64,000 nt of DNA from Faecalibacillus sp. (GTDB lineage: Bacteria; Bacillota_I; Bacilli_A; RFN20; CAG-826). The translations under genes and the position numbers were made by a program. The notes under the pieces are model-generated. The model saw only the letters and a program-made list of their open reading frames with translations. It was not told the origin of the DNA and ran no database searches. Positions 1 to 64,000 of the stretch are shown here, in pieces. Positions within the stretch are counted from its first letter, which is position 1. Every line of letters begins with the position of its first letter. The stretch lies in assembly GCA_963588175.1 (NCBI GenBank), contig CAVAGP010000002.1, forward strand, positions 51,515 to 115,514. Direction: 5' to 3'.

Positions 1-464
1 ATGTCTATTTTCTTTGGAATGCCTCTAATATTCCTTGCATTCTCGGTGACATCATCACCTTGCGTTCCGTCGCCTCTTGTAGCTGCTGTTTTTAGATTAC
101 CATTTAAGTAAGTCAATTGCAATGATAATCCATCAATCTTTGGTTCAACAACAATCTTACAATCTTGCTTCTTAGTGAATTCTTCTACATCCTCAATCGT
201 AAAGACATCTCTCATAGACTTCATTGGATACTTGTGCTTGATCGTTGCAAACCCCTTCTGATGATCTGCACCAACTTTTTTAGATGGTGAATTAGGATTG
301 ATAAGTTCCGGGTTCTTAGCTTCTAGTTCCTCTAACCGATGCATTAACGTATCGAATTCAGCGTCCGTCATGATTGGTGTATTGTTATAATAACCATCAC
401 TCGCTTTAATTAACTTTTCTGTCAATGCTTTGATTTTACTTTCTTCACTCAGGCTAATACTCAT
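1..464 (-). CDS. ligA: NAD+-dependent DNA ligase, N-terminal adenylation domain (rest of gene lies outside the window)
   Basis: Not in the ORF track because it is open at the window edge. Own translation from ATG 464..462: MSISLSEESKIKALTEKLIKASDGYYNNTPIMTDAEFDTLMHRLEELEAKNPELINPNSPSKKVG...KIVVEPKIDGLSLQLTYLNGNLKTAATRGDGTQGDDVTENARNI. It has the KxDG adenylation motif and the TRGDG motif of LigA. A TTGACT-17-TAAAAT promoter (526..498) and an AAAGGA SD lie upstream. Confidence 0.8.
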   Translation of the reverse strand, partial: MSISLSEESKIKALTEKLIKASDGYYNNTPIMTDAEFDTLMHRLEELEAKNPELINPNSPSKKVGADHQKGFATIKHKYPMKSMRDVFTIEDVEEFTKKQDCKIVVEPKIDGLSLQLTYLNGNLKTAATRGDGTQGDDVTENARNIRGIPKKID

Positions 465-560
465 AACTGTCAATCCTTTCTGTGAATCCATGCTTTTATT
501 TTAACATCTAAAAATCATTTAGTCAATACCTATCCAGCAAAAACTGGATAGGTATATCGA

Positions 561-1589
561 CTATTTTTCGAGCGACTGTTTGTACACCTCTACAGCCTTG
601 CGCAAATAATCCGTAGCAGCATCTGCGTCTCCCCACAATTCCGCTGGAATAATAGACTTCAATGCCTTTTTGCTTGGAGACTTAAAGGTGCGTGGTTTCT
701 CTTCTGCTTGAGCCTTCTTCAGCAAAAATAACAAATCATCAGACACAAGAAGTTCATCTCCCTTTGCTTCTACTGTCTTTTGGATCTTTACCATATCTTC
801 GGTCTTAACAAATCTCTTGAAGAATGCCTGTGTAGACGCTTTATCCTCATCACAGTATTTGTAGATAAAATTCCACAACACCTGCTGATTCTGTAATGTG
901 GTTTCTTGTCCAAGTCGTGTAAGATACAAAGCTACCGGAGACATAGAGAGTGTCTTGTCATCTACCATCTCAATAATTTCAGCAATGCAATGCGCTGGAA
1001 TAATCCGACGAACAGTACGTATATATGATACAGAGGTATGTGACTTTTCTGCAATCTCTTCGAGCATTTGCTTTGTGCCCGAATTTGCTCCTTGATGATT
1101 CATTGCTTTTGCCTGCATCTCAAACGCCAGTCCATATTCGGATGGTAAAAGCTCTTGTCTGCGATAAACGTTGGTATTGACATACACCAAGTCACCGTAC
1201 TGAAAATCGTTTGCACTGACTTTCTCATATGAGACAACTTCTGCTTTTATTGTCTTAGACGCATCAGCATATCTCTTCAGGTTTTCGCGAGCAGCAGTTG
1301 TTCGTTGTTTGCCTTCCAGCACCTCATACTTGCCTTCTTGTATGCCAGACGGAAAAACTGTAATAGCTTTCATCTGGCCCTGTTCATACAGGCTATCAGC
1401 TAATTCAATTATTTGCTCGTGGGAGTAATCGCGAAAAATTGGTCTTCCGTTCACGTCCTCGCGGTGATACCAAATAATATCATCAAGCGGAATTTCTCGG
1501 ATACTAGGCGTCTTCTTCTCAACCACTGGGGCTTCCGTATTTCCTACGAGTTTTTTTGAGATACTGCTCTTCCCTCTTAGGCTGCTCAT
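561..1589 (-). CDS. ParB/Srx-fold partition protein candidate (third gene of par operon)
   Basis: 342-aa ORF whose ATG overlaps the parA stop (ATGA). The N-terminal region IREIPLDDI...AITVFP...YEVLEGKQRTTAA resembles the ParB N-terminal domain (GxxR box). Placed directly downstream of ParA. Confidence 0.6.
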   Translation of the reverse strand: MSSLRGKSSISKKLVGNTEAPVVEKKTPSIREIPLDDIIWYHREDVNGRPIFRDYSHEQIIELADSLYEQGQMKAITVFPSGIQEGKYEVLEGKQRTTAARENLKRYADASKTIKAEVVSYEKVSANDFQYGDLVYVNTNVYRRQELLPSEYGLAFEMQAKAMNHQGANSGTKQMLEEIAEKSHTSVSYIRTVRRIIPAHCIAEIIEMVDDKTLSMSPVALYLTRLGQETTLQNQQVLWNFIYKYCDEDKASTQAFFKRFVKTEDMVKIQKTVEAKGDELLVSDDLLFLLKKAQAEEKPRTFKSPSKKALKSIIPAELWGDADAATDYLRKAVEVYKQSLEK

Positions 1590-2365
1590 CCTACTACCTC
1601 CAGCAATTCAGTTACAAACTGCTCATAGTCCTCTTTTACCTTATGCTTACGTCCTCGCATAAAAATATTCTGATGTGTCAAAGATGATTCACCAAGAGGA
1701 GTTTTTGCTGCACGAATCTTCGTGTTAAATACTTTGATATTCATCTCGTCAGCATACTCTTGCATATCACTGATAATCTGCTTTTCAACTCGCAATCCAG
1801 ATCCTCTTGTCTCAACTCTTGTAAATAAGATTCCCGCAATCTGGAGTGCATCATTCAGCTTTTTTGTATTCTCTATTGTGTTATAGAGGTACGGTATATT
1901 TTGTACTGACATGTTGTCAGCATCTGTTGGGATAACCACATAGTCGGCGGCAGCCAATGATGCAAGCTGCAACCAGCCCAGATGAGGAGGAGTATCAATG
2001 ATTACGTAATCATACTCATCGCGGACCTCATCAATGATCTCTCGTAAGACAAGCGGATCTGTATCAGCTCTGTCCATATCCCACAACTTTCGAGACCCTA
2101 TAATCACATCACCAAAAGAGGTTCCTTTGATGATAGAATCTTCAATACTTAATTCTCCATCAAAGATCAGTTCAAAAAGGGTCGGATGGTCATCTGATAT
2201 CTCATCAAAGGTTTCAACCATAAAGTTGCTCGAATTACACTGCGGGTCTGCATCGACAATCAGAACCTTTTTGCCTCTGCTAATCAGATTGCCTGCTGTC
2301 ATAATTGCCGACGTCGTTTTTGCTACGCCACCCTTTTGGTTCGAGAATACGATTACTTTACTCAT
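1586..2365 (-). CDS. parA: ParA/Soj-type partition ATPase
   Basis: Deviant Walker A in MSKVIVFSNQKGGVAKTTSAIMTAGNL, followed by VLIVDADPQCNSS and IIDTPP. Start moved from the ORF-track 2407 to ATG 2365 (AAGGGGG SD; overlaps the stop of the upstream RHH ORF). Confidence 0.9.
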   Translation of the reverse strand: MSKVIVFSNQKGGVAKTTSAIMTAGNLISRGKKVLIVDADPQCNSSNFMVETFDEISDDHPTLFELIFDGELSIEDSIIKGTSFGDVIIGSRKLWDMDRADTDPLVLREIIDEVRDEYDYVIIDTPPHLGWLQLASLAAADYVVIPTDADNMSVQNIPYLYNTIENTKKLNDALQIAGILFTRVETRGSGLRVEKQIISDMQEYADEMNIKVFNTKIRAAKTPLGESSLTHQNIFMRGRKHKVKEDYEQFVTELLEVVG

Positions 2366-2507
2366 GATGATCGACCCCCTTGTCTTCTGCATAGTACTCC
2401 ACAACAATTTTCCGAAGTAGATTACTTATCGTTCTCTGCTCTTCTGCCGCTTGCTTTTCTAACTTTGCCATTGTCTCATCGTCCAAAGCAACGGTCTTCC
2501 GTATCAT
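2358..2507 (-). CDS. Ribbon-helix-helix (CopG/Arc/MetJ-like) small DNA-binding protein, first gene of par operon
   Basis: 49-aa ORF below the ORF-track cutoff. Own translation: MIRKTVALDDETMAKLEKQAAEEQRTISNLLRKIVVEYYAEDKGVDHHE. It shows the beta-strand/helix/helix pattern typical of RHH repressors. GGAGGTG SD 5 nt upstream; stop overlaps the parA ATG. Confidence 0.6.
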   Translation of the reverse strand: MIRKTVALDDETMAKLEKQAAEEQRTISNLLRKIVVEYYAEDKGVDHHE

Positions 2508-2530
2508 TGCATTCACCTCCTGATACGCTT

Positions 2531-2559
2531 ATATTACAGCATTCGTAACGAAATGTCAA
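2531..2559 (-). promoter_or_regulatory. par operon promoter with flanking GTAACG/CGTTAC hexamer repeats (likely RHH operator)
   Basis: Minus strand: TTGACA (2559..2554), 17 nt, TAATAT (2536..2531). Three copies of CGTTAC/GTAACG lie at about 2545..2590, bracketing the -35 box. Confidence 0.5.
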
Positions 2560-2814
2560 TAACCGTTACCGTGTATTTTTTCGTTACTCAGTAATTTTTT
2601 GTTTGTATGTTAATAACTCTGTTAATATCCTGTGTATAACCTTGTTGATAACTTCTGTTTTCGCAATGTTCACTTTCGATATTGCGGATTTCGAGCTGTC
2701 GGAAACAAGTACATATATAATACTATGATAGATATAAGACTGTGATATATAAGACTGGTTAGAGCAGATCAATCCGCGCAGCAAAAAATCTCTCAAGAAA
2801 TTTCCAGAATCCTA

Positions 2815-2844
2815 TTGACAAACCCATCAGACATCGTGTATTAT
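2815..2844 (+). promoter_or_regulatory. Candidate promoter of the rep-like gene
   Basis: TTGACA (2815..2820), 18 nt, TATTAT (2839..2844), about 200 nt upstream of the rep start. Tandem ATATAAGACTG x2 at about 2731..2757 lies between the two divergent promoters. Confidence 0.45.
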
Positions 2845-3046
2845 TGGAGCGTGAAGATATCTATATGAAAATATATAGGCGTATTCCCAGTGCGCATATC
2901 TTCTTTTCACACAGACGCTATAAGAGTATGGTCGTATATTTAGTAAGAGGTTATAATTTATATTATAGCTTTATTAAGTTTACTCTTTTTTGATACATGT
3001 AGCACCTGTGACAACAGGTGCTTTTCTTATTTTTAGGAGCTTTATT

Positions 3047-4003
3047 ATGGCAACAGTAATTAATCTTACAATACATCGTTTACCGCGCGGCGGCGACAAT
3101 AGCTTTACGATGATTCCAAACTCAATTTTGAGAGATCCAAATATGTCTTGCAAAGCCAAGGCTGTTCTGATGTACCTATTGGGCGAAAAAGATAATTCCT
3201 ATCCTCCATCCTCCAATGATGATGTTTGGACAATGACTATCAAAGGACTTACTGCGGCTTTTAAAGAGAGTGTTGGTAGTATCAAGCGATCCCTTGACGA
3301 ACTTATGTCTTTGGGTTATTTGGTGCGCACCGATATTTTAAATAAGCGAAATCTGCGTGTTCGAAGCGAGTACACAATTTATGAAGAACCTATCGAGAAT
3401 CCAGATGGAAAACCGTTAAAAAGATACGAAGACGAAGAATATCAGCGTAAAATTGAAACAATTAAGAAAGAAAAAGAGATTGTTGAAGAAGCTGAAAAAG
3501 AAGCTACTGAAGCCACGCTCAAGACCACAATGAATTTTGAATGGCTTGCTAATGAATATGGCTATGATGTGGCGCATGAGATCATCAAAATTGTAATGGA
3601 CGCTATCTCTTCAAAGCATCGGCTCTGGTTGAATAAGTTCCCCACTCGCCCATCGGATATCGCAAAAAAAATATATGCGTTGGATTGTATTACAGTAGCG
3701 GAAGTTATTGAGAGAATCGAAGAACGGCCTAATGTTCGGAATAGGGACAAGTATATTCTTGCTTCACTTTATTCAGCAGGCAAAAAAATAAATATCCCAA
3801 CTGATGATGTTGTACATTGTGTTGCGACAATGAAGCAGTTTATTTTAGCATACAAAAATAATGAACATATTGAGTGGTGGAATAAAAATAATGCCTCCCT
3901 TTCCATCTTAGAAAGCGAGGCTATACATCAATTTATTTCAGACAAATATAAATGGGATAATACTGCGTATAATAATATCATTTCTGTGATGCGAGGTTTT
4001 TGA
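3047..4003 (+). CDS. Winged-helix replication-initiator-like protein (RepA_N/DnaD-like)
   Basis: Start moved to ATG 3047 (TAGGAG SD at 3034). The N-terminus FTMIPNSILRDPNMSCKAKAVLMYLLG...TIKGLTAAFKESVGSIKRSLDELMSLGYLVR looks like Firmicutes plasmid/phage initiator wHTH domains. Divergent from par and followed by an iteron-like array. Confidence 0.5.
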   Translation: MATVINLTIHRLPRGGDNSFTMIPNSILRDPNMSCKAKAVLMYLLGEKDNSYPPSSNDDVWTMTIKGLTAAFKESVGSIKRSLDELMSLGYLVRTDILNKRNLRVRSEYTIYEEPIENPDGKPLKRYEDEEYQRKIETIKKEKEIVEEAEKEATEATLKTTMNFEWLANEYGYDVAHEIIKIVMDAISSKHRLWLNKFPTRPSDIAKKIYALDCITVAEVIERIEERPNVRNRDKYILASLYSAGKKINIPTDDVVHCVATMKQFILAYKNNEHIEWWNKNNASLSILESEAIHQFISDKYKWDNTAYNNIISVMRGF

Positions 4004-4201
4004 TTTTATCTTTAAGTAGTAAAATCCCCTCCTCGGTTCCCAGCCGAAGAGGGGCACAGACGCTCCATATTAGGAGTCATTATGACGTAATTTTTTATTA
4101 CGCATATATTATAACAGCCGATCATTTATTTTGCAAGCCCTTTTGGTTAAAAAAGTTTTAAAATATTTTCGACTCCTTTTGTGCAATATTATAGTCTGAG
4201 T

Positions 4202-4601
4202 ACTTTTGTTAATTTTAACATTAGTGGTTTGTTTTAACGACATCTATTTTCAAAATCACTTTTGTTAATTTTAACATTAGTTGTTCTGAAAAAATAAACA
4301 CGCACTCTGAAATTATTTCGCGAGCTACTTTTGTTAATATTAACATTAGTTAGAGCTTGACGCACGAACCACAGATAACAAACGAAACATTTGACTTTTG
4401 TTAATTTTAACAATAGTGTAATCATACACCTCTCCCCCTGCTGTATATGACTTTTGTTAATTTTAACATTAGTGCTACGTACAAAAATTATGCTATGATT
4501 TTTGAAAACGACTTTTGTTAAAATTAACAAAAGTCGTTTTTTATTTTCAAAAGCAACAACAAGGCATAGGGAATCTGACTATTGTTAATTTTAACAAAAG
4601 C
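4202..4601. repeat. Seven 24-bp dyad-containing direct repeats (iteron / centromere-like array)
   Basis: Copies of ACTTTTGTTAATTTTAACATTAGT (0-3 mismatches) at 4202, 4258, 4327, 4394, 4450, 4511 and 4578. Each contains the inverted half-sites TGTTAA-N4-TTAACA. Copy 6 sits in a 28-bp inverted repeat with two 13-nt arms (4509..4536, CGACTTTTGTTAA AA TTAACAAAAGTCG). Start-to-start spacing is 56-69 bp. Confidence 0.75.
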
Positions 4602-4672
4602 ACCTCAAAATAAATTAACAGACGAAAAAGTGCTAAAAAAAGGGATAGCATACGCTATCCCTTTTCTTATGA

Positions 4673-5524
4673 TTAAATAATGTTCACATATTTAGTTTCT
4701 TTATTCCAAGCAAGTAACCAACCAGAAGCGCAACGGACAAAAACGCTGCCGTCTTCACCGGTCTTAATGCTCTTACAAGTAATCTCAGTAGTTGCTTTCA
4801 GAGTGGCTTCCTTCGCGGACGTGCAGCACTTCTGAGTGTAAGCAGACAGATCTTTTTTAAGTTTAACATCTGCATCTTTTGAAGCTGCTGTTCTTAATTT
4901 TAAATCAGTACGAAGTTTGTACACCTTCCCTACTTCAAATTTCGGAGCAGTGTTTGATTTAACTTTAACTTGACCGTTCAAAATTTTCTTAACTTGAGAT
5001 TTAAAATCAATCCATTCTTTGTTATTGGAACCACACATCTGCTGAGGACAGCTTTTCATCGTACAATCATAGTGTCTCAATACATATGTATCCACCTGAC
5101 TCGCTGAAATACCGAGCTTCTTGCACATATACGCACAAACATAAGCAGCGTTGTTTTTGGTCTTTGAACTTACGCGAGAATTGCCGCTAGTACACATCTC
5201 AATACTGATTGAATTTTCGTTACGGCAATACGGATGCACATAAGACTTAGCGCCTACTGCCCACGCTCTATCTTTTAATTTTACCGATTGGATAATATGA
5301 CTCTCATCAACAAAGATATGCGCAGATGCTTTTCTCCCAGATGTTCTGAAATAGTTACAATTCGCCGCAGCCGTATCTTTGACATTGCCGGTATAGTGCA
5401 TAACCACATACTTCACAGTGCGGCCCGAACATGTCTCGTAGTTGCCACTAGAACAAGCAACATGCCCTATTTGGATACCGTTAATTTTTCCGTTAATCCA
5501 TTGGTCAGAAATATATTTACTCAT
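4673..5524 (-). CDS. Endolysin: N-acetylmuramoyl-L-alanine amidase (Amidase_2/PGRP-type) with C-terminal binding domain
   Basis: VKYVVMHYTGNVKDTAAANCNYF...ASAHIFVDE...NENSISIEMC...LRHYDCTMKSCP are typical zinc-amidase blocks. Start moved to ATG 5524 (GGAG SD). Holin-like genes lie immediately upstream. Confidence 0.85.
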   Translation of the reverse strand: MSKYISDQWINGKINGIQIGHVACSSGNYETCSGRTVKYVVMHYTGNVKDTAAANCNYFRTSGRKASAHIFVDESHIIQSVKLKDRAWAVGAKSYVHPYCRNENSISIEMCTSGNSRVSSKTKNNAAYVCAYMCKKLGISASQVDTYVLRHYDCTMKSCPQQMCGSNNKEWIDFKSQVKKILNGQVKVKSNTAPKFEVGKVYKLRTDLKLRTAASKDADVKLKKDLSAYTQKCCTSAKEATLKATTEITCKSIKTGEDGSVFVRCASGWLLAWNKETKYVNII

Positions 5525-5589
5525 AAAACACTCCATTCATTCCAAAATAAAAAGACCGCCATTTGGCGGTCTTTTATTTACAAATAATT

Positions 5590-5865
5590 TTACTCTTTCG
5601 CAGAGTCAGTGTCCGAACCAATTAATTCTTGCTGGTCGTCCAGCTTGTCATGATCTTCGTTCGGTTGGTCTTTGCCAACAGCGGCTGTATCAATTTTAGC
5701 CTCTGCCAAAATGTATGTAATAATAGATACCAGCGAGACTACTGCGCCAGACACCCCGGTGATTGTGTCTCCATCCAAACCAAACGCAAGCGCCAGACCA
5801 GACACAACACCAGCAATACAAGCCCATAATTTTCTGCTTGATAATTTTTTCAAAATAACGTTCAT
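5590..5865 (-). CDS. Holin candidate
   Basis: 91 aa with two hydrophobic helices (LWACIAGVVSGLALAFG, VSGAVVSLVSIITYILA) and a highly charged C-terminal tail. Lies directly upstream of the endolysin. Confidence 0.55.
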   Translation of the reverse strand: MNVILKKLSSRKLWACIAGVVSGLALAFGLDGDTITGVSGAVVSLVSIITYILAEAKIDTAAVGKDQPNEDHDKLDDQQELIGSDTDSAKE

Positions 5866-6272
5866 ATCAATTCCTCCGCATTTAATTTTTCAGACTCTTC
5901 TTCAAAGTCTTCATCTGAATCTTCGTTGTTGTCTTCAATTTCTTCTGACATTAATTTTTCGTTTTCCATATATTCATCATCAGGATGTACGGCAGGGAAG
6001 TCCTGTTCTACCATTTTCCCTTGCTTATTTAATATTGCGTGTTGAACACTGTTCTTCAGCATCCATAACGCACCACCAGCAGAAAGGGGAAGAGTAACTA
6101 ACTCTGCAACGTTGCTCCAAATTGAAGTGTCAGCAAGTACCACCATAGAATAAATAGCAGCGCCCATCATAATTACTCCGGTGAAGAGCCAGCCAATAAC
6201 CATAGCTACAACAAACAAATCAGAAAAATAACAGATAGGGGAGTTGCGAATTTTTTCTATGATCTTCTTCAA
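5862..6272 (-). CDS. Membrane protein of lysis cassette (second holin/antiholin candidate)
   Basis: 136 aa with 2-3 predicted TM helices and a very acidic C-terminus (EEIEDNNEDSDEDFEEESE). 4-nt overlap with the neighbouring genes. Confidence 0.4.
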   Translation of the reverse strand: MKKIIEKIRNSPICYFSDLFVVAMVIGWLFTGVIMMGAAIYSMVVLADTSIWSNVAELVTLPLSAGGALWMLKNSVQHAILNKQGKMVEQDFPAVHPDDEYMENEKLMSEEIEDNNEDSDEDFEEESEKLNAEELI

Positions 6273-6568
6273 TTTAAAATCTTTCTTTCTAAATTCAACA
6301 AACGCTCTTCATCTAATTGGATCTTAGCCTCTACGGCTGGCATACGCTTTGCAAAATTATTATGCTCTCGCACCTCACGTGTAAGCTCCTCAATTTTAGT
6401 GTCAGTAATAGCTTGGTGTTTTTCTAACTGCTGTTGAATTTTTGTATCTGCAATCGTTTGACTTCTCTCTAATTGCTGTGTCATTTTTTGTCCGGAGCTA
6501 TAATTGCTCCAGAGTACACCAATTAGAGCAAGTACGCCGGTAATTACAGCGGCGATAATAGTTTCCAT
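6269..6568 (-). CDS. N-terminal TM anchor plus coiled-coil protein (lysis-cassette associated)
   Basis: Start moved to ATG 6568 (AAGGAG SD). METIIAAVITGVLALIGVLW is followed by a heptad-like repeat (QQLERSQTIADTKIQQQLEKHQAITDTKIEEL). Confidence 0.35.
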   Translation of the reverse strand: METIIAAVITGVLALIGVLWSNYSSGQKMTQQLERSQTIADTKIQQQLEKHQAITDTKIEELTREVREHNNFAKRMPAVEAKIQLDEERLLNLERKILN

Positions 6569-6658
6569 AAGTGCTCCTTGTCTAAAAATAACATTAATCA
6601 TTTTAATCTAATGTGTTAAAGTATAACATATATTCAAAATATTGTTTTAAAATACAAA

Positions 6659-8449
6659 TTAAATTTTGCTTTCATCCAGTTCGCCCGTTATTGTTCCGTC
6701 AACTGTGTAATCTTCCAAAGCTCTAATTTGATTCGCAAAAGGTTTACTCGTCGTGCTTACTGAATACTTGCTCTTCCAAGTTTCGACTACAGAAGACGGA
6801 ACATAAATATACCCGTCCCTTAATCCATCTGGATTGTACGTACTATCTACTTTGCCTGTATAATGATCGCAAGTGCTTAATATGTCTCCTAAGTAAAACA
6901 ATCTTGTTGTAGATCGTATGACAAATGAAACTAAAGAGTAACAATATTTAAAAGCAGTCTTATTGATCGAGTATATAGAAGAAGGAAGATCTATTGATGT
7001 TAGCGCAACAGACTCCAAAAAAGCACAGTTTTTAATCGTAGTTACAGAAGAGAGGTTTATCTTGGTCAAAGAATGACACTCCTGAACAGCGTGTTCTCCA
7101 ATCGTGGTTACAGAAGGAAGATTTACCGAAGTCAGAGAAGTACACTTCTGAAAAGCATAATCTCCAATCGTGGTTACAGAAGGAAGATCTACCGAAGCCA
7201 GAGAAGTACAATTGCTAAAACTATCATAGCCAATGTAATCAACAGAAGGAAAACTTTCTGGAGTCAGAGAAGCTAAAGAAATGCAATTTTGAAAAGTTTC
7301 AAGCATAATCTTAGTTGTAGCAGGAAGGTTTATCGAAGTTAAAGAGGTGCAGCCTCGGAATGCTCCGCGGTCAACCGAAGTCACGAGAGGAAGGTCTATT
7401 GAAGTTAAAGAGGAGCAGTTTTGAAAGCCTCCGTCAATCTCAGTAACAGAAGGGAAAATTTCTGAAGTCAGAGCTGTTAGAGGAGTGCTGCCACCAAAAC
7501 CACAAATCTTAGTTGCAACAGGAAGGTTTATTTCAGTCAAAGAGGTACAGTTATCAAAAGCACCGACATCTGTTGCAACAGGAAGGTTTATTTCAGTCAA
7601 AGAGGTACAGCTATCAAAACCACGAATCTTAGTTGCAACAGGAAGGTTTATTTCAGTCAAAGAGGTACAGTTATTAAAACCACCGACATCTGTTGCAACA
7701 GGAAGGTTTATTTCAGTCAAAGAGGTACAGTTATCAAAAGCAGACGAATCAATTTTAATTGCAGAAGGAAGACTTATCGAAGTTAAAGAAGAACATTCAT
7801 TGAAAGCATCCGAATGAACCATAGTTACAGAAGGAAACTCTATTGATATGAGAGAAGTGCAGGTTTGAAAACCATATCTTCCGATTTCAGTTGCAACCGG
7901 AAGATTTACTGAAATCAGAGAAGTGCAGCTTTGAAAACCCCATTGTCCGATTTCAGTGGCAACCGGAAGATTTACTGAAATCAGAGAAGAACAGCTATGA
8001 AACGCACTATCTTTGATACTAGTCACAAGCGGAAAATCTATTGAAGTCAGAGCAGTACAATTCCGAAAAGCATCCTCTCTAATTTCAGTGGCAACCGGAA
8101 GATTTACTGAAGTTAGGGAGGAACAATCTTTAAATGCATATTTTCCGATACTAGTAGCAAGAGGAAGTGTTATTGTAGATAGAGCAGCACAACCCTGAAA
8201 AGCATAGTCTCCGATTTTAATTGCAGAAGGAAGACTTACCATGGCCAAAACAGTACAATCTTTAAATGCATTCTTTTCAACAACAATTGCAAAAGGGCGA
8301 CTTATCTCAGTTAAAGAGCTTTTGTTGGAAACACCTTTGACAGTAGTTTCAAAAAGTTCTTCTGGAAGATAACTGTGAAGATAACTGTTAAGATAATCAA
8401 CGTAGTTGTTTGCTTGCACAGCTAATGTTCTCGCAATATTATCTGTCAT
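6659..8449 (-). CDS. BspA-type leucine-rich-repeat protein, probable receptor-binding/tail-fibre protein
   Basis: More than 20 tandem ~20-23-aa repeats of the form F..C.SLTSI.LP..VT.IG..AF (LRR_5/BspA pattern). Lies at the distal end of the tail module. Confidence 0.75.
   Translation of the reverse strand: MTDNIARTLAVQANNYVDYLNSYLHSYLPEELFETTVKGVSNKSSLTEISRPFAIVVEKNAFKDCTVLAMVSLPSAIKIGDYAFQGCAALSTITLPLATSIGKYAFKDCSSLTSVNLPVATEIREDAFRNCTALTSIDFPLVTSIKDSAFHSCSSLISVNLPVATEIGQWGFQSCTSLISVNLPVATEIGRYGFQTCTSLISIEFPSVTMVHSDAFNECSSLTSISLPSAIKIDSSAFDNCTSLTEINLPVATDVGGFNNCTSLTEINLPVATKIRGFDSCTSLTEINLPVATDVGAFDNCTSLTEINLPVATKICGFGGSTPLTALTSEIFPSVTEIDGGFQNCSSLTSIDLPLVTSVDRGAFRGCTSLTSINLPATTKIMLETFQNCISLASLTPESFPSVDYIGYDSFSNCTSLASVDLPSVTTIGDYAFQKCTSLTSVNLPSVTTIGEHAVQECHSLTKINLSSVTTIKNCAFLESVALTSIDLPSSIYSINKTAFKYCYSLVSFVIRSTTRLFYLGDILSTCDHYTGKVDSTYNPDGLRDGYIYVPSSVVETWKSKYSVSTTSKPFANQIRALEDYTVDGTITGELDESKI
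7501..7740. repeat. Four exact-period 60-bp tandem repeats inside the LRR gene
   Basis: Units at 7501, 7561, 7621 and 7681. A 39-bp core gttgcaacaggaaggtttatttcagtcaaagaggtacag is identical in all four. Each unit encodes NLPVAT(D/K)(V/I)xxFxxCTSLTEI. Confidence 0.95.
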
Positions 8450-8455
8450 AATTTA

Positions 8456-8644
8456 TCACAACCATTCTGCATATTCGGCATCATAAAAATATAGTTGTCG
8501 TGTGTCAATTTCAAAATAAGAAGAACCGTTTGGAATGCTCATCCCCTCGAATTCTTCAATTGGTTTTTCGTCTCCAGATGTGCCATATAGTTCCATCACA
8601 TTTTCATTCGTATGTTGACCATATGCGCTTAAAGTTACAGCCAT
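8456..8644 (-). CDS. Small hypothetical tail-module protein
   Basis: Start moved to ATG 8644 (AAGGAGT SD 6 nt upstream). 62 aa, no motif recognised. Confidence 0.4.
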   Translation of the reverse strand: MAVTLSAYGQHTNENVMELYGTSGDEKPIEEFEGMSIPNGSSYFEIDTRQLYFYDAEYAEWL

Positions 8645-8648
8645 TAAA

Positions 8649-9047
8649 TCACTCCTTGCTATTGTCTTGTACAAACATAAAGTTAAGAATGCGCATCTCG
8701 GCGAGGCTCATCGGAATAGAGAACTCCGACAGCGGAATCTTTGTGATTGTAATTTCGTTTTCAATTTTTAAATATTCTTCAATTTTCGAAACTACATTTG
8801 TATACTCCTCTGCGAATTCACTCTTACACATCCAAGAACCATCTTCCGCTTTGAAGAATGCTTCCTTCTGCTGAAGGGGAGAGAGGAGCTTTTCTCGCTG
8901 TGAATCAAACCGAGATACGATAGTCTCCATTGCATCTATGTTTGCGTATAAATTCCAAGCCACCTGAGCAGGCAGCTTTACACTTTCATTGCAAATAAAA
9001 AGGAGGCCCTCATGGGCCTCCAAAATCTGTTTGGTTGTTAATGTCAT
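8649..9047 (-). CDS. Hypothetical tail-module protein
   Basis: 132-aa ORF. Its ATG overlaps the stop of the upstream giant tail gene (ATGA). No motif recognised. Confidence 0.45.
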   Translation of the reverse strand: MTLTTKQILEAHEGLLFICNESVKLPAQVAWNLYANIDAMETIVSRFDSQREKLLSPLQQKEAFFKAEDGSWMCKSEFAEEYTNVVSKIEEYLKIENEITITKIPLSEFSIPMSLAEMRILNFMFVQDNSKE

Positions 9048-12000
9048 ATAATCCTTTCTTTCAATTCAGAAACTGTTTTTTGCAGTTCTTCAATTTGTCT
9101 ATGCTGTTCCTGTATCAATGCTAACATCGGAGGGACGATATATCGTTCGGACCAGTTGACTATTTCACCTGAATCATAGTCAGCCGCAACAGGATATTTT
9201 TCTGCTACTTCCTCAGCGATCAATCCTATAACATTCTGATTATACCGATGGTCTTCTTCAGACAGATAGTCTTCATTAAATTTATACTGTCTCACTGGGA
9301 TATCGTACAACTTGTGAGGATCAAGAACTTCATCACAAACAGAAGTTATATCATGCTTAAATTTAGCCGACGAACCAGAAGTCTTACCAATTCGACCATT
9401 GCTATTTATAAACATATTAGGACTCGACGAGAATTCTGCTGTCTTACCGTTAGCATAATAATCGCAATAAAAATGTTCTGCATGAACAGTAGAACTCGTA
9501 GTTATTCTTTGAGACATGCTATCGAAATCAAATGGTCTCAAGTAACCATTTACTGTCATACCAAGTGCATTCGTAGATGTTGTTTTCTTACGACTACCAG
9601 AGTATTTCAATTCATTGACAATCTCAATATAACTATATGTAGTTCCATTATTTGCAGTATATTTTTTGCCGCGAGAAGCTACGATCTTGTCAGTATAAAC
9701 TCCGTATGCGTGTAGGTTGCCAGATGTCTTGAGACCAACGTTTTTACCACGTCCTGTTTTCAAATCATCAAATAAGAAGCCGTAATTATCATACTGAGAA
9801 CTTTCACCGTCGGTATCTGTCATTTCAGGATCAGAAGTTCCAGTCTGAGAAGTGTCATCGTCTGAATTCAAAGAAGATTCGCCATACGACGAATCGCGTA
9901 ATTCGCCTACATCTAAACGGAATCCTCCATAATTCATTGCCAGAGCATACTTAGTAGAATCGGAACTTCTTCCAAAAGTAAGAGAGTTATAAGCATGAAT
10001 GTCATTAGCAAAAATTTTGTCGGCAAGCAGTTCTGCAACTTCTACTTTCAAAGCGCTGATAGTTCCAGCCGTAATAGCCCCACCGTTGATCATAACACCA
10101 TCTTTGTCTACAGAAGACAACGAAGACATATATTCAAGATAATTATCTGAAGTTTCGCCTACAACTGGAATTACTCTTTCGATCAATGGTATGGAATAAG
10201 TGTCTGTATTGCTAGTATAAGAATTGTAACATACAATACGATAGGCTGACGCATTTAATGTTGCATCAAAAGTAACATCTACATAGTTGCGCGAACTCGT
10301 TGAGTGAGTTACTGTATTCCATGTATTGCCGCCATCGGTAGTATAATCTACACAAGCGTAACTAAATATTCTGGTTGTAGACCCGTTTGAAATATAACAC
10401 GGACGCAATGCTGATAATGTTGTGATATTATAGGCTCCGGCGCTATCTATAATGATACAAGAAGGGATTGCTTCTCCGCTGGAAGTCAATATATCAAACT
10501 GAGAATATTGCACTCCAGTAGAACGAGTGTAAACTGTGTATATCGCCTTACTACCTCCGCAGTACGTGTTCTCAGTACTCTTCTTCCACATATATGTACC
10601 CGTAGTAGGCTTTTCTTCAGACCATGTTGCAGTAGTCGTATAAGACGTATAGCTACTTGAAGAAGTATACAGAGGTACGGATGTAGAAATTACTTTATCA
10701 ACACTAACAACGGAATTCTTTGAAATAACAAGACCATTAGTCGTATCATACGTCATCGTGCCATTGCCAACATTCAAACTGCTAGATGCAATAGCTCCCG
10801 AAACGGAAACATTACCAGAACTATCTACAGTAAAATTCTTTGTTCGAATCTCTCCGGTCGTTAAGAATATCTTTGTTCCGGCAGTGGCTTTATTATTAGA
10901 TTCAGCATAATTGTCAGATTGAATATAATCTCCGATAAACTTATGAGACGTGATCTCACTAGCAACTATCTTGTCCGCCGTAATTGTCTTAGCTGCAATC
11001 TTATTGCCTGTAATTGTATTACCAGAGATTTTATCTCCAGTAATTGTATTAGCTGCAATCTGGTTTGCAGTAATAGAGCCAGTATAAATCTTTGCACCAT
11101 CTATCAGAGTGGTATCATTGTCAGAACACCATTGCGCCTGTAATGCGTCTGCGTCAAGAATAACAGAGACTGTAACTCTTGCCAAAGGTACGCTATTGGA
11201 TGTATCAGTAGATGCGTATAATGTAGCAACAATGCTTTCAAGCTCCGTAGTAGAGCTACTAGATTTAATAGCAGGGGAGACAGAGACAGACGATTTTGTA
11301 TAAGTCGTACTGTCAGTGTAAGAACCATATTTACACTGCACTAAAATCCTACCAGTATATGCTGAGCGAGCAGCGTCGCCCTTCTGCAAATAAGAAGTGA
11401 ATGTAATACTGCTCGGAGAATAAGCCGTGTGCGAAATGTTTTTTGACACGCTAGAAGCGGATGCAAGTACGGAATAAACAGTAGCATCAGTACCCGCGTC
11501 GCCCGGATCACCTTTATCACCTTTGTCGCCTTTATCTCCTTTTTCTCCGGGGGTTCCCGGAGTAGCTGTAGACACAACGCTACAATCGGATATGGCTGAA
11601 GAACCATCTGAATATGTAGTCAAAGTTCTTTGCCATAAATATTCTCCGGTTTCTAATGTCGGTGATTCAGTCGTCCATTCAGCCGGTTCGTCATCTATAG
11701 ATTTCGATTTACCGTACTGAATAACAACACTTACAACACTCTTAGATGTTCCAGAGCTATTTTTAAATTGGGCCGTACCGTCAATAATTAATTGTCCGCT
11801 AGAGTCTAAATATAATAAATCCGTACACGAACCATCAGATTCTTTTCGACGCACTTTGAACAGCGGAATATCATTAGAGGTTTTGCCAGTAATAACCAAA
11901 CCGTTGCTGTCAATAGAGACCGAACTGTCCGGCGTGTAGAACTTAGCCTCTTCACCAAGAATAGAAGTGCCGATAATTTTCTTTGCGATAATACCGTAAT

Positions 12001-14677
12001 CTTCTATAGTGTCGCCAGTCTCAGGGTCAATATAATTTATCTTGCCTAATGCTGTTCCAATTGTTTTCCAATTATCTGAAGTAATAGCAATTGTGCTATT
12101 AATAATCTTCATCTGTTCATTCGCATAATCCTCAGTCACAGGATCATACTTACGGAACAACATACCATTCTCCGTCCAAACTTGATCTTGGTTTGTCGCA
12201 TTGTTCATAATGTTCAGATTGGCAGCATCAAGACCGCGCTCGACCCAATGGTCTACAGACTTCGTAGTGTCTTCCGCCGTAGATGCCTGCCGCTGAACAG
12301 TGCTGTAAGAACTGCTCATAGAGCTGGCTTGAGAAATAACACTCTCTAAATCAGACAATCCATTTACAGTATTTTTTACGTCAGAAAATTCTACATTTAA
12401 TGTAGTTAAATCATCAAAAGATAAATCATATTGAATTAATCGAAGCTTATAAACCTTGCCGTCAATACGAATACGAATCCAGTTTCCGAGTTCAAATGAA
12501 TCAAGTAACGGTTCGAATTCTTTCATGACAAGCAGGTTATTCAAAGTGCTTGAAATGGAATGCTGCAAATTAGCGCTCTTATAGATTTCCTTTTGCGCAG
12601 TCTCAAAAAACTCCATTGCTCGCGCTACAATCTGAGCGTTCGTCAGAGCATCTGAAACATAATTATCGTTGCTGTATGAGCTGTCTCTGCGATACGAACA
12701 GAACTCAGTCCAATAATCTCCAATATATTTCTTGAAATTTAATTTATCATAAATATCATTTTGCAGCTTGGTTACGGCTTGCATAGTATCTGAGATAGTG
12801 CCAGATTCAAATGTTCCATCGTCGTGTTGAATACCAATCTCATCCGCGCGAACCTTCATTTCTTTTGAAATAGCTCGTTCTTTATTATAGTAGGGGAGAT
12901 AGTATGACTGATATAATTCATGCTTCGGATCGCCATAACCAGCTTCCTGCATGATGCTTAACACATCTTCTGCACACTGATAAAACATGTTCAGACTGTC
13001 ATAGCAATACTTATGCAATTCATCAACAAATGCACCGGAATAAGTGTCGTCTGAAACCGTTATATCCTTTTTGAACAACCCGGTAATACTAACGTCTTTT
13101 GTATTCTCATCATTCAACGCAAGTTCAATTTTCTGCTTAATGTAATTCTCATAATCGTCATTGATATAAATAGGAGAACTTTCCGAAATTGTGATCGTTG
13201 AATACGCCACACCTTCGGTATAGTTCTCTTCGTCACCTTCGGGAATATATGAGTTTTTTACTGTCAGCTTACCGGACCAAGCATGAGTAGAAGAGTCATA
13301 CTTATATTCAGATGCTGTTACATCATACCGAAAATCAACAATGGTTTTTGCCTTTGAGATAACAGCTTTTTTCGCAGCAGCCGTTGTTACAGATTCTAAA
13401 TCTGCAACTGCAACCGGAGACAGGGAAGAGGATGATAACTTTGCTGCTTCTTTCGCGGCGGTCGTATCGTTCAGTGTTGCGCTCGGCATTAACTCCGATT
13501 TTAGATAATAATAAAAATCTACTGTGTTATAATACGCCAACGTTAAATTGCTGAATCCTTTAACGCTTGTATCAATTGTTTCAATCTTAGACTCTGTGTC
13601 AATCTGTTTATATTTTTGTACGAGCGTATTGTAGGTGCTGATATCTAAGCTCATCTGATAATCTTCGTTGTAGTACTTATATTGTTCATCATAAGATGAG
13701 AGCTTTTCTTGTAATCCGGAAGACATATCATCTCTGGTCTCCTGCGGGATGTGCCACAAATAATCAGAACCATTCGGATTACAACTGCGGATTGCCGCAG
13801 TCATAACGTCGTCGCCAGCAACTAAGTTGAAACAGTTCTTTACATTATCAATATCTGTTGTGTACGTAATATCTTGTGCCAAGTTTTCTTTTGCAACAAA
13901 AATAGTGGAGTCGTTTCCGTAACCATGAGAAATATTTGTACTTCCGCATTTCGGACAGGTCAGCATATTCTCTTCACGATAACGATAACCCTTTTGCACG
14001 TAATAACTGCATGAATCGTTATGACAGTAATTTTCTAAATCATATACGGAAATGTCACGGTGAATCTTTCCGTCATCTCCGGTGTAAACATCTGTCACAA
14101 AGATGCAGTTCAGTTCTTCTGCAATATCATTAAAAGCATCCCACATGCTCTCATCGTCAAATTCAAACTGACGATACAGTTTTGCTATGCTTGTATCTAC
14201 ATGAGCATAAGTATAATGGGGGATCTTCTCACTGATACGATGCAGTAGAGAGCCTTTAGTGTCTTCTGCGTTCCATAAACAAGTGGGAACATAATCATCC
14301 AAAGCAATATCGTCGTCTGTGTTAATCTGTATATTATACAAATTAATCTGAGACAATTCAGCGTGCCCAACATCCGTGCCTGTAATGTTTTTTACCGTGC
14401 CGGATTCTTCGGATACTTCTACATAAATCTCAAACCATTGGTTCCAGTCTTTCAACCAAACAAAACGGAGATCTTTAATGTCATCCCAATATGGATATTC
14501 TTCTCCATTATTATATTTGCTGACTTGGAATGAAATAGAATAACCGTCCGTCATTGAACCAGTGATGTTATAATTGTAATAGGGGAGTGCGCCAACTAGT
14601 GCTCCGGACCGATGACCGAGAACCAGCGTAGGCTGAATCGGGTTATGATTTACATTGAATCTAATTTTCTTTGCCAA
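9044..14677 (-). CDS. Giant tail-tip/tail-fibre protein (Tal-like N-terminus, collagen-like segment, C-terminal S74 intramolecular-chaperone domain)
   Basis: 1877 aa, directly after Dit. It has a Cys4 ribbon (CHNDSCSY...CPKCGS) and a Gly-X-Y run GEKGDKGDKGDKGDPGDAG (about 11497..11555). The C-terminus KFKHDITSV...IGLIAEEVAEKYPVAADYD...NWSERYIVPPMLALIQEQHRQIEELQ matches the endosialidase-type autocleaving chaperone (Peptidase_S74) pattern. Confidence 0.8.
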   Translation of the reverse strand: MAKKIRFNVNHNPIQPTLVLGHRSGALVGALPYYNYNITGSMTDGYSISFQVSKYNNGEEYPYWDDIKDLRFVWLKDWNQWFEIYVEVSEESGTVKNITGTDVGHAELSQINLYNIQINTDDDIALDDYVPTCLWNAEDTKGSLLHRISEKIPHYTYAHVDTSIAKLYRQFEFDDESMWDAFNDIAEELNCIFVTDVYTGDDGKIHRDISVYDLENYCHNDSCSYYVQKGYRYREENMLTCPKCGSTNISHGYGNDSTIFVAKENLAQDITYTTDIDNVKNCFNLVAGDDVMTAAIRSCNPNGSDYLWHIPQETRDDMSSGLQEKLSSYDEQYKYYNEDYQMSLDISTYNTLVQKYKQIDTESKIETIDTSVKGFSNLTLAYYNTVDFYYYLKSELMPSATLNDTTAAKEAAKLSSSSLSPVAVADLESVTTAAAKKAVISKAKTIVDFRYDVTASEYKYDSSTHAWSGKLTVKNSYIPEGDEENYTEGVAYSTITISESSPIYINDDYENYIKQKIELALNDENTKDVSITGLFKKDITVSDDTYSGAFVDELHKYCYDSLNMFYQCAEDVLSIMQEAGYGDPKHELYQSYYLPYYNKERAISKEMKVRADEIGIQHDDGTFESGTISDTMQAVTKLQNDIYDKLNFKKYIGDYWTEFCSYRRDSSYSNDNYVSDALTNAQIVARAMEFFETAQKEIYKSANLQHSISSTLNNLLVMKEFEPLLDSFELGNWIRIRIDGKVYKLRLIQYDLSFDDLTTLNVEFSDVKNTVNGLSDLESVISQASSMSSSYSTVQRQASTAEDTTKSVDHWVERGLDAANLNIMNNATNQDQVWTENGMLFRKYDPVTEDYANEQMKIINSTIAITSDNWKTIGTALGKINYIDPETGDTIEDYGIIAKKIIGTSILGEEAKFYTPDSSVSIDSNGLVITGKTSNDIPLFKVRRKESDGSCTDLLYLDSSGQLIIDGTAQFKNSSGTSKSVVSVVIQYGKSKSIDDEPAEWTTESPTLETGEYLWQRTLTTYSDGSSAISDCSVVSTATPGTPGEKGDKGDKGDKGDPGDAGTDATVYSVLASASSVSKNISHTAYSPSSITFTSYLQKGDAARSAYTGRILVQCKYGSYTDSTTYTKSSVSVSPAIKSSSSTTELESIVATLYASTDTSNSVPLARVTVSVILDADALQAQWCSDNDTTLIDGAKIYTGSITANQIAANTITGDKISGNTITGNKIAAKTITADKIVASEITSHKFIGDYIQSDNYAESNNKATAGTKIFLTTGEIRTKNFTVDSSGNVSVSGAIASSSLNVGNGTMTYDTTNGLVISKNSVVSVDKVISTSVPLYTSSSSYTSYTTTATWSEEKPTTGTYMWKKSTENTYCGGSKAIYTVYTRSTGVQYSQFDILTSSGEAIPSCIIIDSAGAYNITTLSALRPCYISNGSTTRIFSYACVDYTTDGGNTWNTVTHSTSSRNYVDVTFDATLNASAYRIVCYNSYTSNTDTYSIPLIERVIPVVGETSDNYLEYMSSLSSVDKDGVMINGGAITAGTISALKVEVAELLADKIFANDIHAYNSLTFGRSSDSTKYALAMNYGGFRLDVGELRDSSYGESSLNSDDDTSQTGTSDPEMTDTDGESSQYDNYGFLFDDLKTGRGKNVGLKTSGNLHAYGVYTDKIVASRGKKYTANNGTTYSYIEIVNELKYSGSRKKTTSTNALGMTVNGYLRPFDFDSMSQRITTSSTVHAEHFYCDYYANGKTAEFSSSPNMFINSNGRIGKTSGSSAKFKHDITSVCDEVLDPHKLYDIPVRQYKFNEDYLSEEDHRYNQNVIGLIAEEVAEKYPVAADYDSGEIVNWSERYIVPPMLALIQEQHRQIEELQKTVSELKERII

Positions 14678-14689
14678 TTGCGCACCTCC

Positions 14690-15496
14690 TTAAACTCCAC
14701 TTTTAATTGACGGTTTATACGATATCTCGATTGTACAAGGCAACGAACAAGTGAATTTTGTTTTTGTATCGCTGTATGTATTCTGTAGCGCAAAGAACTC
14801 AAAATTAAAATTGCTCGGAATATCATGAGACGAATTCGAAGATGAGATAATCATTTCCTTACCTTTGATTGTAATAACCTCGTTAGCTGTGCAGCCTTTA
14901 ATTATCGTATTGTATCCTGTAGTTTGATTTGCTATAGTTAAATCGCCAGCGCTTTTAATTGTGATTTTCATGTCGGGATAAGTACATCCAATTACATCAG
15001 AGACATCTTCCATCTCATTGACAGTAGACGAACTACTGATGATAAATGTTTTAGACACCGTAGCTCTGTGTGTGTGAGGGGAGTCAGTAGTCATAGTTAA
15101 ATCCAAACCGACAAGCCGTCCGCCGACACGATTCTTTTCAACATTAAAACTGGCATTATAATATGCAACTTCGCTTTGATTTGGAAAAGAAAAGCCGCAC
15201 TCTAAAAATTGTTCTCTATTTAACCAACGCATAATGCGTCTATATTCTAAATCTGTAATTTCTAAATTATCATTCTTGCAGGGATTTTTTACAATTGTAA
15301 ATGTCGCAGAGAGGGCCGTTTCATATTTCGTATCTGTTAACATCCAGTATTTCCCGGAATGAGTAGATACCGTGTCAAACGAAATAGTAGATTCGTCGCT
15401 CATAGTAAATGAACCATCAGATGAATCAATAGAACCAATAACAAAACCAAAATCACTTAGTAGTTGTCCGTCGTACATCATATCAAAAGTATCCAT
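14690..15496 (-). CDS. Distal tail protein (Dit-like)
   Basis: 268 aa. Lies in the conserved position between TMP and the Tal-like protein. No catalytic motif; call is by synteny and size. Confidence 0.55.
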   Translation of the reverse strand: MDTFDMMYDGQLLSDFGFVIGSIDSSDGSFTMSDESTISFDTVSTHSGKYWMLTDTKYETALSATFTIVKNPCKNDNLEITDLEYRRIMRWLNREQFLECGFSFPNQSEVAYYNASFNVEKNRVGGRLVGLDLTMTTDSPHTHRATVSKTFIISSSSTVNEMEDVSDVIGCTYPDMKITIKSAGDLTIANQTTGYNTIIKGCTANEVITIKGKEMIISSSNSSHDIPSNFNFEFFALQNTYSDTKTKFTCSLPCTIEISYKPSIKSGV

Positions 15497-15810
15497 TACG
15501 ACTGACCTCCCATAAAGTCTTTTCTAAATTGGTTCATATCTTTATTGTATTTTGCTTTTAATACAGCAAGTTCCTTGCTCATTTGCTCGTATTTCTTTTT
15601 AGCTTCTTTAGATAGTAAAATACCTTCTTCATAATCTGCTTTTAATCTGTTTACAATTTCCTCTACTCGTGATTCTTCACGGTCGTCCAAACGACGACGT
15701 ATCTCTCTATTCTCTTTTTCCAACTCTTGAATTCGCTCTTCAGCAAACACCAAAGACGAATTGAGCTGTTCTATTTTCGAGCGTAATGCTCGTTCTTTAA
15801 ATCCGGTCAT
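15496..15810 (-). CDS. Coiled-coil hypothetical protein
   Basis: 104 aa, strongly heptad-like and charged (EERIQELEKENREIRRRLDDREESRVEEIVNRLK). AAGGTGGA SD; stop overlaps the Dit start. Confidence 0.45.
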   Translation of the reverse strand: MTGFKERALRSKIEQLNSSLVFAEERIQELEKENREIRRRLDDREESRVEEIVNRLKADYEEGILLSKEAKKKYEQMSKELAVLKAKYNKDMNQFRKDFMGGQS

Positions 15811-15827
15811 TCAGTTCCACCTTTTGT

Positions 15828-15861
15828 TCAAAACAAAAGAGAGGAGCTAACGCTCCTCTCT
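15828..15861 (-). terminator. Intrinsic terminator (minus strand)
   Basis: AGAGAGGAGC-gtta-GCTCCTCTCT followed by UUUUGUUUUG on the minus strand. Confidence 0.6.
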
Positions 15862-15883
15862 AAACGGGTCGGTGTCTAATTTT

Positions 15884-15961
15884 GTAAAACAAAAGATGCC
15901 TGATACTCCCTACATGTGAACTCCGCGTAGGCACGCAGAGCTTCGGGAATATGGAGGCATC
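15884..15961 (-). terminator. Long interrupted hairpin plus U-tract (second minus-strand terminator or structured RNA 3' end)
   Basis: Nested helices GAUGCCU/AGGCAUC, AUAUUCCC/GGGAGUAU and CUCUGCGU/ACGCGGAG (loop GCCU), followed by UUUUGUUUU. Confidence 0.45.
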
Positions 15962-15982
15962 AAATGTTCATCTAAAAAATAC

Positions 15983-16011
15983 TTGACTTTTTAACGAGTA
16001 TCCTTTAGAAT
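15983..16011 (+). promoter_or_regulatory. Promoter of type I toxin-like mRNA, copy A
   Basis: TTGACT (15983..15988), 17 nt, TAGAAT (16006..16011). Predicted +1 at G16019. Confidence 0.6.
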
Positions 16012-16162
16012 AACAATTGTAGAAACCAAACTGGTCTGTATCGAATTTCAGCCTTTATAGATCAGAACGGTTAAAAGACGGTTGCTTCTTATCTCGCACG
16101 AGCGGAATGGAGGCGTGTATATTGCTCCTCGCGGGAAATACTCTCGAAGGGAGGAAGATTAC

Positions 16163-16282
16163 ATAAACATTTTGAATATTCTCTTTGTAACGGTTATTAT
16201 GAATCTCGATAAGATTTGTAATGTAATCATGTTCGTGCTTTATATGCACGACCGATACCATGCTAAGAAGAATAAAGAGTGA
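16163..16282 (+). CDS. Small hydrophobic peptide (type I toxin candidate, copy A; start codon position is ATA)
   Basis: GGGAGG SD (16149..16154). The codon 8 nt downstream, where copy B has ATG, is ATA. Reading from there gives (M)NILNILFVTVIMNLDKICNVIMFVLYMHDRYHAKKNKE. In-frame TTG at 16172 and ATG at 16199 lack an SD. Confidence 0.35.
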   Translation: MNILNILFVTVIMNLDKICNVIMFVLYMHDRYHAKKNKE

Positions 16283-16382
16283 GCCGTCTGCTGCAACAGA
16301 ATGGCTCACTAAGTCGTATGAAAATTCACACTTCATACAATTTAAGTAAACTATGATTTGGTAGCAACCGTCTGGTTTCTAC
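16268..16382 (-). ncRNA. Antisense RNA (type I antitoxin candidate), copy A
   Basis: Promoter TTGACT (16417..16412), 17 nt, TATAAT (16394..16389), +1 about G16382. Terminator GUGAGCC...GGCUCAC (16309..16279) followed by UCUUUAUUCUUCUU. Fully complementary to the last 5 codons and the 3' UTR of the toxin mRNA. Confidence 0.55.
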
Positions 16383-16480
16383 ATTTTTATTATATATTTT
16401 TTCACCCAATAAGTCAAGTAAAAATTAGAAAAAGTGCGTACTTTTTGAAATAAAAGTACGCACTTTTCTTACATGTTTCG

Positions 16481-19400
16481 TCAGAAACGAATATTATTTT
16501 TACTCATTGACGACTTACCCGTCAATGGATTAACAAGCATCGACGTAAGCCATTTCTCCACACGCTTGTCCTTCTGCATCTCATTCATAAACTCTGAATA
16601 GTTCTGGACGTTCGGCAATGTGAATTCGATGTTGATAGGGGAGGAGATGTCGATCTGGCTGACGTTGCTCTGCAAGTCGACAGGGATAGATACCTTCGGC
16701 AGTTCTGCGACAGCATCCATCAGATCAGGAGCAAATGATACGAGCTTCTCAAAGTTTTGGTTCTGCTCTGGAGTAAGCACACGCTCTCCAGCCTTCAGTG
16801 TATTGATTGTAAAATCAGTATCGCCATTACGAGACAGGATCTTCTTTGAGTTGCCTACAACGCCGCCTGAAGCAAATCCAGTAATCTCAAACGGATCTTT
16901 ATCTGTCGGTCCGTTCTTCTCTGGATTCTTATTTGTTACAGCGTATGCAATCTTATCAGCCGCTGCGTTAATATCGCTGGACAGTGTTTTGATTCCGGTG
17001 ACAGCAGCGGACACGCTCGCAGAAATAGTTCCGTATTCAGAATCCGTTCCCCAAATCTTAGTCATTGCATCAGACATAGTATAACCAACAGAATCTGTAG
17101 CCTCTTTAATTGTTGATGATACATCGGCAGAATTAGCGTCAATGCTATTGATTAAATCATCTGCATTATCTCTGAGACTATCAATGATGTCGTCGAAGTG
17201 GTCACTCAATTCGTCCTCTAAATCACTAAGCAAGTCTTGTGCTGCGCTGATATACTGATCGTACTCCGCATCGGACAAGTCTTGCTGCGCATTCATTAAG
17301 TTTTGATTTGCTTGCTGAATACGTTGTTTTGCTTCTTCAGAGTCGTCGTACTGATATGCTTGCAATTGTTTCTGATAAGTGGTGATGTCCTTTGTGATGT
17401 CCTTGATATTTTGCTGGTAATCATAAATATCTTTTTGTGCATTTAACACATCAGAATATTTAGAAATCAATTTATCAAGCGCATCGAGTTGAGCATCGTA
17501 ACCATCCTGAACAAGATCAATCAAAGATTCTTTCTCGTCTTGGGCTGCGATGATTGCATCCTGTTGCGCTTCAACAAGCTCTTGTCTGCGGTCAAGATAA
17601 TCTTTATTTAAGCTATCGTCAGCAAATTGTTCGTCTAATTCTTTAATTGCTTCTGCATAATCCTTAGCTTGCTGAGTATAAGTCTGATAATTCTGGACAT
17701 GCAAAGCCTTGACAGCCTTGCCGTATTCCGTATCATTGCCAGTGTCTTTGTCTTGCAAGTCTTTATAAGACAACAGATCAATTAGAAAATCAGTTTCACT
17801 CGTCAGGTTTGAAATACGATCTTGTAATTCGTCGAAGCGATCCCAATTTAACTGATTAATAGATTGTTGATATTCTGCAACCGCAGCTTCACCCTCAATT
17901 AATGAAACAGTTAAATCATTAATAGCATCCAGTGCATCATAGTATTCGTCACTACCAACCGTTAAGTCGGAGAGGGAAGCCTGTAATGCATTTAATTCCT
18001 GACGCATTGATTCATTCTGCGCTAATTGAGCCTTTTGTTTTGCAGTGTAATACTTTGCAGAATCGCCATAACCAAGTGCTTGATTTTTAGATTGCTGTGC
18101 ATCAATAATAGATGCTTCATTATCATATTGCTGTTGCTGACGTTCGTAGCTCTCCTGAATATTCTGAAAGGCTTGATAAGCAAGAGCTTCTTTCTCTGCT
18201 TTGAACGACGCTTCATCAATTTTTTTCTGGGCCTCTGCTTGCAGTTTAGCCTGATAATATTGATGGTATTGCAAACATGCATTGTAGAACGATCTCCAAA
18301 CATAACCTTTTGAGTTATATTCAGCGAGCTGAGAGATCATATCATCAGTAATGTCTTCTCCGGAAGCCGCACGGCGTTTGCATTCCTGTACTAATGCTTC
18401 TACTTTTTTACGAGTAGCAGCACTAGCCGAGTTAATTGCTTTACCATACGCAGTACTCTTTGCAATTTTTTTAGCAGCAGAATTTACGCCAGAAGCCATC
18501 TCTGCAATTTCAGCATCGTCGTTGCTCAACATTGTGTCATAAAGACTAGATGCTTGCTTGAGTAGTTTATTCTTTTCCTCTAAGGTTGTAGCAACATCAG
18601 CTTGAGATTCTAATAAATCAATCTGGTCATTTGCTTCGTCATCCATTGCATCATAAATGTCTTGGATGTTTGAAATAATATCAGCATTGTTTTCAGCTTT
18701 TGCAACGTCGCGAGCAAGCTTTGCTTCGTCAAGTGCTTGCCGCTCGGCGTTGTATTTAATAATTTTAGCTGCGAGTTTGTTCGCATTCTTGGCAGAAGTT
18801 TTACCAGTTGTCTTCTTAGCATAATTTTCAATTACACTTAAATCTGAACTAGACACTTCTTTGCCGGACTTAATCGCAGCTTGAGCTGATTTAACTGCCT
18901 TCTTATATTTCTTATATTCTGACTTAGATGTACCTTTATGACGCTTTGCTTTTGATTGTTGCTTTGCAGCATTCTCAGCAGAATTTTGTGCTCTACCATA
19001 ATCCTTACGAGTCTCTTCGACGCGCGTCTTATACGCATCATTCTGCTTTTCAAGATTATCGTTTGCGTAACGCAACTGAGCAGCCTTTGCCGCAGCAGTA
19101 TAATTCTGTGTAGATGTATTGATGTCATCCAGAGAGTCGATAACATCTAATTTCGCCTGCATCTGTGCTTCATGCAATTCCTCAAGAGCATCTACGTAAT
19201 CAAGTACTTTATCCTTCAGCTCTTGAATTGCATCCGCAGCATCTAAAGATTTATCGTAGAATTCCTTATAGTCTTTAATGACCTCTTGCATTCTGTCGCC
19301 GTAGGACTTAATGTTAAGAGAACCGTCTTTAACTTGCTTACGAATTGCTTTTGCTTGCTTATTGTTGATAAGACCTTTGCTTACTGCACGATTAAGTACA

Positions 19401-22400
19401 GAATCTGCTTTGTCTTTATATCGACCTTGAACGGTAGTCTCTCTGCCAATCTGTCCGATTGTATAAGAGATGCCTTTACGATATAAATTCTCAGAACGTT
19501 GCCAACGTTGCTGATTCATTGCTGATTCAGCTTTTGTAATTACGTTGTCTATTTTACGTTCTACACGGTCTAAACGAATCTCAATCCAGTCGAAGAACTT
19601 ACCAAACCACTCTTGAAAGTTTGATAAGACTTTATCTTCTCCAGAACCAGAAGCAAACGACATACCTCCGACAGTACCGTTAGCGTGAGATGCGCCGATG
19701 AATTTGCCGTAAGAAGATGCTTTGCCAGAGTTTAAAAGGTCACGAGTCTGTGCTGCATTAAAGACAATATCGTCTTTTTGCAGATCTGCAAATCCGGGCT
19801 TGCCTCCGTTATGAATAAACCAACGACCTTTTCTGGAAATAATCTCCGGGCCGACCTCATTGACGAGAGCACGTCCGCTCTTACCGACGCTCCAGTCCCC
19901 GCTTGCTTTTGCTGGTCCGCCAATTTTTGTTGAACTTTCAGAAAATGCAGTTCCAGTAGCAGGACTAGTACCGTCGCCACCTATAAAACGTTTTACGTAG
20001 TTTACGATAGTCGTCATAGGAGAAGGAGCTTCTTGACTACCCTTGGTGTAATTAACCTCAGTATTCTTTGGGTCCGGCGTTTGTTGCAAACCTAGATTAT
20101 AATCTACTTTTGTATCTTTTGGATCAGGATTAATTTGGTTTCCTTTAGTATAATCTACCGGGGTGGTTTTGCGAGAAGGGCTTTCCTGAGATCCTTTAAT
20201 GTAATCCATTAAGGCATTCATAGCGTCAGGATTGTCCTGATTAGCTTTTATATAACTCAGTAAAGCATTCATAGCCACTGGATCATCTTGATGCTCGATG
20301 ACATAATTCATCAATGCTTCTTGATCTTCAGGATCTTCTTGGCTTTGAACAGCATAATCGAGCAAAGCTTGTTCTTCTTCAGGAAGTTCTTGGCTAGCTA
20401 TTTCGTAATTAACTTTGACAGTTTCATCTGTTTCGGAAGTTTTTTTATTACTTTGTCTACAACCACTAGAAGGATCATCTTTAGAGGTTTTAGCCTTGTA
20501 CTTTTTTGTGCCCTCTTCAAAAGAATCATCAGAAACATCGTCTTTATCTTTGTTTTGACGTTTACGTTTATTCTTTGAATACTTTCGCTTAGAAGTGTCG
20601 CCGCCAAGTTTCTTAATATAATTGTCCGCGTCTTCACTTAATGATATGAGTTCTGCGAAAAGACCGTCTTTCTTAGCTTCTTTTTTCCATTGAGCAACAG
20701 ATTTACCACTCTTCTTAGCAGCCGCAAAACTATCTTGCACCGCAAGCTCTGCTTCTTGAATCTTGCGTTTATATTGCTGAATATCTGTTATCTGGTCATC
20801 AGATAAAGTATTAATATTCTTTCCCATAAAATCGCTAAGATTTTCAGCAACGTTGCGAGAATTAACATAAGAATCATTAACCCAGCTCTTATACTTACCA
20901 TTCTTAGTTTTGAATGAGTTGTGATCTCCGCTTTCCATCGTCGAGAGATCTCTCTCATTGGTAGAGATATATTCCGCAAGAGTTTCGTGGGAATCATTAC
21001 CATTGTCAATAAGGTTTTTTAATCTAACCCTCTCTGCGCGAATTTGTGCTTCGTCTAATTCGGCTTTAATCTTGACTGCAATTTCCGGATCGAACTTTGA
21101 AAGGTCTCCATCAAGACCATCAAGATACTTTTCAAACTCATCAATATCATTCGACAAAGCGTCTCTAGTATCAGAGTCTTCGATGCCATCTCTTGCGGTT
21201 TTCAATTTATCCAAATTAGAAGATGCTTCATCATAAGCTTTTGCTACACTCTGAATGTTTTTAATTTTGAAACTGCCGTACTTGGTGATGTCATAATCGC
21301 CGAGACGACCCATAATAGCTTCAACAGAGCGGACCGAGATGCCGAGCTGATCAGCAACTTCTGCGGTATTTTTAAACTCTTTACCAGAGGAAGCTAAATC
21401 GCTTACAAAGTTATTTATACCAGACTTGGTGTACTCACCATCGTCGTTGGTTGTGAAATATCTCTGAAGTTTTTCATAGTTATCAGCAAAGTCACGCTTG
21501 TATTTTTTACCGTCAGGATCAATGAATTTAGCAATGGTCTTGAAGTCGTCTGTGCCAACAAGACCTTTGTCATACAAATCCTTTCCTGATTTCAGATAGT
21601 TACCAAGGTTCTCAAAGTCAGCACCTTCATTTGCTGATTCAGCGGCTTTTGCAATGCCTTCTAAGGTGCCATCTACTTCTTTGGCTTTTTTCTGAGCTTT
21701 AGTAGCAGACTCAGATAAATCATCAAAATACCGATTAAGATTCTCTACATTTTCAACACCAAGATCATCTAATGAAATACCAAGAGCGGCAACTACATCA
21801 GAAGCTTTCTTGCCGCTCTCAGCCATCTTGTCTAATATTGTACTTTGCAACTGTGAACGTGAATCCGTGCCGTTATTAAAGAAGCTTTGTAAAGTTTTTA
21901 GATCTTTCTGAAGAGGAGTGGCATTAGATGTATCGCTTTCATATTTAAGAAGAGCAGCATTCGCTGCATCAAATGCTTTTTGGTAATCATCATTCCAGTA
22001 AGTTGAACCAATGCCCTTAGCAAGTTCATCTCTCGCTGTCTGAATGTCGGCAGCTTCTGTTGCGGCTTCAGCTTTTAAATCAGAAAGTTTTTGCTTCTGA
22101 TCGGAAATCCGTTTGTCTAAGTCATCAGTGTTTTCGCCTTTGTCTTGGAGCTTCTGCCTTTCGTTTTCCAACTTCGTAAGATCTTTTTCTGCTAACTTCA
22201 TCTTTTTGAGATTAGCAGTCAGATCTTCAATAACATCTCTACGACCTGAGAATGATCCGCCATTAGCACCAGTAATCTTTTCACCGGAGATTGCTGCACT
22301 TTCATTATGATAAACCTTTGAGTCATCCGTTAAAAGCTCATAATTCTCGTCAACAGTATCTTTTAAATCTGCTTTTGCTTGAGCTTCTAATAATGTCTTC

Positions 22401-23140
22401 TTTCTCTCAAGTTCAGCATTTTGTTGCTTTAACGTTTGGAGTTCAGCCTCATCAGTCATACTAAGACGACCGTTTGCAGATAACTTTTGCAATTCTTCTA
22501 TACGAGATTGCGTAGTTGATAACTCATCATTCACAGAACTCAAATCAGATTGCGTGCTTGCATACGTAGACGCAGCGTCTTGAGCCGCCTGTTTGTTGTT
22601 GTCATACTCATGTAGTTTATCCGAAATAGCACCAATAGCAATTCCAATTGCAGCCATTGCAGCCATCTGCGGTAAGACAGAGACTAAGGTGGCTTTTAAT
22701 CCAGATAAGACAGTTCCAAAGGTGCTAAAAGATGTAGATACTTTTCCAGAAGAAACATTTTGAAATTGCTTTTCAGCTTTCGCAAGTTCCTTCGAGGCTT
22801 GGATTCGGTTTTGTCGTGCCGCATTATATTTCTCAGTAGCCTTAGCTTGTTCTTCAATGGAGGACGTAGGAGATTGAAGAATGTTACGTAAATTATTTTC
22901 GGCACTAGTCAAATCCTTGGCTGCCTTAGCGCTCTGGCTCCTTGCTCCATCAAGATTAGTCTGCGCTTTGGTTAAAGCATCTTGAACGATAAGTTGATTC
23001 TTTTGTGCATCTGTTAAAGAACTGCTTTCAACCACAACTTTCTTTTGTGAGTCTGAAAGTCCATCCAAACTTTTTCGGACGATATCAATATTTTTCTCGC
23101 CTTTGATGCTTTTTATTGCTTCTCCAGTTGTTTTTAGTGA
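16481..23140 (-). CDS. Tape measure protein, exon 4 (C-terminal 2219 codons)
   Basis: 2220-aa ORF-track ORF that begins only with an in-frame TTG, with no SD and no ATG for about 155 codons. Long coiled-coil, Ala/Lys/Gln-rich sequence with a hydrophobic segment (VLPQMAAMAAIGIAIGAI), typical of TMPs. The in-frame join to exon 3 is proposed at 30574|23140. Confidence 0.7.
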   Translation of the reverse strand, partial: SLKTTGEAIKSIKGEKNIDIVRKSLDGLSDSQKKVVVESSSLTDAQKNQLIVQDALTKAQTNLDGARSQSAKAAKDLTSAENNLRNILQSPTSSIEEQAKATEKYNAARQNRIQASKELAKAEKQFQNVSSGKVSTSFSTFGTVLSGLKATLVSVLPQMAAMAAIGIAIGAISDKLHEYDNNKQAAQDAASTYASTQSDLSSVNDELSTTQSRIEELQKLSANGRLSMTDEAELQTLKQQNAELERKKTLLEAQAKADLKDTVDENYELLTDDSKVYHNESAAISGEKITGANGGSFSGRRDVIEDLTANLKKMKLAEKDLTKLENERQKLQDKGENTDDLDKRISDQKQKLSDLKAEAATEAADIQTARDELAKGIGSTYWNDDYQKAFDAANAALLKYESDTSNATPLQKDLKTLQSFFNNGTDSRSQLQSTILDKMAESGKKASDVVAALGISLDDLGVENVENLNRYFDDLSESATKAQKKAKEVDGTLEGIAKAAESANEGADFENLGNYLKSGKDLYDKGLVGTDDFKTIAKFIDPDGKKYKRDFADNYEKLQRYFTTNDDGEYTKSGINNFVSDLASSGKEFKNTAEVADQLGISVRSVEAIMGRLGDYDITKYGSFKIKNIQSVAKAYDEASSNLDKLKTARDGIEDSDTRDALSNDIDEFEKYLDGLDGDLSKFDPEIAVKIKAELDEAQIRAERVRLKNLIDNGNDSHETLAEYISTNERDLSTMESGDHNSFKTKNGKYKSWVNDSYVNSRNVAENLSDFMGKNINTLSDDQITDIQQYKRKIQEAELAVQDSFAAAKKSGKSVAQWKKEAKKDGLFAELISLSEDADNYIKKLGGDTSKRKYSKNKRKRQNKDKDDVSDDSFEEGTKKYKAKTSKDDPSSGCRQSNKKTSETDETVKVNYEIASQELPEEEQALLDYAVQSQEDPEDQEALMNYVIEHQDDPVAMNALLSYIKANQDNPDAMNALMDYIKGSQESPSRKTTPVDYTKGNQINPDPKDTKVDYNLGLQQTPDPKNTEVNYTKGSQEAPSPMTTIVNYVKRFIGGDGTSPATGTAFSESSTKIGGPAKASGDWSVGKSGRALVNEVGPEIISRKGRWFIHNGGKPGFADLQKDDIVFNAAQTRDLLNSGKASSYGKFIGASHANGTVGGMSFASGSGEDKVLSNFQEWFGKFFDWIEIRLDRVERKIDNVITKAESAMNQQRWQRSENLYRKGISYTIGQIGRETTVQGRYKDKADSVLNRAVSKGLINNKQAKAIRKQVKDGSLNIKSYGDRMQEVIKDYKEFYDKSLDAADAIQELKDKVLDYVDALEELHEAQMQAKLDVIDSLDDINTSTQNYTAAAKAAQLRYANDNLEKQNDAYKTRVEETRKDYGRAQNSAENAAKQQSKAKRHKGTSKSEYKKYKKAVKSAQAAIKSGKEVSSSDLSVIENYAKKTTGKTSAKNANKLAAKIIKYNAERQALDEAKLARDVAKAENNADIISNIQDIYDAMDDEANDQIDLLESQADVATTLEEKNKLLKQASSLYDTMLSNDDAEIAEMASGVNSAAKKIAKSTAYGKAINSASAATRKKVEALVQECKRRAASGEDITDDMISQLAEYNSKGYVWRSFYNACLQYHQYYQAKLQAEAQKKIDEASFKAEKEALAYQAFQNIQESYERQQQQYDNEASIIDAQQSKNQALGYGDSAKYYTAKQKAQLAQNESMRQELNALQASLSDLTVGSDEYYDALDAINDLTVSLIEGEAAVAEYQQSINQLNWDRFDELQDRISNLTSETDFLIDLLSYKDLQDKDTGNDTEYGKAVKALHVQNYQTYTQQAKDYAEAIKELDEQFADDSLNKDYLDRRQELVEAQQDAIIAAQDEKESLIDLVQDGYDAQLDALDKLISKYSDVLNAQKDIYDYQQNIKDITKDITTYQKQLQAYQYDDSEEAKQRIQQANQNLMNAQQDLSDAEYDQYISAAQDLLSDLEDELSDHFDDIIDSLRDNADDLINSIDANSADVSSTIKEATDSVGYTMSDAMTKIWGTDSEYGTISASVSAAVTGIKTLSSDINAAADKIAYAVTNKNPEKNGPTDKDPFEITGFASGGVVGNSKKILSRNGDTDFTINTLKAGERVLTPEQNQNFEKLVSFAPDLMDAVAELPKVSIPVDLQSNVSQIDISSPINIEFTLPNVQNYSEFMNEMQKDKRVEKWLTSMLVNPLTGKSSMSKNNIRF

Positions 23141-23156
23141 CAAAATGTGATATATT
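23128..23156 (+). promoter_or_regulatory. Candidate promoter of zinc-ribbon gene (straddles the TMP exon 4 boundary)
   Basis: TTGTTT (23128..23133), 17 nt, TATATT (23151..23156) with an upstream TG (extended -10). Confidence 0.4.
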
Positions 23157-23176
23157 ATATAAAGGAGGAAAACAAT

Positions 23177-23662
23177 ATGAGAAAAATAATTTGCAAAGAT
23201 TGTAATGAAGAATATGACGTAAATGACAGCAAATGCAACAAATGCGGCTGTTTAACATCAGACACAAAAGAATATTATAAAATTAAGTATTCGGAGAGTT
23301 TTGAATATGTATTTGATATGTGTCCTGTCATATGCGAGTGTAATAAAAACTATAGTGACCAGAATATATACATTAGAGATGATGCGATATATACCTATTG
23401 TCCAATTTGTCAAAATGATCGCGTAATTGCACCATTAGACCTCGAAAGAGCCAAACGTTTTAACGATGTGCGAAGAAAAGGTTTTTATATGGCAGAACAA
23501 GAATCTCAAAACAAATGCGTTCCACATTGTCCAACATGCGGTTCAACCAACATAAAAAAGCTTAGTACAACCAAACGTATTACTCACGGTGCGATGTTTG
23601 GATTGTTCAGTAAAACCGCTCGTTCTCAGTGGGAATGTAAGAATTGCGGTAATAAATGGTGA
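23177..23662 (+). CDS. Multi-zinc-ribbon protein (unknown function)
   Basis: Start moved to ATG 23177 (AAAGGAGG SD). Four CxxC pairs: CKDCN...CNKCGC, CPICQ, CPTCGS...CKNCGNKW. It is the only plus-strand protein gene in the island. Confidence 0.6.
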   Translation: MRKIICKDCNEEYDVNDSKCNKCGCLTSDTKEYYKIKYSESFEYVFDMCPVICECNKNYSDQNIYIRDDAIYTYCPICQNDRVIAPLDLERAKRFNDVRRKGFYMAEQESQNKCVPHCPTCGSTNIKKLSTTKRITHGAMFGLFSKTARSQWECKNCGNKW

Positions 23663-24133
23663 GAAAAAGCGACTGTAAATACAGTCGCTTTTTATATGTA
23701 GAAATAAAAGAGTATTCAATGTTGCAATTTCAGATTTAGACATATGAACAATTTTGTTTGGATGTATCGAATTTAATGAATGGTATATCTTATATTCCAT
23801 CAAAATATTCTGTAATTTTTCCAAAGATAATTTATCTATGGTTCTTCTGTAATTTAATAATTCCTCACATAGTTCGACTGTAAAAGTATTATTAAGTTGA
23901 AGATAACTATCCTTTTGAATGACAGTTTCAATAGGATCATCTGAATAAACCACGATATTGCTCCGGAATGCAGCCTGATATTCTTTGCCTTGTAACGAAT
24001 CCATATGTGCAATTTCAATGTAATCATCATTAATCGCTACTATTAAACAAGGATGTTCTTTATCAGCAACTACACCATCATTATTAAAACGTACTCGCAA
24101 CCAAAGTACTTGTCCAATCTCTAAATCTTTCAT
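23543..24133 (-). CDS. MazF/PemK-like (SH3-barrel) toxin candidate partnered with Panacea-like gene 1
   Basis: N-terminus GQVLWLRVRFNNDGVVADKEHPCLIVAINDDYIEI resembles the MazF/PemK G.i..v.f.......K.RP.lVv block. ATGA overlap with the upstream gene. The ORF runs through the 23664..23693 terminator and 120 nt into the convergent gene. Confidence 0.4.
   Translation of the reverse strand: MKDLEIGQVLWLRVRFNNDGVVADKEHPCLIVAINDDYIEIAHMDSLQGKEYQAAFRSNIVVYSDDPIETVIQKDSYLQLNNTFTVELCEELLNYRRTIDKLSLEKLQNILMEYKIYHSLNSIHPNKIVHMSKSEIATLNTLLFLHIKSDCIYSRFFSPFITAILTFPLRTSGFTEQSKHRTVSNTFGCTKLFYVG
23664..23693. terminator. Bidirectional intrinsic terminator
   Basis: A5-AGCGACTG-taaata-CAGTCGCT-T5 (stem 23668..23675 / 23682..23689). 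Confidence 0.65.
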
Positions 24134-24624
24134 AAGTCAATTCTGTCTATAACCTTTAACATATCGGAATACTGTTCGACATATTCCTTATGATGTCCTT
24201 CGGTGTCCATTTTCTGTTCTGCTCCAGTACAATTTCGTTTCTCTTGCCAAGCAGAATCTTCATGAGAAAGTTCGATTAATTCTTCTAATGAAGCATTTTG
24301 CAGAACATAAAAAATCTTGTCTAAAAAACAACGGACAGAATTATCTGCTTCGGTAAAAGATTTTGAGTTTGAAAGCAAGGAAGAATAGTTTCGATAGACA
24401 TCGTTTACTACTGCTCCATTAGCATAAGCAAGCAAAGGGTCTGCAAATAAAAGATTACCAGTCTTAGCGTAGAAAAGGTTTTGCGAAATGTGTAAATATT
24501 TATTCAGCCTAGCATTGCCAGAATAAAAATTATGGCCATTCCGACATGTTAAATCTGTAGTGAAAATATTATGATTAGGATCTTTTGAAAGATAATACAA
24601 AGCAATATCTCTTGCAGAATACAT
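24130..24624 (-). CDS. Divergent Panacea (DUF4065/SocA-like) antitoxin-domain protein 1
   Basis: Start moved to ATG 24624 (AAAAGGAGG SD). MYSARDIALYYLSK...LNKYLHISQNLFYAKTGNLLFADPLLAYANGAVVNDVY is weakly DUF4065-like. Own promoter TTGACA (24796..24791), 17 nt, CATAAT (24773..24768). Confidence 0.45.
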   Translation of the reverse strand: MYSARDIALYYLSKDPNHNIFTTDLTCRNGHNFYSGNARLNKYLHISQNLFYAKTGNLLFADPLLAYANGAVVNDVYRNYSSLLSNSKSFTEADNSVRCFLDKIFYVLQNASLEELIELSHEDSAWQEKRNCTGAEQKMDTEGHHKEYVEQYSDMLKVIDRIDL

Positions 24625-24809
24625 AACAAAACCTCCTTTTCTATATGAAAATGGCTCCATAAAAGTAAGAATGGGGATAGTTTTCACTAGCCCCACCCGT
24701 CATCTTCACTCGGTTATTTTTTGTTTACCGACGAGTCGGAACCGTCACTCGTCATCTTCTTTACTATATTATGAAGCAAAATATGTTAAATGTCAATAGG
24801 AATTTTTTA

Positions 24810-25298
24810 TTATGTAGAATTATCTGTAGTCTGAGTCAGTTGAGATTCAATAGCAGACACATCAGGAAATATAATTTTTACGCCTTTACGATGAAGAACT
24901 AATACTCTTTGAGCTTTAGCCAATAACTTTGCTTCAGCAACTTCGTCCAAACGAACAGATTTGCCATGATTAAAATATTCATCATTAACATAATCTTCTG
25001 TTACTGGACACATATTTTGAATCAAGAATGCCTTTTTATATCCGAGAACATATGCAAAGAAAATAGTATCACAACGATGATGTCTTTTCATCTTTTGATT
25101 ATAAATTCTTTTGAATTTACTTACCTGAGAAGAAAATGGAATCATCCAATATAAGCCAGTAGTTGGATCTTGAAAGGCATAATAACAAGCTCTTCCGTGC
25201 GGCTGACCGTTTTGTTCTTCTTTGTTTTGCATCAAACAAGGATCAGAAAAAGTAGAAAAATATTGGTCTTTGAGAAAATAAAAATGTCCAGTTTTCAA
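24810..25298 (-). CDS. ToxN/AbiQ-family type III toxin (endoribonuclease) candidate
   Basis: FYFLKDQYFSTFSDPCLMQNK...GLYWMIPFSSQVSKFKRIY...AFLIQNMCPV resembles ToxN/AbiQ blocks. Preferred start is TTG 25298 (GAGG SD 7 nt upstream); an alternative ATG lies at 25328. Preceded by tandem RNA-type repeats. Confidence 0.65.
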   Translation of the reverse strand: MKTGHFYFLKDQYFSTFSDPCLMQNKEEQNGQPHGRACYYAFQDPTTGLYWMIPFSSQVSKFKRIYNQKMKRHHRCDTIFFAYVLGYKKAFLIQNMCPVTEDYVNDEYFNHGKSVRLDEVAEAKLLAKAQRVLVLHRKGVKIIFPDVSAIESQLTQTTDNST

Positions 25299-25347
25299 AA
25301 TAAATACCTCATATGAAAATAGCTCCATTCGATAAAGAACGGAGCTA

Positions 25348-25450
25348 CAAGATTTGAACTCGACCTTCTTTGAGTTGCGTATCGAGAAGCAACAGACATT
25401 TGGACTCGACCTTCTTTGAGTTGCGTATCGAGAAGCAACAGACATTTGAA
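25348..25450 (-). ncRNA. ToxI/antiQ-like repeat RNA (type III antitoxin candidate): 2 full 46-nt repeats plus a partial one
   Basis: Units at 25359..25404 and 25405..25450 (ctcgaccttctttgagttgcgtatcgagaagcaacagacatttg[g/a]a), plus a partial copy at 25348..25358. Directly upstream of the ToxN-like ORF on the same strand. Confidence 0.65.
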
Positions 25451-25467
25451 ATCTTTTCTGTATCAAT

Positions 25468-25496
25468 AGTATATGCTATATCTTCAGAAAAATCAA
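25468..25496 (-). promoter_or_regulatory. Promoter of the type III module
   Basis: TTGATT (25496..25491), 17 nt, TATACT (25473..25468). Confidence 0.5.
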
Positions 25497-25539
25497 TATT
25501 CTATGGGTAAAAATTGAACATTTTTATTATGTAAGTTAT

Positions 25540-26427
25540 TTATTTGCCATCATCAATACTGGAGATATTTCCTGATCCATTAGCAACTTCGTCTACAAGC
25601 CGATATTGATGATTGCCAATATTAATTTTTTCTGGAAAAGACATTTTCGAAACACCAAGAGAGATAATTGTAATCACAGCCACAAAAGCTAAAACTCCTA
25701 TACTGGCTATAATTTTAGCATTCCACTTTCTCTTCCCATTTTTGTCTCGAATAACTTTGTCGTTAATTTCTCTCAAAAAATCTATTAGGATCGACACCAA
25801 AAGGACAAAAACTAATCCAATTACGATAGCAATAACCACGAGATCTAATGTTTTGGCTTTGCCAAGATTGTTTAAGACAGAAGTCGAAAAGGTAAATGCT
25901 CCTACAAAAGCTAACATAATAGAAGCAAAGATTCCCAAGATTGTGATATACTCCTTTTCTACGCCCTTAATCTCATTATGAAGGTCTACTTTCGCATCTA
26001 CAATTCGCTGTGCAAAAATGTCATTCATATTTTCGATTTGGTAATTGACCAATTGCGTATGGTCGTATATTTTTGTAACTATTTTTACAACATCATCATT
26101 AATACTATCTTCTTTGCTCAGAGAATAAATAAGCAGATTCTCAACATTTGTAAGAAAGATAGCTCTTTTGTCCGGCTCTAAATTAAACAAATAATTACTA
26201 ATTTCAGAATATGGAATCCTAGCTATTTTATCTTTTGTATTCACATAGAGATCAATCTGCTTAATTGTTTTCTCTGGACGATATTTTTTCGTTTCGATTG
26301 TTAGACAGTAGCAAATACTATTTATCCTTCGTTTGGTTGTATTATACTTCTTAGAATCAGTACTAAGAAATTCGTCAGAAGAATCATCTACTTGTTGAAG
26401 TGAATCAAGAGGATTTGTGTCAAGCAT
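25540..26427 (-). CDS. Membrane protein, toxin/effector candidate partnered with Panacea gene 2
   Basis: 295 aa. A soluble N-terminal ~165 aa is followed by three hydrophobic helices (ILGIFASIMLAFVGAFTF, LVVIAIVIGLVFVLLVSILI, IIASIGVLAFVAVITIISL). 8-nt overlap with the upstream antitoxin-like gene. Confidence 0.5.
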   Translation of the reverse strand: MLDTNPLDSLQQVDDSSDEFLSTDSKKYNTTKRRINSICYCLTIETKKYRPEKTIKQIDLYVNTKDKIARIPYSEISNYLFNLEPDKRAIFLTNVENLLIYSLSKEDSINDDVVKIVTKIYDHTQLVNYQIENMNDIFAQRIVDAKVDLHNEIKGVEKEYITILGIFASIMLAFVGAFTFSTSVLNNLGKAKTLDLVVIAIVIGLVFVLLVSILIDFLREINDKVIRDKNGKRKWNAKIIASIGVLAFVAVITIISLGVSKMSFPEKINIGNHQYRLVDEVANGSGNISSIDDGK

Positions 26428-26899
26428 GGAAATACTCCTTTATAGCTTTGGGTGAGATCTCAGTGTTCTTCCCTTGCTGATAAGCATTCTTCCACGGAGC
26501 TTGGCGATGAGTAATAGCTACTAAATCAGTTGCAGAGTAATCAGAAAATTTATCGACGACTGCTTCAATCATATGTTTATCCGTTTTTGTGATAACGTCA
26601 TCATCGTATTCCAGTATCCTTGAATTCCAAATATTATCCTCATCAACATCCACGATAAACGAAGTGGTTGGAATATCTCCACTCCCGAATTGCTTATACC
26701 TTTTATATGCTTCTGGAACAACTGGACCAAAATCCCATGCTATAATTTTTTCTTTAAAACATTGCTTATCGGCGACAATCAAGAAGTACGCCTGAACGAA
26801 ATATAACATTTTCTGAAGTTTTAAGTTAGAAATACCATAGTCTTTTTTATTGCTGTAATCAATTATATATTTACAAACATCTAATACATCATAGCTCAT
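26420..26899 (-). CDS. Panacea (DUF4065/SocA-like) antitoxin-domain protein 2
   Basis: VLDVCKYIIDYS...ISNLKLQKMLYFVQAYFLI...EKIIAWDFGPVVPEAYKRYKQFG...HRQAPWKNAY. Own promoter TTGACA (27018..27013), 17 nt, TATACT (26995..26990). The 5' UTR ends TTTTCATATAGAAGAGGAGGT, nearly identical to that of gene 1. Confidence 0.7.
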   Translation of the reverse strand: MSYDVLDVCKYIIDYSNKKDYGISNLKLQKMLYFVQAYFLIVADKQCFKEKIIAWDFGPVVPEAYKRYKQFGSGDIPTTSFIVDVDEDNIWNSRILEYDDDVITKTDKHMIEAVVDKFSDYSATDLVAITHRQAPWKNAYQQGKNTEISPKAIKEYFHA

Positions 26900-27033
26900 C
26901 TACTACACCTCCTCTTCTATATGAAAATAACCACACCGTAAGATGTGGTTATTAATACGATTTTGGTAGGCTTCGTAACCTCTATTAACAGTATATGCTA
27001 GAATAATATAAATGTCAATATAATTATATTATC

Positions 27034-27486
27034 TTAATCATTTTGAGCTTCTTCATATTTTTTGGCATAGTAGTTTCTCATTGTTTTGCATGAGATAGGA
27101 TCTGTACATACTTCCCACGCATAAGCTTGATGACGCGCTTCTTTCCACGGGTGTTCTGAACAAGCGAGCCACTCAAGTTGATCTCCGGTGAATTCTCCAT
27201 ATGTGTTATATACTGCATTTAAAACATATAACGTGTCATCTGAAAATAATGAGTAATCACAATTCTCTTTAGGTATTTCTTTCCATCCATATTTGGAGAA
27301 TTGCCGATAGAGGGAAGGAACTACAGGGCCATGAACCCACGCCTGAATTTCATCCTCAAACAACCGATCTCCAGCAAACAGAGCACAACTCCACGCCTGA
27401 GCATAATAACAAAGTTTTTGAAGTTTTTTATGCGTCATTGAATCTTTACTCAAGAACCATTTGGCAATATCAGCAACGGCATACAT
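27034..27486 (-). CDS. Panacea (DUF4065/SocA-like) antitoxin-domain protein 3
   Basis: VADIAKWFLSKDSMTHKKLQKLCYYAQAWSCALF...DEIQAWVHGPVVPSLYRQF...SEHPWKEAR. SD TAAGGAG; starts 12 nt after the stop of the 148-aa ORF. Confidence 0.75.
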   Translation of the reverse strand: MYAVADIAKWFLSKDSMTHKKLQKLCYYAQAWSCALFAGDRLFEDEIQAWVHGPVVPSLYRQFSKYGWKEIPKENCDYSLFSDDTLYVLNAVYNTYGEFTGDQLEWLACSEHPWKEARHQAYAWEVCTDPISCKTMRNYYAKKYEEAQND

Positions 27487-27498
27487 AATAGAATCTCC

Positions 27499-27945
27499 TT
27501 AATGATTGTAAGCAGAATAATCGAAATCAAAAGCGATTACATGCATAAGATTAGGTTGATATATATCGTCTTTACATATAATACGATATTTCTGCTGTCC
27601 AAAACGAAACACAGTAAGTTTTGTTTCATCCGTAACTAAGTTCTTTTGAATGCAAATAGACTGGATTTTATTTGACATTTGTTTTAGGGGAATTTTTTCT
27701 AACCCAGCAGTTTTGCCTCGATCTCTTGCTTCGGTTACTGTTATCTGAGATAATTCATATAGTCTTTTGTGTAAATGTTCATATGCCTTGCATTTATCAG
27801 AAGTGCTTTTCCGGAAATATTCAAAGCCATGAGAGGAGTCGAAACTCATATAAGAGAATCCAAAACAGATGTTTAGGGGAGACTGACCTAAATTGCCAGA
27901 GGATAGTTTCGGCACAATCCTTCGTTTGTCTTTAGCTTTCATCAT
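27499..27945 (-). CDS. Toxin candidate (possible RelE/ParE-like fold) flanked by two Panacea genes
   Basis: 148 aa. The C-terminal part LTVFRFGQQKYRIICKDDIYQPNLMHVIAFDFDYSAYNH resembles the RelE-superfamily ...yRiiy......v..i...H..Y pattern (weak). Overlaps the stop of Panacea gene 4 by 14 nt. Confidence 0.35.
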   Translation of the reverse strand: MMKAKDKRRIVPKLSSGNLGQSPLNICFGFSYMSFDSSHGFEYFRKSTSDKCKAYEHLHKRLYELSQITVTEARDRGKTAGLEKIPLKQMSNKIQSICIQKNLVTDETKLTVFRFGQQKYRIICKDDIYQPNLMHVIAFDFDYSAYNH

Positions 27946-28402
27946 CTACATAATTTTCCCTGAAGTATTTTTTCATAGTGTCTCGGCTAATAATCTGGTT
28001 CAGGCGCTTACCATGATTGGTAGCTTCTATCCAAGGAGATTCTTCATGAGTCCGGTTCCTTAATGCCCATGCAGAATATTGCCCAAACACATCAAATACT
28101 TGTGTCAAGAATATTGAATCATCCTTAGAAAATTTTCGAGCATCTTGAATATCTTCGTCTGTCAATTGTAAATTATACGGATCAGAATAAGCATAGTAAA
28201 CTTCTTTGACAACAGGACCATGTTCCCAAGCTAAGATATCTTCATTGAATAAAGATTTGTTCTTAATAGCCAAATAAGAACCTTCGGCGTAATATAATAA
28301 TTTCAAAAGTTTGAGAAGTGACAACGGTTCTCCACCAAGATCGTCTTGTGCTTGTTGGTTATGATATATAAACCAATGAGCAACATCAATCGCACGATAC
28401 AT
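27932..28402 (-). CDS. Panacea (DUF4065/SocA-like) antitoxin-domain protein 4
   Basis: AIDVAHWFIYHNQ...LSLLKLLKLLYYAEGSYLAI...EDILAWEHGPVVKEVYYAY...HEESPWIEAT. GAAGAGGAGG SD. Confidence 0.75.
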   Translation of the reverse strand: MYRAIDVAHWFIYHNQQAQDDLGGEPLSLLKLLKLLYYAEGSYLAIKNKSLFNEDILAWEHGPVVKEVYYAYSDPYNLQLTDEDIQDARKFSKDDSIFLTQVFDVFGQYSAWALRNRTHEESPWIEATNHGKRLNQIISRDTMKKYFRENYVDDES

Positions 28403-28465
28403 AACAAGACCTCCTCTTCCTTATATGTTATTATATTATGAATCAGATCATCAAAAACATCAAGA

Positions 28466-28497
28466 CAAAATATAAAAATAGCGGGGAAATCCCCCGC
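28466..28497 (-). terminator. Intrinsic terminator (minus strand)
   Basis: GCGGGGG-auuu-CCCCGC followed by UAUUUUUAUAUUUUG on the minus strand. Confidence 0.6.
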
Positions 28498-28531
28498 CGT
28501 TCGGTGGACTAGGGTCTTACGACCAGCCCAA

Positions 28532-28714
28532 TCAGTTCGAACTGTTATCTTGCTTGCGAAATGCAAATAATTCTAATTTAGCTCGCGCCTTCTCCAAAGA
28601 AGGGGAGTGTGGTTGATAGTTCTGAAAAGAACTATTATCAAGAATTGATTTCAGACTCTCGAAAGAAGCGGAGTCTTTTATATAGAATTCTTTTGTGATA
28701 GAAGATGTTGCCAT
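28532..28714 (-). CDS. 60-aa protein downstream of Panacea gene 5 (partner of unknown nature)
   Basis: CGAGGTG SD 5 nt upstream of the ATG, 12 nt after the stop of the upstream gene. Hydrophilic; no motif recognised. Confidence 0.45.
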   Translation of the reverse strand: MATSSITKEFYIKDSASFESLKSILDNSSFQNYQPHSPSLEKARAKLELFAFRKQDNSSN

Positions 28715-28726
28715 GAAAACACCTCG

Positions 28727-29167
28727 TTATTCTTCCGATAATCCTCCATAATACATTGCCATGCTTTCTTGTGTAATAATATTATCTGAACCAACACCCA
28801 TAGGCAATCCTTTTCGAGCTTCATTCCAAGGCGCTTCCATATGGGTAAGCTGACTTAGCCATTGGGCATTATGACAAGCGTAATGGTCTAACACAATATC
28901 TATAGTCTCTTTCTGAGAATCTGACAAAACAGATATATCTCCCGGTTCGTCGTTCTCAGTTACTGCAAATATTCCTTGCGTCTCAAAGAACAACTCTCGA
29001 CACACAGGACCATTTGCCCAAGCATGAAATTCCTCTGGGAACAATGGCTCGTCATCCCATACAAGAGACCATGCTTGACAATAATAACAAAGTTTTTGCA
29101 ACTTCATTGTAGAAAGCTTTCCTTGTTTGTGTAGAATGTATTTTGCTACATCAAATATACTTGCCAT
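28727..29167 (-). CDS. Panacea (DUF4065/SocA-like) antitoxin-domain protein 5
   Basis: IFDVAKYILHKQGKLSTMKLQKLCYYCQAWSLVW...EEFHAWANGPVCRELF...THMEAPWNEAR. Confidence 0.75.
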   Translation of the reverse strand: MASIFDVAKYILHKQGKLSTMKLQKLCYYCQAWSLVWDDEPLFPEEFHAWANGPVCRELFFETQGIFAVTENDEPGDISVLSDSQKETIDIVLDHYACHNAQWLSQLTHMEAPWNEARKGLPMGVGSDNIITQESMAMYYGGLSEE

Positions 29168-29602
29168 ATGCTCCCCGTCCTATCGGTTGATATTATATTC
29201 TGCTTTACAGAAATAATAAAATGCGTGTTACAATGCTGGCTGTCAGCCCAGACGTTAATGACGCCTGTAATCAAATCATCGTATATCCTCGATGCAGGCT
29301 GCGTGTCCTTTCGAACACAGATATGTGCGTGGTACTTATCCTCCCCAGCCGGAGCACAGCTTTAACGTGTCGCCACACGGAGAACGTTTCGATCTCTTGA
29401 ATACTGAGAAGGAGACTAGCACAATACAGTGCCATAGTCTCCTTCTACGATTGACTTTGCCGTTATCAGGAAACCCCTCCAGATCCCACATCTGGAGGCA
29501 TTGGCAGGCATTGTCGTCGCTTACTGACTATGCTCAACGCGGAGCATCCCTGATTTTACACGTCAGCGTCGTGGATTTTCCTTTAGAATTTAATTTAAGC
29601 TC

Positions 29603-29631
29603 TTGACAAGGAAAATCCAATCTGTTATTAT
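29603..29631 (+). promoter_or_regulatory. Promoter of type I toxin-like mRNA, copy B
   Basis: TTGACA (29603..29608), 17 nt, TATTAT (29626..29631). Predicted +1 at G29638. Confidence 0.6.
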
Positions 29632-29772
29632 CGAAGAGTGGAAGCCACCGACCCGACTTGGATTGGGGGGGTGGAACGGTTCCGAAGACGGTTGCCTGTC
29701 ATCTCGCAAAGCGCGGAATGGAGGCTTGCATATAGCTCTTTGTGGGAAATATTTCCGAAGGAGGACGAACAC

Positions 29773-29871
29773 ATGATTACTACCCTGAGTATCACCGGAA
29801 ACATTTCCAGCATTCTCGGTTTCGCATTCGCGATCTTCGTGTTTACATACCAGATAAAGAAAAAGAAGTGA
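29773..29871 (+). CDS. 32-aa hydrophobic peptide with Lys4 tail (type I toxin candidate, copy B)
   Basis: AAGGAGG SD (29759..29765), 7 nt, then ATG. MITTLSITGNISSILGFAFAIFVFTYQIKKKK has a single TM-like helix and a cationic C-terminus. Confidence 0.55.
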   Translation: MITTLSITGNISSILGFAFAIFVFTYQIKKKK

Positions 29872-29972
29872 ACTGTCCGCCACAATAGACAGCTTCACAG
29901 GATTTATGAAGTTACCAGCTTTATAAATCAAAAATAAAAATCACAAATCTGTAGCAACCGTCTGGTTTCCAC
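29855..29972 (-). ncRNA. Antisense RNA (type I antitoxin candidate), copy B
   Basis: Promoter TTGACT (30007..30002), 17 nt, TATAAT (29984..29979), +1 about G29972. Hairpin GUGAA(G)CUGUC...GACAGUUCAC (29898..29868) followed by UUCUUUUUCUUUAU. Overlaps the toxin stop and KKKK codons. Confidence 0.55.
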
Positions 29973-30060
29973 ACTTTTATTATAAACTTCTTATTAACAA
30001 AAGTCAATATGTCCCCACACTTTGAAACAAAAAGTTTTTATAAAAGATTGAATTTATTTG

Positions 30061-30090
30061 TTGACTTTGACGATAAACACCATGTATAAT
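30061..30090 (+). promoter_or_regulatory. Promoter of small plus-strand RNA
   Basis: TTGACT (30061..30066), 18 nt, TATAAT (30085..30090). Confidence 0.5.
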
Positions 30091-30096
30091 ATACAC

Positions 30097-30178
30097 AGAT
30101 GGTAAGTATCACTTACAATCGACAAAACTCTAACGAGAGTGGTTGTGCTGCATTCAGTATGACCACTCTTATTTTATT
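30097..30178 (+). ncRNA. Candidate ~80-nt sRNA antisense to the 3' periphery of the TMP intron core
   Basis: Downstream of the promoter lie hairpin GUAAGU-auc-ACUUAC and terminator AGAGUGGU (30136..30143) / ACCACUCU (30162..30169), followed by UAUUUUAUU. No ORF with an SD. Confidence 0.45.
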
Positions 30179-30276
30179 CCCATTTGCGGCAGGGAAGAGC
30201 CGAATCACATTTTAGAACAAACATTATTAGCTGCACATCTAAGGCGTATGCAACTAAGAGGGTGGGTGCTCGTTGG

Positions 30277-30573
30277 GGATGAATACCATTTAAAAAGCTT
30301 ACCTCATATTATTGAGATGTGCTTTACCTAAACGTTTGGTATCCGTCCTGCTGATTGCAGTCAATGCATCATATCTTTTTAAACCATGCCATATATCATT
30401 ACTGATTCTGTTTTGGCATATAATACTCTTGCTTCCCAGCATTTACCCCTCTAGGTATTTTAAATCATCAAGAACCCCTATGTTAATATTACTTGTTCAC
30501 AACACCATTTTTATTGTGTTCTTGTAATAAAGTAGACTCGCTATACAACCCTATGTCTTTTGGGTCAATCAAA
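30277..30573 (-). ncRNA. Group I intron catalytic core (TMP intron 3)
   Basis: - P1: exon UCAUCAAGAAU (30584..30574) with guide GUUCUUGAUGA (30476..30466), 11 bp including U.G.
- P3: UACCUA/UAGGUA (30457..30452, 30330..30325).
- P/Q boxes: AAUGCUGGGAAG / GCAAUCAGCAGG (30443..30432, 30358..30347).
- P7: GGAUACC/GGUAUUC (30344..30338, 30287..30281).
- P8: AUCUCA/UGAGGU (30318..30313, 30306..30301).
- P9 hairpin lies just outside this span at 30257..30227. Confidence 0.7.
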
Positions 30574-31179
30574 ATTCTTGATGAATGCAGCAATACCGCT
30601 GCCAACAGCTATGGTTCCTAAAGAACCCATTGCACTAGTTATCTGATTAATGACTTGTAAGAATTCATTTGCACCAGAAACAGCACCTTTTAGAAAATCT
30701 GAATCTGCTAAGTTAGAAGAAGTCTCTTGGAACGTAGCCTTTAACTGACCAAGACGTCCTTGAATAGACTCCATATAACGAGCATTTTCTTGCTCGGCAC
30801 TACCTGCGGATTCGTACTCCGCTGTCTGATATGCTTCTTTAATCATATCAACATTATTCAGAGCAGCAGCAAGTGCGTTTGCTTGGTTCTTACCAGCGAG
30901 AGTTTCAAGTAATGCAGCCTGATCTATGTCAGACAGACTATCCCAAACCTCGCCGATACCGACGATAATATCATACATATTTTTAAATGTTTTACCGTCG
31001 GATTCCATAATGTCAAAGCCTGTCATGCTTTGCACAATGTTTTGTAATTTAGACGAGCTTGTGACTACATTATCTGTGTCTTCGCCCATTGTCTCAAGTT
31101 CAGTAGATGCACCACGGATACGAGCAGATACTGTTTTCCACATATTGCCTGTACGTGCTGCATCCTGTACGACAGCATT
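30574..31179 (-). CDS. Tape measure protein, exon 3
   Basis: Begins NAVVQDAARTGNMWKTVSARIRGASTELE and ends with the hydrophobic segment ...SLGTIAVGSGIAAFIKN. 606 nt, in phase with exons 2 and 4. The ORF-track ORF 30565..31143 is its 3' part. Confidence 0.8.
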
Positions 31180-31611
31180 CTATTGTATTCAATAAGGTCG
31201 TAAATCTTATTATGTATTATTTACATCATTATGTTTCCATAATGTATAGGTCATCTTTTCACCTGCGCCATTATGCGATCAGGGTACACTCTTTCCATTT
31301 AAGGGGTTTTCACCCACGCCATATACGATTGCGCCGTACTCCTATTGACTAATATAGTCCCGACACGGGGATGACCGTCGAACCTCTACTCTTACCGCAA
31401 AGCAGTAAGGCTTGGCTGCTGATTGCCAATTGCATAAATCTTTAGCACCCGAAGGCTTTTTTTCAGCATAGATTCATCTCAATATTTTTTTCTGCTTTCG
31501 CAACATTCACGTTTGTCTTTTCGACTGCGTTGTAGTATATTGAGCTTTATGGGTTCCCAGCAATTAAGTGTATTCTTAGGCACATATTTCTATATACCGA
31601 ACCTCTATCGA
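31180..31611 (-). ncRNA. Group I intron (TMP intron 2, 432 nt, no ORF)
   Basis: 5' splice site GGAACU|UCGAUAGA. Guide GGUUC pairs with exon GAACU (U.G at the site). P box AAUUGCUGGGAA, Q box GGCAAUCAGCAGCC. P7 is GGUCAU/AUGACC. Ends ...CAAUAG| with a terminal G. Confidence 0.8.
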
Positions 31612-31729
31612 AGTTCCTGTTGTTAATGCTATAGCTTGAGATAAGTCAGTGTTTGCTACTTTAAAACTAGCAGAACTACGTTGCAGAGCCTCGCCGATAT
31701 CATCAGACGATATTGCGAAATTATTAGAT
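31612..31729 (-). CDS. Tape measure protein, exon 2 (118 nt)
   Basis: Encodes (V)SNNFAISSDDIGEALQRSSASFKVANTDLSQAIALTTGT, the missing middle of the TP901-type TMP core. Too short for the ORF track. Confidence 0.8.
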
Positions 31730-32016
31730 CAATTGTTACTTTTCAAATTGAAAAGGCTAGGTCATTTCTGCCTAGCTCTCACGTTTTATATTTTTGATTA
31801 TTGCGTGAGGTCGGACTGTATATTCATCCTATAAGAGCAGGAGGATAACTTCAGTAAAATGTATTACTACATTAAACCCGGCAGTCTCTACGGATTCTAT
31901 AATTTTAAATCATAGTCTTTCCTCGGTCTGAACCATCTCTGGCCTTTAACCGATATAGTTATCGTCAACTCTAAAAAGAGAAGCATATGTGTTGCCACAT
32001 ATGGAGGCATCTGTTT
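31730..32016 (-). ncRNA. Group I intron (TMP intron 1, 287 nt, no ORF)
   Basis: 5' splice site AAUGAGGU|AAACAGAU. Guide GCCUC pairs with exon GAGGU (U.G). Q/R-like AAUCCGUAGAGACUGCC and S-like AUAUACAGUCCGA (P7 is GACUG/CAGUC). Ends ...AACAAUUG|. Confidence 0.8.
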
Positions 32017-33518
32017 ACCTCATTGAATTTGTCTACAACGGATTCTGCTTGATCTGCTTGTAATCCAAAACCTTGCAAGGTAGATGTCAAGCTGCTAGTA
32101 GCAGTATCAATATCAATATTGTCGCCAACGTTCTGATACAACGCAGCAACTTTAGCTAATTTGGTTGAATCCTCTAATCCGTATCCTTGACGTACCCAGT
32201 CGGAAGCGGAACGAATTACATCACTAACGGTATTGCCAGTTTGTTGAGCAATACTGCCTGCATCTGTAATGACCTTCTTATAGTCATCCGCACTGCCTGA
32301 CGATACTTTCTTCAGTTCAGTGAGGGCAGAGTCCAAATCAACTACATTGCTTACAATTGATTTAACGCCTTGTAACATATACTGAAAACTCATTGAGGTC
32401 ATCATATATGTTCCAAGAGTTTTAAATTTAGAAGTCAACTTACCAAAGACACTATTCGATGCCACGCCAGCTTCAAGAGCTTGCGTCTTGAACTGCGTGA
32501 ATTCGCCATTTAATTTATTGATCTCACTAATCTGTTCATCCGTATAAGTTCCTGTGGTTTTATACGCTGATACCAAACCTTCGACCTGTTGTCGAAGAGC
32601 TGAAGCATTACCAAAATCTTTAGCTTTCTTATTCGAGTTAAAGAAGTTTGCCATCTTGTTTTGCAGATTGATAATGCGATTGTAGGCGGCTTCTACTTCT
32701 TTTGCATTTTTGACAGCAGAGCCATCAACCAATAAACCATTGTTAGAAAAACTTTGTTTTAACGAATTGTGCTTTGCATTAAAATCCTTTAAAGAATCTT
32801 CGGTTAAATATGAACTATTTCGTAATTCATTAAACCTGCTATACTGCGCATCAAACTGTCTCTTTAATTCAGAATTATCGCTGAATAAGTTGTTTTTCTG
32901 TAAGACAGTTTGCAATTTAGCATACTGGCCTTCGTAGTCTTTTAAAATGTTGCTTCTATTCGATACTGCATTTGTTTTGTCTTTGGATAAAAAGGCGATA
33001 TCCTTACCGTTTCTTTTTGTTAGTGAGTACTGAAAATCCTGAGCAGCTTGTGCTCCCTCTTTAAAGGAGACAACCATATCTTTGCCCATTTGTTTATATG
33101 TAACACTAACATTCTTTCCAAGAGTAGTCGCGTTCTTTTCAATGGCGCTCCACTCTTTTTTTATGCCGTCAAAACTACCAGAAGCATAGGGAATATCAAA
33201 GCCTTTAAATGCTTGCTTCAATCCTTTGTTCTGGCTCTTAACCATTTTGGAAAAATTCTTTAAATCATTTGTAGATTTTTTGGTATCTACTTTTACATCA
33301 AGAGGCTTCTTTTCAACCGAGCCTTTTGCTACGTTTAAATTTTGGAGAGAAGAGGCAAGCCTCTTAATTTCATCGGCGGCAGTTCCATCAACGCCAACTT
33401 TGATTTTCCATTCTTTGCCGGTAATCTGTTTTTCTAATGAAGCTATGACTTCTTGGGCCGCAGACGCATCGGCAGTTACATTAACTTTAAGATCTGCACT
33501 TACAGATGTATTAGGCAT
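32017..33518 (-). CDS. Tape measure protein, exon 1
   Basis: GAGGTGGAG SD. Ends ...TLQGFGLQADQAESVVDKFNEV, the start of the conserved TP901-type TMP core. The ORF-track tail NRCLHMWQHICFSF is intron read-through. Confidence 0.8.
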
Positions 33519-33529
33519 TTATCTCCACC

Positions 33530-33982
33530 TCACTTAGCTTGCAACCCTGCGGCTGCAACTTGTCTTCGTAATTCTTCAGTCATATATTGTTGTGCTAGTG
33601 GTTGCACTGACCGCGAATTCCAAAACACTTTTTGACCACTTCTTAAATTCGATGCTTTTAAATTAAGAATCCGACTAGATTCATACATTTGAGCAAACGG
33701 TGCGTAAGTGGCCATGCCAAACCAAGAGGCTTGCGGAGCAGCTTTCGGATCAACCATGCCATGTGCAGATAAACCACTCGACATAACTTGGCCCGAATAA
33801 GTCCCAGAGTTAGTAAGCTGATGCGGAGTTGGAGAGTTTCCGGCGTATAAAGCAGCATATTTTGTTTTTGTATTATCAACAGTCTTTGTCATAATACTTT
33901 CCACAACGCCGGGAAGCTGAGTCTTTACCTCTTCTACATGTTGTTTGGTAAGTTGGTTGAGTGCATCCACTAAGCTTCCCAT
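33530..33982 (-). CDS. Hypothetical protein between chaperone-like gene and TMP (tail assembly chaperone-T position)
   Basis: 150-aa ORF. Call is by position only. Confidence 0.35.
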   Translation of the reverse strand: MGSLVDALNQLTKQHVEEVKTQLPGVVESIMTKTVDNTKTKYAALYAGNSPTPHQLTNSGTYSGQVMSSGLSAHGMVDPKAAPQASWFGMATYAPFAQMYESSRILNLKASNLRSGQKVFWNSRSVQPLAQQYMTEELRRQVAAAGLQAK

Positions 33983-33984
33983 TG

Positions 33985-34425
33985 TTATTCGCCGCCTAAC
34001 AGCGGATTCTCACCTTCGTCGAGGCTTGCCAAAAATTCCGGCAGACTACCGATATTCGAGATAGCCGTCATAATAGACTGCATGTCTTCCATTAGACTAT
34101 GAAACTGAAGTCCAGCCAATTGCTCCTTTTCTTTATGCTCACAATAACGTCGTACTGCATTCTTAACTTCATTGAGCTGTTCTCTATCATCAATGTGAGT
34201 CATAACCGTGCTCCACATCGCCGCGTCATAACAAAACTTATATGATTCATCCATATCCTTCGGAATCGGAATATCTGTATAAGCCTCAATGATAGCACGT
34301 CTCCAGATGTAATCCTCAAATTGATATCTATATTCATCACCGTCGTACAGACTATCAATCATAGTTGTGTACAACAGATTCATTTCTGTCAAAGTTAAAT
34401 TCTTTTTAATTTCCATTCTGTTCAT
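33985..34425 (-). CDS. Tail assembly chaperone candidate (gpG position)
   Basis: 146 aa, acidic, located between the major tail gene region and TMP. No slippery site identified. Confidence 0.35.
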   Translation of the reverse strand: MNRMEIKKNLTLTEMNLLYTTMIDSLYDGDEYRYQFEDYIWRRAIIEAYTDIPIPKDMDESYKFCYDAAMWSTVMTHIDDREQLNEVKNAVRRYCEHKEKEQLAGLQFHSLMEDMQSIMTAISNIGSLPEFLASLDEGENPLLGGE

Positions 34426-34858
34426 CCTTTAATTTTTTCTTTAGTTTTCGTTCTTTTCGTGCCTTTTGTAGCTGTTCATATTCAATCCAGCCGCCATCAA
34501 TTTTAGAGTACGATACCCATTGATAGTCTTTCTCCGGATATTTGTATAAAAATAATTTCCGCTTTAATTTTGCTGTCGCGTCTGGCATACCTTTAATATC
34601 AACAATTACTTCGTATCCATTGGTATACTCCAGAACAAAATCAGCCACATAATTAATTGGTCTTATCAAAGAACCATTATGTCGAAACGACGGCTGTAAT
34701 TCATACTTTACCTGACGCTCGACAGATTTAATTTCTCCTGCTTCGATTCGCGGAACAACATAATCCCGCATAAATCTCATTTCTACAGCAGAATCATATA
34801 CAACGCCATCATAGGTGCGCTTGGATGTATCAGCAGAAACATTGTATTTACTTTCCAT
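34406..34858 (-). CDS. DUF1064-like PD-(D/E)xK nuclease-fold protein
   Basis: Start moved to ATG 34858 (AAGGA SD). KYNVSADTSKRTYDGVVYDSAVEMRF...INYVADFVLEY..GYEVIVDIKG....AKLKRKLF matches the DUF1064 pattern (D...D/ExK). Confidence 0.55.
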   Translation of the reverse strand: MESKYNVSADTSKRTYDGVVYDSAVEMRFMRDYVVPRIEAGEIKSVERQVKYELQPSFRHNGSLIRPINYVADFVLEYTNGYEVIVDIKGMPDATAKLKRKLFLYKYPEKDYQWVSYSKIDGGWIEYEQLQKARKERKLKKKLKDEQNGN

Positions 34859-35036
34859 AACAATCCTTTTATGCGATAAAAAAAGGGGAGACACTATAGT
34901 CGCCCCTTAATGTTTCAATTCGTTCTTCATGTAGATTTCGAAACACGCCGGGCAACAACAATATTCACGCCAAAAGAAATACATCTCTTTCGCGCAATCA
35001 CAAATTTGATATTCCTTCCCGCAAATACTGCATGTC

Positions 35037-35357
35037 TTATTCCTCAACTTGAGTCTCTTCAATCATCGTTTTATTCTTTGCTTTTGATTTCTTAGCATCT
35101 TTCTGGATGTTTGTCATCTGTTCTTGGATCTCTGGAAGAAAGGTTTTGATTCGTTCTTTTGAAAATCCAAGAGCATTTATCTGATTTACAGCTTCAATCG
35201 AATCGTGGTCCAAAGTATGCTTCGACAAAATCTCAAACAGCATAAACTCTTGCGGGTCGCAAGTTAGAGTTCGCCAAGGTGTGAAGGTGCGAACACCCTC
35301 ACACGTTGGACAAACTTTATACTTCTTCCCGCATATTTTACAGATGCGGGTTGCCAT
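35037..35357 (-). CDS. Small Cys4 zinc-binding protein
   Basis: MATRICKICGKKYKVCPTCEG... No further motif recognised. Confidence 0.5.
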   Translation of the reverse strand: MATRICKICGKKYKVCPTCEGVRTFTPWRTLTCDPQEFMLFEILSKHTLDHDSIEAVNQINALGFSKERIKTFLPEIQEQMTNIQKDAKKSKAKNKTMIEETQVEE

Positions 35358-35363
35358 CAATTA

Positions 35364-36152
35364 TCAGCCTTCGCCCGGTACGACGATGTGGAACAGTTCC
35401 TGATTCTCGCTGCAATAGTCAACCATTGCCTCAATGGTGAACGGATGCTTGTCTTCCGCAGTCAGGTTGATAGTTGCGTTATTATCCATAACGGCAGACG
35501 GGAATACAATGTAGCCGTAGTATTCCGTGGACTGGTCGCACTTATCTGCAAACAGAACTTCCAGACGGAAAATACCAGAGATTGATGTGCCATTCATGGT
35601 GTCAACTACAGAAACGGCGTCCGAAGCCTCGTACTCGTACATAACACGGATGTAATCAGTAGCATCCAGACCACTGGTCGGCAGAGTAACCGTCTTGTCA
35701 GAAACAGATGCAACACTTGCGCCAGCAGTAGTAGAAATCTCAATGCTCTCAATCAGCTCTTTGCCACGATCCATATGGGCAATCGAAATCGAACCAGCAA
35801 CCGGAGTCTGCTTCAGGGTTACAGTCTTGTTAGCGCCAACCAAGAAATCATCATGGGTCGGAGTAACAATTTTAGAGCTAGAAGAACCTACGGTCTTAGT
35901 AGCACCAGTCTGTGCTGCCAAAACACCCAGAGAGAACGTACCGTTCTCGCCAGAGAACTTAGCAGTCTTCTGACGGTCATACGCTGCAATATTGAAGCCC
36001 AGACGGTCAGTAGAATAAACCTTTTCGCCGCCCAGTTCCAAAGACGGGCTTGCGATATCATTACAAACGAACTTAACGCTCATATCAGACTTGCTAAGCA
36101 TAGTGCCAGACAACACGTCTTTAATCAGCAAATTGTCTTTGTTAAAAGCCAT
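35364..36152 (-). CDS. Major tail (tube) protein candidate
   Basis: 262 aa, strong SD (ATGGAGGT). Lies in the position upstream of the chaperone/TMP block. Confidence 0.5.
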   Translation of the reverse strand: MAFNKDNLLIKDVLSGTMLSKSDMSVKFVCNDIASPSLELGGEKVYSTDRLGFNIAAYDRQKTAKFSGENGTFSLGVLAAQTGATKTVGSSSSKIVTPTHDDFLVGANKTVTLKQTPVAGSISIAHMDRGKELIESIEISTTAGASVASVSDKTVTLPTSGLDATDYIRVMYEYEASDAVSVVDTMNGTSISGIFRLEVLFADKCDQSTEYYGYIVFPSAVMDNNATINLTAEDKHPFTIEAMVDYCSENQELFHIVVPGEG

Positions 36153-36188
36153 GTAATAACCTCCATAAATAAAAATAAAAAAGATGCG

Positions 36189-36905
36189 TTACAATGAACG
36201 CATCCAGTCTGTGTATTCAGAAACGTCGGATAATTTAACTCCAAAATAACCACCTGTAATCATAGCCTTTGCCGTGCGATTTACTTGGACTCGCTTTACG
36301 GCATCCATAAAAGCAAAATACGGCATGTTCCAAACTTCTTCGTGGTTATACTTGAATTCAGAACAATTCACCATTGCTGAAATCAAAGGGAAGAGATATT
36401 CATCTTCCTTTTTGTTAGAAGCTTTTTTTCGTTTTTTTATCCGATCAATTTCTATCATTTTTTCACGCGTCAGCGCATTGCCTGCAATTCTCGGAGCATA
36501 CTTCAAACCGCAGAATTTGCGCAGCGTGTCTGTCATTTCTTTATATAATTGCTTATCAAATACAAAGTTTGTTTCTTGATTCCAACGTACTAATTCATCT
36601 TTGCGTTGACCTAATACCATCTTCTCAGGTTCCCAGTCCGGAAAAACAATAGAGACACTATTGCTAGATAGGGAAGGCCATAAACTTGTGAGAAAAAATT
36701 CATACTCATCTATGTCTTCGTATCGTATCCCTTTGTCTTCTAACTCCGACATATAGTCCGTAGGTATAGAACAAATGTGAGAAACTAAAGATATAAACTT
36801 TATCTGACCATAATCACATATCTCACCGAGGGTTGGACCATGAAACACCAACGGCCCAATATATCCATCTCGTCCACGATATAGCTGAAGTACATCCATC
36901 AGCAT
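36189..36905 (-). CDS. Hypothetical neck/tail-completion module protein
   Basis: 238-aa ORF in the same-strand packed array. No motif recognised. Confidence 0.45.
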   Translation of the reverse strand: MLMDVLQLYRGRDGYIGPLVFHGPTLGEICDYGQIKFISLVSHICSIPTDYMSELEDKGIRYEDIDEYEFFLTSLWPSLSSNSVSIVFPDWEPEKMVLGQRKDELVRWNQETNFVFDKQLYKEMTDTLRKFCGLKYAPRIAGNALTREKMIEIDRIKKRKKASNKKEDEYLFPLISAMVNCSEFKYNHEEVWNMPYFAFMDAVKRVQVNRTAKAMITGGYFGVKLSDVSEYTDWMRSL

Positions 36906-37363
36906 GAACCCTGCGACTCGTTAGATACATAAATCAATTCTCTGGCACGATGAAATTGTGTAAGGCTTGTCTCTGTGCTAGACAATAACAAAAGTTTCCC
37001 AAAGCCATATTTAGAACTGCCTAAAAAGATATCGTCGCAACGTGAAGCAATATAATCCAATCGTGTTGCTCCATAGTCCGTCTGCATCAAGTCTTGATGA
37101 ACAATAATGCAAATCTTTAAAGCAATACGGCGAACCATATTTTCCGGATGATAAACTTCCGGATAATCCATACAGATTGCTAAATATGTAGTGGTCTCAG
37201 TATCAGCAGTCGGAACACGGAAAAACGGGAAGATGTTTTTGTAGACCAGATCATCCGGCGATTCAGCGTGAGGATCAATCGCTGTAACTAAAGCATCGTT
37301 CTCTAAAATCTCTGAGATAGCACGCTGCTTATATTTTTCAATTGCGGTATGCAAATTACTCAT
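36899..37363 (-). CDS. Hypothetical neck module protein
   Basis: 154-aa ORF. Overlapping start and stop with both neighbours. Confidence 0.45.
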   Translation of the reverse strand: MSNLHTAIEKYKQRAISEILENDALVTAIDPHAESPDDLVYKNIFPFFRVPTADTETTTYLAICMDYPEVYHPENMVRRIALKICIIVHQDLMQTDYGATRLDYIASRCDDIFLGSSKYGFGKLLLLSSTETSLTQFHRARELIYVSNESQGSC

Positions 37364-38337
37364 TATACCAACCCTTTCAGCGCAATCAATACATCCGTCC
37401 GGTATTGGTCGTCAGCATCTACAACAGATAAAGTAAGATAACAACCGATTAAGCGAGAATCATTTTGGACCTTGAATGTGATAGACGTATCGTCTGTCGA
37501 GTACTCAACATACGGCTTACATTCTTCCGGAACTCCAACATCAAACTTGAGTGGTAGCGAAACATTATTAGTAATCGTCGGAGTAAATGTTTTCTTCGCG
37601 CCGCCAACCTTTACAACCAAATCTGTATCAAACGTAATTTCAGCCATAGGTTCATCAGCACTTTCGTAGTAATCAGCTATCATGAGTTCTTTATTATCTG
37701 TATCTGGATTAAATGGACACTGCAATAGAATTACATTTAACAAACCAGTATCATAACCATATGTCGATGGGTCAACATAAGTTACGCGATAAGCACTTGG
37801 ATAATCCAAACGTTTGTCGATCAAAAAACGATCTTCATTGTCAATAAGCAAAGTATGTTCATCGACAGGAATGTACATTGCAAACTGACCAGAAACCAGC
37901 GTAATTCTCTTGTTAGGAGTTTCACCAGTATTAAACTTCGTAGTGTTTACGATGATAACAGGATATTCTTTAACTTCGCCATCGACTTTAGAAATAAAAC
38001 GGATTGTGTCAGTACACTGTTCCATTTTGCCATAAGCATAAATCCCATCATCAGTAGAACAGCTTGTAATATAATAATTTTTCTTTGCAAAGACGATATG
38101 GTCTCCAACACCAAGATCCTCTCCCGGAAGAGCAATAACAGTCTTCGTATTTAGATCTTGTGTTGAAGCTACCGTCACATGACGAGAAACATTATTAATG
38201 AGCACAGAATGAAACGCCGGATTATCAGGGGCCAATGCAAGAATGTCTCGATGTAGATTTGCAATATTTCTATCTCTCGCAGTAGGGCCGTTATATGTCA
38301 GCAGTTTTTCATATACATCAAATGTCACGTAAACCAC
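37363..38337 (-). CDS. Hypothetical structural protein
   Basis: 324-aa ORF in the packed array. No motif recognised. Confidence 0.45.
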   Translation of the reverse strand: MVYVTFDVYEKLLTYNGPTARDRNIANLHRDILALAPDNPAFHSVLINNVSRHVTVASTQDLNTKTVIALPGEDLGVGDHIVFAKKNYYITSCSTDDGIYAYGKMEQCTDTIRFISKVDGEVKEYPVIIVNTTKFNTGETPNKRITLVSGQFAMYIPVDEHTLLIDNEDRFLIDKRLDYPSAYRVTYVDPSTYGYDTGLLNVILLQCPFNPDTDNKELMIADYYESADEPMAEITFDTDLVVKVGGAKKTFTPTITNNVSLPLKFDVGVPEECKPYVEYSTDDTSITFKVQNDSRLIGCYLTLSVVDADDQYRTDVLIALKGLV

Positions 38338-38623
38338 CGACCTTACGAATAATACGGATACACTTAAAAATTTCTCTCCGATAAACTACTGGATCGTAAT
38401 CTTCATTTGATAATTCGATAAGTGTATTAATCACTGCCATATATTCGGTTCGGTCAAAAGTACTGTCAAGAGTTTCAAAACTTCCACGCAATTCAACGAT
38501 CAGAGAATCCATATAAGATTTTTTGGTTTCAAGATTCGTCTCGCAAATCGGTAAGATCTTATATATCTTTCCGGTTAATCGCTCGGCATAAGTCCGAGTA
38601 TCAGTTTTAGAAAAAGTAATCAT
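38318..38623 (-). CDS. Hypothetical head-tail joining protein
   Basis: 101-aa ORF in the packed array. Confidence 0.4.
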   Translation of the reverse strand: MITFSKTDTRTYAERLTGKIYKILPICETNLETKKSYMDSLIVELRGSFETLDSTFDRTEYMAVINTLIELSNEDYDPVVYRREIFKCIRIIRKVGGLRDI

Positions 38624-39069
38624 ATTGTAATCCCCGCAATATCTACTCCGGGGTGCGTGTATGAATACTGATACAACCGATTCTTTGCATCTTTGCGAGC
38701 ATCTTGATACGTTTCACGAATTTGCGCGTGAAGGTTAGCAGGGGAGAAGATGGTATAATCTTTTGTAGACATACCATTTCTCATTAAATCAGAATTATAT
38801 AATTTCTGTTTCAGCCATTCTACACGCATCAAATCAACCAGAATGTCGATTGTCTCTTCACTTAAATCGGAATGAAAGATCCCTGTGTCATTATCAACAT
38901 CCTTCAGATCGTCCAAACATGCATCTTGAAACTTCGCCGCAGCCGATATGATATAAGCATATAAGATTTCATTGCGATCATCCTCATCCAAACCTAAGTA
39001 AGAATACTCTGTAACGGAAGGGATGAACCGTTCAATGATATCATCAAAGCTAACTGCCAATTTCGTCAC
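38620..39069 (-). CDS. Hypothetical head-tail connector candidate
   Basis: 149-aa ORF, GTG start. Call is by position after the capsid genes. Confidence 0.4.
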   Translation of the reverse strand: MTKLAVSFDDIIERFIPSVTEYSYLGLDEDDRNEILYAYIISAAAKFQDACLDDLKDVDNDTGIFHSDLSEETIDILVDLMRVEWLKQKLYNSDLMRNGMSTKDYTIFSPANLHAQIRETYQDARKDAKNRLYQYSYTHPGVDIAGITI

Positions 39070-39073
39070 CTAC

Positions 39074-39691
39074 TTATTCAGTAATTACGAAACCAGTAGT
39101 CTCTTCAATTGCTTTAATCTTCGCATTAGAATCTAAGTCTCCAGACTTATACTTCTCATGAGCAATAGCTGCAATAGACTCTTTCAAACCGTTTCCAACT
39201 TCTGACACAATCTTGCGAATCTTTGCCGGTGTATAGGTAAAGATGTTATATACATCTTCAGCAGAATAAACACCATGGTAATACTGCGTTGCGCCCAACG
39301 CTTCTAATGCTTCTTGGTCATCAATCAGAATCCAATTCTCAGAAAAGAATGTCGGATACTGAGAGCGCATAGCCTGCAAATCCTGAAAATCTAAAAACTG
39401 TTCGTCTCCAAATTCCGTCCAGACTGTTTCTCTACCGTTGTATAAACTACTTACATAAACAAGCTGTCCGTTAGCAACACCAGAAACACAACAGATCTTC
39501 GTATCCAAAGGCAAGGCGTTAGTCGCCATGCGCTTTGGACGTGAAGAAGCTGAAGTCTTAATGTCCGCATCAATAGAAGAAGCTACCTCTGATTCTACAG
39601 AAGTAGCTTTCGTCTTTGACTTTGTTCCTGTGCTGTTGCGAGAACGCGGTTTCTTTGTTTGTTCAGCCATATATAAATTTAATCCTTTCAT
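39074..39691 (-). CDS. Hypothetical protein with basic Ser/Thr/Lys-rich N-terminus
   Basis: 205-aa ORF. The start is uncertain (ATG 39691 or 39670). Confidence 0.4.
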   Translation of the reverse strand: MKGLNLYMAEQTKKPRSRNSTGTKSKTKATSVESEVASSIDADIKTSASSRPKRMATNALPLDTKICCVSGVANGQLVYVSSLYNGRETVWTEFGDEQFLDFQDLQAMRSQYPTFFSENWILIDDQEALEALGATQYYHGVYSAEDVYNIFTYTPAKIRKIVSEVGNGLKESIAAIAHEKYKSGDLDSNAKIKAIEETTGFVITE

Positions 39692-39705
39692 TCAAAAATA
39701 TTTAA

Positions 39706-40722
39706 TTAAGCAAACTGATACTTGCCAAATGCCTGATTAACGACAATGCCGATGCCAGTGCGCTCCATGTACAGCCACTCGTAAGTCAGATCAGAGTTAT
39801 CAAAACCAGAACGCTCTTCGATCATTGCGTCGCCCTCGGTGATATACTTGATCGGCTTGTCCGAAGATCCCATAACGAAGATGGTCTTGTCATCCAGAAC
39901 GAAGTCAGTACTATTGGTCTTATGAGCCTGAGTCAGAGCAACAACATCACAGCCATAGAACTTGCCCATGTAACCCATGTTGTTCAGCTCATTCTTGCCA
40001 GCTTCAGAAGTGGTAACAATACTCGGAGCGATTGCACGAAGAGCCTTTTTAGTACCAAACAGGGTCGGAACAATGCCAGTCTCTGCCTCTACATGAGCGA
40101 TAATATCAAGCAGTGCAGATTCAGAATAGTTGCCAGCAACACTCGGAGCATAAACACTACCCAGCGTGTCAGCGCCGATACTCTGCCAAGCCTTCATAAC
40201 ACGCTCGTAATTTGCCTTGTTCAGAGAAACCAGAGCACGATCAATCATGTCGTTAAAGTCAATACGTCCAGCCAGCACACGATTAGCCTCTTCGTACAGC
40301 TTGATGCCATGCAGAGAAGTCGGAACCGTAAAGTAGCTGCCACCCTCAAGTCTCTGACGACGCAGCGCAGTATTACCCTCGGAAATGTCTGCTACAGCAA
40401 AGAAAGACTTGTCCGGAACATAGAACTGCTGCTCGTCTCCCAGAGCCATATTGCGATAATCAACAATGCGATTTACAACCTCATTGTTCTCCCAATAGCG
40501 GTTCTCTTCTCTCTGAATAACCTCTTCGATCAGAGCGTAAATCTGAGCACCACGCTCACCGCGCATTGCTTTGCGATCAAACTTAGTAGAACCACCGTTC
40601 AGCTCGATCAACTGCTCACGCAGAACTGACTGAACATCATTCTTACTATACTTAACTGCCTCGCCTACGCCATGTCGGGAGTCAAGAGCCAGCTTTACAA
40701 ATTCTTGCGCATTAAAAGCCAT
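39706..40722 (-). CDS. Major capsid protein candidate
   Basis: 338 aa, very strong SD (AAGGGAGGA). Lies after the scaffold-like gene. Size and composition fit an HK97-fold MCP. Confidence 0.6.
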   Translation of the reverse strand: MAFNAQEFVKLALDSRHGVGEAVKYSKNDVQSVLREQLIELNGGSTKFDRKAMRGERGAQIYALIEEVIQREENRYWENNEVVNRIVDYRNMALGDEQQFYVPDKSFFAVADISEGNTALRRQRLEGGSYFTVPTSLHGIKLYEEANRVLAGRIDFNDMIDRALVSLNKANYERVMKAWQSIGADTLGSVYAPSVAGNYSESALLDIIAHVEAETGIVPTLFGTKKALRAIAPSIVTTSEAGKNELNNMGYMGKFYGCDVVALTQAHKTNSTDFVLDDKTIFVMGSSDKPIKYITEGDAMIEERSGFDNSDLTYEWLYMERTGIGIVVNQAFGKYQFA

Positions 40723-40742
40723 ATTAATTCAATCCTCCCTTA

Positions 40743-41261
40743 TTAACCTGCAACCTTGATGGTGTAGTAAGTCATTGTTGCACCATGCTGAAATTTCGTC
40801 TCAATTGCTGTGCAAGTGCCAATAACAACAACGTCATCGCCTGCTGCACCAACCTTCATGATGTGAGCGTCCTTTTCTACAATCAGCGTCTGACCAACCG
40901 TCGGTGCTGTACCGCCAATACCCTCCGCACTAACAGAGAACTCGGTCTGCGGCAGCAGATAGTAACCACGAATAATCTTACCTGCTTCGTTAATGAAGTC
41001 ACGCAGAGTCTTGTGATCGCTCTCATCATAAATAAGTTCCGGAGCTGCAATCAGAACAAGATCCTTAATAGTTGCATCTTCCGGAACATCCGTATACTTA
41101 TGTGATTCTCTTTCTCCATCCTCTAACGCACCAACATATACGATAGAGCCATTCTGGATCTCAGCCTGAGCACCGGAAGCATCATAATAACGTCCGTGCT
41201 CCAAAAAGGCCGGATTGCGTGTACCAGCCAACAGGTCGGTACGAACTACACAATTTGCCAT
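40743..41261 (-). CDS. Hypothetical head protein (decoration/auxiliary candidate)
   Basis: 172 aa, TGGAGGT SD, located between the scaffold-like gene and the MCP. Confidence 0.4.
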   Translation of the reverse strand: MANCVVRTDLLAGTRNPAFLEHGRYYDASGAQAEIQNGSIVYVGALEDGERESHKYTDVPEDATIKDLVLIAAPELIYDESDHKTLRDFINEAGKIIRGYYLLPQTEFSVSAEGIGGTAPTVGQTLIVEKDAHIMKVGAAGDDVVVIGTCTAIETKFQHGATMTYYTIKVAG

Positions 41262-41276
41262 TTAATTTACCTCCAA

Positions 41277-42734
41277 TTAAAGTTGTTTCATATTTCTCAA
41301 GAGTCCGCCATACGCTTCTGCTTCGTTATCATTTGGAACATCAATCGGAACACGAATTGTCGAATTGGTTTTAACAGAGAAGTTCTGTTTGCCCAGCAGA
41401 GCAAAACACTGAGTCTCCAATTCTTCTATAGAATAATTAGCGGATTCTTCTTTTAATTTCTTATATTCGTCGCTGTGCTTCAGCGAATTGTCGAATTTGC
41501 TAAACAATGCCTCTTCAGCAGAAGCTCTCTGTGCTGCGAGAGTATCATTACGGAACTTGGACAGCGTTTCTACTTGCTGATTCAGATCATTAATTTTAGA
41601 ACTATATTCCGTTTCAGCGGATTCTTTTGCTTTATTAGCTACTACTTCAATCAGGCTAAAATGATAATCCTCATCTGCAATGTCCTGCTTCGGAACGAAT
41701 GTTAATCTCATTTCTTGTCCATTATCAAAATCAATTACTGCATTACCGTCAACGATTTGATATTTGTAAGCAAAATATTTGTCGTCCCATGTGCCAACGA
41801 AGCATGTGTCAAATGTGAAATCACATACATATCCATCTACGTCTTTGTTCATTAATGCTGCAAATAACATATTCCGAATCTCATTTGCTGTATATATAAT
41901 AGTTTGCGGAGTTTCCTCCGGAGCATCTTCCTCAATATTATCTTCAACAATAATACCATCCTCGGAAGCAGCGACGTTCGTGCTAATCCCCGGTTCTACA
42001 TTAGTAGAATCAGTAACATCTACGCTGGCTACTACAGTCTCAGCAACGTCAATATTCTCTTCCTGCACAGTTGCTTGTACATTTTCCTGCACTTTAACAC
42101 CTCCTGTTAAGTTTGCATATTCTTCAAGCATCTCTTTAACTTGGCTTTTAAATGAATCCTCTTTTGAAAAAACCTGTAAAGCTGCCTGCTGAAAACAAGG
42201 TTCGTCGCGTTCTAAAAGACAAAACGCTTCGAACTCGAATTCGTTAATATTCAAGATATCGTCTTCAATATCTCCTTTTCGAATCTTAATCTCAAATGAT
42301 TGAGCTGTGACTCCATCTTCCGCAATCTTCTCATAGCAAGGTTGCCGCTTCCAAAGAATTACATTGTCAATACAGAAATACTCATGCGGTACATTATCAT
42401 CTACAAGAGTCTCCCAACGATATGTAGCTGACTCCGGAATAACACCGACAGGTTCTGTAATGTTGATAATCTTTTCTCCGGATTCGGTTTCAACAACTCC
42501 CATATCATGACCGCCGATGGTATTCTCAGCAGCATCATAGTTCGCAACAATAGGGCAATTAAACATAGACGGAGCACTTGCTTCGAATGATTCATGCGTA
42601 AAATTTGTACCATTCGGGTTGTTGCCCGTATAAGCTACACGCAAAGTACCTAAAGCAAAACTGCTATTCAGGTCACGGATATTTGTTATCGGAGATTCTA
42701 GGAGAGAACTAAACGTATATCTTCCCATATTCAT
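41277..42734 (-). CDS. Scaffold / prohead-protease-like fusion candidate
   Basis: Start moved to ATG 42734 (GGGAGGTG SD). The N-terminal ~200 aa are globular (CPIVANYD...IGGHDMG). The middle is acidic and low-complexity, and the C-terminus is a coiled coil. Confidence 0.4.
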   Translation of the reverse strand: MNMGRYTFSSLLESPITNIRDLNSSFALGTLRVAYTGNNPNGTNFTHESFEASAPSMFNCPIVANYDAAENTIGGHDMGVVETESGEKIINITEPVGVIPESATYRWETLVDDNVPHEYFCIDNVILWKRQPCYEKIAEDGVTAQSFEIKIRKGDIEDDILNINEFEFEAFCLLERDEPCFQQAALQVFSKEDSFKSQVKEMLEEYANLTGGVKVQENVQATVQEENIDVAETVVASVDVTDSTNVEPGISTNVAASEDGIIVEDNIEEDAPEETPQTIIYTANEIRNMLFAALMNKDVDGYVCDFTFDTCFVGTWDDKYFAYKYQIVDGNAVIDFDNGQEMRLTFVPKQDIADEDYHFSLIEVVANKAKESAETEYSSKINDLNQQVETLSKFRNDTLAAQRASAEEALFSKFDNSLKHSDEYKKLKEESANYSIEELETQCFALLGKQNFSVKTNSTIRVPIDVPNDNEAEAYGGLLRNMKQL

Positions 42735-42776
42735 TTTCACCTCCCGTCAAAAACAAAATAACCACCTGTTGGGTGG

Positions 42777-42947
42777 TTAGAATGTAAGAGTACTAGTTAA
42801 GTAACAATCTGACGATTGTGAAAATTTAAGAGGCAGTGCCTCGTTATATATAAAGGTATACTTGCCATTACAAGAATGTAATAACTTATAACCTTCATGT
42901 TGTAATTTGGTTGCAACATCTGATTTAGATGTAACAATAAACCTCAT
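42777..42947 (-). CDS. 56-aa hypothetical ORF after portal
   Basis: MRFIVTSKSDVATKLQHEGYKLLHSCNGKYTFIYNEALPLKF... Only the non-overlapping end of ORF-track 42777..43223 is retained. SD is weak. Confidence 0.3.
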   Translation of the reverse strand: MRFIVTSKSDVATKLQHEGYKLLHSCNGKYTFIYNEALPLKFSQSSDCYLTSTLTF

Positions 42948-42951
42948 AGTG

Positions 42952-44424
42952 CTATCTGTCATTGCCATCATTCTCCTCAGTTGCCTCGCCGGATTCGTCC
43001 AATAAATCTTGTTTGGGTCGTCCCGGCGTACTCTCAGAATCAACTGAGCTGGATTGTGTATGAGACGACGATACTGGAACCATACGTTCTGGTAAATCCA
43101 TAGTCTGAGTTTCCAAAATCGACAACCCTTCAAAATCTGCTTGCGATATCCCAAACGCTGCGCCAGTTGCATACCGAAGCGGCAGACCATACTGACATGC
43201 TTGGAGCATCTGACTTTGAACACTCGATCTGTTATAAATAGTTGTATTCAAAAACGTCAGTTTGAAATGATATGTACCACTAAGCAGCTTTAATTTCTTA
43301 TTTATCCAACGTTCAATCTGCCGCAAAAAAGCATATACCATTGCAGCATCTGTTTCGATAGACAGATTTAAAGCGCCTGAAGATGTAATATTATCTTTGC
43401 CGAGTATCGCTGACGTGACACCAGTGCCACGCCAAAAAGCATTCTCGCTTTGCACAACAGAATCACTGTCTTGCGTAGAACCACTCTTGTCAAAATCAAA
43501 ATCCAATACATCCATCGGTCCCATGCCCAAACCGATTTGCTCAGGTAACTGAGCGCCGAGCTGTTCATAATAAGCACGAGACAACGGTTCTGGAATAGTC
43601 CATTCGCCATTCTCAAACGGAATCTTCAAATACAATAATTTATAATTGCCAGTCTCCGTTTTGGCTTTCATCAAATCTTTGTAATCTGCTATATCGTAAA
43701 TGTCCGGAAAGGTTCCTGCAAACGGAGGAATCGGAAAAGAAAGATCTTCATTTAATTTGAAGCAGACAGACTTCTTGGTATCAAGTTCTTGCCACTTCAT
43801 GTTTGCCGTATCTTTTTTATAAGCTTCATACTTCTTTTGAAATTCGGAAGGGAATAGAGGTAACAACTCTGACCGAGAAGTAAAATAAGAAAAATCAAAC
43901 TCGAATGTATAGATACCATCTTCAATGCCGCTCAAACGACAATAATCAGGATTGAGTTTTTCAATATAGTACGAGTCTTTTGTCTCGTGTTCATATCCAT
44001 AAAAGACATCCTCACGGAAGCACGTAACCATTACCTTCAGTAACTCATGTTTCAAATTCATAAGTTCTACTTGGTCACTGGCTTTTTTAAAAGCCGTTCG
44101 AAATGTCTTGTCGTTTACCTTTGTATTGTTATCAATCTTAACCGGAGCCAGATAATAATCCAGCGTAGACATCTTTGCAAAAAAGTTTATCAGTCTACGA
44201 TAATGATTACTGATATTATACAGATAAATAGAAGCATTACGAATACCCTTTTCATTACGGTCCGGATAATTCAGAAGATCAACAATCTCATCTTTTGTAT
44301 ATCGGACATAGGTATTGTAATAATTTCGGATTGAATGAGGTGGACGCAAATAACCCTTGGACAGTTTTGCAAATTTTTGCCACTGAGCAATTTGTTCTTC
44401 AGAGTATTTTTGTGTTTTTGACAC
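42952..44424 (-). CDS. Portal protein candidate
   Basis: About 490 aa, located between TerL and the scaffold. Start moved to GTG 44424 (AGGAGGT SD, 6-nt spacer). Acidic C-terminal tail. Confidence 0.6.
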   Translation of the reverse strand: MSKTQKYSEEQIAQWQKFAKLSKGYLRPPHSIRNYYNTYVRYTKDEIVDLLNYPDRNEKGIRNASIYLYNISNHYRRLINFFAKMSTLDYYLAPVKIDNNTKVNDKTFRTAFKKASDQVELMNLKHELLKVMVTCFREDVFYGYEHETKDSYYIEKLNPDYCRLSGIEDGIYTFEFDFSYFTSRSELLPLFPSEFQKKYEAYKKDTANMKWQELDTKKSVCFKLNEDLSFPIPPFAGTFPDIYDIADYKDLMKAKTETGNYKLLYLKIPFENGEWTIPEPLSRAYYEQLGAQLPEQIGLGMGPMDVLDFDFDKSGSTQDSDSVVQSENAFWRGTGVTSAILGKDNITSSGALNLSIETDAAMVYAFLRQIERWINKKLKLLSGTYHFKLTFLNTTIYNRSSVQSQMLQACQYGLPLRYATGAAFGISQADFEGLSILETQTMDLPERMVPVSSSHTQSSSVDSESTPGRPKQDLLDESGEATEENDGNDR

Positions 44425-44447
44425 GTATTCACCTCCTAAATTTACCA

Positions 44448-44476
44448 TTGACATTTCCTTTAGACTGTGATATTAT
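44448..44476 (+). promoter_or_regulatory. Consensus promoter firing antisense into the terL-portal intergenic region
   Basis: TTGACA (44448..44453), 17 nt, TATTAT (44471..44476). Confidence 0.55.
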
Positions 44477-44591
44477 AACAAATGTCGAAGCGAATACACG
44501 TAATGTGTCATCGTTCGTGTATTCGCCCTTGATACTTCCTCGTTAATTCGAGCGTGGAAGTTCGCCCCCGGACTTAATGGAGGTGATAGTA

Positions 44592-44663
44592 ATGGTTAGA
44601 ATTAAGACTTCGGTCAAGATCAAGACCACTACTCGTGTACGAGTTAGTATACGGCATCGCTAA
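44592..44663 (+). CDS. 23-aa highly basic peptide ORF on the antisense transcript
   Basis: GGAGGTG SD, 6 nt, then ATG. MVRIKTSVKIKTTTRVRVSIRHR. Translation is unproven. Confidence 0.3.
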   Translation: MVRIKTSVKIKTTTRVRVSIRHR

Positions 44664-44676
44664 TAAGTGATGACAA

Positions 44677-44711
44677 CCCCGAAGCTACGCACAGCTTCGG
44701 GGTTTATTTTT
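44677..44711 (+). terminator. Intrinsic terminator (plus strand)
   Basis: CCCCGAAGCU-acgcac-AGCUUCGGGG followed by UUUAUUUUU. It abuts the terL stop codon. Confidence 0.7.
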
Positions 44712-46680
44712 ACCTTTTTCGTAATACCGGCTGTCGGAATGGCATCTTGAAATTACTATAGTCTATCTCCGGCTTACGGCGAACTACTTGCCCGCGACGG
44801 AGAGAAGCGAGATACCAACATAACAAACCAAATGCAAACACACGGTCATCGTGCATTTTGTTTCTCTTCTCCACTGGGAAGTCATAACGAACATTACCCT
44901 GAGAAGTAAATTTACACATAGTGATGATTTCTTTTTTCATTAATTCTATCTGTGAACATGCAACTAATTCTTGCGGTGACAGAGGAGTAACAATCTCTTT
45001 ACCTTCATCATCTACGTGCGTTAAATAGTCTCGACCCTCTGGATCAGCGGGGAAGGAGACCACACCTAACTTAATCATACGTTCAATTGCGTCAAAGATA
45101 GCGTTGCGATTACCCTTAGGGTCAACTAGGGTCACAATATCCAATGCGTCCGGATAAGACCGGACTGCCGACGCATATGCCTTATGAGATTTATCTATAA
45201 TGCCTTTATGCTGCTTGCCATGTGAATCTGTCCAAGACTCCAGCATGTAGTCAGCAACCGAACCAATAATTTGTCCGCCAGCACCAGCATCAAAAATGAC
45301 TTGTTTGATTTGCTCGTAGTCAAGGCGACCACTTTCTGAACCGTTATAAGCCAAAAGCAATTCTTTAAATTCTTTAACTTGCTCCGGGAATCTTTTTGGC
45401 GTGCGCTGCTTTGTGTTAATATCGACTAGTGATACAACATTAAGAATGCGCATATGCCACCCTAGGTTCTTTTCTTGTTTTGTTGCTGGGTCTACGATAA
45501 TCTTTTCATAGAATTCCGCAATTACAATAACCGAGTTATCGTTCAAGCGAGCAGAGTCCCACGCCATGACAATCAGACGATTGCCCGTATCGTTATTAAG
45601 TATAGGCGGTGTCACTTCAGTAAGATTCATGATGTCACGACGAGAAACAATCTGTCCTTGGAACGAGTCCGCACTAAATTTGTTATAGTATTCTCGCAGA
45701 GCCTTTTCCTTATCTTCTGACATAGCCTTTGCAATAACATCAGGACTGATAATGGAAGCATATTCCTCTCCGTCCATTTTTGCACCTAACAACATATCAG
45801 CATCGTAATTGACCGCAAAATAATTATTATCACCAATGAGCATTCGCTCGCTGATATTTCTAAATTTCTTATAAAATTCAGAAGATGTGTCGGATGCAGA
45901 AGAAGCATATAATAATTGCTTCGGAAATCCCCTTGGTTCAATACTCATATCTTTGTCGCCGCCAAGCACGAAGTTTTCATCTTGGTTGACAAAGGCTTCT
46001 GCCTGCACGAATAATTCACTAGAAAACCAACCTGCTTCATCAAATACTACTAAGTCTGCACGCTTGCCTTTGATGTTCGTCGGATCGGAATTCAAAGTAA
46101 AGACGGCAGCTTCGTTGAATAATTTAAATTCAAATGAACTAGGGTCATGTTTGAATCCCGTGGACATTGTATTAGGACGTTGCAATTCTGCTTCAAAAAT
46201 ATCATTAACGCCGCCAAACGAAGTGATTCGCCTTTGAACAATCTTTTCAATCTTTTCAAATGTTTCTTTTGCTTGGTTGCCCGTATTACCAAGGATATAT
46301 GTAACATGATAGGGGATAAGCAAAGACCGCAGCATAACGTAAATAGCGATCAGCGTAGACTTACCAGCGTTTCGACACTCCAGCCAAAGCACAAACTTTT
46401 TATCCCATGAGTTTATAGTTGCATATTTCTGCAAATCCAAAAGTTCGATTCCAAGAATATAAGCAGCAAAATCAACAGGGTTCTTACGGCCCCACTGTAA
46501 TATCTTACAGTATCGCGTAAACTCACGAATCTTTTTTGCGCTCAGTAACGGATAAGCTCGGTAAAGCAAATCAAGCAGATCTTCATCTTCAATATCGTAA
46601 GAGTCTATATCAACAGAAGCGATATCAAATTGCACTGTGTCAAAATACAGCTCACCGTCAAATGTAATTTTTTCACCCAA
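44710..46680 (-). CDS. terL: Terminase large subunit
   Basis: Walker A LECRNAGKST and Walker B ADLVVFDEAGW. The C-terminal RNaseH-like nuclease region has VMAWDSARLNDNSV...DDRVFAF. TTG start. Confidence 0.85.
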   Translation of the reverse strand: MGEKITFDGELYFDTVQFDIASVDIDSYDIEDEDLLDLLYRAYPLLSAKKIREFTRYCKILQWGRKNPVDFAAYILGIELLDLQKYATINSWDKKFVLWLECRNAGKSTLIAIYVMLRSLLIPYHVTYILGNTGNQAKETFEKIEKIVQRRITSFGGVNDIFEAELQRPNTMSTGFKHDPSSFEFKLFNEAAVFTLNSDPTNIKGKRADLVVFDEAGWFSSELFVQAEAFVNQDENFVLGGDKDMSIEPRGFPKQLLYASSASDTSSEFYKKFRNISERMLIGDNNYFAVNYDADMLLGAKMDGEEYASIISPDVIAKAMSEDKEKALREYYNKFSADSFQGQIVSRRDIMNLTEVTPPILNNDTGNRLIVMAWDSARLNDNSVIVIAEFYEKIIVDPATKQEKNLGWHMRILNVVSLVDINTKQRTPKRFPEQVKEFKELLLAYNGSESGRLDYEQIKQVIFDAGAGGQIIGSVADYMLESWTDSHGKQHKGIIDKSHKAYASAVRSYPDALDIVTLVDPKGNRNAIFDAIERMIKLGVVSFPADPEGRDYLTHVDDEGKEIVTPLSPQELVACSQIELMKKEIITMCKFTSQGNVRYDFPVEKRNKMHDDRVFAFGLLCWYLASLRRGQVVRRKPEIDYSNFKMPFRQPVLRKR

Positions 46681-46690
46681 TTACATCAAC

Positions 46691-47815
46691 TCATTTCTTC
46701 TGTTTCTGAATTTCCTTTAACTGAATTCTCAGTAAGCGATTCTCTTCCTCAAGTCCTTCGTTTTCATCTTGTAGCTTTGTTACGAATTCTCTCTGCTCTG
46801 CGCAGAGACGAGCATAATCGTCTCCGGTCAAATTCATCTCTTCAATAAGAGCATGAGCATTTAATTTTGAAATCTCTTTAAATGACTCAGCCATACGAAT
46901 ATCATGTATATTAACTTTAGATAGAGAGAACTTCTTCTCTAACATCTCTTTTTGTTTCTCGCTAAATGTATTTGCTCCTTGAGCAGAACGTGCTCCTGTC
47001 TTAGCGGCAAATCCATTTTCATTTGCTATTGTAGTCGCTGTGCGAGAAAGTTTCTCTTTCATGTTGGTAAGGTTTGTGACAAGCTGCATATCTGGAGAAG
47101 CTAGGTTTAATTGCATATCCAGATTCTTATCTATAATCTCAAGTTGTAAAAACGTCTTAACCATCATCAAAACGTTTTGTAATTTATGAGAGTCTTGTTC
47201 TACAGCATCCGTAAGATAACCAGCAAATGTGTTATACAAGAATCGGAGCTGTTCATCTGTATGGCCAGAATCGGCAAACGGATCATAACCCAAGCGAGAA
47301 ATTACGCTATCTCTATTTTTCTTATCCTCAATTGTCCATTTAGCTTCAGAATCATATTGTGGCAACTGAGTAGCATAATCAGCAGGAACAGCTTTTTGTA
47401 TATCAATATAATTATCAGCGAATGTCCGAGACTTGCGTTTCATATTAATGTATCGCAAATACTTGCCGATCTTCATGTTGTCACTATCAATTAGCGACTT
47501 AGCGTATTCCTTATCATAATAATAATTAAACTCTGCACAGAACTTAATAACAGCCTGCAAGTCGTCATTGCCGCACTCTGCGACATAATCATTAAAAATC
47601 TGCTCTGCACAAGTTTTGCAAACACAGAGATAGTCCTTTTGTCCTGAAAGAGAAACAGAGCCAGACTTCTTAAAAAACGCCGACTCAGGTGACTTCGGAA
47701 CAATACCACATCTTGTACATTTTACATGATTAGATGTCCAAACATAGTATTCTCCGTTCTTTTCGTTTTTCTCTGCTGCTTCACGTTTGGTTTTGTTTAA
47801 TTGAATAATATCCAT
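46691..47815 (-). CDS. Zinc-ribbon plus coiled-coil protein upstream of terL (possible small-terminase/packaging accessory)
   Basis: Start moved to ATG 47815. CTRCG...CVCKTC motif and a C-terminal leucine-zipper-like coil. Call is by position only. Confidence 0.3.
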   Translation of the reverse strand: MDIIQLNKTKREAAEKNEKNGEYYVWTSNHVKCTRCGIVPKSPESAFFKKSGSVSLSGQKDYLCVCKTCAEQIFNDYVAECGNDDLQAVIKFCAEFNYYYDKEYAKSLIDSDNMKIGKYLRYINMKRKSRTFADNYIDIQKAVPADYATQLPQYDSEAKWTIEDKKNRDSVISRLGYDPFADSGHTDEQLRFLYNTFAGYLTDAVEQDSHKLQNVLMMVKTFLQLEIIDKNLDMQLNLASPDMQLVTNLTNMKEKLSRTATTIANENGFAAKTGARSAQGANTFSEKQKEMLEKKFSLSKVNIHDIRMAESFKEISKLNAHALIEEMNLTGDDYARLCAEQREFVTKLQDENEGLEEENRLLRIQLKEIQKQKK

Positions 47816-47817
47816 AT

Positions 47818-48780
47818 TTACAATCCGCACCGATCTTTTGCATCACGGATACTCTTTTTATCCGGCTGCAAGTAGTGCTTACGTGTCGTCTCCGTCGATT
47901 CATGGTTCAGCAATTCAGCAATCTCCTCAAGAGACATGCCTGCTTGTTTCAACAATTGAGAACCAGAATGTCTGAAGTCATGCGGATGCAAAGTCGGAAC
48001 GCCAATCATCTTGCCAATCTTTTTGGCCCATGCTGCCAACACTGCTGAATCGGCAGGCTTAATATCTCCAGTACGCTCTTTACCAAAGAAGATATATCCA
48101 CCGTCATCAATGTAATTCCATTCGCGGAATTGTTTGAGCTTAATCAGTTTTTCTCTAACTTCTTCAGAGAAGTATAAAGTTACAACCTTACCTTCTTTTT
48201 CAAGCACATCCGAAATAAATCTTTCACCAAGGTTTACTTGTTCCCATCTCAGGCGACCGATAGCAGAAACACGTGCCATAGTACTGAGAGACAGCAAAGC
48301 ATAAACCTCTAATGTTAAATTGCCAGACTCAGCAAGCTTGCGTTTCATCAAGTCAACTTGATCCATTGTTAAGAATGTCTGTTTAACTACATCATTATCT
48401 TTAATTGGACGGTCTATAAACTCCATGGGGTTCTCCGAGATCTTGCGCTTCTTCCGCAAAAACTTATAAAAAGCAGAAACAGAAGAATAACGACGACGCA
48501 TCCGTCGCGTATTATTACCGTTCATTTTACACCAAAAGAAAAAGTCAGTAAGATCATTCTCATCCAACTCTCTTACCGAACGATTATCCTGATTATCTAA
48601 GATATAAATGAACCATTGAAATAAGTCGCTCTGATAATTTGTAATGGTTCCTTGAGAAAGTTCACGCAGTGTCATATCTTTTTGATACATACGCCACAAA
48701 CGCATTGTTTCAGGATTGACTAATTCAATCTTATCTTTATCATACATTACGACGCGTTTGCTTCGTTTTGCATATGCCAT
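47818..48780 (-). CDS. Tyrosine recombinase (XerC/D / phage integrase family)
   Basis: N-terminal SAM-like domain. The catalytic region has ...ARVSAIGRLRW..., HPHDFRHSGSQLL and LNHESTETTRKHYL (R..HxxR..Y). Confidence 0.85.
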   Translation of the reverse strand: MAYAKRSKRVVMYDKDKIELVNPETMRLWRMYQKDMTLRELSQGTITNYQSDLFQWFIYILDNQDNRSVRELDENDLTDFFFWCKMNGNNTRRMRRRYSSVSAFYKFLRKKRKISENPMEFIDRPIKDNDVVKQTFLTMDQVDLMKRKLAESGNLTLEVYALLSLSTMARVSAIGRLRWEQVNLGERFISDVLEKEGKVVTLYFSEEVREKLIKLKQFREWNYIDDGGYIFFGKERTGDIKPADSAVLAAWAKKIGKMIGVPTLHPHDFRHSGSQLLKQAGMSLEEIAELLNHESTETTRKHYLQPDKKSIRDAKDRCGL

Positions 48781-49115
48781 TAGTCATCACCTTCCTCAAA
48801 GTCCACATCATTTTTTGTTTTATCAAATTTTGAAACAGGCTGACTTTCTACTGACTCTTTTAAATCTCCAATAGCAGTGATTCGTACTCGATACTTCGTC
48901 GGCATATATACATTTGCTTTTGCTGCAATGTTATATCTGCTACTACCTTTCTTAGCATAAACTTCAAATCGCGCAAAGTTAGGGAGCTTAACGGTTTTGC
49001 CTGCGTTCAGAGCATCAGCAATTTCTTTTTCGTACAACAAAACAAGTTCCTTGACGTACTTATCTGTGACGTTCAGGTCTTTTGCTATCTTATGTACAAT
49101 ATCCATTCGCGTCAT
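48780..49115 (-). CDS. HU/IHF-family DNA-binding protein
   Basis: MTRMDIVHKIAKDLNVTDKYVKELVLLYEKEIADALNAGKTVKLPNFARFEV... fits the HU fold pattern. Confidence 0.65.
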   Translation of the reverse strand: MTRMDIVHKIAKDLNVTDKYVKELVLLYEKEIADALNAGKTVKLPNFARFEVYAKKGSSRYNIAAKANVYMPTKYRVRITAIGDLKESVESQPVSKFDKTKNDVDFEEGDD

Positions 49116-49336
49116 GATATCCTCTCCTCCTTTCGAGGGATGATATCAATGTCGGCAGTCGTGAATTCAAAATGCGCGTTTGTTCCAGCAAAGTTCTCCA
49201 GCAACTGGTCAAGCATATATTGTCCATCTTCAGCGCGGATAGATATCCGTCCGTTGCCGTCAATAGAAATATATCCTTGTCCACTCAAGCAAGACAACTC
49301 TGAGAACGTCATCTGTATTTCAATCCATTCACGCAA
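49112..49336 (-). CDS. Hypothetical small protein
   Basis: 74-aa ORF in the packed array. A competing overlapping ORF at 49090..49284 was not preferred. Confidence 0.35.
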   Translation of the reverse strand: MREWIEIQMTFSELSCLSGQGYISIDGNGRISIRAEDGQYMLDQLLENFAGTNAHFEFTTADIDIIPRKEERIS

Positions 49337-49500
49337 TTCTTGTAAAAGAACTCATAATCATATCCGCGCATTTGTGCAACCAGCTTCAATGCATCGTAAT
49401 CATCATTGCAAACGTAGTGCTGCCTACGTGTCTGCACCAAACGCTGGTTCATGTTTTTCTTCAGAAGTGCCTTGACTTCTGGCTTTTCTAATTTAATCAA
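49309..49500 (-). CDS. Hypothetical small protein
   Basis: 63-aa ORF, the first gene after the terminator at 49586..49610. Confidence 0.35.
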   Translation of the reverse strand: MIKLEKPEVKALLKKNMNQRLVQTRRQHYVCNDDYDALKLVAQMRGYDYEFFYKNCVNGLKYR

Positions 49501-49585
49501 TCAATTCAATCCTTTAATATCTTCATGTTCAGCGGGATTTTAAAGCGGGACCCAAACCGCGAACACATATTTAGTATCCATATAA

Positions 49586-49610
49586 ATGAAAAAGACTGCC
49601 GAAGCAGCCC
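49586..49610 (-). terminator. Intrinsic terminator (minus strand)
   Basis: GGCUGC-uucg-GCAGUC followed by UUUUUCAUUU, just after the stop of 49617..50255. Confidence 0.55.
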
Positions 49611-49616
49611 TTTTCG

Positions 49617-50255
49617 TTATCTATTTTTGAAGCATTCGTCGTACAGCGTATCAATATCATTATCAATTAATTGATGTGATCCGCTATTATTAAACGGAAC
49701 CAACAATTTAATATTCGCAGACTTGCTCTTTACATTTCCATTCCACGATCGAGTTGTGTTCTCTTTTTTATATTCGGTGCGATCAATATAATCAAATACC
49801 TGCAACTCACGGAGATAAGATTCATATACGCGTGTTCTACTATATCCTAACCAGTGACATAACATTTCGATAGACATATCGAAACAATTGTCTTTATCAG
49901 CGGCTACCTTTGCGTAGCAAAGAATAGCTAAAGCTGTGCGACGAATGCGATCATTATCAAACCGAGAAGTAATCTCTTCAATATCACGTTCAGATATACG
50001 GACAGTTACATCTTCACGCAGTCTGCGTTTATCATTCTCGGCTTTGTAAATTAATTGGTTGACGTTAAGCTTTGTGACATTCAAATATAAATGCCGTTCC
50101 GTAGCCCATTCAAAAATATTTTTTCGCACTTGCAGCGGACTACATCCTTCTTGTAGCCAGTACTTAGCTAACAAATAGCAGTACCCATACATGCATTTTT
50201 TATACACCGGTTTATCACTTAACAGATCCTGAACCAATAACATTTCGTTGACCAA
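49617..50255 (-). CDS. Hypothetical protein (possible wHTH)
   Basis: 212-aa ORF immediately downstream of the polymerase gene. Confidence 0.45.
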   Translation of the reverse strand: MVNEMLLVQDLLSDKPVYKKCMYGYCYLLAKYWLQEGCSPLQVRKNIFEWATERHLYLNVTKLNVNQLIYKAENDKRRLREDVTVRISERDIEEITSRFDNDRIRRTALAILCYAKVAADKDNCFDMSIEMLCHWLGYSRTRVYESYLRELQVFDYIDRTEYKKENTTRSWNGNVKSKSANIKLLVPFNNSGSHQLIDNDIDTLYDECFKNR

Positions 50256-50257
50256 AC

Positions 50258-50882
50258 TTATATCTTCTCCAAACTATATTTATTTCCCAAGTATTCATAC
50301 TCGCCATTGGGATCTCTGATTGGCAGATATTGTTCAGTCTGCTTTAAGTTGGCGAGTATTCCTTCACCTCCGCAGACCCACATAAAGTTTTTGGTTTGCT
50401 TGGGGTATCTCTCATAACAGATCATCACACAGTAATTTGCCAGCTCACAAACGTCAGGGCAAATATCAAAACATGCAAGACGATATTTGTTGTGGAATGC
50501 TTGCCAATTAATATCAGCAGTATATGTTCCGTCTGAATTGTTTGCACTCTTAGTCAAAGACTTTCGATATGCTTTTATCAGACTATCAGCTTCTTCTCTA
50601 AACGCTATATACAACCTTTCTATTTCATCCATTTTGTTTTCGTCGATAGGGATATTCTTGTCAATCATGATTGTGTAATCAAACGACTTGTCTCGACGCT
50701 TGTATTTAAACTGATTATGCCAATGCTCTATATCCCAACACAGTTCGTTCATATTGCTATGTGTTTTAGATAATGTCTTCATGGTTGCATAATACGGAGA
50801 TGCATACTTCATGAAGTAGGGAAGAGGTTTGGCATATTTTGCAATATAACGAGGTATCTTATAAATTACTCCAGTTTTGGCG
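50258..50882 (-). CDS. RdRP/YonO-like RNA polymerase, exon 3
   Basis: The reading frame is open upstream of the ORF-track ATG (…AKTGVIYKIPRYIAKYAKPLPYFMKYASPYY…). It joins exon 2 as GCG AU|C GCC. Confidence 0.7.
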
Positions 50883-51162
50883 CTATCTCATCATTGGACT
50901 ATCTCTTCATCTCTAACGAGATGGGCGGCGCTACGGACGAATGACTTTCACATCGTCCTCTTATCCTTTCGGAAATTTAGTCTCTGCACCTTCAACAAAG
51001 CTTGGCACAGGATTGCATCATATAATAAATATACGTGTTTTCCTGTTAGCAGAGATCCTAACTACCATTATCCTGTAGTTCCTCAACGTGACCTCTACAC
51101 CTCTTTTGAGTTCACCGTCTTTTTCTCATCACTCGTCGCCGAGTGAGGCGACAGATTAGTCT
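50883..51162 (-). ncRNA. Group I intron (polymerase intron 2, 280 nt, no ORF)
   Basis: 5' splice site GCGAU|AGACUAAUCU. Guide GUCGC pairs with exon GCGAU (U.G). R box AGAGACUAAAUUUC and S box AAGAGAUAGUCCA (P7 is GACUA/UAGUC). Ends ...GAGAUAG|. Paralogous to intron 1. Confidence 0.75.
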
Positions 51163-51440
51163 ATCGCTTTGCCATTAATTACTGAGAGTAAATCTATATA
51201 AGATTCATATTTTTTTTGTTGTTCTGGTGTCTTCGGTCTTTTGTTATGATACGTAGTAGCACAATTGCTCGTTTCACCAATCAACGAATTCTCTCCTCGC
51301 AAAATTGCTTTTGCCTTGTTTTCTGGAATATCTTCTTCTTCAAGAACAGTAACTTTATCCTCTATGTCTATCACAATGGGTATATCTCTATGTACCCCTT
51401 GCATCATAGTTTTGTTATCCACTACCAAAACTAGGTCGCC
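51163..51440 (-). CDS. RdRP/YonO-like RNA polymerase, exon 2
   Basis: Begins GDLVLVVDNKTMMQG, completing the DFDGD motif. 278 nt. Confidence 0.75.
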
Positions 51441-51724
51441 CGTTATGGACTATCTCTTGCCCATGCCTTAAAAGGTTTAGGGTGTGGCACTACGGAGAGG
51501 GGAGTTGCACCCCACCCCTCTTATCATTATGAAATTTAGTCTCTAAAGGTTCTGAGTTAATATTTCAGTTTCCCACGGGATTCTCTTAGACAGCAGTATT
51601 CCCCGTTAGCTTGCCTTCTAGCTATCAGTTACTATAGCTCCTAAACGTAAGACAAACACCCTGCAATTACAGGTTCACCACGTAAGCGACATAGGTTTCC
51701 CTATGAAGTGACAGCGACCAGCGT
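51441..51724 (-). ncRNA. Group I intron (polymerase intron 1, 284 nt, no ORF) inserted in the DFD|GD catalytic motif
   Basis: Exon ends GAU UUU GAU|. The intron starts ACGCUGG... and ends ...CAUAACG|GGC GAC. It shares the blocks GAAAUUUAGUCUCU, CCUCUUAUC, GC(A/G)CUACGGA and GGACUAUCUCUU (plus-strand reading) with intron 2. Confidence 0.8.
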
Positions 51725-53251
51725 ATCAAAATCGCTACCAGATAGTCTTTGAGCTACAAGTGAATTTCCGTTCACCATGCATACATTAACTAAATGGCAG
51801 CACCATTTATCTGTTAAATCATTATTAACAGCGTTGAGAATAACATGTTCTGATCGGCAGATATGTGGATTGCGCTCGATCAGATATTCTCCATTAAACT
51901 TACCGTTCCGATTAAAAGTAAAGAACTCATCCTCTTTAAGGCAGCCAACCGGAGGCAGTCCTCCGATGTGTTCCATCAGCATAACAAGATCTGGAGCTTC
52001 AAATTTAAAACATGCTTTTAAATAGAGCTTTCCACACTTCATCTCATTGATGGTTTTATCAAGCAAAGACCTAACGTATTTATACGTTCCTTCTTCCTTA
52101 ATCATTTCTGAGTTCTTAACCAGAGCTTCCATATAAGGATTCATTCCTTTGTGACTGTCTGCAAACATACCAAGAAATACATAGAGGGCAATCTTGTCTC
52201 CGTTCAAGATTTTTTCCATCAGCTCACAGGAATCATTTGCAAGAGTTTGAAACTCTTCGTATGGCAAATCAAGATCCTGTAGTATTTGATAGTTACCTCT
52301 CGTATAAATTGGTTCTTCCTCCGCAGAGAAGTTCCACTTCGCGACACCAATACAGTGGTTATACTTCCGGAACATATTCCAATAATGTTCCCAGTCACGT
52401 TTGTCCTTATAATTCTTAAAGTATTTAATGCCCTTATACATAGACTCGCACATGATGATAGCAGGTTCAGCAGTAGGGGAGACATCATATTTTTTTCCCC
52501 ATACGTCTGTAATCTCTGTTATACCATGTTCCGCAAAAAAGTCTGTGTAATTCATTTCATGTGTAACTCCTTTAATAAAAGGAGCACGCCATAGAATAGA
52601 TGTTGGATCAGACTTTGCATCCAACATGCCTCTCACTGTATCTGTGATATCCGGGTGATGTATGCCGCAACCATCAAAGACATTTATCTTGATGTCTTGA
52701 GTGCCAGTTGCAATATCTTTCTGTTTCCACGGAAAAGGCTCTCCAGTCTCTTTATTTATTAAAGTCAGCTCTTTATCGTACACATACTTAATACGTTGCT
52801 GAGGGAGCACCTTTTCATAATCCGGAACAATGATAATTCTCGGATACCAATCTTCAAGACAGTGACATGATGACAACATCAACCCACGATAAGCATACCA
52901 TTTAGACAGTACAGTCTTATCAATATGCAAATCCATAGTTACTCGACGGGTTAGTTCTTCGCTAATAGACTCATCAACAAAAGATAAGATAGAGGTACGA
53001 ACCATGCTTGCAGAACGTTCTCCGACTACATAGTGTCGGTCTCCAATCCAAAGTCCTTCATGAACCAAACCAACCATTGCTTCTTTATGAGATTTACCGC
53101 CTTTACAATCAACAAAAATAATATAATCGTTATATTTGCCGATATCTCCAGTAATCAATCGTATCTGTCGGAATAACATATTGTCTTGCTGATTAATGTA
53201 GTAGCATCTCAAAAAATCTTCGTCGCCCGGAAGATGATTATTATTCTCCAT
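51725..53251 (-). CDS. RdRP/YonO-like (two-barrel) RNA polymerase, exon 1
   Basis: The C-terminal part EYLIERNPHICRSEHVILNAVNNDLTDKWCCHLVNVCMV...LSGSDFD matches the cellular RdRP/QDE-1/YonO pattern RNP...D..vl.AV....l.hl.nv.....(n)lsGgDxDGD. The spliced product is about 809 aa. Confidence 0.6.
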
Positions 53252-53301
53252 CAAGAGAGATAATTGAAACTTTTTTACTTTGTATAATGTAGGGGCGAAG
53301 A

Positions 53302-53460
53302 TTAAGCATCACCCCCATCACTATATTCAGAAATCATCTCATCGTAATCTCTGATCCTCAAAAGTAAATCTTGTTTATATTCTTCTTCTAAAATATCATC
53401 CAGTAACGTAACGTCGCCAGTCTCTTCATACGCTTCAAACAGTTCCTGTATCGTCTTCAA
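53302..53460 (-). CDS. 52-aa acidic hypothetical protein
   Basis: Below the ORF-track cutoff. TTG start with a GGAGTG SD. (M)KTIQELFEAYEETGDVTLLDDILEEEYKQDLLLRIRDYDEMISEYSDGGDA. Confidence 0.35.
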   Translation of the reverse strand: MKTIQELFEAYEETGDVTLLDDILEEEYKQDLLLRIRDYDEMISEYSDGGDA

Positions 53461-53920
53461 GATAGTTCACTCCGCAATGGTAAATGTTCGAAACGTTTGC
53501 CACTGGAGTGACTTTCGATTTCTTTTTATTTCTTTTGTCTAAGTATTCTTCCGTCCACTTGCAAACATTGTTCTCGCAAGGCTCCCAAGTTTTGATAAGA
53601 CTAAGTGCAGCGTGGACATTGACCTCAAGCCCCTTGTACATAGTCATCGGAATCACATTCGTCAGATAAAGATATTTTTGCAGTTCCTGCATGAGAGCAA
53701 CGTGCATAGCTCTATCATCAGAATAACCAACTCTAGCAAGCAGCTCTTTACAACGAGCACTTTTTGCCTCCGAAATACGCTGTGCGCTCTGTTTAGAAAT
53801 GAGACGGCGAGCCTTCTCTGCATACATCTCTTGCAGTTGTTCTTGCAATTCGAGTACCTGAGTATTCGACTCTACCAATGCCTGCTGAACGACTGCTAAA
53901 TCTCTGTAATCTTTACTCAT
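53435..53920 (-). CDS. Hypothetical protein
   Basis: 161-aa ORF with ATGA-type overlap with the upstream gene. Confidence 0.45.
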   Translation of the reverse strand: MSKDYRDLAVVQQALVESNTQVLELQEQLQEMYAEKARRLISKQSAQRISEAKSARCKELLARVGYSDDRAMHVALMQELQKYLYLTNVIPMTMYKGLEVNVHAALSLIKTWEPCENNVCKWTEEYLDKRNKKKSKVTPVANVSNIYHCGVNYLEDDTGTV

Positions 53921-55050
53921 TCAATTAATCCTCCATTTGTTAAATAATTCATAATTCCTGTTGCCCACGACGCAATCTGTTTTACGCTCTTAATGTAATC
54001 GGCCTTAACAGGTTCAGGCAATTCGCTGAGAGTATCGGTGATATAAGCATACCCACCAACACTAACTAAGAACTGACTACACTTAGATGCAAATAACATA
54101 GCATCAGCCGTTGATGATTCTTTATACTCTCTGAACTCGACTTGTTGACGATACATGCTGTTCTGTCGAGACAGGTCTCCAATGAGTTCTTTATCAAGGT
54201 GAGTTGCCTTAGCTTGTTCTTCAATACGCTGCTTTAATTGTTGATTTTCATCCTGCAACGATTCGTAGTCGTCCGGAACAATGGTCTTGACTTCTACGCG
54301 AACTTCCTGATTCTCAAGTTTCTGACACAATTCATCGTTTTCGTCCTGAGCATTTGCCAACTCTTGGCCCTTAACATTAAGCTGCTGTTCAAGCATGTGA
54401 ATCTTATCTACATATTCCTGCACCTGCTTTTGTGTCAGCTTGCTGGCAGAGGGAAGCATAGAGATAAGCTGTACCTGTTCGTCAACCGGAAGTCCTGCAA
54501 TTACACGAGAAGCAGTTGACGCAGAGATTTGTCCGGCTTCTACAGCATCTTGAATTTCCTTCGGAAGGGAAGCAAGAGTTTTTGCACGCTTCAAGGTATT
54601 CAAGTCAATACCCATTTGAGACGCGAGTTCTTTTTGCGTCATATCAGAAGTTCCATTGGAGCTTCTGAATTCTTCACTTTGTCTATCCCCACCATTTTTA
54701 ATTCCATAAATACGTTCTAACTCTTTAATTCGATTGCCCAACATAATTTGACTACCGCCGATTTCGCCGCGTTGACGAATGTTGGTTTCGATTAAGTCCT
54801 TTAGAATTGCATCGTCATTCTCATAAATACGAACTTCAGCAAGAATATCTTCAATACCTAATTTTTTACAAGCACGGACACGCTGATGTCCTGATACAAT
54901 TACTTTATCCTGCGTAACTACAATTGGTTCAATTACACCACTTGTTTTAATAGAATCAATAAATTCATTCCATTTGGCTCCTGACATGTCGTCAAAGAAC
55001 TCACAGTTACGGGGGTGTGGTTTTAATTCGCTGATTTTAATTTTTTGCAA
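53917..55050 (-). CDS. ParB-like nuclease-domain protein
   Basis: IKISELKPHPRNCEFFDDM...GVIEPIVVTQDKVIVSGHQRVRACKKLG is a ParB N-terminal/Srx-fold nuclease domain. An HTH-like middle is followed by a coiled coil. TTG start. Confidence 0.7.
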   Translation of the reverse strand: MQKIKISELKPHPRNCEFFDDMSGAKWNEFIDSIKTSGVIEPIVVTQDKVIVSGHQRVRACKKLGIEDILAEVRIYENDDAILKDLIETNIRQRGEIGGSQIMLGNRIKELERIYGIKNGGDRQSEEFRSSNGTSDMTQKELASQMGIDLNTLKRAKTLASLPKEIQDAVEAGQISASTASRVIAGLPVDEQVQLISMLPSASKLTQKQVQEYVDKIHMLEQQLNVKGQELANAQDENDELCQKLENQEVRVEVKTIVPDDYESLQDENQQLKQRIEEQAKATHLDKELIGDLSRQNSMYRQQVEFREYKESSTADAMLFASKCSQFLVSVGGYAYITDTLSELPEPVKADYIKSVKQIASWATGIMNYLTNGGLIE

Positions 55051-55054
55051 TTAA

Positions 55055-55260
55055 ATTCCTGCCACTCAAAATGTGTTTAAACATACTCAAACACATCGAG
55101 AAATTGAAGTCCTTACGGATACTTCTCACTGCTTCAATGTGTATGCTTTGGCGATTGCAAATAATGCGCTACTCACAAGTTCTTGTACACTCCGCAGTCG
55201 TTAATTCCCGAAATAGCCTTCGGTACATACTTACGTTTGCTTGATTATGCAATCTCGTAA
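55055..55260 (-). ncRNA. Candidate omega/reRNA of TnpB (3' end of element)
   Basis: Hairpins CCGAA-ggcuau-UUCGG and GAAGU-auccguaagg-ACUUC lie downstream of the tnpB stop. Placement is typical for the TnpB guide RNA scaffold. Boundaries are not determined. Confidence 0.35.
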
Positions 55261-56405
55261 GTTACAGCATCTTTTAGATTAAGGGCAGCATTGAAATCCC
55301 TATCTTCAATATAGCCACATGAACAACGATATGTTCTATCTGAAAGTTTTAAATCTTTCTTGATAGCACCACAGCAGTGACATATTTTGGATGATGGATA
55401 CCATCTATCTACAACCCTTAACTCAACACCATTATCATCACATTTTGCTTTTAGCTTAGTTCTAAATTTATAGAATTTCTGTGACGCAACAGCTTTTGAA
55501 AGATGCCTGTTCTTCATCATGCCTGATACGTTCAAATCTTCAATAACTATATAAGATGGCTTGGTTTTCACTATCTCGGCTATTGTTTTATTGATATAGT
55601 CCGTGCGAATATTATTTATCTTATGATGAAGTCTTTGTACTTTAAGCTTCTGTTTTTGTATATTCTTTTGAGTAGACTCTCCTTTCTTTAAATTCTCATA
55701 TTTACGTGAGAGACATCTTTGTTCTCTACGCAATTTCTTTTCCAATTTTTTGACTCTTGCTGACTTATTGATATTTTTATAAGTTTTGCCGTTAGAAACA
55801 ATCGCTAAGTCTTTCAAGCCTAGGTCAATCCCCACACCATCGCCATTATTGTTAGCAATTTTAGTATCGGGAATTTCTACAAGAGCTGATACATAGTATC
55901 TACCTGCTTTGATGGATACTGTCCCGCTTCTGATTTTCCATCCGTCTTTAGTTGTTGGTATATAGCCTTTTTCTTTAATGCGTACCCAGCCTAAAGTCGG
56001 TATGTTTAATCTATGTCTCTCGCATCTACAATCTTTGGGATTGTTTCTTACGAAATACATTTTTACATCAGACTTACCTTTCTTTTTGAAATTAGGAAAA
56101 GCACTTTGATGTTTAAAAAATCTTGTAAATGCAGTACATCCATCTTCAATAGACTTTTTTACAGCTTTTGAAGACACTTCCTTAATCCATACTTTGTCGG
56201 GATTATTTGGAATGTATTCGTTGTTAAGCCATACACTAAAGTCTTTGCCCGACATAAATCTCTCGCCTTTATCATGCAAAGCCTTGTTGTGGCCAAGATA
56301 GAAGTTATAGACGTATCTACAAATGCCAATAGTCTTGTCGATCTTGACTTTCTGCTCGACTGTTGGATTTATTTCCGTTTTGAAGCTTTTTAGTAATTTC
56401 CTCAT
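55245..56405 (-). CDS. tnpB: TnpB (IS605 OrfB) RNA-guided endonuclease
   Basis: RuvC-I GIDLGLKDLA, RuvC-II YIVIEDLNV, zinc finger SSKICHCCG...YRCSCG, and RuvC-III DRDFNAALNL. Confidence 0.85.
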   Translation of the reverse strand: MRKLLKSFKTEINPTVEQKVKIDKTIGICRYVYNFYLGHNKALHDKGERFMSGKDFSVWLNNEYIPNNPDKVWIKEVSSKAVKKSIEDGCTAFTRFFKHQSAFPNFKKKGKSDVKMYFVRNNPKDCRCERHRLNIPTLGWVRIKEKGYIPTTKDGWKIRSGTVSIKAGRYYVSALVEIPDTKIANNNGDGVGIDLGLKDLAIVSNGKTYKNINKSARVKKLEKKLRREQRCLSRKYENLKKGESTQKNIQKQKLKVQRLHHKINNIRTDYINKTIAEIVKTKPSYIVIEDLNVSGMMKNRHLSKAVASQKFYKFRTKLKAKCDDNGVELRVVDRWYPSSKICHCCGAIKKDLKLSDRTYRCSCGYIEDRDFNAALNLKDAVTYEIA

Positions 56406-56514
56406 CTCCTTATATTTGTTTTTTTACACTTACGAAGACCGTACAATCTACAAAAGAAAATGTGAGGTATGGATACAATATCCTGTAATCACTATTGTCA
56501 ATACTTTTAATTAC

Positions 56515-56910
56515 TTATACCTTCTCCTTTTCAAGTAACTCCTTAACAATATCCGTCCGTTCATAATAACAACGGTCTGTCTTCGACCGCTCGACTTTAC
56601 GAACAGCTCCTAATAATTGTTGCAACGAAGAGATACATCTCTTATTTTCTTCTGCCCAATCAACGATAGGGGAGAGAATTTCCGAACCGTCTTTTGAAAG
56701 TCTTCTCTTCTGTCGAATACCCGGCAATGCGTCGCACAGTTTTTTACGATCCAAATAACAATCATTGACCAATTCCAACCGATGTAAAATATCTTGAGTC
56801 TCTTCTTCCATCAATTTGGCGTCAGCATCAAAGATATGCAACTGAGTCTCACAATCATTAAGCCATTTTAAAAAGTCAGAGAGTATTTCACTCGGCAATT
56901 TATCTCGCAT
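56515..56910 (-). CDS. Hypothetical early protein
   Basis: 131-aa ORF in the packed same-strand array. Confidence 0.45.
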   Translation of the reverse strand: MRDKLPSEILSDFLKWLNDCETQLHIFDADAKLMEEETQDILHRLELVNDCYLDRKKLCDALPGIRQKRRLSKDGSEILSPIVDWAEENKRCISSLQQLLGAVRKVERSKTDRCYYERTDIVKELLEKEKV

Positions 56911-57178
56911 TGTCGCCCTCCTTATCTAATGAGGCTAAAAACTTTTTCACTAAGATAACCGCTTGCTGTTTCGGAAAGTCGTCATTAGATGCGTCAACAA
57001 TTTCTGCCATCTCAAGCATTCGATCTCCCAGTGCTTCTTCGTCCGAGTAATCTATATCAAAACAACTCGTCACAAAAATCTTGTGGGAAGCATCTAGCAG
57101 TGCTTCCTTTAATTCATTAACTTCGCTCTGCGTCAAACCCTTATCACTTTCTGTGCAAAGCATTGCATTCAGCAACAC
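56900..57178 (-). CDS. Hypothetical early protein
   Basis: 92-aa ORF that overlaps the downstream gene. Confidence 0.4.
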   Translation of the reverse strand: MLLNAMLCTESDKGLTQSEVNELKEALLDASHKIFVTSCFDIDYSDEEALGDRMLEMAEIVDASNDDFPKQQAVILVKKFLASLDKEGDNAR

Positions 57179-57403
57179 CTGTAGAGATGCAACTTGAATA
57201 TACGTGAATCTATTAGCACAGTTGTCTAAGTCTTCGTTTAATTGTTGTATTTTCTTGTGGTTAAAGATATTTGATCGTTCCTTTCGTCTGAAATATCCAT
57301 ACTGATTGTACCATACTTAAACCAGAATTGCAATATAATTCTAAAAGAAATTTGAGCAAATAAAAAAGCAGCCCCGCCAATCAGCAGGACTGCTCTACAA
57401 ATA

Positions 57404-57781
57404 TTATTTTACAGGATCGTCCATAAAGTTCAAATCATCTAAACTCATATCTGTAACCTTTGATATGATACTCAACTCATCATCAGTGAGTGTCCCTGCT
57501 TTTAGCTTTTTGCAAAACAAAGCATAGGCACCGTTGTATCCGCGTTCATGCATCAATCCATGTAACTTTTGAATAGAAGCTTCACTGTCAAGAATCCACT
57601 GCCGAATAGCGGGGTAGCGCATCTTGCCATAATAACGATCTCCTTTAATAGAATCATGCAAAATCCTATGAACGTTCTGTCGCGTCGTATGATACTTAAC
57701 AGCAATATCGGTAAAACTATAACCATTCAATCGCATTGTATACATATCAATCTTCTGTTGTTTAGATATATATTTATTCAC
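57404..57781 (-). CDS. HTH-domain protein (sigma region-4 / resolvase-HTH-like), regulator candidate
   Basis: MRLNGYSFTDIAVKYHTTRQNVHRIL has a helix-turn-helix pattern. Confidence 0.5.
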   Translation of the reverse strand: MNKYISKQQKIDMYTMRLNGYSFTDIAVKYHTTRQNVHRILHDSIKGDRYYGKMRYPAIRQWILDSEASIQKLHGLMHERGYNGAYALFCKKLKAGTLTDDELSIISKVTDMSLDDLNFMDDPVK

Positions 57782-57989
57782 TCATTGTCTCCTCCAGTAA
57801 TTCTTCCAATCTGTCTGCGGCTGCGCCAGTAAGTGCTTCAACGCATTCCCAGCCATACTTATCATAAAACAAACATTTTTGTCTGCTACAGTCAAGTGAA
57901 TCTGAACTTGTGCTACAAAGCCTTAGTGCCTTAATCAATTCTGTATCTGTCACAATTATTACCTCTTTCACGCAGTAAGGTGCCTTCAT
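57774..57989 (-). CDS. Hypothetical small protein
   Basis: 71-aa ORF in the packed array. Confidence 0.4.
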   Translation of the reverse strand: MKAPYCVKEVIIVTDTELIKALRLCSTSSDSLDCSRQKCLFYDKYGWECVEALTGAAADRLEELLEETMSE

Positions 57990-57997
57990 TGTAAAAC

Positions 57998-58345
57998 TTA
58001 ATCACGATTGTCCTCCTTAAAAAACTCATCCAAGTCGAACCATTTATCCTTCATGATGTTTCCGACCCTATCAACATAACTTCCCCATCCAGTATCCTCG
58101 AAACGAATATACTGACCTTTTAAATTCTCCCACTTCGAAACACCAACAACATCTAACAAAATCGAAATTGACTCCATAGCTTTAGATGAAAATCTTCTGG
58201 TTTTAGTTTCCTCATCATATTCATCAAGGGCGCGGCAGCCAAAACTAAAGCTTCCGAAATTTGCCTCAACAGTAATCATCCATGTCATGATTCCATGATC
58301 CTCTCTACCAAGCATTGTACTCACAATTCGTCCATTCTTAATCAT
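57998..58345 (-). CDS. Hypothetical protein
   Basis: Start moved to ATG 58345 (TGGAGGA SD). Confidence 0.45.
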   Translation of the reverse strand: MIKNGRIVSTMLGREDHGIMTWMITVEANFGSFSFGCRALDEYDEETKTRRFSSKAMESISILLDVVGVSKWENLKGQYIRFEDTGWGSYVDRVGNIMKDKWFDLDEFFKEDNRD

Positions 58346-58361
58346 TAATAATTTCCTCCAA

Positions 58362-59039
58362 TCACGGTAGCAGGGGAGTCGCATCTGTGCTACGATCCGA
58401 CCTTTTATACATCAAGTCAGTATACTCAGTATCAATAATCTCAACGTCATAATATTTACAACGACAATCCTGCATCACAGGAGTGATCGTTAATCTATAC
58501 CCATTCGACAGTAAAGTGTTGATAAAATTCCAAAATGAATTACCAGCATCCATACGTAAACACTTCTTTTTAATTGGCTTCTTTTCTTCGTTCATTACAG
58601 GCTCCTTTGATTTTAATTTAGACTTTGCATAATCAGTCAGTTTATCACCGAGATATGTTGTATTCCAACATTCTACACAAGTCAGTCCATAGTAACTCTT
58701 ACAGACAGAAGAAGTAAGCGCTCCTTCAAAGAAGTCGCCGGGGCAACCAAAAAGATAATCATACACATCACCTTCTAAATTGTCATCAACCCACTGCCGA
58801 TAAGTAATAGATGATTTATCTTTGCAACGCAACTGTTTTGCAGCATCTGTCAAATCTAATTGTGCAAAGACTTGCTGATTCCAGCAAGTATCACAGTCAT
58901 CGCCAAAAGGACATATACCCATACCATCTGTTTTTACTGCACCTTTGAAATAATATCCCGGACAACAACGTACTTCACCATCATATTTTTCGTCTACTTC
59001 GTTAGGTAGAAGTTCTTTAATTTTTTGCTTGTAAGTCAT
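58362..59039 (-). CDS. Cys-rich protein with internally duplicated CPG..F.GA...C...C..CWN module
   Basis: Start moved to ATG 59039 (ATGA overlap with the upstream stop). The two modules are CCPGYYFKGAVKTDGMGICPFGDDCDTCWNQQ and GCPGDFFEGALTSSVCKSYYGLTCVECWNTT. Confidence 0.45.
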   Translation of the reverse strand: MTYKQKIKELLPNEVDEKYDGEVRCCPGYYFKGAVKTDGMGICPFGDDCDTCWNQQVFAQLDLTDAAKQLRCKDKSSITYRQWVDDNLEGDVYDYLFGCPGDFFEGALTSSVCKSYYGLTCVECWNTTYLGDKLTDYAKSKLKSKEPVMNEEKKPIKKKCLRMDAGNSFWNFINTLLSNGYRLTITPVMQDCRCKYYDVEIIDTEYTDLMYKRSDRSTDATPLLP

Positions 59040-59362
59040 ACTAGCCACCAAGTCCCCTGATATGTGTCGCAGTATTCTTGCGCGGAACAATTAGTACAAT
59101 CGCGCATCCAGTTTGGATCGCATGGAAATCCGAAATCCTTAACTAACACAAGACGATCTTCTGGCTCATACCAATCAAGATCAGTTTTACCATCACGATA
59201 ATATTTATCTGCTTCTTTACAACGATGAACTTCAATGTCTATATATCTTACACCATTACACGCATCGGTCAACTGCGCAGTTACACGAGCTTTTTCACGA
59301 ATCTCGGCGAAAACAATAGCAGCTTCAAATCCGCCTCGTTCTTTAACTTTCCATGCCTTCAT
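59036..59362 (-). CDS. Hypothetical protein
   Basis: 108-aa ORF in the packed array. Confidence 0.45.
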   Translation of the reverse strand: MKAWKVKERGGFEAAIVFAEIREKARVTAQLTDACNGVRYIDIEVHRCKEADKYYRDGKTDLDWYEPEDRLVLVKDFGFPCDPNWMRDCTNCSAQEYCDTYQGTWWLV

Positions 59363-59565
59363 TATAGCTTGCCTCCTTCAGTCTTCAGATAAATATCCAA
59401 CACCTGAAGCGCGTCTCCAACCTTGATCTTATGTTTTCTGGCTATAGTGGATGCTGCATCAATCAGACTATCAATATCCAACTTATACTTCCAACATCCA
59501 TCAGGTCTCGCGAGATGAGATCCATACCTCGCACATCCTCGGCATAGTTCGCATTTAACATTCAT
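59362..59565 (-). CDS. Hypothetical small protein
   Basis: 67-aa ORF in the packed array. Confidence 0.4.
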   Translation of the reverse strand: MNVKCELCRGCARYGSHLARPDGCWKYKLDIDSLIDAASTIARKHKIKVGDALQVLDIYLKTEGGKL

Positions 59566-59566
59566 A

Positions 59567-59749
59567 TCAATCCTCCAAGTACCGCAAAGATAGTATCATC
59601 TCTTCGTCTATGTGCTCTTGAGCCAACTCTAAACAATAATGGACCCTTGCAAAAGTTCTGTCTTTAGCTGGAAGTTCTCTTATTATGTGGTGAACAACTT
59701 GCTTTGCAATTGCTTCATAAACCGGCAAGTCTGTTGATGATATCGTCAC
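59567..59749 (-). CDS. Hypothetical small protein
   Basis: 60-aa ORF in the packed array. Confidence 0.35.
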   Translation of the reverse strand: MTISSTDLPVYEAIAKQVVHHIIRELPAKDRTFARVHYCLELAQEHIDEEMILSLRYLED

Positions 59750-59958
59750 AGCACAGTTACCTCCATCTTATAATTATTAAAAGCCTCAACGACGGCTGTC
59801 TTATCAAACTCATGTCCTCGCCCATCATCTAGTGAGACGGCAGGATAGTTACAACCCTCTGTCTTCATATAAAGATCTCCCGAATATCGGAACAGATCAC
59901 CTGCATGTAATTTTTCAAATACAACAAGTGAGATTTTCTCTGTAACTACAATGTTCAT
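59746..59958 (-). CDS. Hypothetical small protein
   Basis: 70-aa ORF. It resembles the next ORF (both carry ...KAGD(L/V)F(R/A)Y...). Confidence 0.4.
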   Translation of the reverse strand: MNIVVTEKISLVVFEKLHAGDLFRYSGDLYMKTEGCNYPAVSLDDGRGHEFDKTAVVEAFNNYKMEVTVL

Positions 59959-59961
59959 TAT

Positions 59962-60165
59962 TCAACCTCCCAAACAGCAATAAGCATTTTCATAATATTC
60001 AACCGCATCGTCAGCGTCGAATAACATAGTCATGCCAGTTTCGAGTTCTACTGCTCTTAGATCGTTACCGCTCAAACGCAAATGAATCACAGTGTCATAT
60101 GCAAATACATCGCCAGCTTTTAATGTATCAAATCTACACGTTTTGCCTTGAGACTTAATCTTCAT
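59962..60165 (-). CDS. Hypothetical small protein (paralog-like of 59746..59958)
   Basis: 67-aa ORF with a shared LKAGDVFAYD / LHAGDLFRYS block. Confidence 0.4.
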   Translation of the reverse strand: MKIKSQGKTCRFDTLKAGDVFAYDTVIHLRLSGNDLRAVELETGMTMLFDADDAVEYYENAYCCLGG

Positions 60166-60383
60166 TTTGTTCCCTCCACCGGAATAATATCTGGAATATT
60201 ATCTAAAGGTTTAAATCTATCTAACCTATAGTCATCTAATACAAAGTCTAACAATTCCATTATGTCTCGTGTCTGTATTGCCTCATACACATCGGCAGCA
60301 GAGTCTGCTTCGATGATTCCTTGCATACGTCCGAACCGGATGTTTCCCGTCGCATAGCCCGGAATATTCACAAAAAATTTCAT
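60162..60383 (-). CDS. Hypothetical small protein
   Basis: 73-aa ORF in the packed array. Confidence 0.4.
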   Translation of the reverse strand: MKFFVNIPGYATGNIRFGRMQGIIEADSAADVYEAIQTRDIMELLDFVLDDYRLDRFKPLDNIPDIIPVEGTK

Positions 60384-60386
60384 AAC

Positions 60387-60671
60387 TTATTCCCTCCTTA
60401 GCGCAGTCCGGAATCGAATATTCGGTCCGCAAAAAGATTCGTCGAACCCATTAAGCGTCCATCTGTCTGGAATATCCAAAGCTCTCAAGCACTCAAACAT
60501 ATTGAACATAGCAACAAAAGCTTTGTCGTTTTCAGAATCATTTCGACTCGAATCAATCTGTGCTCTTAAAATTGGAAGCTGTTTTGATATATCATGTATA
60601 TCTTCCTCAATCATATCCAAGAAATAATGTTGTTTTTGCTTTGTATAAAACAATTTCTCAGCTTCATTCAT
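60387..60671 (-). CDS. Hypothetical small protein
   Basis: 94-aa ORF. It resembles the next ORF (both carry ...H.I.KQLP.LR...). Confidence 0.4.
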   Translation of the reverse strand: MNEAEKLFYTKQKQHYFLDMIEEDIHDISKQLPILRAQIDSSRNDSENDKAFVAMFNMFECLRALDIPDRWTLNGFDESFCGPNIRFRTALRRE

Positions 60672-60677
60672 AGAATA

Positions 60678-60947
60678 TCACCCCTTCATATCCAAAACTT
60701 CCAATTCATCAAACACCGCTACCATCTCAAGTACTATTGCAATCAGCCGCAGAATATGCGGCGCATCATTGACCTTCTCTCTCAACTCCGGTAACTGCTT
60801 CAATATATTATGAGCATCGGATTCAACCGCGTCCAACTGATCGTTGAAAAACTTTTTTGCTGAGTCAAGTGATTCAGCGTATGCTTCAGCATTTGTGTTC
60901 GCAGGTATCACTGCTGACAAGTCGTTAATTAATTTAAACTCATTCAT
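60678..60947 (-). CDS. Hypothetical small protein (paralog-like of 60387..60671)
   Basis: 89-aa ORF with a shared DIHDISKQLPILRAQI / DAHNILKQLPELREKV block. Confidence 0.4.
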   Translation of the reverse strand: MNEFKLINDLSAVIPANTNAEAYAESLDSAKKFFNDQLDAVESDAHNILKQLPELREKVNDAPHILRLIAIVLEMVAVFDELEVLDMKG

Positions 60948-61122
60948 CGTACATATTCTCCTTTATTATTAGTATACTTTTAGACATTGATTACATGTAA
61001 ATTCTTATAGTTAATTACCTATATAACCTACCAATTATATAGGTCGGACGGACAAAGGCGGAGGCTCGCACTAAGCCTGAACATGCTATCTAAGGTCGGA
61101 CATCTCCGGAGTATATATAATA

Positions 61123-62676
61123 CTACTTCCGTATTTGTCCGGTTTTACCCCCCGTATATCGTAGTTCCGTAATATGTTTGCAGTCCTTACCGTTAATCTG
61201 TCTTCTCCCAAGGTCGACAAATCTGTAAGGTAAATTATATTTTTCTAAATACTCGTTTACAATTAATACAGATTTTGAAGAGCGATTTTGACTCCGAGGT
61301 ATCTTCAACTCTTCGATAAACTGATTACGTTCACTCGCATTTAAAAAAATACGACCTCGATTTTTATCCAATAATTCTCTCCGAAAATCATGTGGATTAA
61401 AATCTCGTAGCGGATAAGAAAACCCATACTTATCTTGTACATACTCCAGATACGATTTGCCACTATCTAAAATATCTCTGAATACACTAAGACAGTTCTG
61501 AGCATATAAGAATCTTCCCATAACAGGGGAGAGGTATATTCTTTTCGTGGCTTCATCGTATCTATTCCAAACAGAATCCTTAGTAGCTTCTACAACTACA
61601 CCGTAATGTCGAATAAATGCAGATTCATCGTATTCGCCTAAAAACAAACACTTCTCATATGTACGCTGCAAGGCTTCGCACCGTTTCCAAATTAAATCCA
61701 AAGGTTGTTCTTTTAAATAAAAAGTAATCATCTCATCTGAGTTCAATCGCCTGCGGCCCAAACACTGAATACTTTGTTCAACATCCATTATATTAGATAC
61801 CACAGTTGTAATCTCAGGATCGTAAAGATTGACCCCTACATCCATACTAGTAGTAGCAAATAAGAATTGTTTCGGGAGATGATCTGGATGCTGAAGCATT
61901 TCATTTCTCATCCAAACCTCTGCTGGAGTCATAGAATTCGTCTTATTTGATTCAGAACATACATACATAGAATTAGGATATAATTCACATAGACTCCGTG
62001 CTTGCTGGGTTCTGTTCAAAAAGAAAATCCCCTTCTCGTCATTGCTAGATATAATAGAAGCAATAGATGATAATTGAATATCAGAGCTAAAGCCTTGTAA
62101 ATATACTTTGCTGTAATCCATAGGTATCTTTAATTCCCAGTAGGGAACCTCATCGCCATGCAGCTCCTGAATATGTTTATCCAGCCCCCGCGGAGTGGCA
62201 GACATAAAGAATCTTCTACAGGGATGCTGCATCACAGCCTCTACTAAATGGTATGTATAGTATGCGTCCTTTAATATTGCATCTGAACTTATATGATGGT
62301 ATTCATCTAATACAATAATATCATACAAGTCTAAATCAAATGGTATTCTCTGTTCCATACAATATTCATATTGCTGATATCCGATTACCGTTATTCTATC
62401 TGATGTATCAGCTTCATTAATCTCTATAAGCATTTGTCTCTTCGTAACAATTCTATTCTCAAATATCAGTATCTTCAAATCAAGCTCTTGCGCTGCTTGG
62501 TAAAGATTATGTGTAGCAAAGTATGTTTTGCCACCTCCAGTACCAACCGTTAAAAATACTGAACTGTTCTCCGGCATAGAGAGTATAGCATCTACAGAAA
62601 TTAAATCTGATACCTTTGTAGTTAATGTTGTAAATCCACTAACATCCAAACTCGCAAGTTCGGAAATATTCTTCAA
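61123..62676 (-). CDS. SF2 helicase (DEAH-like box)
   Basis: Walker A LTVGTGGGKTYFA, motif II IIVLDEYHH, and SAT-like MSATP. The C-terminal domain has ...QCLGRRR. Confidence 0.75.
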   Translation of the reverse strand: MKNISELASLDVSGFTTLTTKVSDLISVDAILSMPENSSVFLTVGTGGGKTYFATHNLYQAAQELDLKILIFENRIVTKRQMLIEINEADTSDRITVIGYQQYEYCMEQRIPFDLDLYDIIVLDEYHHISSDAILKDAYYTYHLVEAVMQHPCRRFFMSATPRGLDKHIQELHGDEVPYWELKIPMDYSKVYLQGFSSDIQLSSIASIISSNDEKGIFFLNRTQQARSLCELYPNSMYVCSESNKTNSMTPAEVWMRNEMLQHPDHLPKQFLFATTSMDVGVNLYDPEITTVVSNIMDVEQSIQCLGRRRLNSDEMITFYLKEQPLDLIWKRCEALQRTYEKCLFLGEYDESAFIRHYGVVVEATKDSVWNRYDEATKRIYLSPVMGRFLYAQNCLSVFRDILDSGKSYLEYVQDKYGFSYPLRDFNPHDFRRELLDKNRGRIFLNASERNQFIEELKIPRSQNRSSKSVLIVNEYLEKYNLPYRFVDLGRRQINGKDCKHITELRYTGGKTGQIRK

Positions 62677-62957
62677 TTAATAACCTCCCAGTGTAAATGA
62701 CATATAAATATTCAAAAGATATATCTGATAAATTACCAGTAAATCAATATCTAAAAGATATACTTGAATCTATTATAAAATCAAATACAGTATATGTCAA
62801 TCTCTATTAGAGCTTTTACCGGTACAATTTTTAATTTATTATTTGATATACTTTTACCACTCTAACAGAGATGGGGATGTCTATAATTTAATTTGAATCT
62901 TCTAGTAAGATTTAATCTCATCGCTGAGATCTGGAGTGATGTCATTTATACAAGATA

Positions 62958-62990
62958 GAAACGCATAGCGTTTCGTTTTTTATTTTTTTA
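62958..62990 (+). terminator. Candidate plus-strand terminator
   Basis: GAAACG-cauag-CGUUUC followed by GUUUUUUAUUUUUUU. The transcript it ends is not identified. Confidence 0.4.
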
Positions 62991-64000
62991 TAATCTATAA
63001 TAGAAAGCTGCGTCTTCCTCACTGAAGCGTGAGGTCCGCGCCGGATTTACGTTAGGGTAGAAGATGTAGTAAAGCACCGCGCTCCTCAATATGTGTCACA
63101 GAACTGGGACACTATACTACCAGTCCTTCTCGTTCCTACCTTATATATAGTATAACAGACATCGTGCAAATTGTCAATATGTTTTTAGAAGTATAACTAA
63201 GGTTTGAGAATAACACTATTACTGGAATTCTTAACTTTTTTGTATTGATTTTGTACTAGCAAAAGACTGTCTGACAGTTTGTAGCGACTGGTTTTCAAAA
63301 AATTTCATCTTTAAGTTTTACATATTTACTGGAATTTTTATAGAAATTTTGCAGAAAAACAAAAGAAAATCGTAGAAAAAGTTATAAATTTTATTTATTT
63401 TTGTAGAAAATATAGAAAAAATTATGTAAAAAGTTTTAATGTTTGCAGAATTAATTGAGTTTAAATTTTAAAATTAAGGTAAAGAATGACGAACTATAGT
63501 GCTGGAATAAAATCAAAACGGTTGAAAAATGTTAAATATACCCCCATCTTGTGCAGAAAATGAATGGTTTTGTACCCGAAAATGTTAGATATAAGATCCC
63601 CAAAAATAGCGATTGTTAGCACAATTCCGACAGGATGTAAAGTAAACTTGACATTACACGAAAAATCGTCCTTGAAAGTTTTCCATATCCACCGAGAAAC
63701 TTTCGATTCTATGAACATATGAACAACCATTCATATGTACCAAAATACTAAATAAATCAAAATAAATCCATAATTAAACCCAGTAAATTATCATTAAATA
63801 TCACACTATTACTACAAAAATTAAAATAATTGACCTCAAAAAGCACATATTAAAATGCTTATATAAAATCAAAAATAATCACAAAAATGATACCATCAGA
63901 TACCCGCGCCACATCTGGTCTCCTATCGGGCGACGGGGGAGAGATGCACCCGCTCAAGGTGTTCCGCGCGCCCTCACCTTTAACTGTTAATTACTGTAAA

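Follow-up and report, generated by a model that had tools for sequence, protein, structure and literature searches.

Does a short open reading frame (ORF) for a hydrophobic peptide, enclosed by two promoters that face one another, form part of a toxin-antitoxin pair, or do its signals serve another role? This question is raised by a locus in the 64,000-nucleotide stretch of Faecalibacillus sp. DNA that we analysed (contig CAVAGP010000002.1, hereafter the window), which the first-pass annotation had described as type I toxin-antitoxin-like. We consider it probable that this locus, termed copy B, is such a pair, in which the mRNA of a hydrophobic peptide would be met by a convergent antisense RNA overlapping its 3' end, both RNAs being predicted from the sequence. 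Table 1 lists its features, together with those of copy A (15983..16417), a diverged copy of the same architecture in the window; the conserved leader and 3' element are common to the two copies, while their ORFs differ.

Table 1. Positions in the window of the features of copies B and A.
Feature	Position	Strand	Remarks
Copy B, whole locus	29603..30007		sense mRNA and convergent antisense RNA, both predicted
Copy B sense promoter, TTGACA-17-TATTAT	29603..29631	+	11/12 match, TG extension
Copy B peptide mRNA	29638..29984	+	about 335 nt plus U-tract; 5' end inferred from promoter
Closure helix, 5' strand GUGGAAGCCA	29638..29647	+	complementary to UGGUUUCCAC, 29963..29972
Second closure helix, 5' strand GACGGUUGCC	29687..29696	+	GACGGUUGC (29687..29695) complementary to GCAACCGUC (29954..29962)
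P3 hairpin, conserved	29700..29720	+	CAU-(C)CGC, loop, GCGG-AUG
P4 hairpin region	29726..29778	+	sequesters SD (29758..29764) and start codon (29773..29775)
Copy B ORF	29773..29871	+	32 codons and stop; translation MITTLSITGNISSILGFAFAIFVFTYQIKKKK
Predicted antisense RNA, about 115 nt	29858..29972	-	fully complementary to mRNA 3' end, stop codon and last Lys codons
P5 hairpin over stop codon	29871..29895	.	on minus strand, predicted antisense terminator (29894..29871) with CACUUCUUUU
3' element GCAACCGUC-UGGUUUCCAC	29954..29972	+	3' strands of both closure helices; weak local hairpin also possible
U-rich tract ACUUUUAUUAUA	29973..29984	+	follows 3' element; inferred end of sense transcript; complement carries antisense -10
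Copy B antisense promoter, TTGACT-17-TATAAT	29979..30007	-	11/12
Half-site TTAACAAAAGTC	29994..30005	+	of the 4199..4614 palindromic repeat array; overlaps antisense -35
Copy A sense promoter, TTGACT-17-TAGAAT	15983..16011	+	
Copy A peptide mRNA	16019..16394	+	MFE -120.7, z = -6.2
Copy A closure helix, GUAGAAACCA with UGGUUUCUAC	16019..16028 and 16373..16382	+	
Copy A second helix, GACGGUUGC with GCAACCGUC	16077..16085 and 16364..16372	+	
Copy A ORF	16163..16282	+	39 codons; AUA at SD-spaced start; (M)NILNILFVTVIMNLDKICNVIMFVLYMHDRYHAKKNKE
Copy A predicted antisense RNA	16268..16382	-	terminator hairpin over stop codon, 16279..16309
Copy A antisense promoter, TTGACT-17-TATAAT	16389..16417	-	11/12

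The sequence features named in the first-pass annotation were all confirmed in their places. The G at 29638, proposed as the first nucleotide of the mRNA, lies 7 nt past the -10 element of the sense promoter, and an AAGGAGG Shine-Dalgarno (SD) sequence lies at 29758..29764, spaced 8 nt from the ATG at 29773. For the opposite strand an RNA of about 118 nt had been put forward, starting exactly at the complement of the 3' element and ending at a hairpin that overlaps the stop codon; we obtain a predicted +1 at 29972, the last base of the closure, and a predicted length of approximately 113-118 nt. Read on this strand, the Lys codons at 29857..29868 supply the U-tract of its terminator. Sequence signals thus predict an antisense RNA that has its own promoter and terminator and is able to pair with the mRNA. 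The half-copy of a repeat noted in the antisense -35 region is an exact half-site, and the sole match outside the 4199..4614 array. The sense transcript had been given a 3' hairpin followed by a U-tract; the U-rich tract is present, but in copy B the local hairpin has little stability (-4.4 kcal/mol).

Pattern scans identified at least 62 relatives in the genomes of Oscillospirales and other Clostridia, with approximately 55 full members and 7 wobble variants out of 79 genome loci. The IMG/VR viral contigs yielded 80 loci, every one of which was confirmed by an nhmmer profile, and at least 140 homologous loci are present across the two collections. Homologues were gathered by an exact leader pattern, and most were filtered on the exact 3' partner; part of the invariance seen in GACGGUUGC/GCAACCGUC and GGAAUGGAGG therefore follows from the selection. 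Two near-consensus convergent promoters at fixed distances from the RNA ends are common to nearly all members, as are the closure, a long hairpin over the SD and start codon, a hydrophobic ORF and a hairpin over the stop codon. The sense promoter scores 12/12 in 37 of 53 members and at least 11/12 in 47, and its -10 element lies 6-7 nt from the RNA 5' end in most (five members have 9 nt, and two have 8 or 11). The antisense promoter scores 12/12 in 32/53 and at least 11/12 in 48/53, with 6-7 nt between its -10 element and the end of the closure in 30 members, whereas shuffled flanks mostly score 7-9. Conservation of the stop-codon hairpin P5 throughout the family supports its assignment as the putative antisense terminator. 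These loci are a new family in gut Clostridia and their phages, of a kind that is already known (type I toxin-antitoxin-like), and the conservation of the same architecture in copy A and in more than 140 loci supports the type I reading of copy B.

The first-pass annotation had also proposed that the mRNA folds back on itself, and had suggested folding and covariation analysis with homologues as a check. Both complementarities were confirmed, and both helices form in the minimum free energy (MFE) fold of the 341-nt copy B RNA (-108.5 kcal/mol; z = -4.1, with 0/100 shuffles as good), the long-range closure gaining approximately -20 kcal/mol. When the copy B mRNA was aligned with 53 homologues, the closure was found to be kept, with some compensatory and G-U changes. 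Since indels in the full MAFFT alignment caused RNAalifold to miss the outermost helix, this was scored instead by an end-anchored count, which gave pairing in 37-52 of the 54 members across positions 1-10 (44-52 at positions 1-9 and 37 at position 10). Pair types covary at position 7 (AU/GU/GC/UG/CG), position 8 (CG/UG/UA) and position 10 (CG/AU). The mean length of the helix was 7.80, against 6.64 (maximum 7.20) in 200 partner shuffles, and the variant 3' partners remain wobble-compatible in 7/7 cases. Over the family structure as a whole 93.7% of cells are paired, compared with 39-53% when the partners are slid, and 9 pairs show double changes; covariation outside the closure is modest because the family is closely related.

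The G-U pairs in the closure argue for complementarity at the level of RNA rather than DNA, and they bear on two other readings, in which the paired ends are terminal inverted repeats belonging to a small mobile element that is non-autonomous, or the entire unit is a structured non-coding RNA with an incidental ORF. The family does occupy many unrelated genomic sites, with several copies per genome, and the unit ends in inverted repeats. However, pairing is often kept through G-U, which is a mismatch in DNA, and the conserved promoters lie outside the repeats, two observations on which terminal repeats of the MITE type were rejected; moreover, the partner of the second helix is internal. With regard to a non-coding RNA, the frame of the ORF, its length class and a dN/dS of approximately 0.2 show translation, and no Rfam family matches. 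We consider both of these readings extremely improbable. A coding leader was ruled out separately, since the frames differ between copies A and B and frame-breaking indels occur across the family.

The predicted unpaired probability of the SD is approximately 0.2 in 54 members, in which the SD and start codon lie within the conserved P4 hairpin; compared with the family consensus, copy B has a weaker outer stem of P4. Modelled in this way, the mRNA structure would limit its own translation, which is one of the marks of a type I system. The closure of copy B had been likened to the fbi-type closure of hok, in which the 3' end must be trimmed before the folded-back mRNA can be translated or bound by the antisense. 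Opening the closure in silico leaves the unpaired probability of the SD at approximately 0.19-0.20 in all states, and the predicted exposure is the same after the 3' strand of the closure is removed or masked, so that folding lends no support to reading the closure as a translational lock like the hok fbi. Binding of the antisense RNA in silico also left SD exposure unchanged; translational control by the antisense is therefore unsupported as well, and the decay step proposed below is drawn purely from analogy. The closure looks more like an end-protecting element that would stabilise the mRNA and also serve as the target of the antisense RNA.

ORFs of the family have 27-39 codons, are hydrophobic and end in Lys codons. 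In 53/54 members the reading frame runs uninterrupted from the SD as far as the conserved stop, the exception being L031, in which CGA replaces the stop. Values of dN/dS between 0.20 and 0.25 in three subfamilies indicate purifying selection, while the sequence of the ORF diversifies. The best Kyte-Doolittle 19-residue window is 1.81 in the copy B peptide, and 1.19 in the large TLQD...FW... subfamily, which is moderately hydrophobic only. The predicted products are small (below approximately 60 aa), hydrophobic and directed to the membrane, as expected of type I toxins. The start codon is AUU, AUA or AUC rather than AUG in about 80% of members. ATT and ATG interchange at one codon among members, and across the family the series at that codon comprises AUU, AUA, AUC, AUG, GUG and UUG. 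Four genome members lack a canonical start codon in the open frame, and no canonical start was found at the SD-spaced position among unique IMG/VR members. Starts at AUU, AUA or AUC are normally rejected by IF3, and the near-cognate codons could mean that very little peptide is ever made.

The same anatomy might instead belong to a non-toxic peptide, with a cis-antisense RNA tuning the level of a small, benign membrane protein, for instance one that modulates a membrane complex, acts in superinfection exclusion or resembles a holin or antiholin. Toxicity is a prediction only, and the weak AUU/AUA/AUC starts would also suit a regulatory peptide of low abundance; the subfamilies of peptide differ greatly from each other, one being amphipathic rather than strongly hydrophobic, and the recurrence beside phage tape-measure genes could hint at a phage-specific role. 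Strong constitutive promoters combined with three layers of repression (sequestration of the SD and start, a near-cognate start codon and a full-length 3' antisense RNA) are, however, typical of harmful products. Scatter without a partner among unrelated housekeeping genes is typical of selfish or addictive modules, and a hydrophobic helix with a Lys-rich tail places the peptide in a class of proven toxins (PMC6563280). We regard a non-toxic peptide as unlikely.

With regard to its surroundings, copy B had been placed inside an intervening sequence of the tape-measure gene. It lies instead in an accessory island of 7.4 kb that is flanked by two tape-measure ORFs, and a group I intron match at 31227..31622 (-) is separate from it. 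The module recurs beside tape-measure genes in phages: in one lineage it is always found 430-500 nt after the tape-measure N-fragment and on the opposite strand, like copy B, and in a second it lies upstream of the tape-measure gene and is co-oriented. Approximately 60 chromosomal copies are found in unrelated, non-phage contexts among housekeeping genes. There was no recurrent neighbour among 146 flanking proteins in a search for a conserved protein-coding partner in bacterial genomes, and a protein partner such as the adjacent Panacea genes was rejected on this result. More distant relatives of the tape-measure fragment (37-40% identity) carry no module and define no exact empty site, and the neighbouring proteins occurred nowhere but on a single 3.1-kb Logan contig, which is identical to the window.

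The fixed spacing and opposite orientation in the first phage lineage would suit a cassette that acts at the level of transcription, in which the convergent promoters and a bidirectional terminator insulate or punctuate the late operon at the tape-measure split and the ORF is secondary; P5 with its own U-tract would also halt read-through on the late-gene strand. This is at odds with the placement in the second lineage, with the chromosomal copies in non-phage settings and with purifying selection on the ORF, which an insulator does not need, and we judge it highly improbable.

For the type I pair that we favour, the following mechanism is proposed. As judged from conserved sequence signals, a strong sigma-A-type promoter would give an mRNA of approximately 335 nt beginning with GUGGAA, and an equally strong convergent promoter an antisense RNA of approximately 115 nt that starts opposite the last paired base of the mRNA and ends in the hairpin over the stop codon, the complement of the terminal Lys codons supplying its U-tract. 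According to the in silico folds and partial covariation, the first 10-11 nt of the mRNA and the segment GACGGUUGC some 50 nt downstream would pair with the last 20 nt or so to close the molecule, and a long leader hairpin would bury the SD and start codon. The ORF, which is under purifying selection, would specify a single-helix membrane peptide of 27-39 residues with a polybasic tail, and very little basal translation would be expected from the usual AUU/AUA/AUC start. By analogy with txpA/RatA, bsrG/SR4 and fst, the closure would protect the ends of the mRNA and make it long-lived, whereas pairing of the antisense with the 3' 115 nt would open the closure, generate an RNase III substrate and lead to decay, so that no peptide would be made while both promoters fire. 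Should the supply of antisense fall, either because the element is lost or silenced or because transcription is shut off, the stable mRNA would by the same analogy be translated, and the peptide would damage or depolarise the membrane, with the prophage stabilised or infection aborted as the outcome.

It is doubtful that this constitutes a distinct type I mechanism, one that combines near-cognate gating, competition of 5' ends for the 3' element and marking of the tape-measure split or island. If gating is real, synthesis of the peptide would await a collapse of initiation fidelity or of the antisense supply, as might occur under stress or when a phage takes over the cell. The 5' ends of the mRNA and antisense both resemble GUGGAA..CAGACGGUUGC and would therefore compete for one 3' element, which might act first as a terminator hairpin and then refold into the end-to-end closure. 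In the one phage lineage, the module may mark the split of the giant tape-measure gene, where accessory (Panacea antitoxin) islands accumulate, and such a position would suggest a role in lysogen defence or in keeping the island.

Earlier searches found almost no type I systems in Clostridia outside C. difficile (PMC6563280), and the present family is large, has a clear RNA architecture and belongs to the abundant gut Oscillospirales and their phages. It is directly testable, since there are cultured carriers (Hominicoprocola fusiformis CLA-AA-H188, Faecousia intestinalis CLA-AA-H192, Pseudoflavonifractor sp. MSJ-30 and Lachnospiraceae bacterium MD329). The natural series of start codons, and the pairing of the ends across the antisense target, would be useful for studying how a toxin mRNA can be silent yet stable, and the module may offer genetically poor gut anaerobes a compact cassette for counter-selection or containment.

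Database searches returned no known relative of copy B. Rfam gave no family at the gathering threshold, nor at E up to 5 in 28800..30800, and Pfam and NCBIfam, searched with peptides A and B up to E-values of 1 or 10, gave sub-threshold noise only and no toxin family. INPHARED phages had no match by blastn of the locus or megablast of the surrounding 24 kb. The 16-mer GCAACCGTCTGGTTTC matched IMG/VR 13 times, always by chance inside unrelated coding sequence, and TCTCGCANNNNGCGGAATGGAGGC and GACGGTTGCNNNNNATCTCGCA gave none or chance matches only. An exact-peptide look-up found nothing on record, a homologous-protein search with the 77-aa extended ORF no candidate, and a related-locus search with the C-terminus of the 2220-aa protein nothing.

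How, then, does the family compare with characterised systems? Its layout matches Gram-positive type I families that have 3'-overlapping antisense RNAs (PMC8594479), and its peptide features match toxins of C. difficile and B. subtilis (PMC6563280). The first-pass annotation had likened the overlap to txpA/RatA and bsrG/SR4, and the layout bears this out: shared features are the convergent promoters, the prophage location, an antisense overlap of approximately 100-120 nt at the mRNA 3' end that includes the end of the ORF, a single-helix membrane peptide with a basic C-terminus and an SD held in an intramolecular helix (PMC8594479, PMC6563280). The likeness does not extend to homology: neither RNA nor peptide shows sequence or covariance-model similarity. 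In the present family, by contrast, the extreme 5' end of the mRNA pairs with the very segment that the antisense covers, starts are mostly AUU/AUA/AUC, and the U-tract of the antisense terminator is encoded by the Lys tail.

The C. difficile prophage pairs CD2517.1-RCd8, CD0977.1-RCd11 and their relatives are likewise clostridial, phage-borne and arranged as convergent overlapping genes, and their toxins have a hydrophobic N-terminus and a Lys-rich C-terminus (PMC6563280), a likeness of composition only. Those toxins have 34-59 aa, and no family model matched our peptides; the review of them (PMC6563280) describes neither non-AUG starts nor a conserved leader with a closure. In hok/sok of plasmid R1 the 5' end of the full-length mRNA also pairs with the 3' end to give a compact molecule, but Sok binds the 5' leader (mok region), whereas the antisense here lies at the 3' end and would target the closure strand; the hosts here are Gram-positive, and HOK_GEF gave no match that would indicate Hok homology.

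The par locus of E. faecalis (fst RNA I / RNA II) also has convergent promoters, a stem-loop that sequesters the SD and a peptide of approximately 30 residues with a charged tail, although Pfam and NCBIfam gave no Fst-family match to our peptides. The par antitoxin acts at 5' direct repeats and a shared bidirectional terminator, whereas the antisense here is fully complementary to the 3' UTR and, given how the overlap is built, to no part of the mRNA outside the 3' region. In fst RNA I an intramolecular helix sequesters and stabilises the extreme 5' end of the toxin mRNA (PMC7472228), and this upstream helix would be a closer analogue of the closure than the hok fbi, the analogy being one of function only.

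Copy B (29603..30007) is a real locus, and its reading as a type I toxin-antitoxin-like unit with a putative toxin is essentially right. Every element listed in the first-pass annotation, comprising two convergent promoters, an antisense terminator, an SD-led ORF and two fold-back helices that join the 5' and 3' ends of the mRNA (the closure), was found where it had been placed (see table). Both closure helices are present in the minimum-free-energy fold of the predicted copy B mRNA (-108.5 kcal/mol, z = -4.1). Adjoining the locus is a third strong promoter-like site, the start of a unit that would yield an ~80-nt RNA, is without an Rfam match and has DNA that is not conserved in related viral loci.

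Features of copy B, copy A and other elements of the window
Feature	Position (strand)	Detail
Copy B sense promoter	29603..29631 (+)	TTGACA-17-TATTAT, 11/12 matches, TG extension
First closure helix	29638..29647 with 29963..29972	GUGGAAGCCA with UGGUUUCCAC
Second closure helix	29687..29695 with 29954..29962	GACGGUUGC with GCAACCGUC
Copy B SD	29758..29764	AAGGAGG; 8 nt further, ATG at 29773
Copy B ORF	29773..29871 (+)	MITTLSITGNISSILGFAFAIFVFTYQIKKKK
Antisense promoter	30007..29979 (-)	TTGACT-17-TATAAT, 11/12 matches
Predicted antisense +1	29972 (-)	7 nt past -10; exactly the final base of the closure
Antisense terminator-like hairpin	29894..29871 (-)	followed by CACTTCTTTT
Adjoining promoter-to-hairpin unit	30061..30175 (+)	TTGACT-18-TATAAT (11/12); ~45 nt past it, 16-bp terminator-like hairpin and U-tract
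Copy A	~15983..16417
2220-aa tape-measure-like ORF	16481..23143
Island	23144..30564	7.4 kb
SocA/Panacea antitoxin-domain genes	24130..24696, 26420..26899, 27034..27486, 27932..28402, 28727..29167 (-)
DUF3800-XI RNA motif	28483..28530 (-)	RF02975, 62.9 bits
Tape-measure ORFs	31971..33518 and 30565..31143
Gap between these ORFs	31144..31970
Group I intron match	31227..31622 (-)	RF00028, full-length model, 31.4 bits, E = 6e-6 (1-kb search), below gathering score
RAGATH-18 RNA motif	55126..55198 (-)	RF03064, 66.6 bits
Palindromic array	4199..4614	seven sites ACTTTTGTTAA-N4-TTAACAAAAGT, spacing 56-69 bp
ORF beside array	2990..4003
Amidase_2 endolysin gene	4673..5536
ParB_N-like gene (weak)	561..1589

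A blastn search of the window with the copy B locus returned a related locus, copy A, with 78% identity across ~100 nt of the leader and 88% across 42 nt of the 3' element (the 3' strands of the closure), whereas no similarity was detectable in the ORF region. Copy A likewise has both promoters, a compensatory change is seen in its closure (GUAGAAACCA paired to UGGUUUCUAC) and its whole-molecule fold is the same as that of copy B (-120.7 kcal/mol, z = -6.2). A leader profile (nhmmer) matches exactly two sites in the window, copies A and B. Since the reading frame across the conserved leader differs between them, the leader is conserved as nucleic acid and not as protein.

Nothing resembling the locus was present in the INPHARED phage set, and exact-peptide and protein-word searches gave no match for the peptide. 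A true homologue in IMG/VR (L017) was reached with one leader pattern, and the pattern GACGGTTGCN{17,20}GGAATGGAGG, derived from copies A, B and L017, matched 79 loci in a species-representative genome set. The exact 3' partner GCAACCGTC lies 238-268 nt downstream at ~55 of the 79, and seven further loci carry single-base variants of it, 7/7 still wobble-compatible; the remaining matches are chance ones in unrelated phyla. True genome members come almost exclusively from Clostridia in gut samples (Oscillospiraceae, Butyricicoccus, Monoglobus, Faecousia, Hominicoprocola, Pseudoflavonifractor, Ruminococcus and one Lachnospiraceae isolate). In IMG/VR the pattern matched 80 loci, and the leader profile confirmed all 79 new ones. 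Because exact leader blocks served to gather the homologues, part of the invariance seen in these blocks is built into the search. Several bacterial contigs (L034, L062, L068) hold two module copies a few kb or less apart, arranged as tandem or inverted pairs, as is typical of multi-copy type I loci.

Folding and partial covariation across these homologues bore out the proposed fold-back, and conservation strongly implies that the mRNA is closed end to end. With end-anchored counting, closure positions 1-10 are paired in 37-52 of 54 distinct sequences (44-52/54 at positions 1-9, 37/54 at position 10), and alternative pair types occur at position 7 (AU 27, GU 7, GC 5, UG 3, CG 2), position 8 (CG 35, UG 13, UA 2) and position 10 (CG 26, AU 8). 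Helix length averages 7.80, compared with 6.64 (maximum 7.20) when 3' partners were exchanged among the sequences 200 times. An inverted repeat acting at the DNA level is disfavoured, because the G-U pairs common in the closure would be mismatches in DNA. Pairing fills 93.7% of the cells across the whole named structure and falls to 39-53% with partners slid, and double changes are scarce (9 pairs, 21 cells). Ahead of the U-tract, the 3' element can also fold into a weak local hairpin (copy B, -4.4 kcal/mol; copy A, -8.1), and the gain from the long-range closure is about -19 to -20 kcal/mol; it is plausible that transcription would terminate at the local hairpin and that the RNA would then refold into the closure.

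The sense promoter scores 12/12 in 37/53 members and at least 11/12 in 47/53, and the antisense promoter 12/12 in 32/53 and at least 11/12 in 48/53, while shuffled flanks mostly reach 7-9 of 12. In most members 6-7 nt separate the sense -10 from the G of GUGGAA downstream of it; the spacing is 9 nt in five and 8 or 11 nt in two. From the antisense -10 to the closure end the distance is 6-7 nt in 30 members; most others carry an additional GC-rich terminator hairpin there, which sets the two 33-61 nt apart (13 in one). Two convergent transcription units in the module are strongly implied by conservation, as is an antisense RNA whose complement is the final 115 nt of the mRNA, closure strand included.

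Within the family mRNA, helix P1 of the closure pairs the first 10-11 nt with the last 10-11, and P1b pairs GACGGUUGCC with GGCAACCGUC at the 3' end. P2 is a variable hairpin in which sequence changes and pairing is kept (CACCGUC/GACGGUG, ACCGACC/GGUCGGG, GCCGC/GCGGC), and P3 is a small hairpin (CAU-CCGC, four-base loop, GCGG-AUG). P4 is a long hairpin, with an outer stem (GUGUGUAU with AUACAUAU) over the start codon and a middle stem (CCCUC or CUCUU with GGGAGG) over the SD. Next in order come the ORF and P5 (GUGAGCCGUCUG, loop, CAGACGGCUCAC), the 5' arm of which contains the UGA stop codon, and the variable hairpin P6 sits between P5 and the 3' element; downstream of this element lie ACUUUUAUUAUA and, 17 nt further, TGTCAA, which make up the antisense promoter. 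Read on the antisense strand, P5 runs into UUCUUUUU; because this tract is complementary to the AAR codons for the peptide's final Lys residues, the terminator of the antisense RNA and the Lys tail constrain each other. In many members, not the window copies, a short sense-strand U-run follows P5 (GGCUCAC..UUUUGAG, columns ~389-400 of the family RNA alignment A3), and P5 may therefore also terminate some sense transcripts, giving a short mRNA without the closure.

The frame is open from an SD-spaced codon to the conserved stop in 53/54 members, the sole exception (L031) having CGA where the stop is expected, and ORF lengths cluster at 28-32 codons. The peptides form several unrelated-looking subfamilies (for example MTLQDVFWIVSIAWILYQAWEKFNGKKK, MTSTILTVLGALGSIASIVSLVLYLYDKKK and, including copy B, MNTLTLIGSICSIAGVILTIVLYINSNKKK) that all combine a hydrophobic core with a basic tail; mean pairwise dN/dS in three subfamilies is 0.20, 0.21 and 0.25. 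Scored as the codon 6-10 nt past GGAGG, the start is ATT in 25 of the 54 genome members, ATA in 10, ATC in 5, ACG in 3, ATG in 7, TTG in 3 and GTG in 1, and among 21 unique IMG/VR members it is ATA in 10, ATT in 10 and ATC in 1. Copy B has ATG and copy A ATA, close relatives swap ATT and ATG at one aligned codon, and in four members a canonical start codon is absent throughout the open frame. Translation of a membrane peptide from a weak start codon is strongly implied by this conservation.

The closure had been likened to that of hok (fbi type), but the analogy with a translational lock is not supported by the predicted folding: on average the SD is unpaired with nearly equal probability in the full-length mRNA (0.19), with the 3' 115 nt masked to mimic the antisense-bound state (0.20), in mRNA minus its last 22 nt (0.19) and in the nascent leader (0.20). 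Local pairing in P4 holds the SD, and conservation strongly implies that both SD and start codon are buried in this hairpin. A closer functional parallel than hok is fst RNA I of E. faecalis, whose extreme 5' end is tied up in an intramolecular helix that stabilises the message and whose SD is masked by a different stem-loop (PMC7472228). We propose that the closure would shield the mRNA ends and keep the message stable, that antisense pairing would open it and bring about decay by creating an RNase III substrate, and that on loss of antisense supply the peptide would be made and harm the membrane.

In bacterial genomes the module's neighbours are unrelated housekeeping genes and no recurrent partner gene was found beside it, indicating that the unit is self-contained. 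On viral contigs the module is most often found next to the gene for the tail tape-measure protein. At ~17 viral loci (among them L127 10185..10534; L142 9874..10223; L101, L119, L133) a homologue of the window's tape-measure N-fragment ends 430-500 nt before the module, which lies on the opposite strand, and the C-fragment is 2.3-4.3 kb beyond; copy B occupies exactly this position. It is always so placed, with a 2.3-4.3 kb island behind it, in an IMG/VR phage lineage with split giant tape-measure genes. At ~10 loci of another phage type (L107/L170 type) it is 0.9-1.1 kb upstream of the tape-measure gene and co-stranded; more distant N-fragment relatives are without the module.

Copy B had been assigned to a tape-measure intervening sequence. 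It does lie between tape-measure ORFs, at the edge of the island that separates the tape-measure N-part from the 2220-aa ORF, but this is not the intron-like interruption. The island holds five SocA/Panacea genes and could be an anti-defence island; copy A lies directly past the stop of the 2220-aa ORF. The actual intron-like element is a group I intron match between two tape-measure ORFs that jointly carry one PhageMin_Tail/TP901-type core, in a gap with a 50-90 nt stretch conserved in related viral contigs. Two Rfam motifs were also seen, DUF3800-XI, between two Panacea genes, and RAGATH-18. The palindromic array, between an ORF and the endolysin gene, has sites that look like operators or a centromere, and a weak ParB_N-like gene is present in the window; the only half-site beyond the array is the one annotated at the copy B antisense -35, which it overlaps.

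Membership in known type I families fails on homology, with no Rfam family for the copy B locus at E up to 5 and no toxin family in Pfam or NCBIfam matching the peptides. Literature searches turned up no description of the family, and a review of clostridial systems states that homology searches had recovered hardly any type I toxins from Clostridia beyond C. difficile (PMC6563280). We conclude that this is a large undescribed family of gut Clostridia and their phages, new as a family and of a kind already known, whose interest to specialists lies in its near-universal non-AUG starts, a closure that doubles as antisense target and the recurrent tape-measure context. The layout, compared from the outset with txpA/RatA and bsrG/SR4, agrees with the Gram-positive type I families that have 3'-overlapping antisense RNAs (TxpA/RatA, BsrE-G-H, YonT; PMC8594479), and the peptide class agrees with the prophage toxins of B. 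subtilis and C. difficile, which are small and combine a transmembrane helix with a C-terminus that is charged or Lys-rich (PMC6563280).

Follow-up and report, generated by a model that had tools for sequence, protein, structure and literature searches.

A tape-measure gene of an SPbeta-like gut Firmicutes phage carries two small group I introns and a probable third, 7.4-kb group I intron with a toxin-antitoxin island

INTRODUCTION

ORF-less group I introns of the IA1/IA2 kind have been described at three sites in tape-measure protein (TMP) genes of Bacillus cereus-group prophages, as TMP-IVS1, TMP-IVS2, and TMP-IVS3 (Tourasse & Kolsto 2008, PMC2504315). IStrons, such as CdISt1 and BcISt1, splice as one unit (PMC4227781). 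An IStron begins at its 5' end with a group I ribozyme, and kilobases of protein-coding DNA separate this ribozyme from the 3' splice site; because the whole unit is spliced out, insertion into a gene is harmless. In the nrdD (sunY) intron of phage T4, the core is reportedly followed by coding DNA and then by a remote 3' splice site, with a distance of ~0.8 kb and a single homing endonuclease ORF; the 3' end is said to be returned to the core by a pairing of 2-3 bp beside P7 (P9.0).

Here we analyze a TMP gene within a 64-kb stretch of DNA from Faecalibacillus sp. (the window; all coordinates refer to it). A sequence-only reading of this DNA had proposed that two ORF-less group I introns cut the gene and had called introns in TMP genes uncommon, which overlooks the Bacillus introns published in 2008. 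Its two introns stand, but it missed a third, far larger interruption of the same gene at 30573..23141. As in Bacillus, several ORF-less IA-type introns lie at different sites of one prophage TMP gene, related introns fit new sites by a changed P1/internal guide sequence (IGS), and intron-less alleles exist in related phages; in contrast to Bacillus, the window belongs to an SPbeta-like gut Firmicutes phage from another host clade, and a multi-kb cargo-bearing intron has not been reported for the Bacillus TMP genes. Given the 2008 precedent, introns 1 and 2 of the window are new members of an already described kind; the unusual part is the third, ~7.4-kb group I-type intron with its toxin-antitoxin island.

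RESULTS

Exons and frame of the TMP gene

The gene very probably encodes one giant TMP of ~2961 aa in an SPbeta-like (YonD/YonB/YomU/YomW-type) gut Firmicutes phage, with four exons and three group I introns. Exact insertions, folds with covariation, colinearity with uninterrupted genes, and long-range pairings are directly observed; from these we infer splicing, that of intron 3 above all. The parts of the gene are as follows:

32017..33518, minus strand: exon 1, 1502 nt, start codon at 33518; matches the intron-less L002 allele up to the junction
31730..32016, minus strand: intron 1, 287 nt, ORF-less group I with P7.1 (IA-like); exact insertion relative to L002, with homologs and covariation
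31612..31729, minus strand: exon 2, a 118-nt micro-exon; 91% identity to L002 11518-11631
31180..31611, minus strand: intron 2, 432 nt, ORF-less group I with a P5 extension and P7.1/P7.2; identified by RF00028, blastn, and homologs
30574..31179, minus strand: exon 3; 3' end after AAU at 30574 or UUUU at 30571, either in frame
23141..30573, minus strand: proposed intron 3, ~7.43 kb, with a 5' group I core, cargo, and an antisense zinc-ribbon gene
16481..23140, minus strand: exon 4, 2219 codons plus stop

Left unspliced, the minus-strand ORF at 31971..33518 terminates as ...DKFNEVNRCLHMWQHICFSF and a stop codon, and the next ORF begins with MWKTVSARIRG at 31143. Joining 33518..32017, 31729..31612, and 31179..30565 gives a single 744-aa frame, ...VVDKFNEV-SNNFAISSDDIGEALQRSSASFKVANTDLSQAIALTTGT-NAVVQDAARTGNMWKTV... 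(hyphens mark junctions). This spliced product belongs to the TP901-family tape measure proteins, and the profile alignment suggested as a check in the sequence-only reading gave one uninterrupted stretch for each model: residues 424-636 match positions 8-201 of 201 in PF10145 (82.7 bits; cut-off 33.2), and residues 380-735 match positions 3-341 of 349 in TIGR01760 (94.9 bits; cut-off 28.8). Both intron junctions (aa 501 and aa 540) fall within these two stretches, and the introns, 118 nt apart, both interrupt the conserved TP901/PF10145 core. These 744 aa are only part of the full protein; what looks like the ORF end at 30565 is where the third, cargo-laden group I intron begins. The exon 3 ORF recurs on an independent contig.

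Two exact insertions relative to an intron-less allele

An intron-less allele from another metagenome (P0001, at locus L002) encodes 748 aa, is 98% identical, and has no gap at either junction. At the DNA level, the joined window exons (482 nt) align gap-free with L002 11331-11812 at 91.5% identity; this fixes the insertions at exactly 287 and 432 nt and bears out the placement of the introns at 32016..31730 and 31611..31180 and of the micro-exon at 31729..31612 in the sequence-only reading. Removal of both insertions restores the host gene with a junction peptide identical to that of L002/P0001, so the TP901-type core is regained without gaps, as had been claimed. Other features named in that reading were also found: each intron ends in G (31730 and 31180), each 5' exon ends in U, and an internal guide 8 nt downstream pairs with the exon end through a U.G pair (GAGGU/GCCUC for intron 1, GAACU/GGUUC for intron 2). 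At site 2 the intron-less allele has A at position -1 (ACA, versus ACU in the window); at site 1 it reads GCUGU-AAGU.

Introns 1 and 2 belong to group I families of Firmicutes phages

Both introns have a conserved P3-P9 core, including the P3/P7 pseudoknot, with covariation support, and both are ORF-less, in line with the earlier statement that neither carries a homing endonuclease. The helices of intron 1, counted from nt 1 = 32016, are listed below:

P1: exon GAGGU with nt 9-13 (guide GCCUC)
P10: nt 5-8 (AGAU) with exon 2 nt 1-4 (AUCU), 4 bp
P2: 14-33
P3: 54-60/167-173
P4: 64-68/90-94
P5: 73-86
P6/P6a: 95-125
P7: 131-135/199-203
P7.1: 144-159
P8: 175-190
P9: 208-239
P9.1: 241-261
P9.2: 262-278
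omega-G: 287 = 31730

The family of intron 1 includes at least 15 introns in related TMP genes. In a 10-sequence alignment, the P1-P9 model (71 pairs) is 83.8% paired, compared with 73.0% in shuffles, and double changes occur in 34 of the pairs; the covariation score of 0.351 (shuffles, 0.145) was reached by none of 500 shuffles, and slid controls stayed at or below 0.112. The U.G pair is invariant in all 10 sequences, and across the family P1 covaries with the exon (GAGGU/GCCUC, GUAGGU/GCCUAC, GUCGGU/GCCGAC, GUGGGU/GCCCAC). Nine relatives carry an ORF-bearing insert of 1.0-1.56 kb in the P6a loop, and searches of this ORF against Pfam and PDB sequences gave no match. A blastn search of intron 1 against phages returned only short matches (26-60 nt), which led to phages A9, WH1, and KKP_3916. 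Homologs of intron 1 are the introns in the ribonucleotide-reductase (RNR) gene of Brochothrix phage A9 and in Alicyclobacillus phage KKP_3916, both of which match RF00028; from P7 to the 3' end, the A9, WH1, and KKP_3916 introns are nearly identical to intron 1, including the tail UAACAAWUG at the 3' splice site.

Intron 2 has P1 between exon GAACU and GGUUC, P7 as GGUCA/UGACC, and omega-G at 31180. It matches the full RF00028 model (positions 1-253) with 31.4 bits and E = 2e-5, and its core is 73-77% identical by blastn to the lysin introns of Staphylococcus Twort-like phages and to Enterococcus and Lactococcus phage introns. Homologs at L061, L015, L057, and L083 show compensatory changes in P2, P3, and P8 (five sequences with the window), and 28 of the 60 predicted pairs in the family have double changes. 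The group I assignment made in the sequence-only reading is thus upheld for both introns, by homologs and covariation for intron 1 and by RF00028 and the likeness to phage introns for intron 2. The Herelleviridae/Firmicutes phage introns differ from those of the window in their host genes (lysin, RNR, and helicase-like genes rather than TMP), and their IGS differs accordingly.

A third site with a group I core and a remote 3' end

At the 3' end of exon 3 lies the third interruption, with these elements:

30131..30573, minus strand: group I core of intron 3, with P9 hairpins to ~30131; complementarity checked, family found by nhmmer
P1: exon 30583..30571 with IGS 30478..30466 (GGGGUUCUUGAUG)
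P3: 30454..30447/30262..30254
P4: 30440..30436/30354..30350
P6: 30348..30338/30287..30277
P7: 30271..30267 (GAGCA)/30219..30215 (UGUUC)
P8: 30253..30247/30237..30231
30204..30213, minus strand: J7/9 strand of an extended P9.0 (AAAAUGUGAU), beginning 2 nt past the P7 3' strand
23142..23151, minus strand: 3'-terminal strand of P9.0 (AUCACAUUUU), with omega-G 23141 directly after it

The interruption has a P1 with U.G, core helices P3-P8, and omega-G. P1 comprises 10-13 bp, the 13-bp form including four G.U pairs, and any of the four U at 30574..30571 could mark the 5' splice site. P9.0 is a 10-bp pairing of J7/9 with the 10 nt preceding G23141, and this 10-mer is unique on the minus strand of the 64-kb window. 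A P10 was looked for, and at most 2 bp were found. The core family found by nhmmer includes L002-5, L043, L044, L051-55, and L060. When complementarity was checked against L051 and L003, compensatory changes were seen to preserve P1, P3, P4, P6, P7, and P8: P7 is GAGCA/UGUUC in the window and GACUA/UAGUC in a relative, and P3, P6, and P8 also differ in sequence yet stay paired. A clean U.G-containing P1 was not found in relatives L003/L043 and L044, nor was a J7/9 tether like that of the window found in relatives, where other long-range helices are used instead; in relatives whose intron is minimal, 8-13 bp pair the intron with exon 2, and in L052 this helix is kept by a different sequence.

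We also considered an IS200/IS605 target reading, with TTGAT at the end of exon 3 and the intron starting after GAU, and rejected it as a general rule because L051 and L052 need a phase-2 site after ...ACGU. In the window, NFD-S is still formally in frame at the end of exon 3.

Interrupted and uninterrupted relatives

All 120 of the 120 closest TMP homologs stop 0-41 aa past a KNxD/G motif, with junk-like, unconserved tails. Uninterrupted TMPs of 1500-3400 aa occur, for example in Sundance, PMBT24, and L045-50. Fusing the two parts of L044, N-part and C-part, at TGHG-AV(K/Q)YD gives the TMP of L045, and the two loci are colinear across the site, so for this pair the intervening sequence is exact (TGHG-AVQYD). 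For the window, intron 3 as an insertion is backed by homology of the element, by matching phase, and by alignments of PMBT24 and Sundance through the exon 3/exon 4 junction, which are weak; there is also a C-terminal local match to Sundance. The reading phases of the 5' and 3' sites agree in the window, L044, L051, and L052. The first 499 aa of exon 4, used as a homology query, gave one weak match, so that no fused homolog was found by that search and the N-terminal part is almost without detectable homologs; Pfam gave nothing on exon 4.

Related phages either are uninterrupted at this site or hold other cargo there, including TnpB in an IStron-like arrangement. In L078 and L040, TnpB follows directly after the core at the same TMP site, which marks these as IStron-type elements. 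Even phages that are 98% identical differ in cargo, L002 being without 29167..~25600, and dozens of long viral contigs, with structural modules otherwise intact, share this architecture. A search for related loci with a single protein found one locus; an 18-sequence alignment was needed as the query.

Cargo of the third interruption

The core is followed by ~6.9 kb of cargo. Besides five Panacea antitoxin genes and the ORFs that partner them, it comprises an ORF resembling a type I toxin, a DUF3800-XI RNA, and a zinc-ribbon gene in antisense orientation:

29640..30007, strand not assigned: type-I-toxin-like module (function inferred from layout), with a plus-strand promoter at 29603..29631, a convergent minus-strand promoter at 30007..29979, and a terminator at 29894..29871
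29773..29871, plus strand: 32-aa hydrophobic ORF of this module
24130..29167, minus strand: island with five SocA/Panacea antitoxin-domain genes at 28727..29167, 27932..28402, 27034..27486, 26420..26899, and 24130..24696
27499..27945, 25540..26427, 24810..25466, and 23543..24133, minus strand: interleaved ORFs, possible toxins
28483..28530, minus strand: DUF3800-XI RNA motif (RF02975, 62.9 bits; gathering score 37.8) with an intrinsic terminator at 28498..28480
23177..23662, plus strand: antisense zinc-ribbon gene, 161 aa, adjoining the 3' splice site

The five Panacea genes match PF13274 with E values from 5e-07 to 2e-22. The candidate toxin partners match only PHROGs of unknown function and nothing in Pfam, and PADLOC gave no match on the island ORFs. 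A zinc-ribbon-type gene sits at the same position in every lineage of the element examined; the window protein matches no Pfam or PHROG family, and the Pfam matches of its homologs are only to zinc ribbons. Searches with Pfam, PADLOC, and PHROGs found no recombinase, integrase, transposase, OrfB_IS605, TnpA, or TnpB among the island ORFs of the window. IStrons are defined by a 5' group I ribozyme together with an IS200/IS605 or IS607 element at the 3' end; the window element does not have this combination and is thus IStron-like in layout, not a member.

DISCUSSION

Proposed splicing of the three introns

For introns 1 and 2, each transcript segment would fold into a group I ribozyme whose internal guide base-pairs with the 3'-terminal 5 nt of the preceding exon, with U.G at the cleavage site. 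After attack by free guanosine at the 5' splice site, the intron's terminal G would dock, and the exons would be ligated to give ...FNEV-SNNF... and ...TTGT-NAVV.... Both, being ORF-less, very probably descend from mobile intron families found in this region of the TMP gene in related phages. For intron 3, we propose that a ribozyme of this kind leads an intervening sequence of 7.4 kb, in the fashion of IStrons: the core would pair with exon 3 through the 10-13 bp P1, the 10-bp P9.0 would bring the distant G23141 at the 3' splice site back to the core beside P7, and ...AAFIKN(F) would be ligated to SLKTTGEAIK... upon excision. The stretch from core to 3' splice site would then serve as a cargo bay, whose genes, having their own promoters and terminators, could be expressed independently, and the late transcript would still give an intact TMP despite the cargo.

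Alternative readings

That introns 1 and 2 are real and the third site is left unspliced seems unlikely to us. The tape measure would then be made in two pieces, a 744-aa N-part (stop at 30565) and a separately translated 2220-aa C-part, with the core a relic or in another role, e.g., 3'-end processing of the N-part mRNA. The N-part ORF does stop in every interrupted relative, intron 3 is without P10 and ambiguous at its 5' splice site, and the promoters and terminators of the island would break a long transcript: one crossing intron 3 on the minus strand must pass at least two intrinsic terminators (28498..28480 and ~23690..23660) and is also antisense to a transcribed zinc-ribbon gene. The C-part could start at the TTG at 23143, the first possible start of exon 4, which overlaps omega-G; there is, however, no Shine-Dalgarno sequence upstream of it. 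Relatives argue further against separate translation, as an in-frame stop lies exactly at the junction, in L051/L054 a UGA with the first AUG 35 codons into conserved sequence, and in L003 coding conservation begins 36 codons upstream of the first AUG. Nor does a two-piece protein fit the unconserved, junk-like tails past KNxD/G or the maintenance of the core by compensatory changes across lineages, and it would leave the 10-bp J7/9 pairing of the window and the 8-13 bp intron-exon 2 helix of relatives without purpose.

We think it very improbable that the island is excised as DNA before late expression, as with skin and SPbeta in sporulation genes, or that the prophage is defective, with its TMP destroyed by a mobile element. 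The differing cargo of phages that are 98% identical and the TnpB at this site in some relatives would suit such an account, but the window island encodes no recombinase, integrase, or transposase, the architecture recurs in dozens of long viral contigs with intact structural modules, and the junctions follow group I rules (U at -1, omega-G, matching phases) rather than showing attachment-site repeats. To the idea that the two small interruptions are not introns at all, reflecting instead assembly errors, a decayed pseudogene, or translational recoding, we give next to no credence. It could draw on the missing Rfam match of intron 1 and the score of intron 2 below the gathering threshold; it is at odds with insertions that are exact (287 and 432 nt) when set against an intron-less allele, with the presence of the exon 3 ORF on an independent contig, with homologous introns having covarying P1-P9 at the same or neighboring sites in many phages, and with the many stop codons in all frames of both inserts.

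Comparison with known systems and significance

Returning to the reading in which intron 3 is spliced, it is probable that a large family of SPbeta-like gut phages has its TMP permanently split at one conserved site (after KNxD/G) by ribozyme-led introns turned into cargo bays for 1-7.5 kb of exchangeable genes, that the host can express the cargo independently while intact TMP is still made, and that the intron in the window ranks among the largest group I introns of bacteria or phages and is the first with toxin-antitoxin cargo. Intact TMP would still come from the late pre-mRNA because long-range pairings, the 10-bp P9.0 in the window and the 8-13 bp intron-exon 2 helix in relatives, would bring in a 3' splice site that lies kilobases from the core. 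On balance, we favor an exchangeable cargo at this site that comprises defense, toxin-antitoxin, and anti-defense genes (Panacea antitoxins, a type I toxin, ToxN, GmrSD, DUF3800), TnpB, and the conserved antisense zinc-ribbon gene.

Apart from the IStron-type relatives, the window element differs from IStrons in having neither transposase nor TnpB, in its length (7.4 kb, ~3-4x longer), in its cargo of toxin-antitoxin and antitoxin genes with their own promoters and terminators and a conserved antisense zinc-ribbon gene at the end, and in its position at one conserved site of one gene family instead of scattered TTGAT targets. With T4 sunY it shares the order of core, coding DNA, and 3' splice site and the P9.0 pairing beside P7; the distance in intron 3 is ~7 kb, with ~10 genes on both strands and a P9.0 of 10 bp. 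A literature search found no cargo-bearing introns in TMP genes, and as its coverage was incomplete, this absence of precedent is only weak evidence of novelty.

If intron 3 splices, a self-splicing ribozyme can let accessory islands reside safely midway through an essential structural gene. This would be a new route for temperate phages to carry and exchange toxin-antitoxin, defense, and anti-defense genes and would stretch the known limits of 3' splice-site selection in bacterial group I introns. It would also provide a testable link among IStrons, ordinary phage introns, and "moron" islands. Introns 1 and 2 alone are mainly of value for annotation, as gene callers fragment the TMP and assign a false C-terminus.

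Sensitivity of the Rfam group I model

The Rfam Intron_gpI check suggested in the sequence-only reading came out for intron 2, at a subthreshold score, but not for intron 1. At the gathering score of RF00028 (50 bits), no intron of the window is matched; a scan of intron 1 gave no match even at E up to 10, and narrow E-value scans likewise gave none for intron 1, the window intron 3 core, or the canonical-looking core of L051. Simple P/Q/R/S regular expressions were also too strict for classifying loci. Clear relatives fall below the threshold as well, with 28.4 and 40.4 bits in A9 and 41.7 bits in KKP_3916. We take these failures as a limit of model sensitivity, not as evidence against group I membership, and RF00028 was therefore dropped as a decisive test. 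Because these intron families escape the Rfam model, annotation errors in such genes are widespread.

Two group I introns in the tape-measure gene

The N-terminal part of the tail tape-measure protein (TMP) gene lies at 33518..30565 on the minus strand, where the exon 1 frame (ATG at 33518) runs into ...DKFNEVNRCLHMWQHICFSF and a stop at 31971, and the next coding start is MWKTVSARIRG. The parts of the gene are as follows.

33518..32017, minus: exon 1
32016..31730, minus: intron 1
31729..31612, minus: exon 2
31611..31180, minus: intron 2
31179 to 30574 or 30571, minus: exon 3
30573..23141, minus: proposed intron 3 (~7.4 kb), a group I core followed by a cargo island
23140..16481, minus: exon 4

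Joining 33518..32017, 31729..31612 and 31179..30565 gives a single 744-aa frame (N-part) that contains the junction peptides claimed in the sequence-only reading. As that reading had anticipated, the spliced product aligns in one stretch with both PF10145 (residues 424-636, profile 8-201 of 201, 82.7 bits) and TIGR01760 (residues 380-735, profile 3-341 of 349, 94.9 bits), and the junctions at aa 501 and 540 fall within both stretches. The comparison that decides the case is with a naturally intron-less allele, the 748-aa protein P0001 from the related phage locus L002 (Logan contig SRR29834428_17492), which is 98% identical over the shared region and reads uninterrupted ...VVDKFNAVSNNFAISSDDIGEALRRSSASFKTANTDLSQAIALTTGTNSVVQDAARTGNMWKTV.... 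Over 482 nt, the joined window exons and L002 11331-11812 are 91.5% identical and align without gaps, which fixes the insertion lengths at exactly 287 and 432 nt and confirms both interruptions at the coordinates first proposed. Both upstream exons of the intron-bearing allele end in U; the empty allele reads GCUGU^AAGU at site 1 and GGAACA^AAU at site 2 (carets mark splice junctions).

For intron 2, an E-value scan returned a full-length Rfam match to RF00028 (positions 1-253, 31.4 bits, E = 2e-5), but the score is below the 50-bit gathering score. By blastn, its P3-P7 core (31596..31408) is 73-77% identical to two sets of phage sequences: the one by which the lysin gene is split into two CDS in Staphylococcus phages phiSA_BS1/2, and gaps left unannotated in phages of Enterococcus, Lactococcus and Listeria. 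The following elements were read from the sequence.

P1: GAACU^/GGUUC
P3: UACACU/AGUGUA
P4: UGCUGG/UCAGCA
P7: GGUCA/UGACC
P7.1/P7.2: insertion between P7 and the P3 3' strand, a mark of subgroup IA
P9: CAUUAUG-GAAA-CAUAAUG
Terminal nucleotide: G

An RNAalifold consensus that includes full-length relatives from four other TMP genes (L061, L015, L057 and L083) has both-side changes in 28 of 60 pairs, P2, P3 and P8 among them.

Intron 1 had no Rfam match when searched as an isolated region, even with E up to 10 admitted. Introns of Brochothrix phage A9 (ribonucleotide-reductase gene), Bacillus phage WH1 and Alicyclobacillus phage KKP_3916 align with its 3' half and have in common with it P7 GAGACUG, a J8/7-P7 box AGAUAYAGUCCGA, a covarying P9, the hairpin GCUAGGcagaaaugaCCUAGC and the tail UAACAAWUG^; the KKP_3916 and A9 introns match RF00028 at 41.7 and 28.4 bits. 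We assigned P1, P10 and P2-P9.2 by hand, guided by the KKP_3916 alignment. In a 10-sequence alignment (A4), this structure had 83.8% paired cells (73.0% in shuffles), 34 double-change pairs (22.4 in shuffles) and a covariation score of 0.351 (0.145 shuffled; slid controls at most 0.112), values that none of 500 shuffles reached. P7.1, P9.1 and P9.2 score low because of register shifts in the MAFFT alignment.

At least 15 IMG/VR loci have homologs of intron 1 in their TMP genes, as detected by nhmmer. Some share the window's site (exon ...GAGGU^); others occupy a third site 33 nt further downstream than the window's intron 2 site, and there the guide matches the local exon (GUAGGU/GCCUAC, GUCGGU/GCCGAC, GUGGGU/GCCCAC). 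This third site in the TMP core (...QDPxxVG^NMWKTV) is empty in the window and holds intron 1-type introns in L014, L039, L047, L063 and L043 (~9950-9965). Locus L058 has a tandem pair of intron 1-like introns (4655-4859 and 4990-5182) in an uninterrupted-type TMP gene. In nine intron 1 relatives the P6a loop holds an insert of 1.0-1.56 kb; carriers include L080 (8214-9624), L017, L014, L039, L020, L047, L063 and L043. It encodes a zinc-finger-rich protein of 266-402 aa, for which sequence searches of Pfam and PDB gave no match; this putative homing endonuclease may represent an unclassified family. The inserts in these relatives mark the window's intron 1 as an ORF-less member of a mobile family.

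The sequence-only reading was right to place two group I introns in the TMP gene, and the only reasonable reading of both is the predicted standard two-step, guanosine-initiated pathway. ORF-less IA1/IA2 group I introns occupy three TMP sites in Bacillus cereus-group prophages, a set that includes related introns adapted via P1 to different sites (Tourasse and Kolsto 2008, PMC2504315); introns 1 and 2 thus belong to an already described kind and are only modestly novel. Taken as a whole, the locus holds more of interest than first reported: a putative third, cargo-laden IStron-like intron, and evidence that the same site is occupied in this way across a large phage family.

Probable continuation of the gene past 30565

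All 120 of the 120 closest N-part homologs end 0-41 residues past a hydrophobic KN(F/L/I/V)(D/G) motif, with unconserved, Cys- and aromatic-rich tails. In related phages, single-ORF TMPs have the TP901 domain followed by 1000-3000 further residues; uninterrupted examples are Sundance (2528 aa), PMBT24 (1508 aa), L045-50, L058, L063 and L084-92. Locus L045 reads ...GLVQSFTGHGAVKYDSENGWSGIIVD..., and its relative L044 reads ...GLVQSLTGHG, then a 2058-nt insertion, then AVQYDKENGWSGIIVD...; at the level of sequence, this pair settles the matter in favor of a TMP gene predicted to continue past the stop. In the window, a 2220-codon ORF (16481..23143; C-part) lies 7.4 kb downstream of the N-part, with no Shine-Dalgarno sequence and TTG as its only candidate start. 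When the N-part and C-part were joined, BLASTP alignments to the PMBT24 and Sundance TMPs crossed the junction, and the C-part had a further local match to Sundance near the C-terminus. The full TMP would be 2961 or 2962 aa (...AAFIKN(F)^SLKTTGEAIK...), if 5' cleavage follows AAU (30574) or UUUU (30571).

A third group I core and its proposed 3' splice site

By nhmmer, the first 450-600 nt past the junction form one family in the window, L002-5, L043, L044, L051-55 and L060, resembling the P3-P5 region of intron 2. The helices in the window are as follows.

P1: exon CAUCAAGAAUUUU (30583..30571) with GGGGUUCUUGAUG (30478..30466), minus
P3: CUAGAGGG/CCCUCU(U)AG
P4: GCUGG/UCAGC
P6: GGACGGAUACC/GGUAUUCAUCC
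P7: GAGCA/UGUUC
P8: UUGCAUA/UGUGCAG
P9: two hairpins

Relatives keep these helices with different sequences: a canonical P7 (GACUA/UAGUC), P3 variants AAAGGG/CCCUUU, GAGGA/UCCUC and GAAGAU/AUCUUC, three more versions of P8, and AAAACGU^/GCGUUUU as P1 in L051. Compared with its close relative L002, the window has few stem differences, all compensatory or wobble. Rfam detected none of the intron 3-type cores, the canonical-looking L051 core included. P/Q/R/S-type boxes were found by eye at the same site in L020, L014, L024, L019, L040, L078 and L016. Each proposed 3' junction is preceded by G.

L051/L054: UUUG^AAAAGAG, phase 2, Val codon kept by GU^A
L052: ACAUG^UCUAUUG, phase 2
L044: UUACAG^GCAGUA, phase 0
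L003/L043: G^CAG, phase 0
Window: CACAUUUUG^UCACUAAAA, G at 23141, phase 0

In the window, the 10 nt before G23141 (23151..23142, AUCACAUUUU) are the perfect complement of 30213..30204 (AAAAUGUGAU), which starts 2 nt past the P7 3' strand; the predicted pairing would match the arrangement of P9.0 exactly, lengthened to 10 bp. The 10-mer has a single minus-strand copy in the 64-kb window, directly before G23141, with ~0.69 copies expected on both strands together. In minimal-intron relatives the tether is different: intron nt 25-37 pair with exon 2 nt +8..+20 in a helix of 8-13 bp, which L052 keeps with a sequence of its own; in another lineage, a segment just 5' of the guide sequence pairs with the C-part start.

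We consider it probable, though far from certain, that intron 3 is spliced to give full-length TMP. For the same guanosine chemistry, either a late transcript would have to span the island, or exon 3 plus core would have to meet the P9.0 strand plus exon 4 in trans. Minus-strand intrinsic terminators (28498..28480 and ~23690..23660) and antisense transcription argue against easy read-through of the island and to that extent favor a TMP made in two pieces, which we nonetheless regard as unlikely. Late transcription in SPbeta-type phages is carried out by an RNA polymerase of their own. For the layout of intron 3 there is a published parallel in IStrons, which carry the ribozyme 5', are spliced as one unit and show that such an arrangement functions at 2 kb; the same paper mentions group I introns as long as ~20 kb in other systems (PMC4227781).

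Cargo of the proposed intron 3

The island contains the following features.

29773..29871, plus: 32-aa hydrophobic ORF (MITTLSITGNISSILGFAFAIFVFTYQIKKKK) with a strong RBS
29215..29600: ORF-free stretch of higher G+C, conserved in L002 (~13230-13590), no Rfam match
28483..28530, minus: DUF3800-XI RNA motif (RF02975, 62.9 bits) with an intrinsic terminator at its end
Between core and 3' splice site: five SocA/Panacea antitoxin-domain genes and uncharacterised partner ORFs
23177..23662, plus: antisense zinc-ribbon gene

The 32-aa ORF has its own promoter within a module (29603..30007) that also holds a convergent minus-strand promoter and terminator, a toxin-like layout resembling type I toxin modules in which the antitoxin is an antisense RNA. 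A Panacea gene lies shortly downstream of the DUF3800-XI motif. DUF3800 genes are absent from the window, but the related L044 element has one, followed by repeated GAAAUGGGUGUCCAUUAGC motifs. The zinc-ribbon gene adjoins the 3' junction in every lineage examined. Its promoter (23141..23180, plus) extends over the proposed 3' splice site and some 25 nt at the start of exon 4, so zinc-ribbon and TMP pre-mRNA transcription would collide.

L002, 98% identical in TMP, lacks ~3.6 kb of the island (four Panacea modules), which means that cargo is exchanged more quickly than the gene that flanks it; L002 13590-13879 corresponds to window 29215..25600. Cargo elsewhere includes ToxN and GmrSD (L003-5), DUF3800 (L044) and GmrSD (L020 and L040). 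In L078 (11092-12201) and L040 (11095-12267), a TnpB gene (OrfB_IS605, HTH and TNB domains) directly follows the core, and these TnpB-bearing elements are of IStron type, within phage structural genes. The shortest versions (L051-60, ~990 nt) consist of the core and the antisense zinc-ribbon gene only. Elsewhere in the window, a RAGATH-18 RNA motif (RF03064) lies at 55126..55198 on the minus strand (66.6 bits, above the gathering score of 44.9).

Follow-up and report, generated by a model that had tools for sequence, protein, structure and literature searches.

A predicted YonO-type RNA polymerase gene of a gut Clostridia-type phage interrupted by two group I introns

The polymerase gene and its predicted product

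The RNA polymerase gene lies on the minus strand of the window (the whole 64-kb stretch of DNA analysed), from 53251 to 50258, and consists of three exons separated by two intervening sequences (Table 1). The exon-1 ORF corresponds to the NCBI-derived protein P0011 and, as the first-pass annotation had stated, appears in the ORF list as a 517-aa frame (51701..53254, minus strand) ending in ...RLSGSDFD-TLVAVTS and a stop; the frame 5' of the 90-aa ORF does read GDLVLVVDNK, as also claimed. Excision of 51724..51441 (284 nt) joins GAT TTT GAT to GGC GAC and gives SGSDFD/GDLVLVVD (slashes mark splice junctions), with U51725 as the last exon base and G51441 as the last intron base. Translated from ATG 53251, the joined exons encode a protein of 811 aa, not the roughly 809 aa first proposed, because the 3' end of intron 2 has been moved to G50889 (see below). 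None of the three exons is disrupted or out of phase, and alignment with homologues indicates that every family-invariant residue is retained. The spliced coding sequence is colinear with an intron-less allele (L229), with no gap at either junction; intron-less site 1 of this type reads GACTTCGAT/GGAGA. The same gene structure recurs in at least 23 contigs at 94–95% nucleotide identity. The predicted ligated junctions are GATTTTGAT/GGCGACCTA and AAAGCGAT/AGATAGCGCC, and the 24-mers AGCGATTTTGATGGCGACCTAGTT and GGCAAAGCGATAGATAGCGCCAAA would serve for searching gut metatranscriptomes. Gene callers annotate separate ORFs of 516, 83–92 and 184 aa; the called exon-2 ORF starts too late and loses GDLVL, and the called exon-3 ORF loses DSAKTGVIYKIPRYIAKYAKPLPYF.

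Table 1. Positions of the predicted exons, introns, intron structural elements and downstream features in the window
Feature	Position	Strand	Description	Support
Exon 1	51725..53251	-	ATG 53251; residues 1-509, end ...SGSDFD; DFD codons 51733..51725	ORF list; aligns up to DFD with uninterrupted homologues
Intron 1	51441..51724	-	Group I, 284 nt, no ORF; follows U51725, ends in G51441	
Intron 1 internal guide GUCGC-UGUCA	51709..51718	-	P1: UGUCA with exon UGAU and intron A1, U.G at splice site	
Intron 1 5' core	51575..51682	-	P3 5' strand 51681..51676; hpA 51673..51660; hpB 51657..51609; P4 51606..51601/51580..51575	
Intron 1 3' core	51448..51541	-	P7 GACUA 51541..51537/UAGUC 51452..51448; P7.2 51521..51496; P3 3' strand 51489..51484; P8 51482..51460	
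Exon 2	51163..51440	-	Residues 510-602, GDLVLVVDNK... to ...LLSVINGKA and first two bases of the Ile codon	One-piece alignment to homologues
Intron 2	50889..51162	-	Group I, 274 nt, no ORF; follows U51163, ends in G50889 (corrected)	
Intron 2 internal guide AUCU-GUCGC	51148..51156	-	P1: GUCGC with exon GCGAU, U.G; P10: AUCU with 3' exon AGAU	
Intron 2 core	50897..51119	-	P3 51119..51113/50930..50924; hpA 51110..51102; hpB 51098..51049; P4 51046..51041/51012..51007; P6 51006..50988	
Intron 2 core, continued	50897..51119	-	P7 50982..50978/50901..50897; P7.1 50973..50964; P7.2 50958..50935; P8 50923..50908	
Exon 3	50258..50888	-	Residues 602-811, third base of the Ile codon, then DSAKTGVIYKIPRY...; stop codon 50260..50258	
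Downstream 212-aa ORF	50255..49617	-	Start overlaps the polymerase stop	
Terminator-like hairpin	49615..49588	-	After the 212-aa ORF	

The predicted product is, by sequence and modelled structure, a YonO-type, two-barrel, single-chain RNA polymerase, in agreement with the YonO/RdRP assignment first proposed. It matches the Pfam RdRP profile PF05183 at 53.7 bits (cut-off 23.8; E=1.9e-14) over residues 58–639, a span that crosses both junctions, and phrog_8308 over its full length (E=5.6e-84); phrog_4291, 'RNA-dependent RNA polymerase', is also matched. BLASTP aligns 659 residues with SPbeta YonO (E=2e-25) at only 23% identity, placing DFDGD opposite DNDGD and NGKAIDSAKT opposite NNFTIDFAKT. A PDB sequence search with the product returned noise only, and the relation to known structures becomes visible by fold search: the AF2 model (pLDDT 91.2, pTM 0.88) gave 21 Foldseek PDB matches to RDR2/QDE-1 at E<=3.5e-14 with TM about 0.5, the best being RDR2 7w82 (E=5e-21), and RDR2 and QDE-1 together ranged from E=5e-21 to 1e-15; P74 gp62 and viral RdRP-like models matched as well. 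The likeness to RDR2/QDE-1 is judged on the whole fold. More than 100 uninterrupted homologues of 800–880 aa, up to 84% identical, were found, most homologues being single chains. Across 37 sequences D507, D509, G510 and D511 do not vary, and the DFDGD aspartate triad is present only once intron 1 is removed. In SPbeta, late genes are transcribed by YonO, whose Asp triad is essential (PMC5467207; PMC8270828). By analogy with YonO (PMC5467207) and from the gene order, we infer that the enzyme is DNA-dependent and acts on late genes.

The transcription unit probably ends within 49588..50255, where a 212-aa ORF and a terminator-like hairpin follow the polymerase gene; the same 212-aa gene follows the polymerase gene of the relative L206. 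Genes for HU-like, terminase, portal and tape-measure proteins lie downstream, as in SPbeta. A weak covariance-model match at 31812..31966 (E=2.8e-4) coincides with a split in the tape-measure gene and was for that reason retained as a lead. Other weak matches were treated as noise, one at 42307..42501 (E=0.013) inside an intact ORF, the others at 56069..56170 (E=0.034) and 56390..56459 (E=0.36) inside or at the edge of a TnpB gene.

Assignment and boundaries of the two introns

Both intervening sequences are, by covariance modelling, members of a large phage group I intron family. The Rfam Intron_gpI model (RF00028) reported no intron in the whole window at its gathering threshold; at a lax threshold it recovered intron 2 only (30.8 bits, E=3e-5, against a gathering score of 50), and intron 1 gave no match even at E<=10. 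This search, which the first-pass annotation had proposed as a check, gave a sub-threshold match to one intron and none to the other, and three other members of the family (L138, L095 and L132) pass the gathering score with 73.4, 62.5 and 59.2 bits. The Rfam model is reported to under-detect phage introns (PMC11878797). Because the threshold search missed the introns, we built our own family models. The covariance model R2, made solely from sequences of other phages with those of the window excluded, picked out precisely these two segments of the 64-kb window, intron 1 at 51446..51686 (123.6 bits, E=2.7e-29) and intron 2 at 50895..51123 (132.1 bits, E=2.1e-31), the next match having E=0.03. 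Both introns align across the full model, and their scores of 124–132 bits fall within the range of full-length family members. Members of the family occur in at least 120 viral contigs, and the loci that were fetched hold 133 copies or more. A megablast of the gene against phage genomes gave a sole match, 64 nt of intron core in a Staphylococcus phage.

Covariation supports the same assignment. RNAalifold, unprompted, recovered P3, hpA, hpB, P4, P6 and P6a with compensatory pairs at 22 of 34, and across 133 family members 94.3% of cells were paired compared with 64.6% after shuffling, with 43 of the 47 pairs covarying. All core helices pair in both introns, with P3, P4, P6, P7 and P8 in canonical order and with covariation, P5 and P7.1 of intron 1 being short and weak. 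P7 is formed by GACUA and UAGUC in both introns and has compensatory variants in L096 (GACCA with UGGUC) and L099 (GAUCA with UGAUC). The hairpins hpA and hpB, between P3 and P4, stand outside the canonical group I scheme and are not known from Twort or td. A terminal G (omega G) is present at both 3' splice sites. An intein, a group II intron and stop-codon recoding were considered and rejected, given stops in all frames, the group I covariance match and the lack of reverse transcriptase or domain V features. The first-pass claim of two group I introns within the gene, the first inside DFD/GD, is upheld by the covariance model, the covariation and the junctions.

Splicing is predicted at both junctions from the exon and guide sequences. 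Intron 1 sits exactly between D and G of DFDGD, with an in-frame TAG stop 7 codons in. Its guide would form P10 by pairing GUCGC with the 3' exon GCGAC, and its P1 covaries in L083, where exon position -4 is C with a guide G in place of the U with A of the window. In intron 2, which has an in-frame TAA stop 2 codons in, the 5' splice site after T51163 and the P1 of GCGAU and GUCGC with its U.G pair can both be seen in the sequence as first described, and the P1 and P10 pairings are equally present in intron 2 of L083.

The 3' end of intron 2 required correction. It had been placed at G50883, giving ...GKAI/AKTG..., the junction AAAGCGAT/CGCCAAAAC and a protein that at this motif falls two residues short of every uninterrupted homologue, all of which read GKAID(S/x)AKTG. 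That site, too, comes after a G and is in frame, but it removes the invariant D603 and the next residue, both present in 36 of 36 aligned homologues, and opens a 6-nt gap against the intron-less allele. It would also leave the 3' exon as CGCC, unable to pair with the guide AUCU as AGAU can, and would lie 12 nt after the S box, a spacing that is 5 to 7 nt in intron 1 as well as in the introns that L083 and L058 carry at this site. We consider a 3' end at G50883 very improbable. The junction G50889/A50888, by alignment and pairing, is the predicted 3' splice site, 6 nt upstream of the earlier one: it yields GKAI/DSAKTG, restoring the invariant GKAIDSAKTG, provides a 4-bp P10 and makes the alignment of the spliced coding sequence to the intron-less allele gapless.

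The two introns share the blocks AGAGACTAAATTTC, GATAAGAGG, CCGTAG(T/C)GCC and AAGAGATAGTCCA, as first noted, and were taken to be a single family that had multiplied inside the gene. Membership of one family stands; simple recent copying does not. The introns are 56% identical overall and 54% in their 5' parts, a level no higher than that of random family members, and when 26 relatives are ranked by the 5' half they come only 16th and 23rd with respect to each other. In the 3' half, introns 1 and 2 are mutually closest, with their shared blocks in 0 of 125 other members, and a relative with 78% identity has introns at both of these sites that lack the blocks. Sequence exchange between the two neighbouring introns fits this pattern better than recent duplication.

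Expression, alternative readings and mobility

We assign a probability of roughly 88% to the reading that the locus is one gene for the 811-aa YonO-type RNA polymerase of a temperate gut-Clostridia phage, interrupted by two group I introns (284 and 274 nt) that carry no ORF. Against this reading stand the sub-threshold Rfam results, the weak P5 and P7.1 of intron 1, the two hairpins outside the canonical scheme and the C at the end of exon 1 in close relatives (see below). The host polymerase would presumably transcribe the gene together with the genes upstream of it, and each intron would fold into a Twort/T4-like (IA2-like) core with P3–P8, P7.1/P7.2 and the two extra hairpins. The internal guide would form P1 with the upstream exon end, placing U.G at the cleavage site for attack by free guanosine, and would then position the downstream exon through P10 for exon ligation after the terminal G. 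Ribosomes entering from the exon would be blocked by the stops inside the introns, and the metal-binding loop DFD/GD and the second invariant motif AI/DSAKTG would be encoded solely by the doubly spliced mRNA. If it acts as YonO does in SPbeta, the enzyme would then transcribe the late structural operon downstream.

If the introns were decayed relics that no longer splice, the polymerase gene would be a pseudogene in a defective prophage. The missing endonuclease ORFs, the sub-threshold Rfam scores and the weak P5 and P7.1 of intron 1 point in that direction, but we judge it quite improbable: the three exons are intact and in phase with all family-invariant residues kept, the covariance scores lie within the range of full-length members, every core helix pairs, the gene structure is maintained across the contigs noted above and the remainder of the late operon is intact. 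Separate translation of the three ORFs into a split polymerase, as in the multisubunit enzymes of jumbo phages and with no RNA splicing, is scarcely credible. It would agree with the separate ORFs that callers annotate, but the break would fall between D and G of the metal-binding loop, the called ORFs of exons 2 and 3 begin past conserved residues, the spacers are structured RNAs of the group I family and the homologues are mostly single chains.

Returning to an interrupted, spliced gene, its two conserved motifs are intron hot spots among relatives, with at least 5 distinct insertion points. Longer introns at the same sites carry HNH ORFs (L206, L067 and L073) or GIY-YIG ORFs (L061, L076 and Bacillus phage Goe14); in the close relatives L206–L209 (98% aa identity), the HNH ORF lies in the P6a loop of the same intron 1. 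At site 1 of L206–L209 the last exon base is C, not U, which would make C-G in place of the nearly universal U.G; their allele reads GAC/AUG and that of the window GAU/ACG. An endonuclease ORF was sought inside the window introns (284 and 274 nt) and no ORF was found, whereas relatives have them, and the window introns would therefore be members lacking an endonuclease, with a mobility that depends on other introns. Comparison across the YonO family suggests that they derive from mobile introns homing into the two conserved motifs, of which they would be alleles devoid of the endonuclease. It is a known pattern for phage introns to sit in conserved catalytic sites of essential genes.

Because the late-gene polymerase would be made only after two ribozymes fold, splicing could act as a putative timer or metabolic gate for the late-transcription switch, with free guanosine nucleotide needed first. 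In addition, introns seated in the DxDGD and IDxAKTG codons could shield the gene from HNH and GIY-YIG enzymes of co-resident YonO-encoding phages, an interference competition as for PhiPA3 and PhiKZ. We offer this proposal tentatively and regard it as unlikely.

Comparison with known systems

The finding bears on annotation, as callers give a 516-aa 'RdRP' fragment and two orphan ORFs, and the catalytic loop stays hidden unless the introns are removed. The YonO-type RNA polymerase joins the essential phage genes colonised by group I introns, at insertion points that span gut Clostridia phages to Bacillus SPbeta-like phages. The populous intron family, mostly missed by Rfam's model, could improve intron-detection models. 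The general view of how such systems work is unchanged.

SPbeta YonO (Forrest et al. 2017, PMC5467207) is likewise a single-chain two-barrel enzyme of about 810–840 aa with an Asp-triad loop and an IDxAKT motif, encoded upstream of an HU-like gene and late structural genes. In contrast, SPbeta yonO is uninterrupted and resides in a Bacillus host, whereas the window gene has two introns, a gut Clostridia-type host and 23% identity to YonO. A report of introns in yonO-type genes was not found in the open-access literature searched. In Bacillus phage vB_BsuS-Goe14 (OL580764; with Goe11, MT601272), the annotation reads yonO_2, a hypothetical protein and yonO_1; what separates the two yonO pieces is a group I intron of 1289 nt that belongs to the same RNA family (GTGAAC...GCTAAC core), carries a GIY-YIG ORF and is inserted at TID/FAKT, 4 nt from site 2 of the window. 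Goe14 differs in having one intron only, which bears an endonuclease, and in belonging to a different YonO clade; a description of its yonO as intron-containing was not found in open-access papers.

The introns resemble Twort/T4-type (IA2) introns and the intron clades of Bastillevirinae phages (PMC11878797) in the order P4–P6, P7, P7.1/P7.2, P3 3' strand and P8, in near-consensus R and S boxes, in endonuclease ORFs placed in peripheral loops, in the possibility of several introns per gene and in the recognition of only part of the family by Rfam's model. They differ from what is known of Twort and td in the two covarying hairpins inserted between P3 and P4, and IA2-like is a provisional label.

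The closest precedent is the RNA polymerase intron of the Pseudomonas phage PhiPA3, a group I intron with the HNH endonuclease gp210 in the gene for the virion RNA polymerase beta-subunit (Birkholz et al. 2024, PMC11620839). There, too, a phage two-barrel RNA polymerase gene is interrupted directly beside conserved aspartates, and the insertion site is a homing target common to related phages (PMC11620839). PhiPA3 has a multisubunit enzyme with one intron in a beta-like subunit and an active HNH enzyme that harms a competitor phage (PMC11620839), whereas the window has a single-chain enzyme with two ORF-less introns, one in the beta'-like DxDGD loop and one in a second motif, and close relatives with HNH in intron 1. 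The locus is a clear new example of the well-known mobile phage intron habit rather than a new kind of system.

Gene model and encoded polymerase

Three open reading frames on the minus strand, from 53254 to 50258 (517, 90 and 184 aa), are the pieces of a gene whose predicted spliced product is a two-barrel, YonO-type RNA polymerase. As the first-pass annotation had read, the 517-aa frame ends in ...RLSGSDFD-TLVAVTS and a stop, GDLVLVVDNK lies in the frame upstream of the 90-aa ORF, and excision of 51724..51441 joins GAT TTT GAT to GGC GAC, with U as the last exon base and G as the last intron base. The second 5' splice site, after T51163 with a P1 of GCGAU/GUCGC including a U.G pair, was likewise present. 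However, the 3' end proposed for intron 2 (50883|50882) was wrong. The product would read GKAI|AKTG, whereas GKAID(S/x)AKTG occurs in 13 of the 13 homologues first aligned and in 36/36 of a larger alignment, with D603 invariant; in addition, no P10 could form with the resulting 3' exon (CGCC...). Placing the junction at G50889|A50888 brings back AI|DSAKTG, and the in silico spliced coding sequence is then colinear with the uninterrupted allele L229, which encodes P0001 (77.5% DNA identity), and gap-free at both junctions. The chain is YonO-sized as anticipated, but measures 811 aa from ATG 53251 instead of about 809.

The spliced product matches the RdRP profile PF05183 with 53.7 bits (cut-off 23.8) over residues 58-639, spanning both junctions, and matches phrog_8308 end to end (E=5.6e-84). 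BLASTP aligns it with SPbeta YonO over 659 residues (E=2e-25), placing DFDGD on DNDGD and NGKAIDSAKT on NNFTIDFAKT. More than 100 uninterrupted homologues of 800-880 aa, with identity up to 84%, include Thomasclavelia phage TR-TP1 gp3 and proteins from prophages of Diplocloster, Anaerolentibacter and other Clostridia. An AlphaFold2 model built from 37 sequences (pLDDT 91.2, pTM 0.88) retrieved RDR2 (7w82, E=5e-21), QDE-1 and Thermus phage P74 gp62 with Foldseek and, far more weakly, the large subunits of multisubunit polymerases; the viral library returned phage 'RdRP' models and the P23-45 polymerase. Therefore, the two-barrel, YonO-type assignment holds on profile, sequence and fold. "RNA-dependent" is the name of the Pfam family only and is not a statement on this enzyme, whose template and role we infer.

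The SPbeta late genes are transcribed by YonO, a DNA-dependent enzyme that requires its Asp triad (PMC5467207; PMC8270828). The gene order in the window matches this setting. On the 3' side of the polymerase gene lie a 212-aa ORF and a terminator-like hairpin, beyond which an HU-like gene, a recombinase, terminase, portal, tape measure and tail genes follow on the same strand. An HU-like gene likewise comes after yonO in SPbeta and Goe14.

Splice sites and the intron RNA family

Both introns carry a guide (see table) that pairs with the two flanking exons. In intron 1, UGUCA forms P1 with exon UGAU and the first intron base, leaving a U.G at the cleavage site, and GUCGC forms P10 with 3' exon GCGAC. 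In L083, a relative with introns at the same two sites, an exon C at -4 faces a guide G, which is a compensatory change. In intron 2, GUCGC pairs with exon GCGAU and AUCU with 3' exon AGAU, and the same pairings are found in L083. A U.G pair at the 5' splice site is nearly universal among group I introns; in the relatives L206-L209 (98% amino-acid identity), site 1 has C instead of U as the final exon base (window position 51725), and GAC|AUG... would give C-G. In-frame stop codons occur 7 codons into intron 1 and 2 codons into intron 2, as is usual for phage introns.

Features of the window discussed in the text
Feature	Position	Strand	Remark
Polymerase gene	53251..50258	-	three exons
Intron 1	51724..51441	-	284 nt, site 1, DFD|GD
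Intron 1 guide	51718..51709	-	GUCGC-UGUCA; P1 + P10 pairing
Intron 2	51162..50889	-	274 nt, site 2, AI|DS
Intron 2 guide	51156..51148	-	AUCU-GUCGC; P1 + P10 pairing
Putative tape-measure exon 1	33518..31971	-	515-aa ORF
Putative tape-measure middle exon	~31725..31612	-	reads NNFAISSDDIGEALQRSSASFKVANTDLSQAIALTTGT
Putative tape-measure exon 3	31143..30565	-	192-aa ORF
TnpB / IS605 OrfB-type gene	55245..56405	-	Pfam OrfB_IS605, Cas12f1-like_TNB
RAGATH-18 RNA	55126..55198	-	66.6 bits; directly downstream of TnpB gene, same strand
DUF3800-XI RNA (Rfam)	28483..28530	-	full-length, 62.9 bits (threshold 37.8); tail-gene region

The two introns belong to a large RNA family that is poorly covered by Rfam. 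At the curated threshold, Rfam found no intron in the whole window; at a lax threshold, the search suggested at first pass recovered intron 2 as Intron_gpI (30.8 bits, E=3e-5, below the curated threshold) and not intron 1. Both share a skeleton of GGUGAAC, a hairpin, GGUGU, a longer hairpin, GCUAAC-GGG, AAUCC-GUG, R box and S box, and the gapped pattern of this skeleton matches at least 120 stretches of viral contigs. Unguided RNAalifold on 27 non-redundant members predicted P3, hpA and hpB (two hairpins between P3 and P4), P4, P6 and P6a, with compensatory changes in 22 of 34 pairs and all four Watson-Crick types at each of four P3 positions. When 133 further copies were aligned to a model, 94.3% of cells paired, compared with 64.6% after shuffling and at most 44% with slid partners, and double changes were found in 43 of 47 pairs. 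The free P4 position of the search pattern is paired in 119/125 matches (AU 84, GC 22, UA 10, CG 3). A second model, with 36 sequences excluding the window and an automatically derived structure, detected intron 2 with 132.1 bits (E=2e-31) and intron 1 with 123.6 bits (E=3e-29), with no other match below E=0.03 in the rest of the window. The family members L138 (73.4 bits), L095 (62.5) and L132 (59.2) pass the Intron_gpI threshold. P7 is followed in turn by a small P7.1, a P7.2 whose conserved loop is GUGAAAUUC-like, the 3' strand of P3, P8 and the 3' strand of P7; the Twort and T4 IA2 introns have the same arrangement. In intron 1, both P5 and P7.1 are weak. We know of no hpA/hpB insertion in the Twort or T4 IA2 introns; it is a feature of this family for which novelty is not claimed, and the IA2-type label is tentative. 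The Rfam gap for phage introns has also been remarked elsewhere (PMC11878797).

All four sequence blocks said to be common to both introns were found, and the proposal of one family spreading within the gene stands as far as a single RNA family with private 3' blocks is concerned, but not as a simple recent duplication. Across the family alignment the introns share 56% identity, a level not above that of typical members; their 5' halves (P3 to P6) are 54% identical and rank 16th and 23rd of 26 to each other, while their 3' halves are each other's best match (59%). GACTAAATTTC and CCGTAG[TC]GC are absent from all 125 other copies, and GATAAGAGG is found in 3 of them. The private 3' blocks are present in L206 (94-95% DNA identity to the window) and in neither intron of L083. 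These sequence comparisons are most simply read as the 3' core having been exchanged between the two neighbouring introns of this lineage, rather than as one intron having duplicated recently.

Insertion hot spots and mobility

Among 80 viral loci encoding relatives, 19 are interrupted, and the break invariably lies close to residues 508-510 or 596-604; of 17 full-length genome-derived loci, 1 is interrupted as well. Exact boundaries in relatives fall at AD|YDGD, D(F/Y)D|GD (window site 1), NG|KAID, within the Ile codon of AI|DS (window site 2) and ID|xAK, and the short introns at these five insertion points belong to the same RNA family as the window introns. Long introns encode endonucleases matching Pfam NUMOD4+HNH_3 (L067), HNH_3 (L073) or GIY-YIG (L061, L076); the ORF of L083 intron 2 has no Pfam match and, by eye, looks like a GIY-YIG remnant. 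The closest relatives, L206-L209, share intron 1 with a 152-aa HNH_3 ORF, an insert of ~540 nt in the P6a loop corresponding to window 51555..51558. By this sequence comparison, intron 1 of the window represents a mobile intron in an allelic form that lacks the endonuclease. The yonO gene of the isolated SPbeta-like Bacillus phage vB_BsuS-Goe14 (L084, OL580764) carries the annotations yonO_2, hypothetical protein and yonO_1; relative to SPbeta, it contains a group I intron of 1289 nt (locus 4514..5802), a member of the same RNA family, at TID|FAKT, 4 nt from window site 2, encoding a 300-aa GIY-YIG/NUMOD3 endonuclease.

Several further observations touch on these introns. The gene label yonO_1 in Goe11 hints at the same split. 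After the site-2a intron (NG|...), L068-L082 read QECDFAKT, and L061 and L066 with an intron at the same site read KAIDFAKT; the altered exon sequence QECDFAKT may have been carried along by the intron. Many of the viral contigs L085-L204 carry several intron copies close together, with three family matches each in L088, L103, L119, L161 and L171 and five in L154, and multiply invaded genes seem common in these phages. Megablast of the gene region against phage genomes gave a sole match, of the intron 1 core (~51599..51662) to an unannotated stretch of Staphylococcus phage vB_SsapH-Golestan101-M (42395..42458; 64 nt, 87.5% identity), probably a related intron.

The tape-measure gene (minus strand, 33518..30565) also looks split into three exons. 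Its two large pieces match consecutive phrog_4211 positions (493-721 and 775-937), and its gaps contain a sub-threshold Rfam Intron_gpI match at 31227..31622 (31.4 bits, E=7.7e-5) and a weak match at 31812..31966 to R1, a covariance model of the intron family (E=2.8e-4). These are probably two more group I introns with approximate boundaries.

Proposed expression and precedents

Once the pre-mRNA is made, both ribozymes would excise themselves along the usual two-step route that guanosine initiates. The Asp-triad loop together with the IDSAKTG motif would be encoded only after both introns have been removed, and the polymerase would then probably drive late transcription.

Our analysis provides a corrected gene model, a map of insertion hot spots and an intron family beyond good Rfam coverage. 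The open-access literature yielded no description of a yonO-type gene with introns, although GenBank contains interrupted yonO copies that have gone without comment. Insertion of group I introns at conserved and often catalytic codons is a classic theme in essential phage genes, as in the SPbeta ribonucleotide reductase genes (PMC8270828) and in DNA polymerase genes (cited in PMC11620839). PhiPA3 already offers a case of an intron beside conserved aspartates in a phage gene for a two-barrel RNA polymerase; the HNH enzyme of this intron is harmful to a competitor phage (PMC11620839). Given this precedent and the lack of a yonO-intron report, the interrupted gene is therefore a new example of a known pattern rather than a new kind of system.
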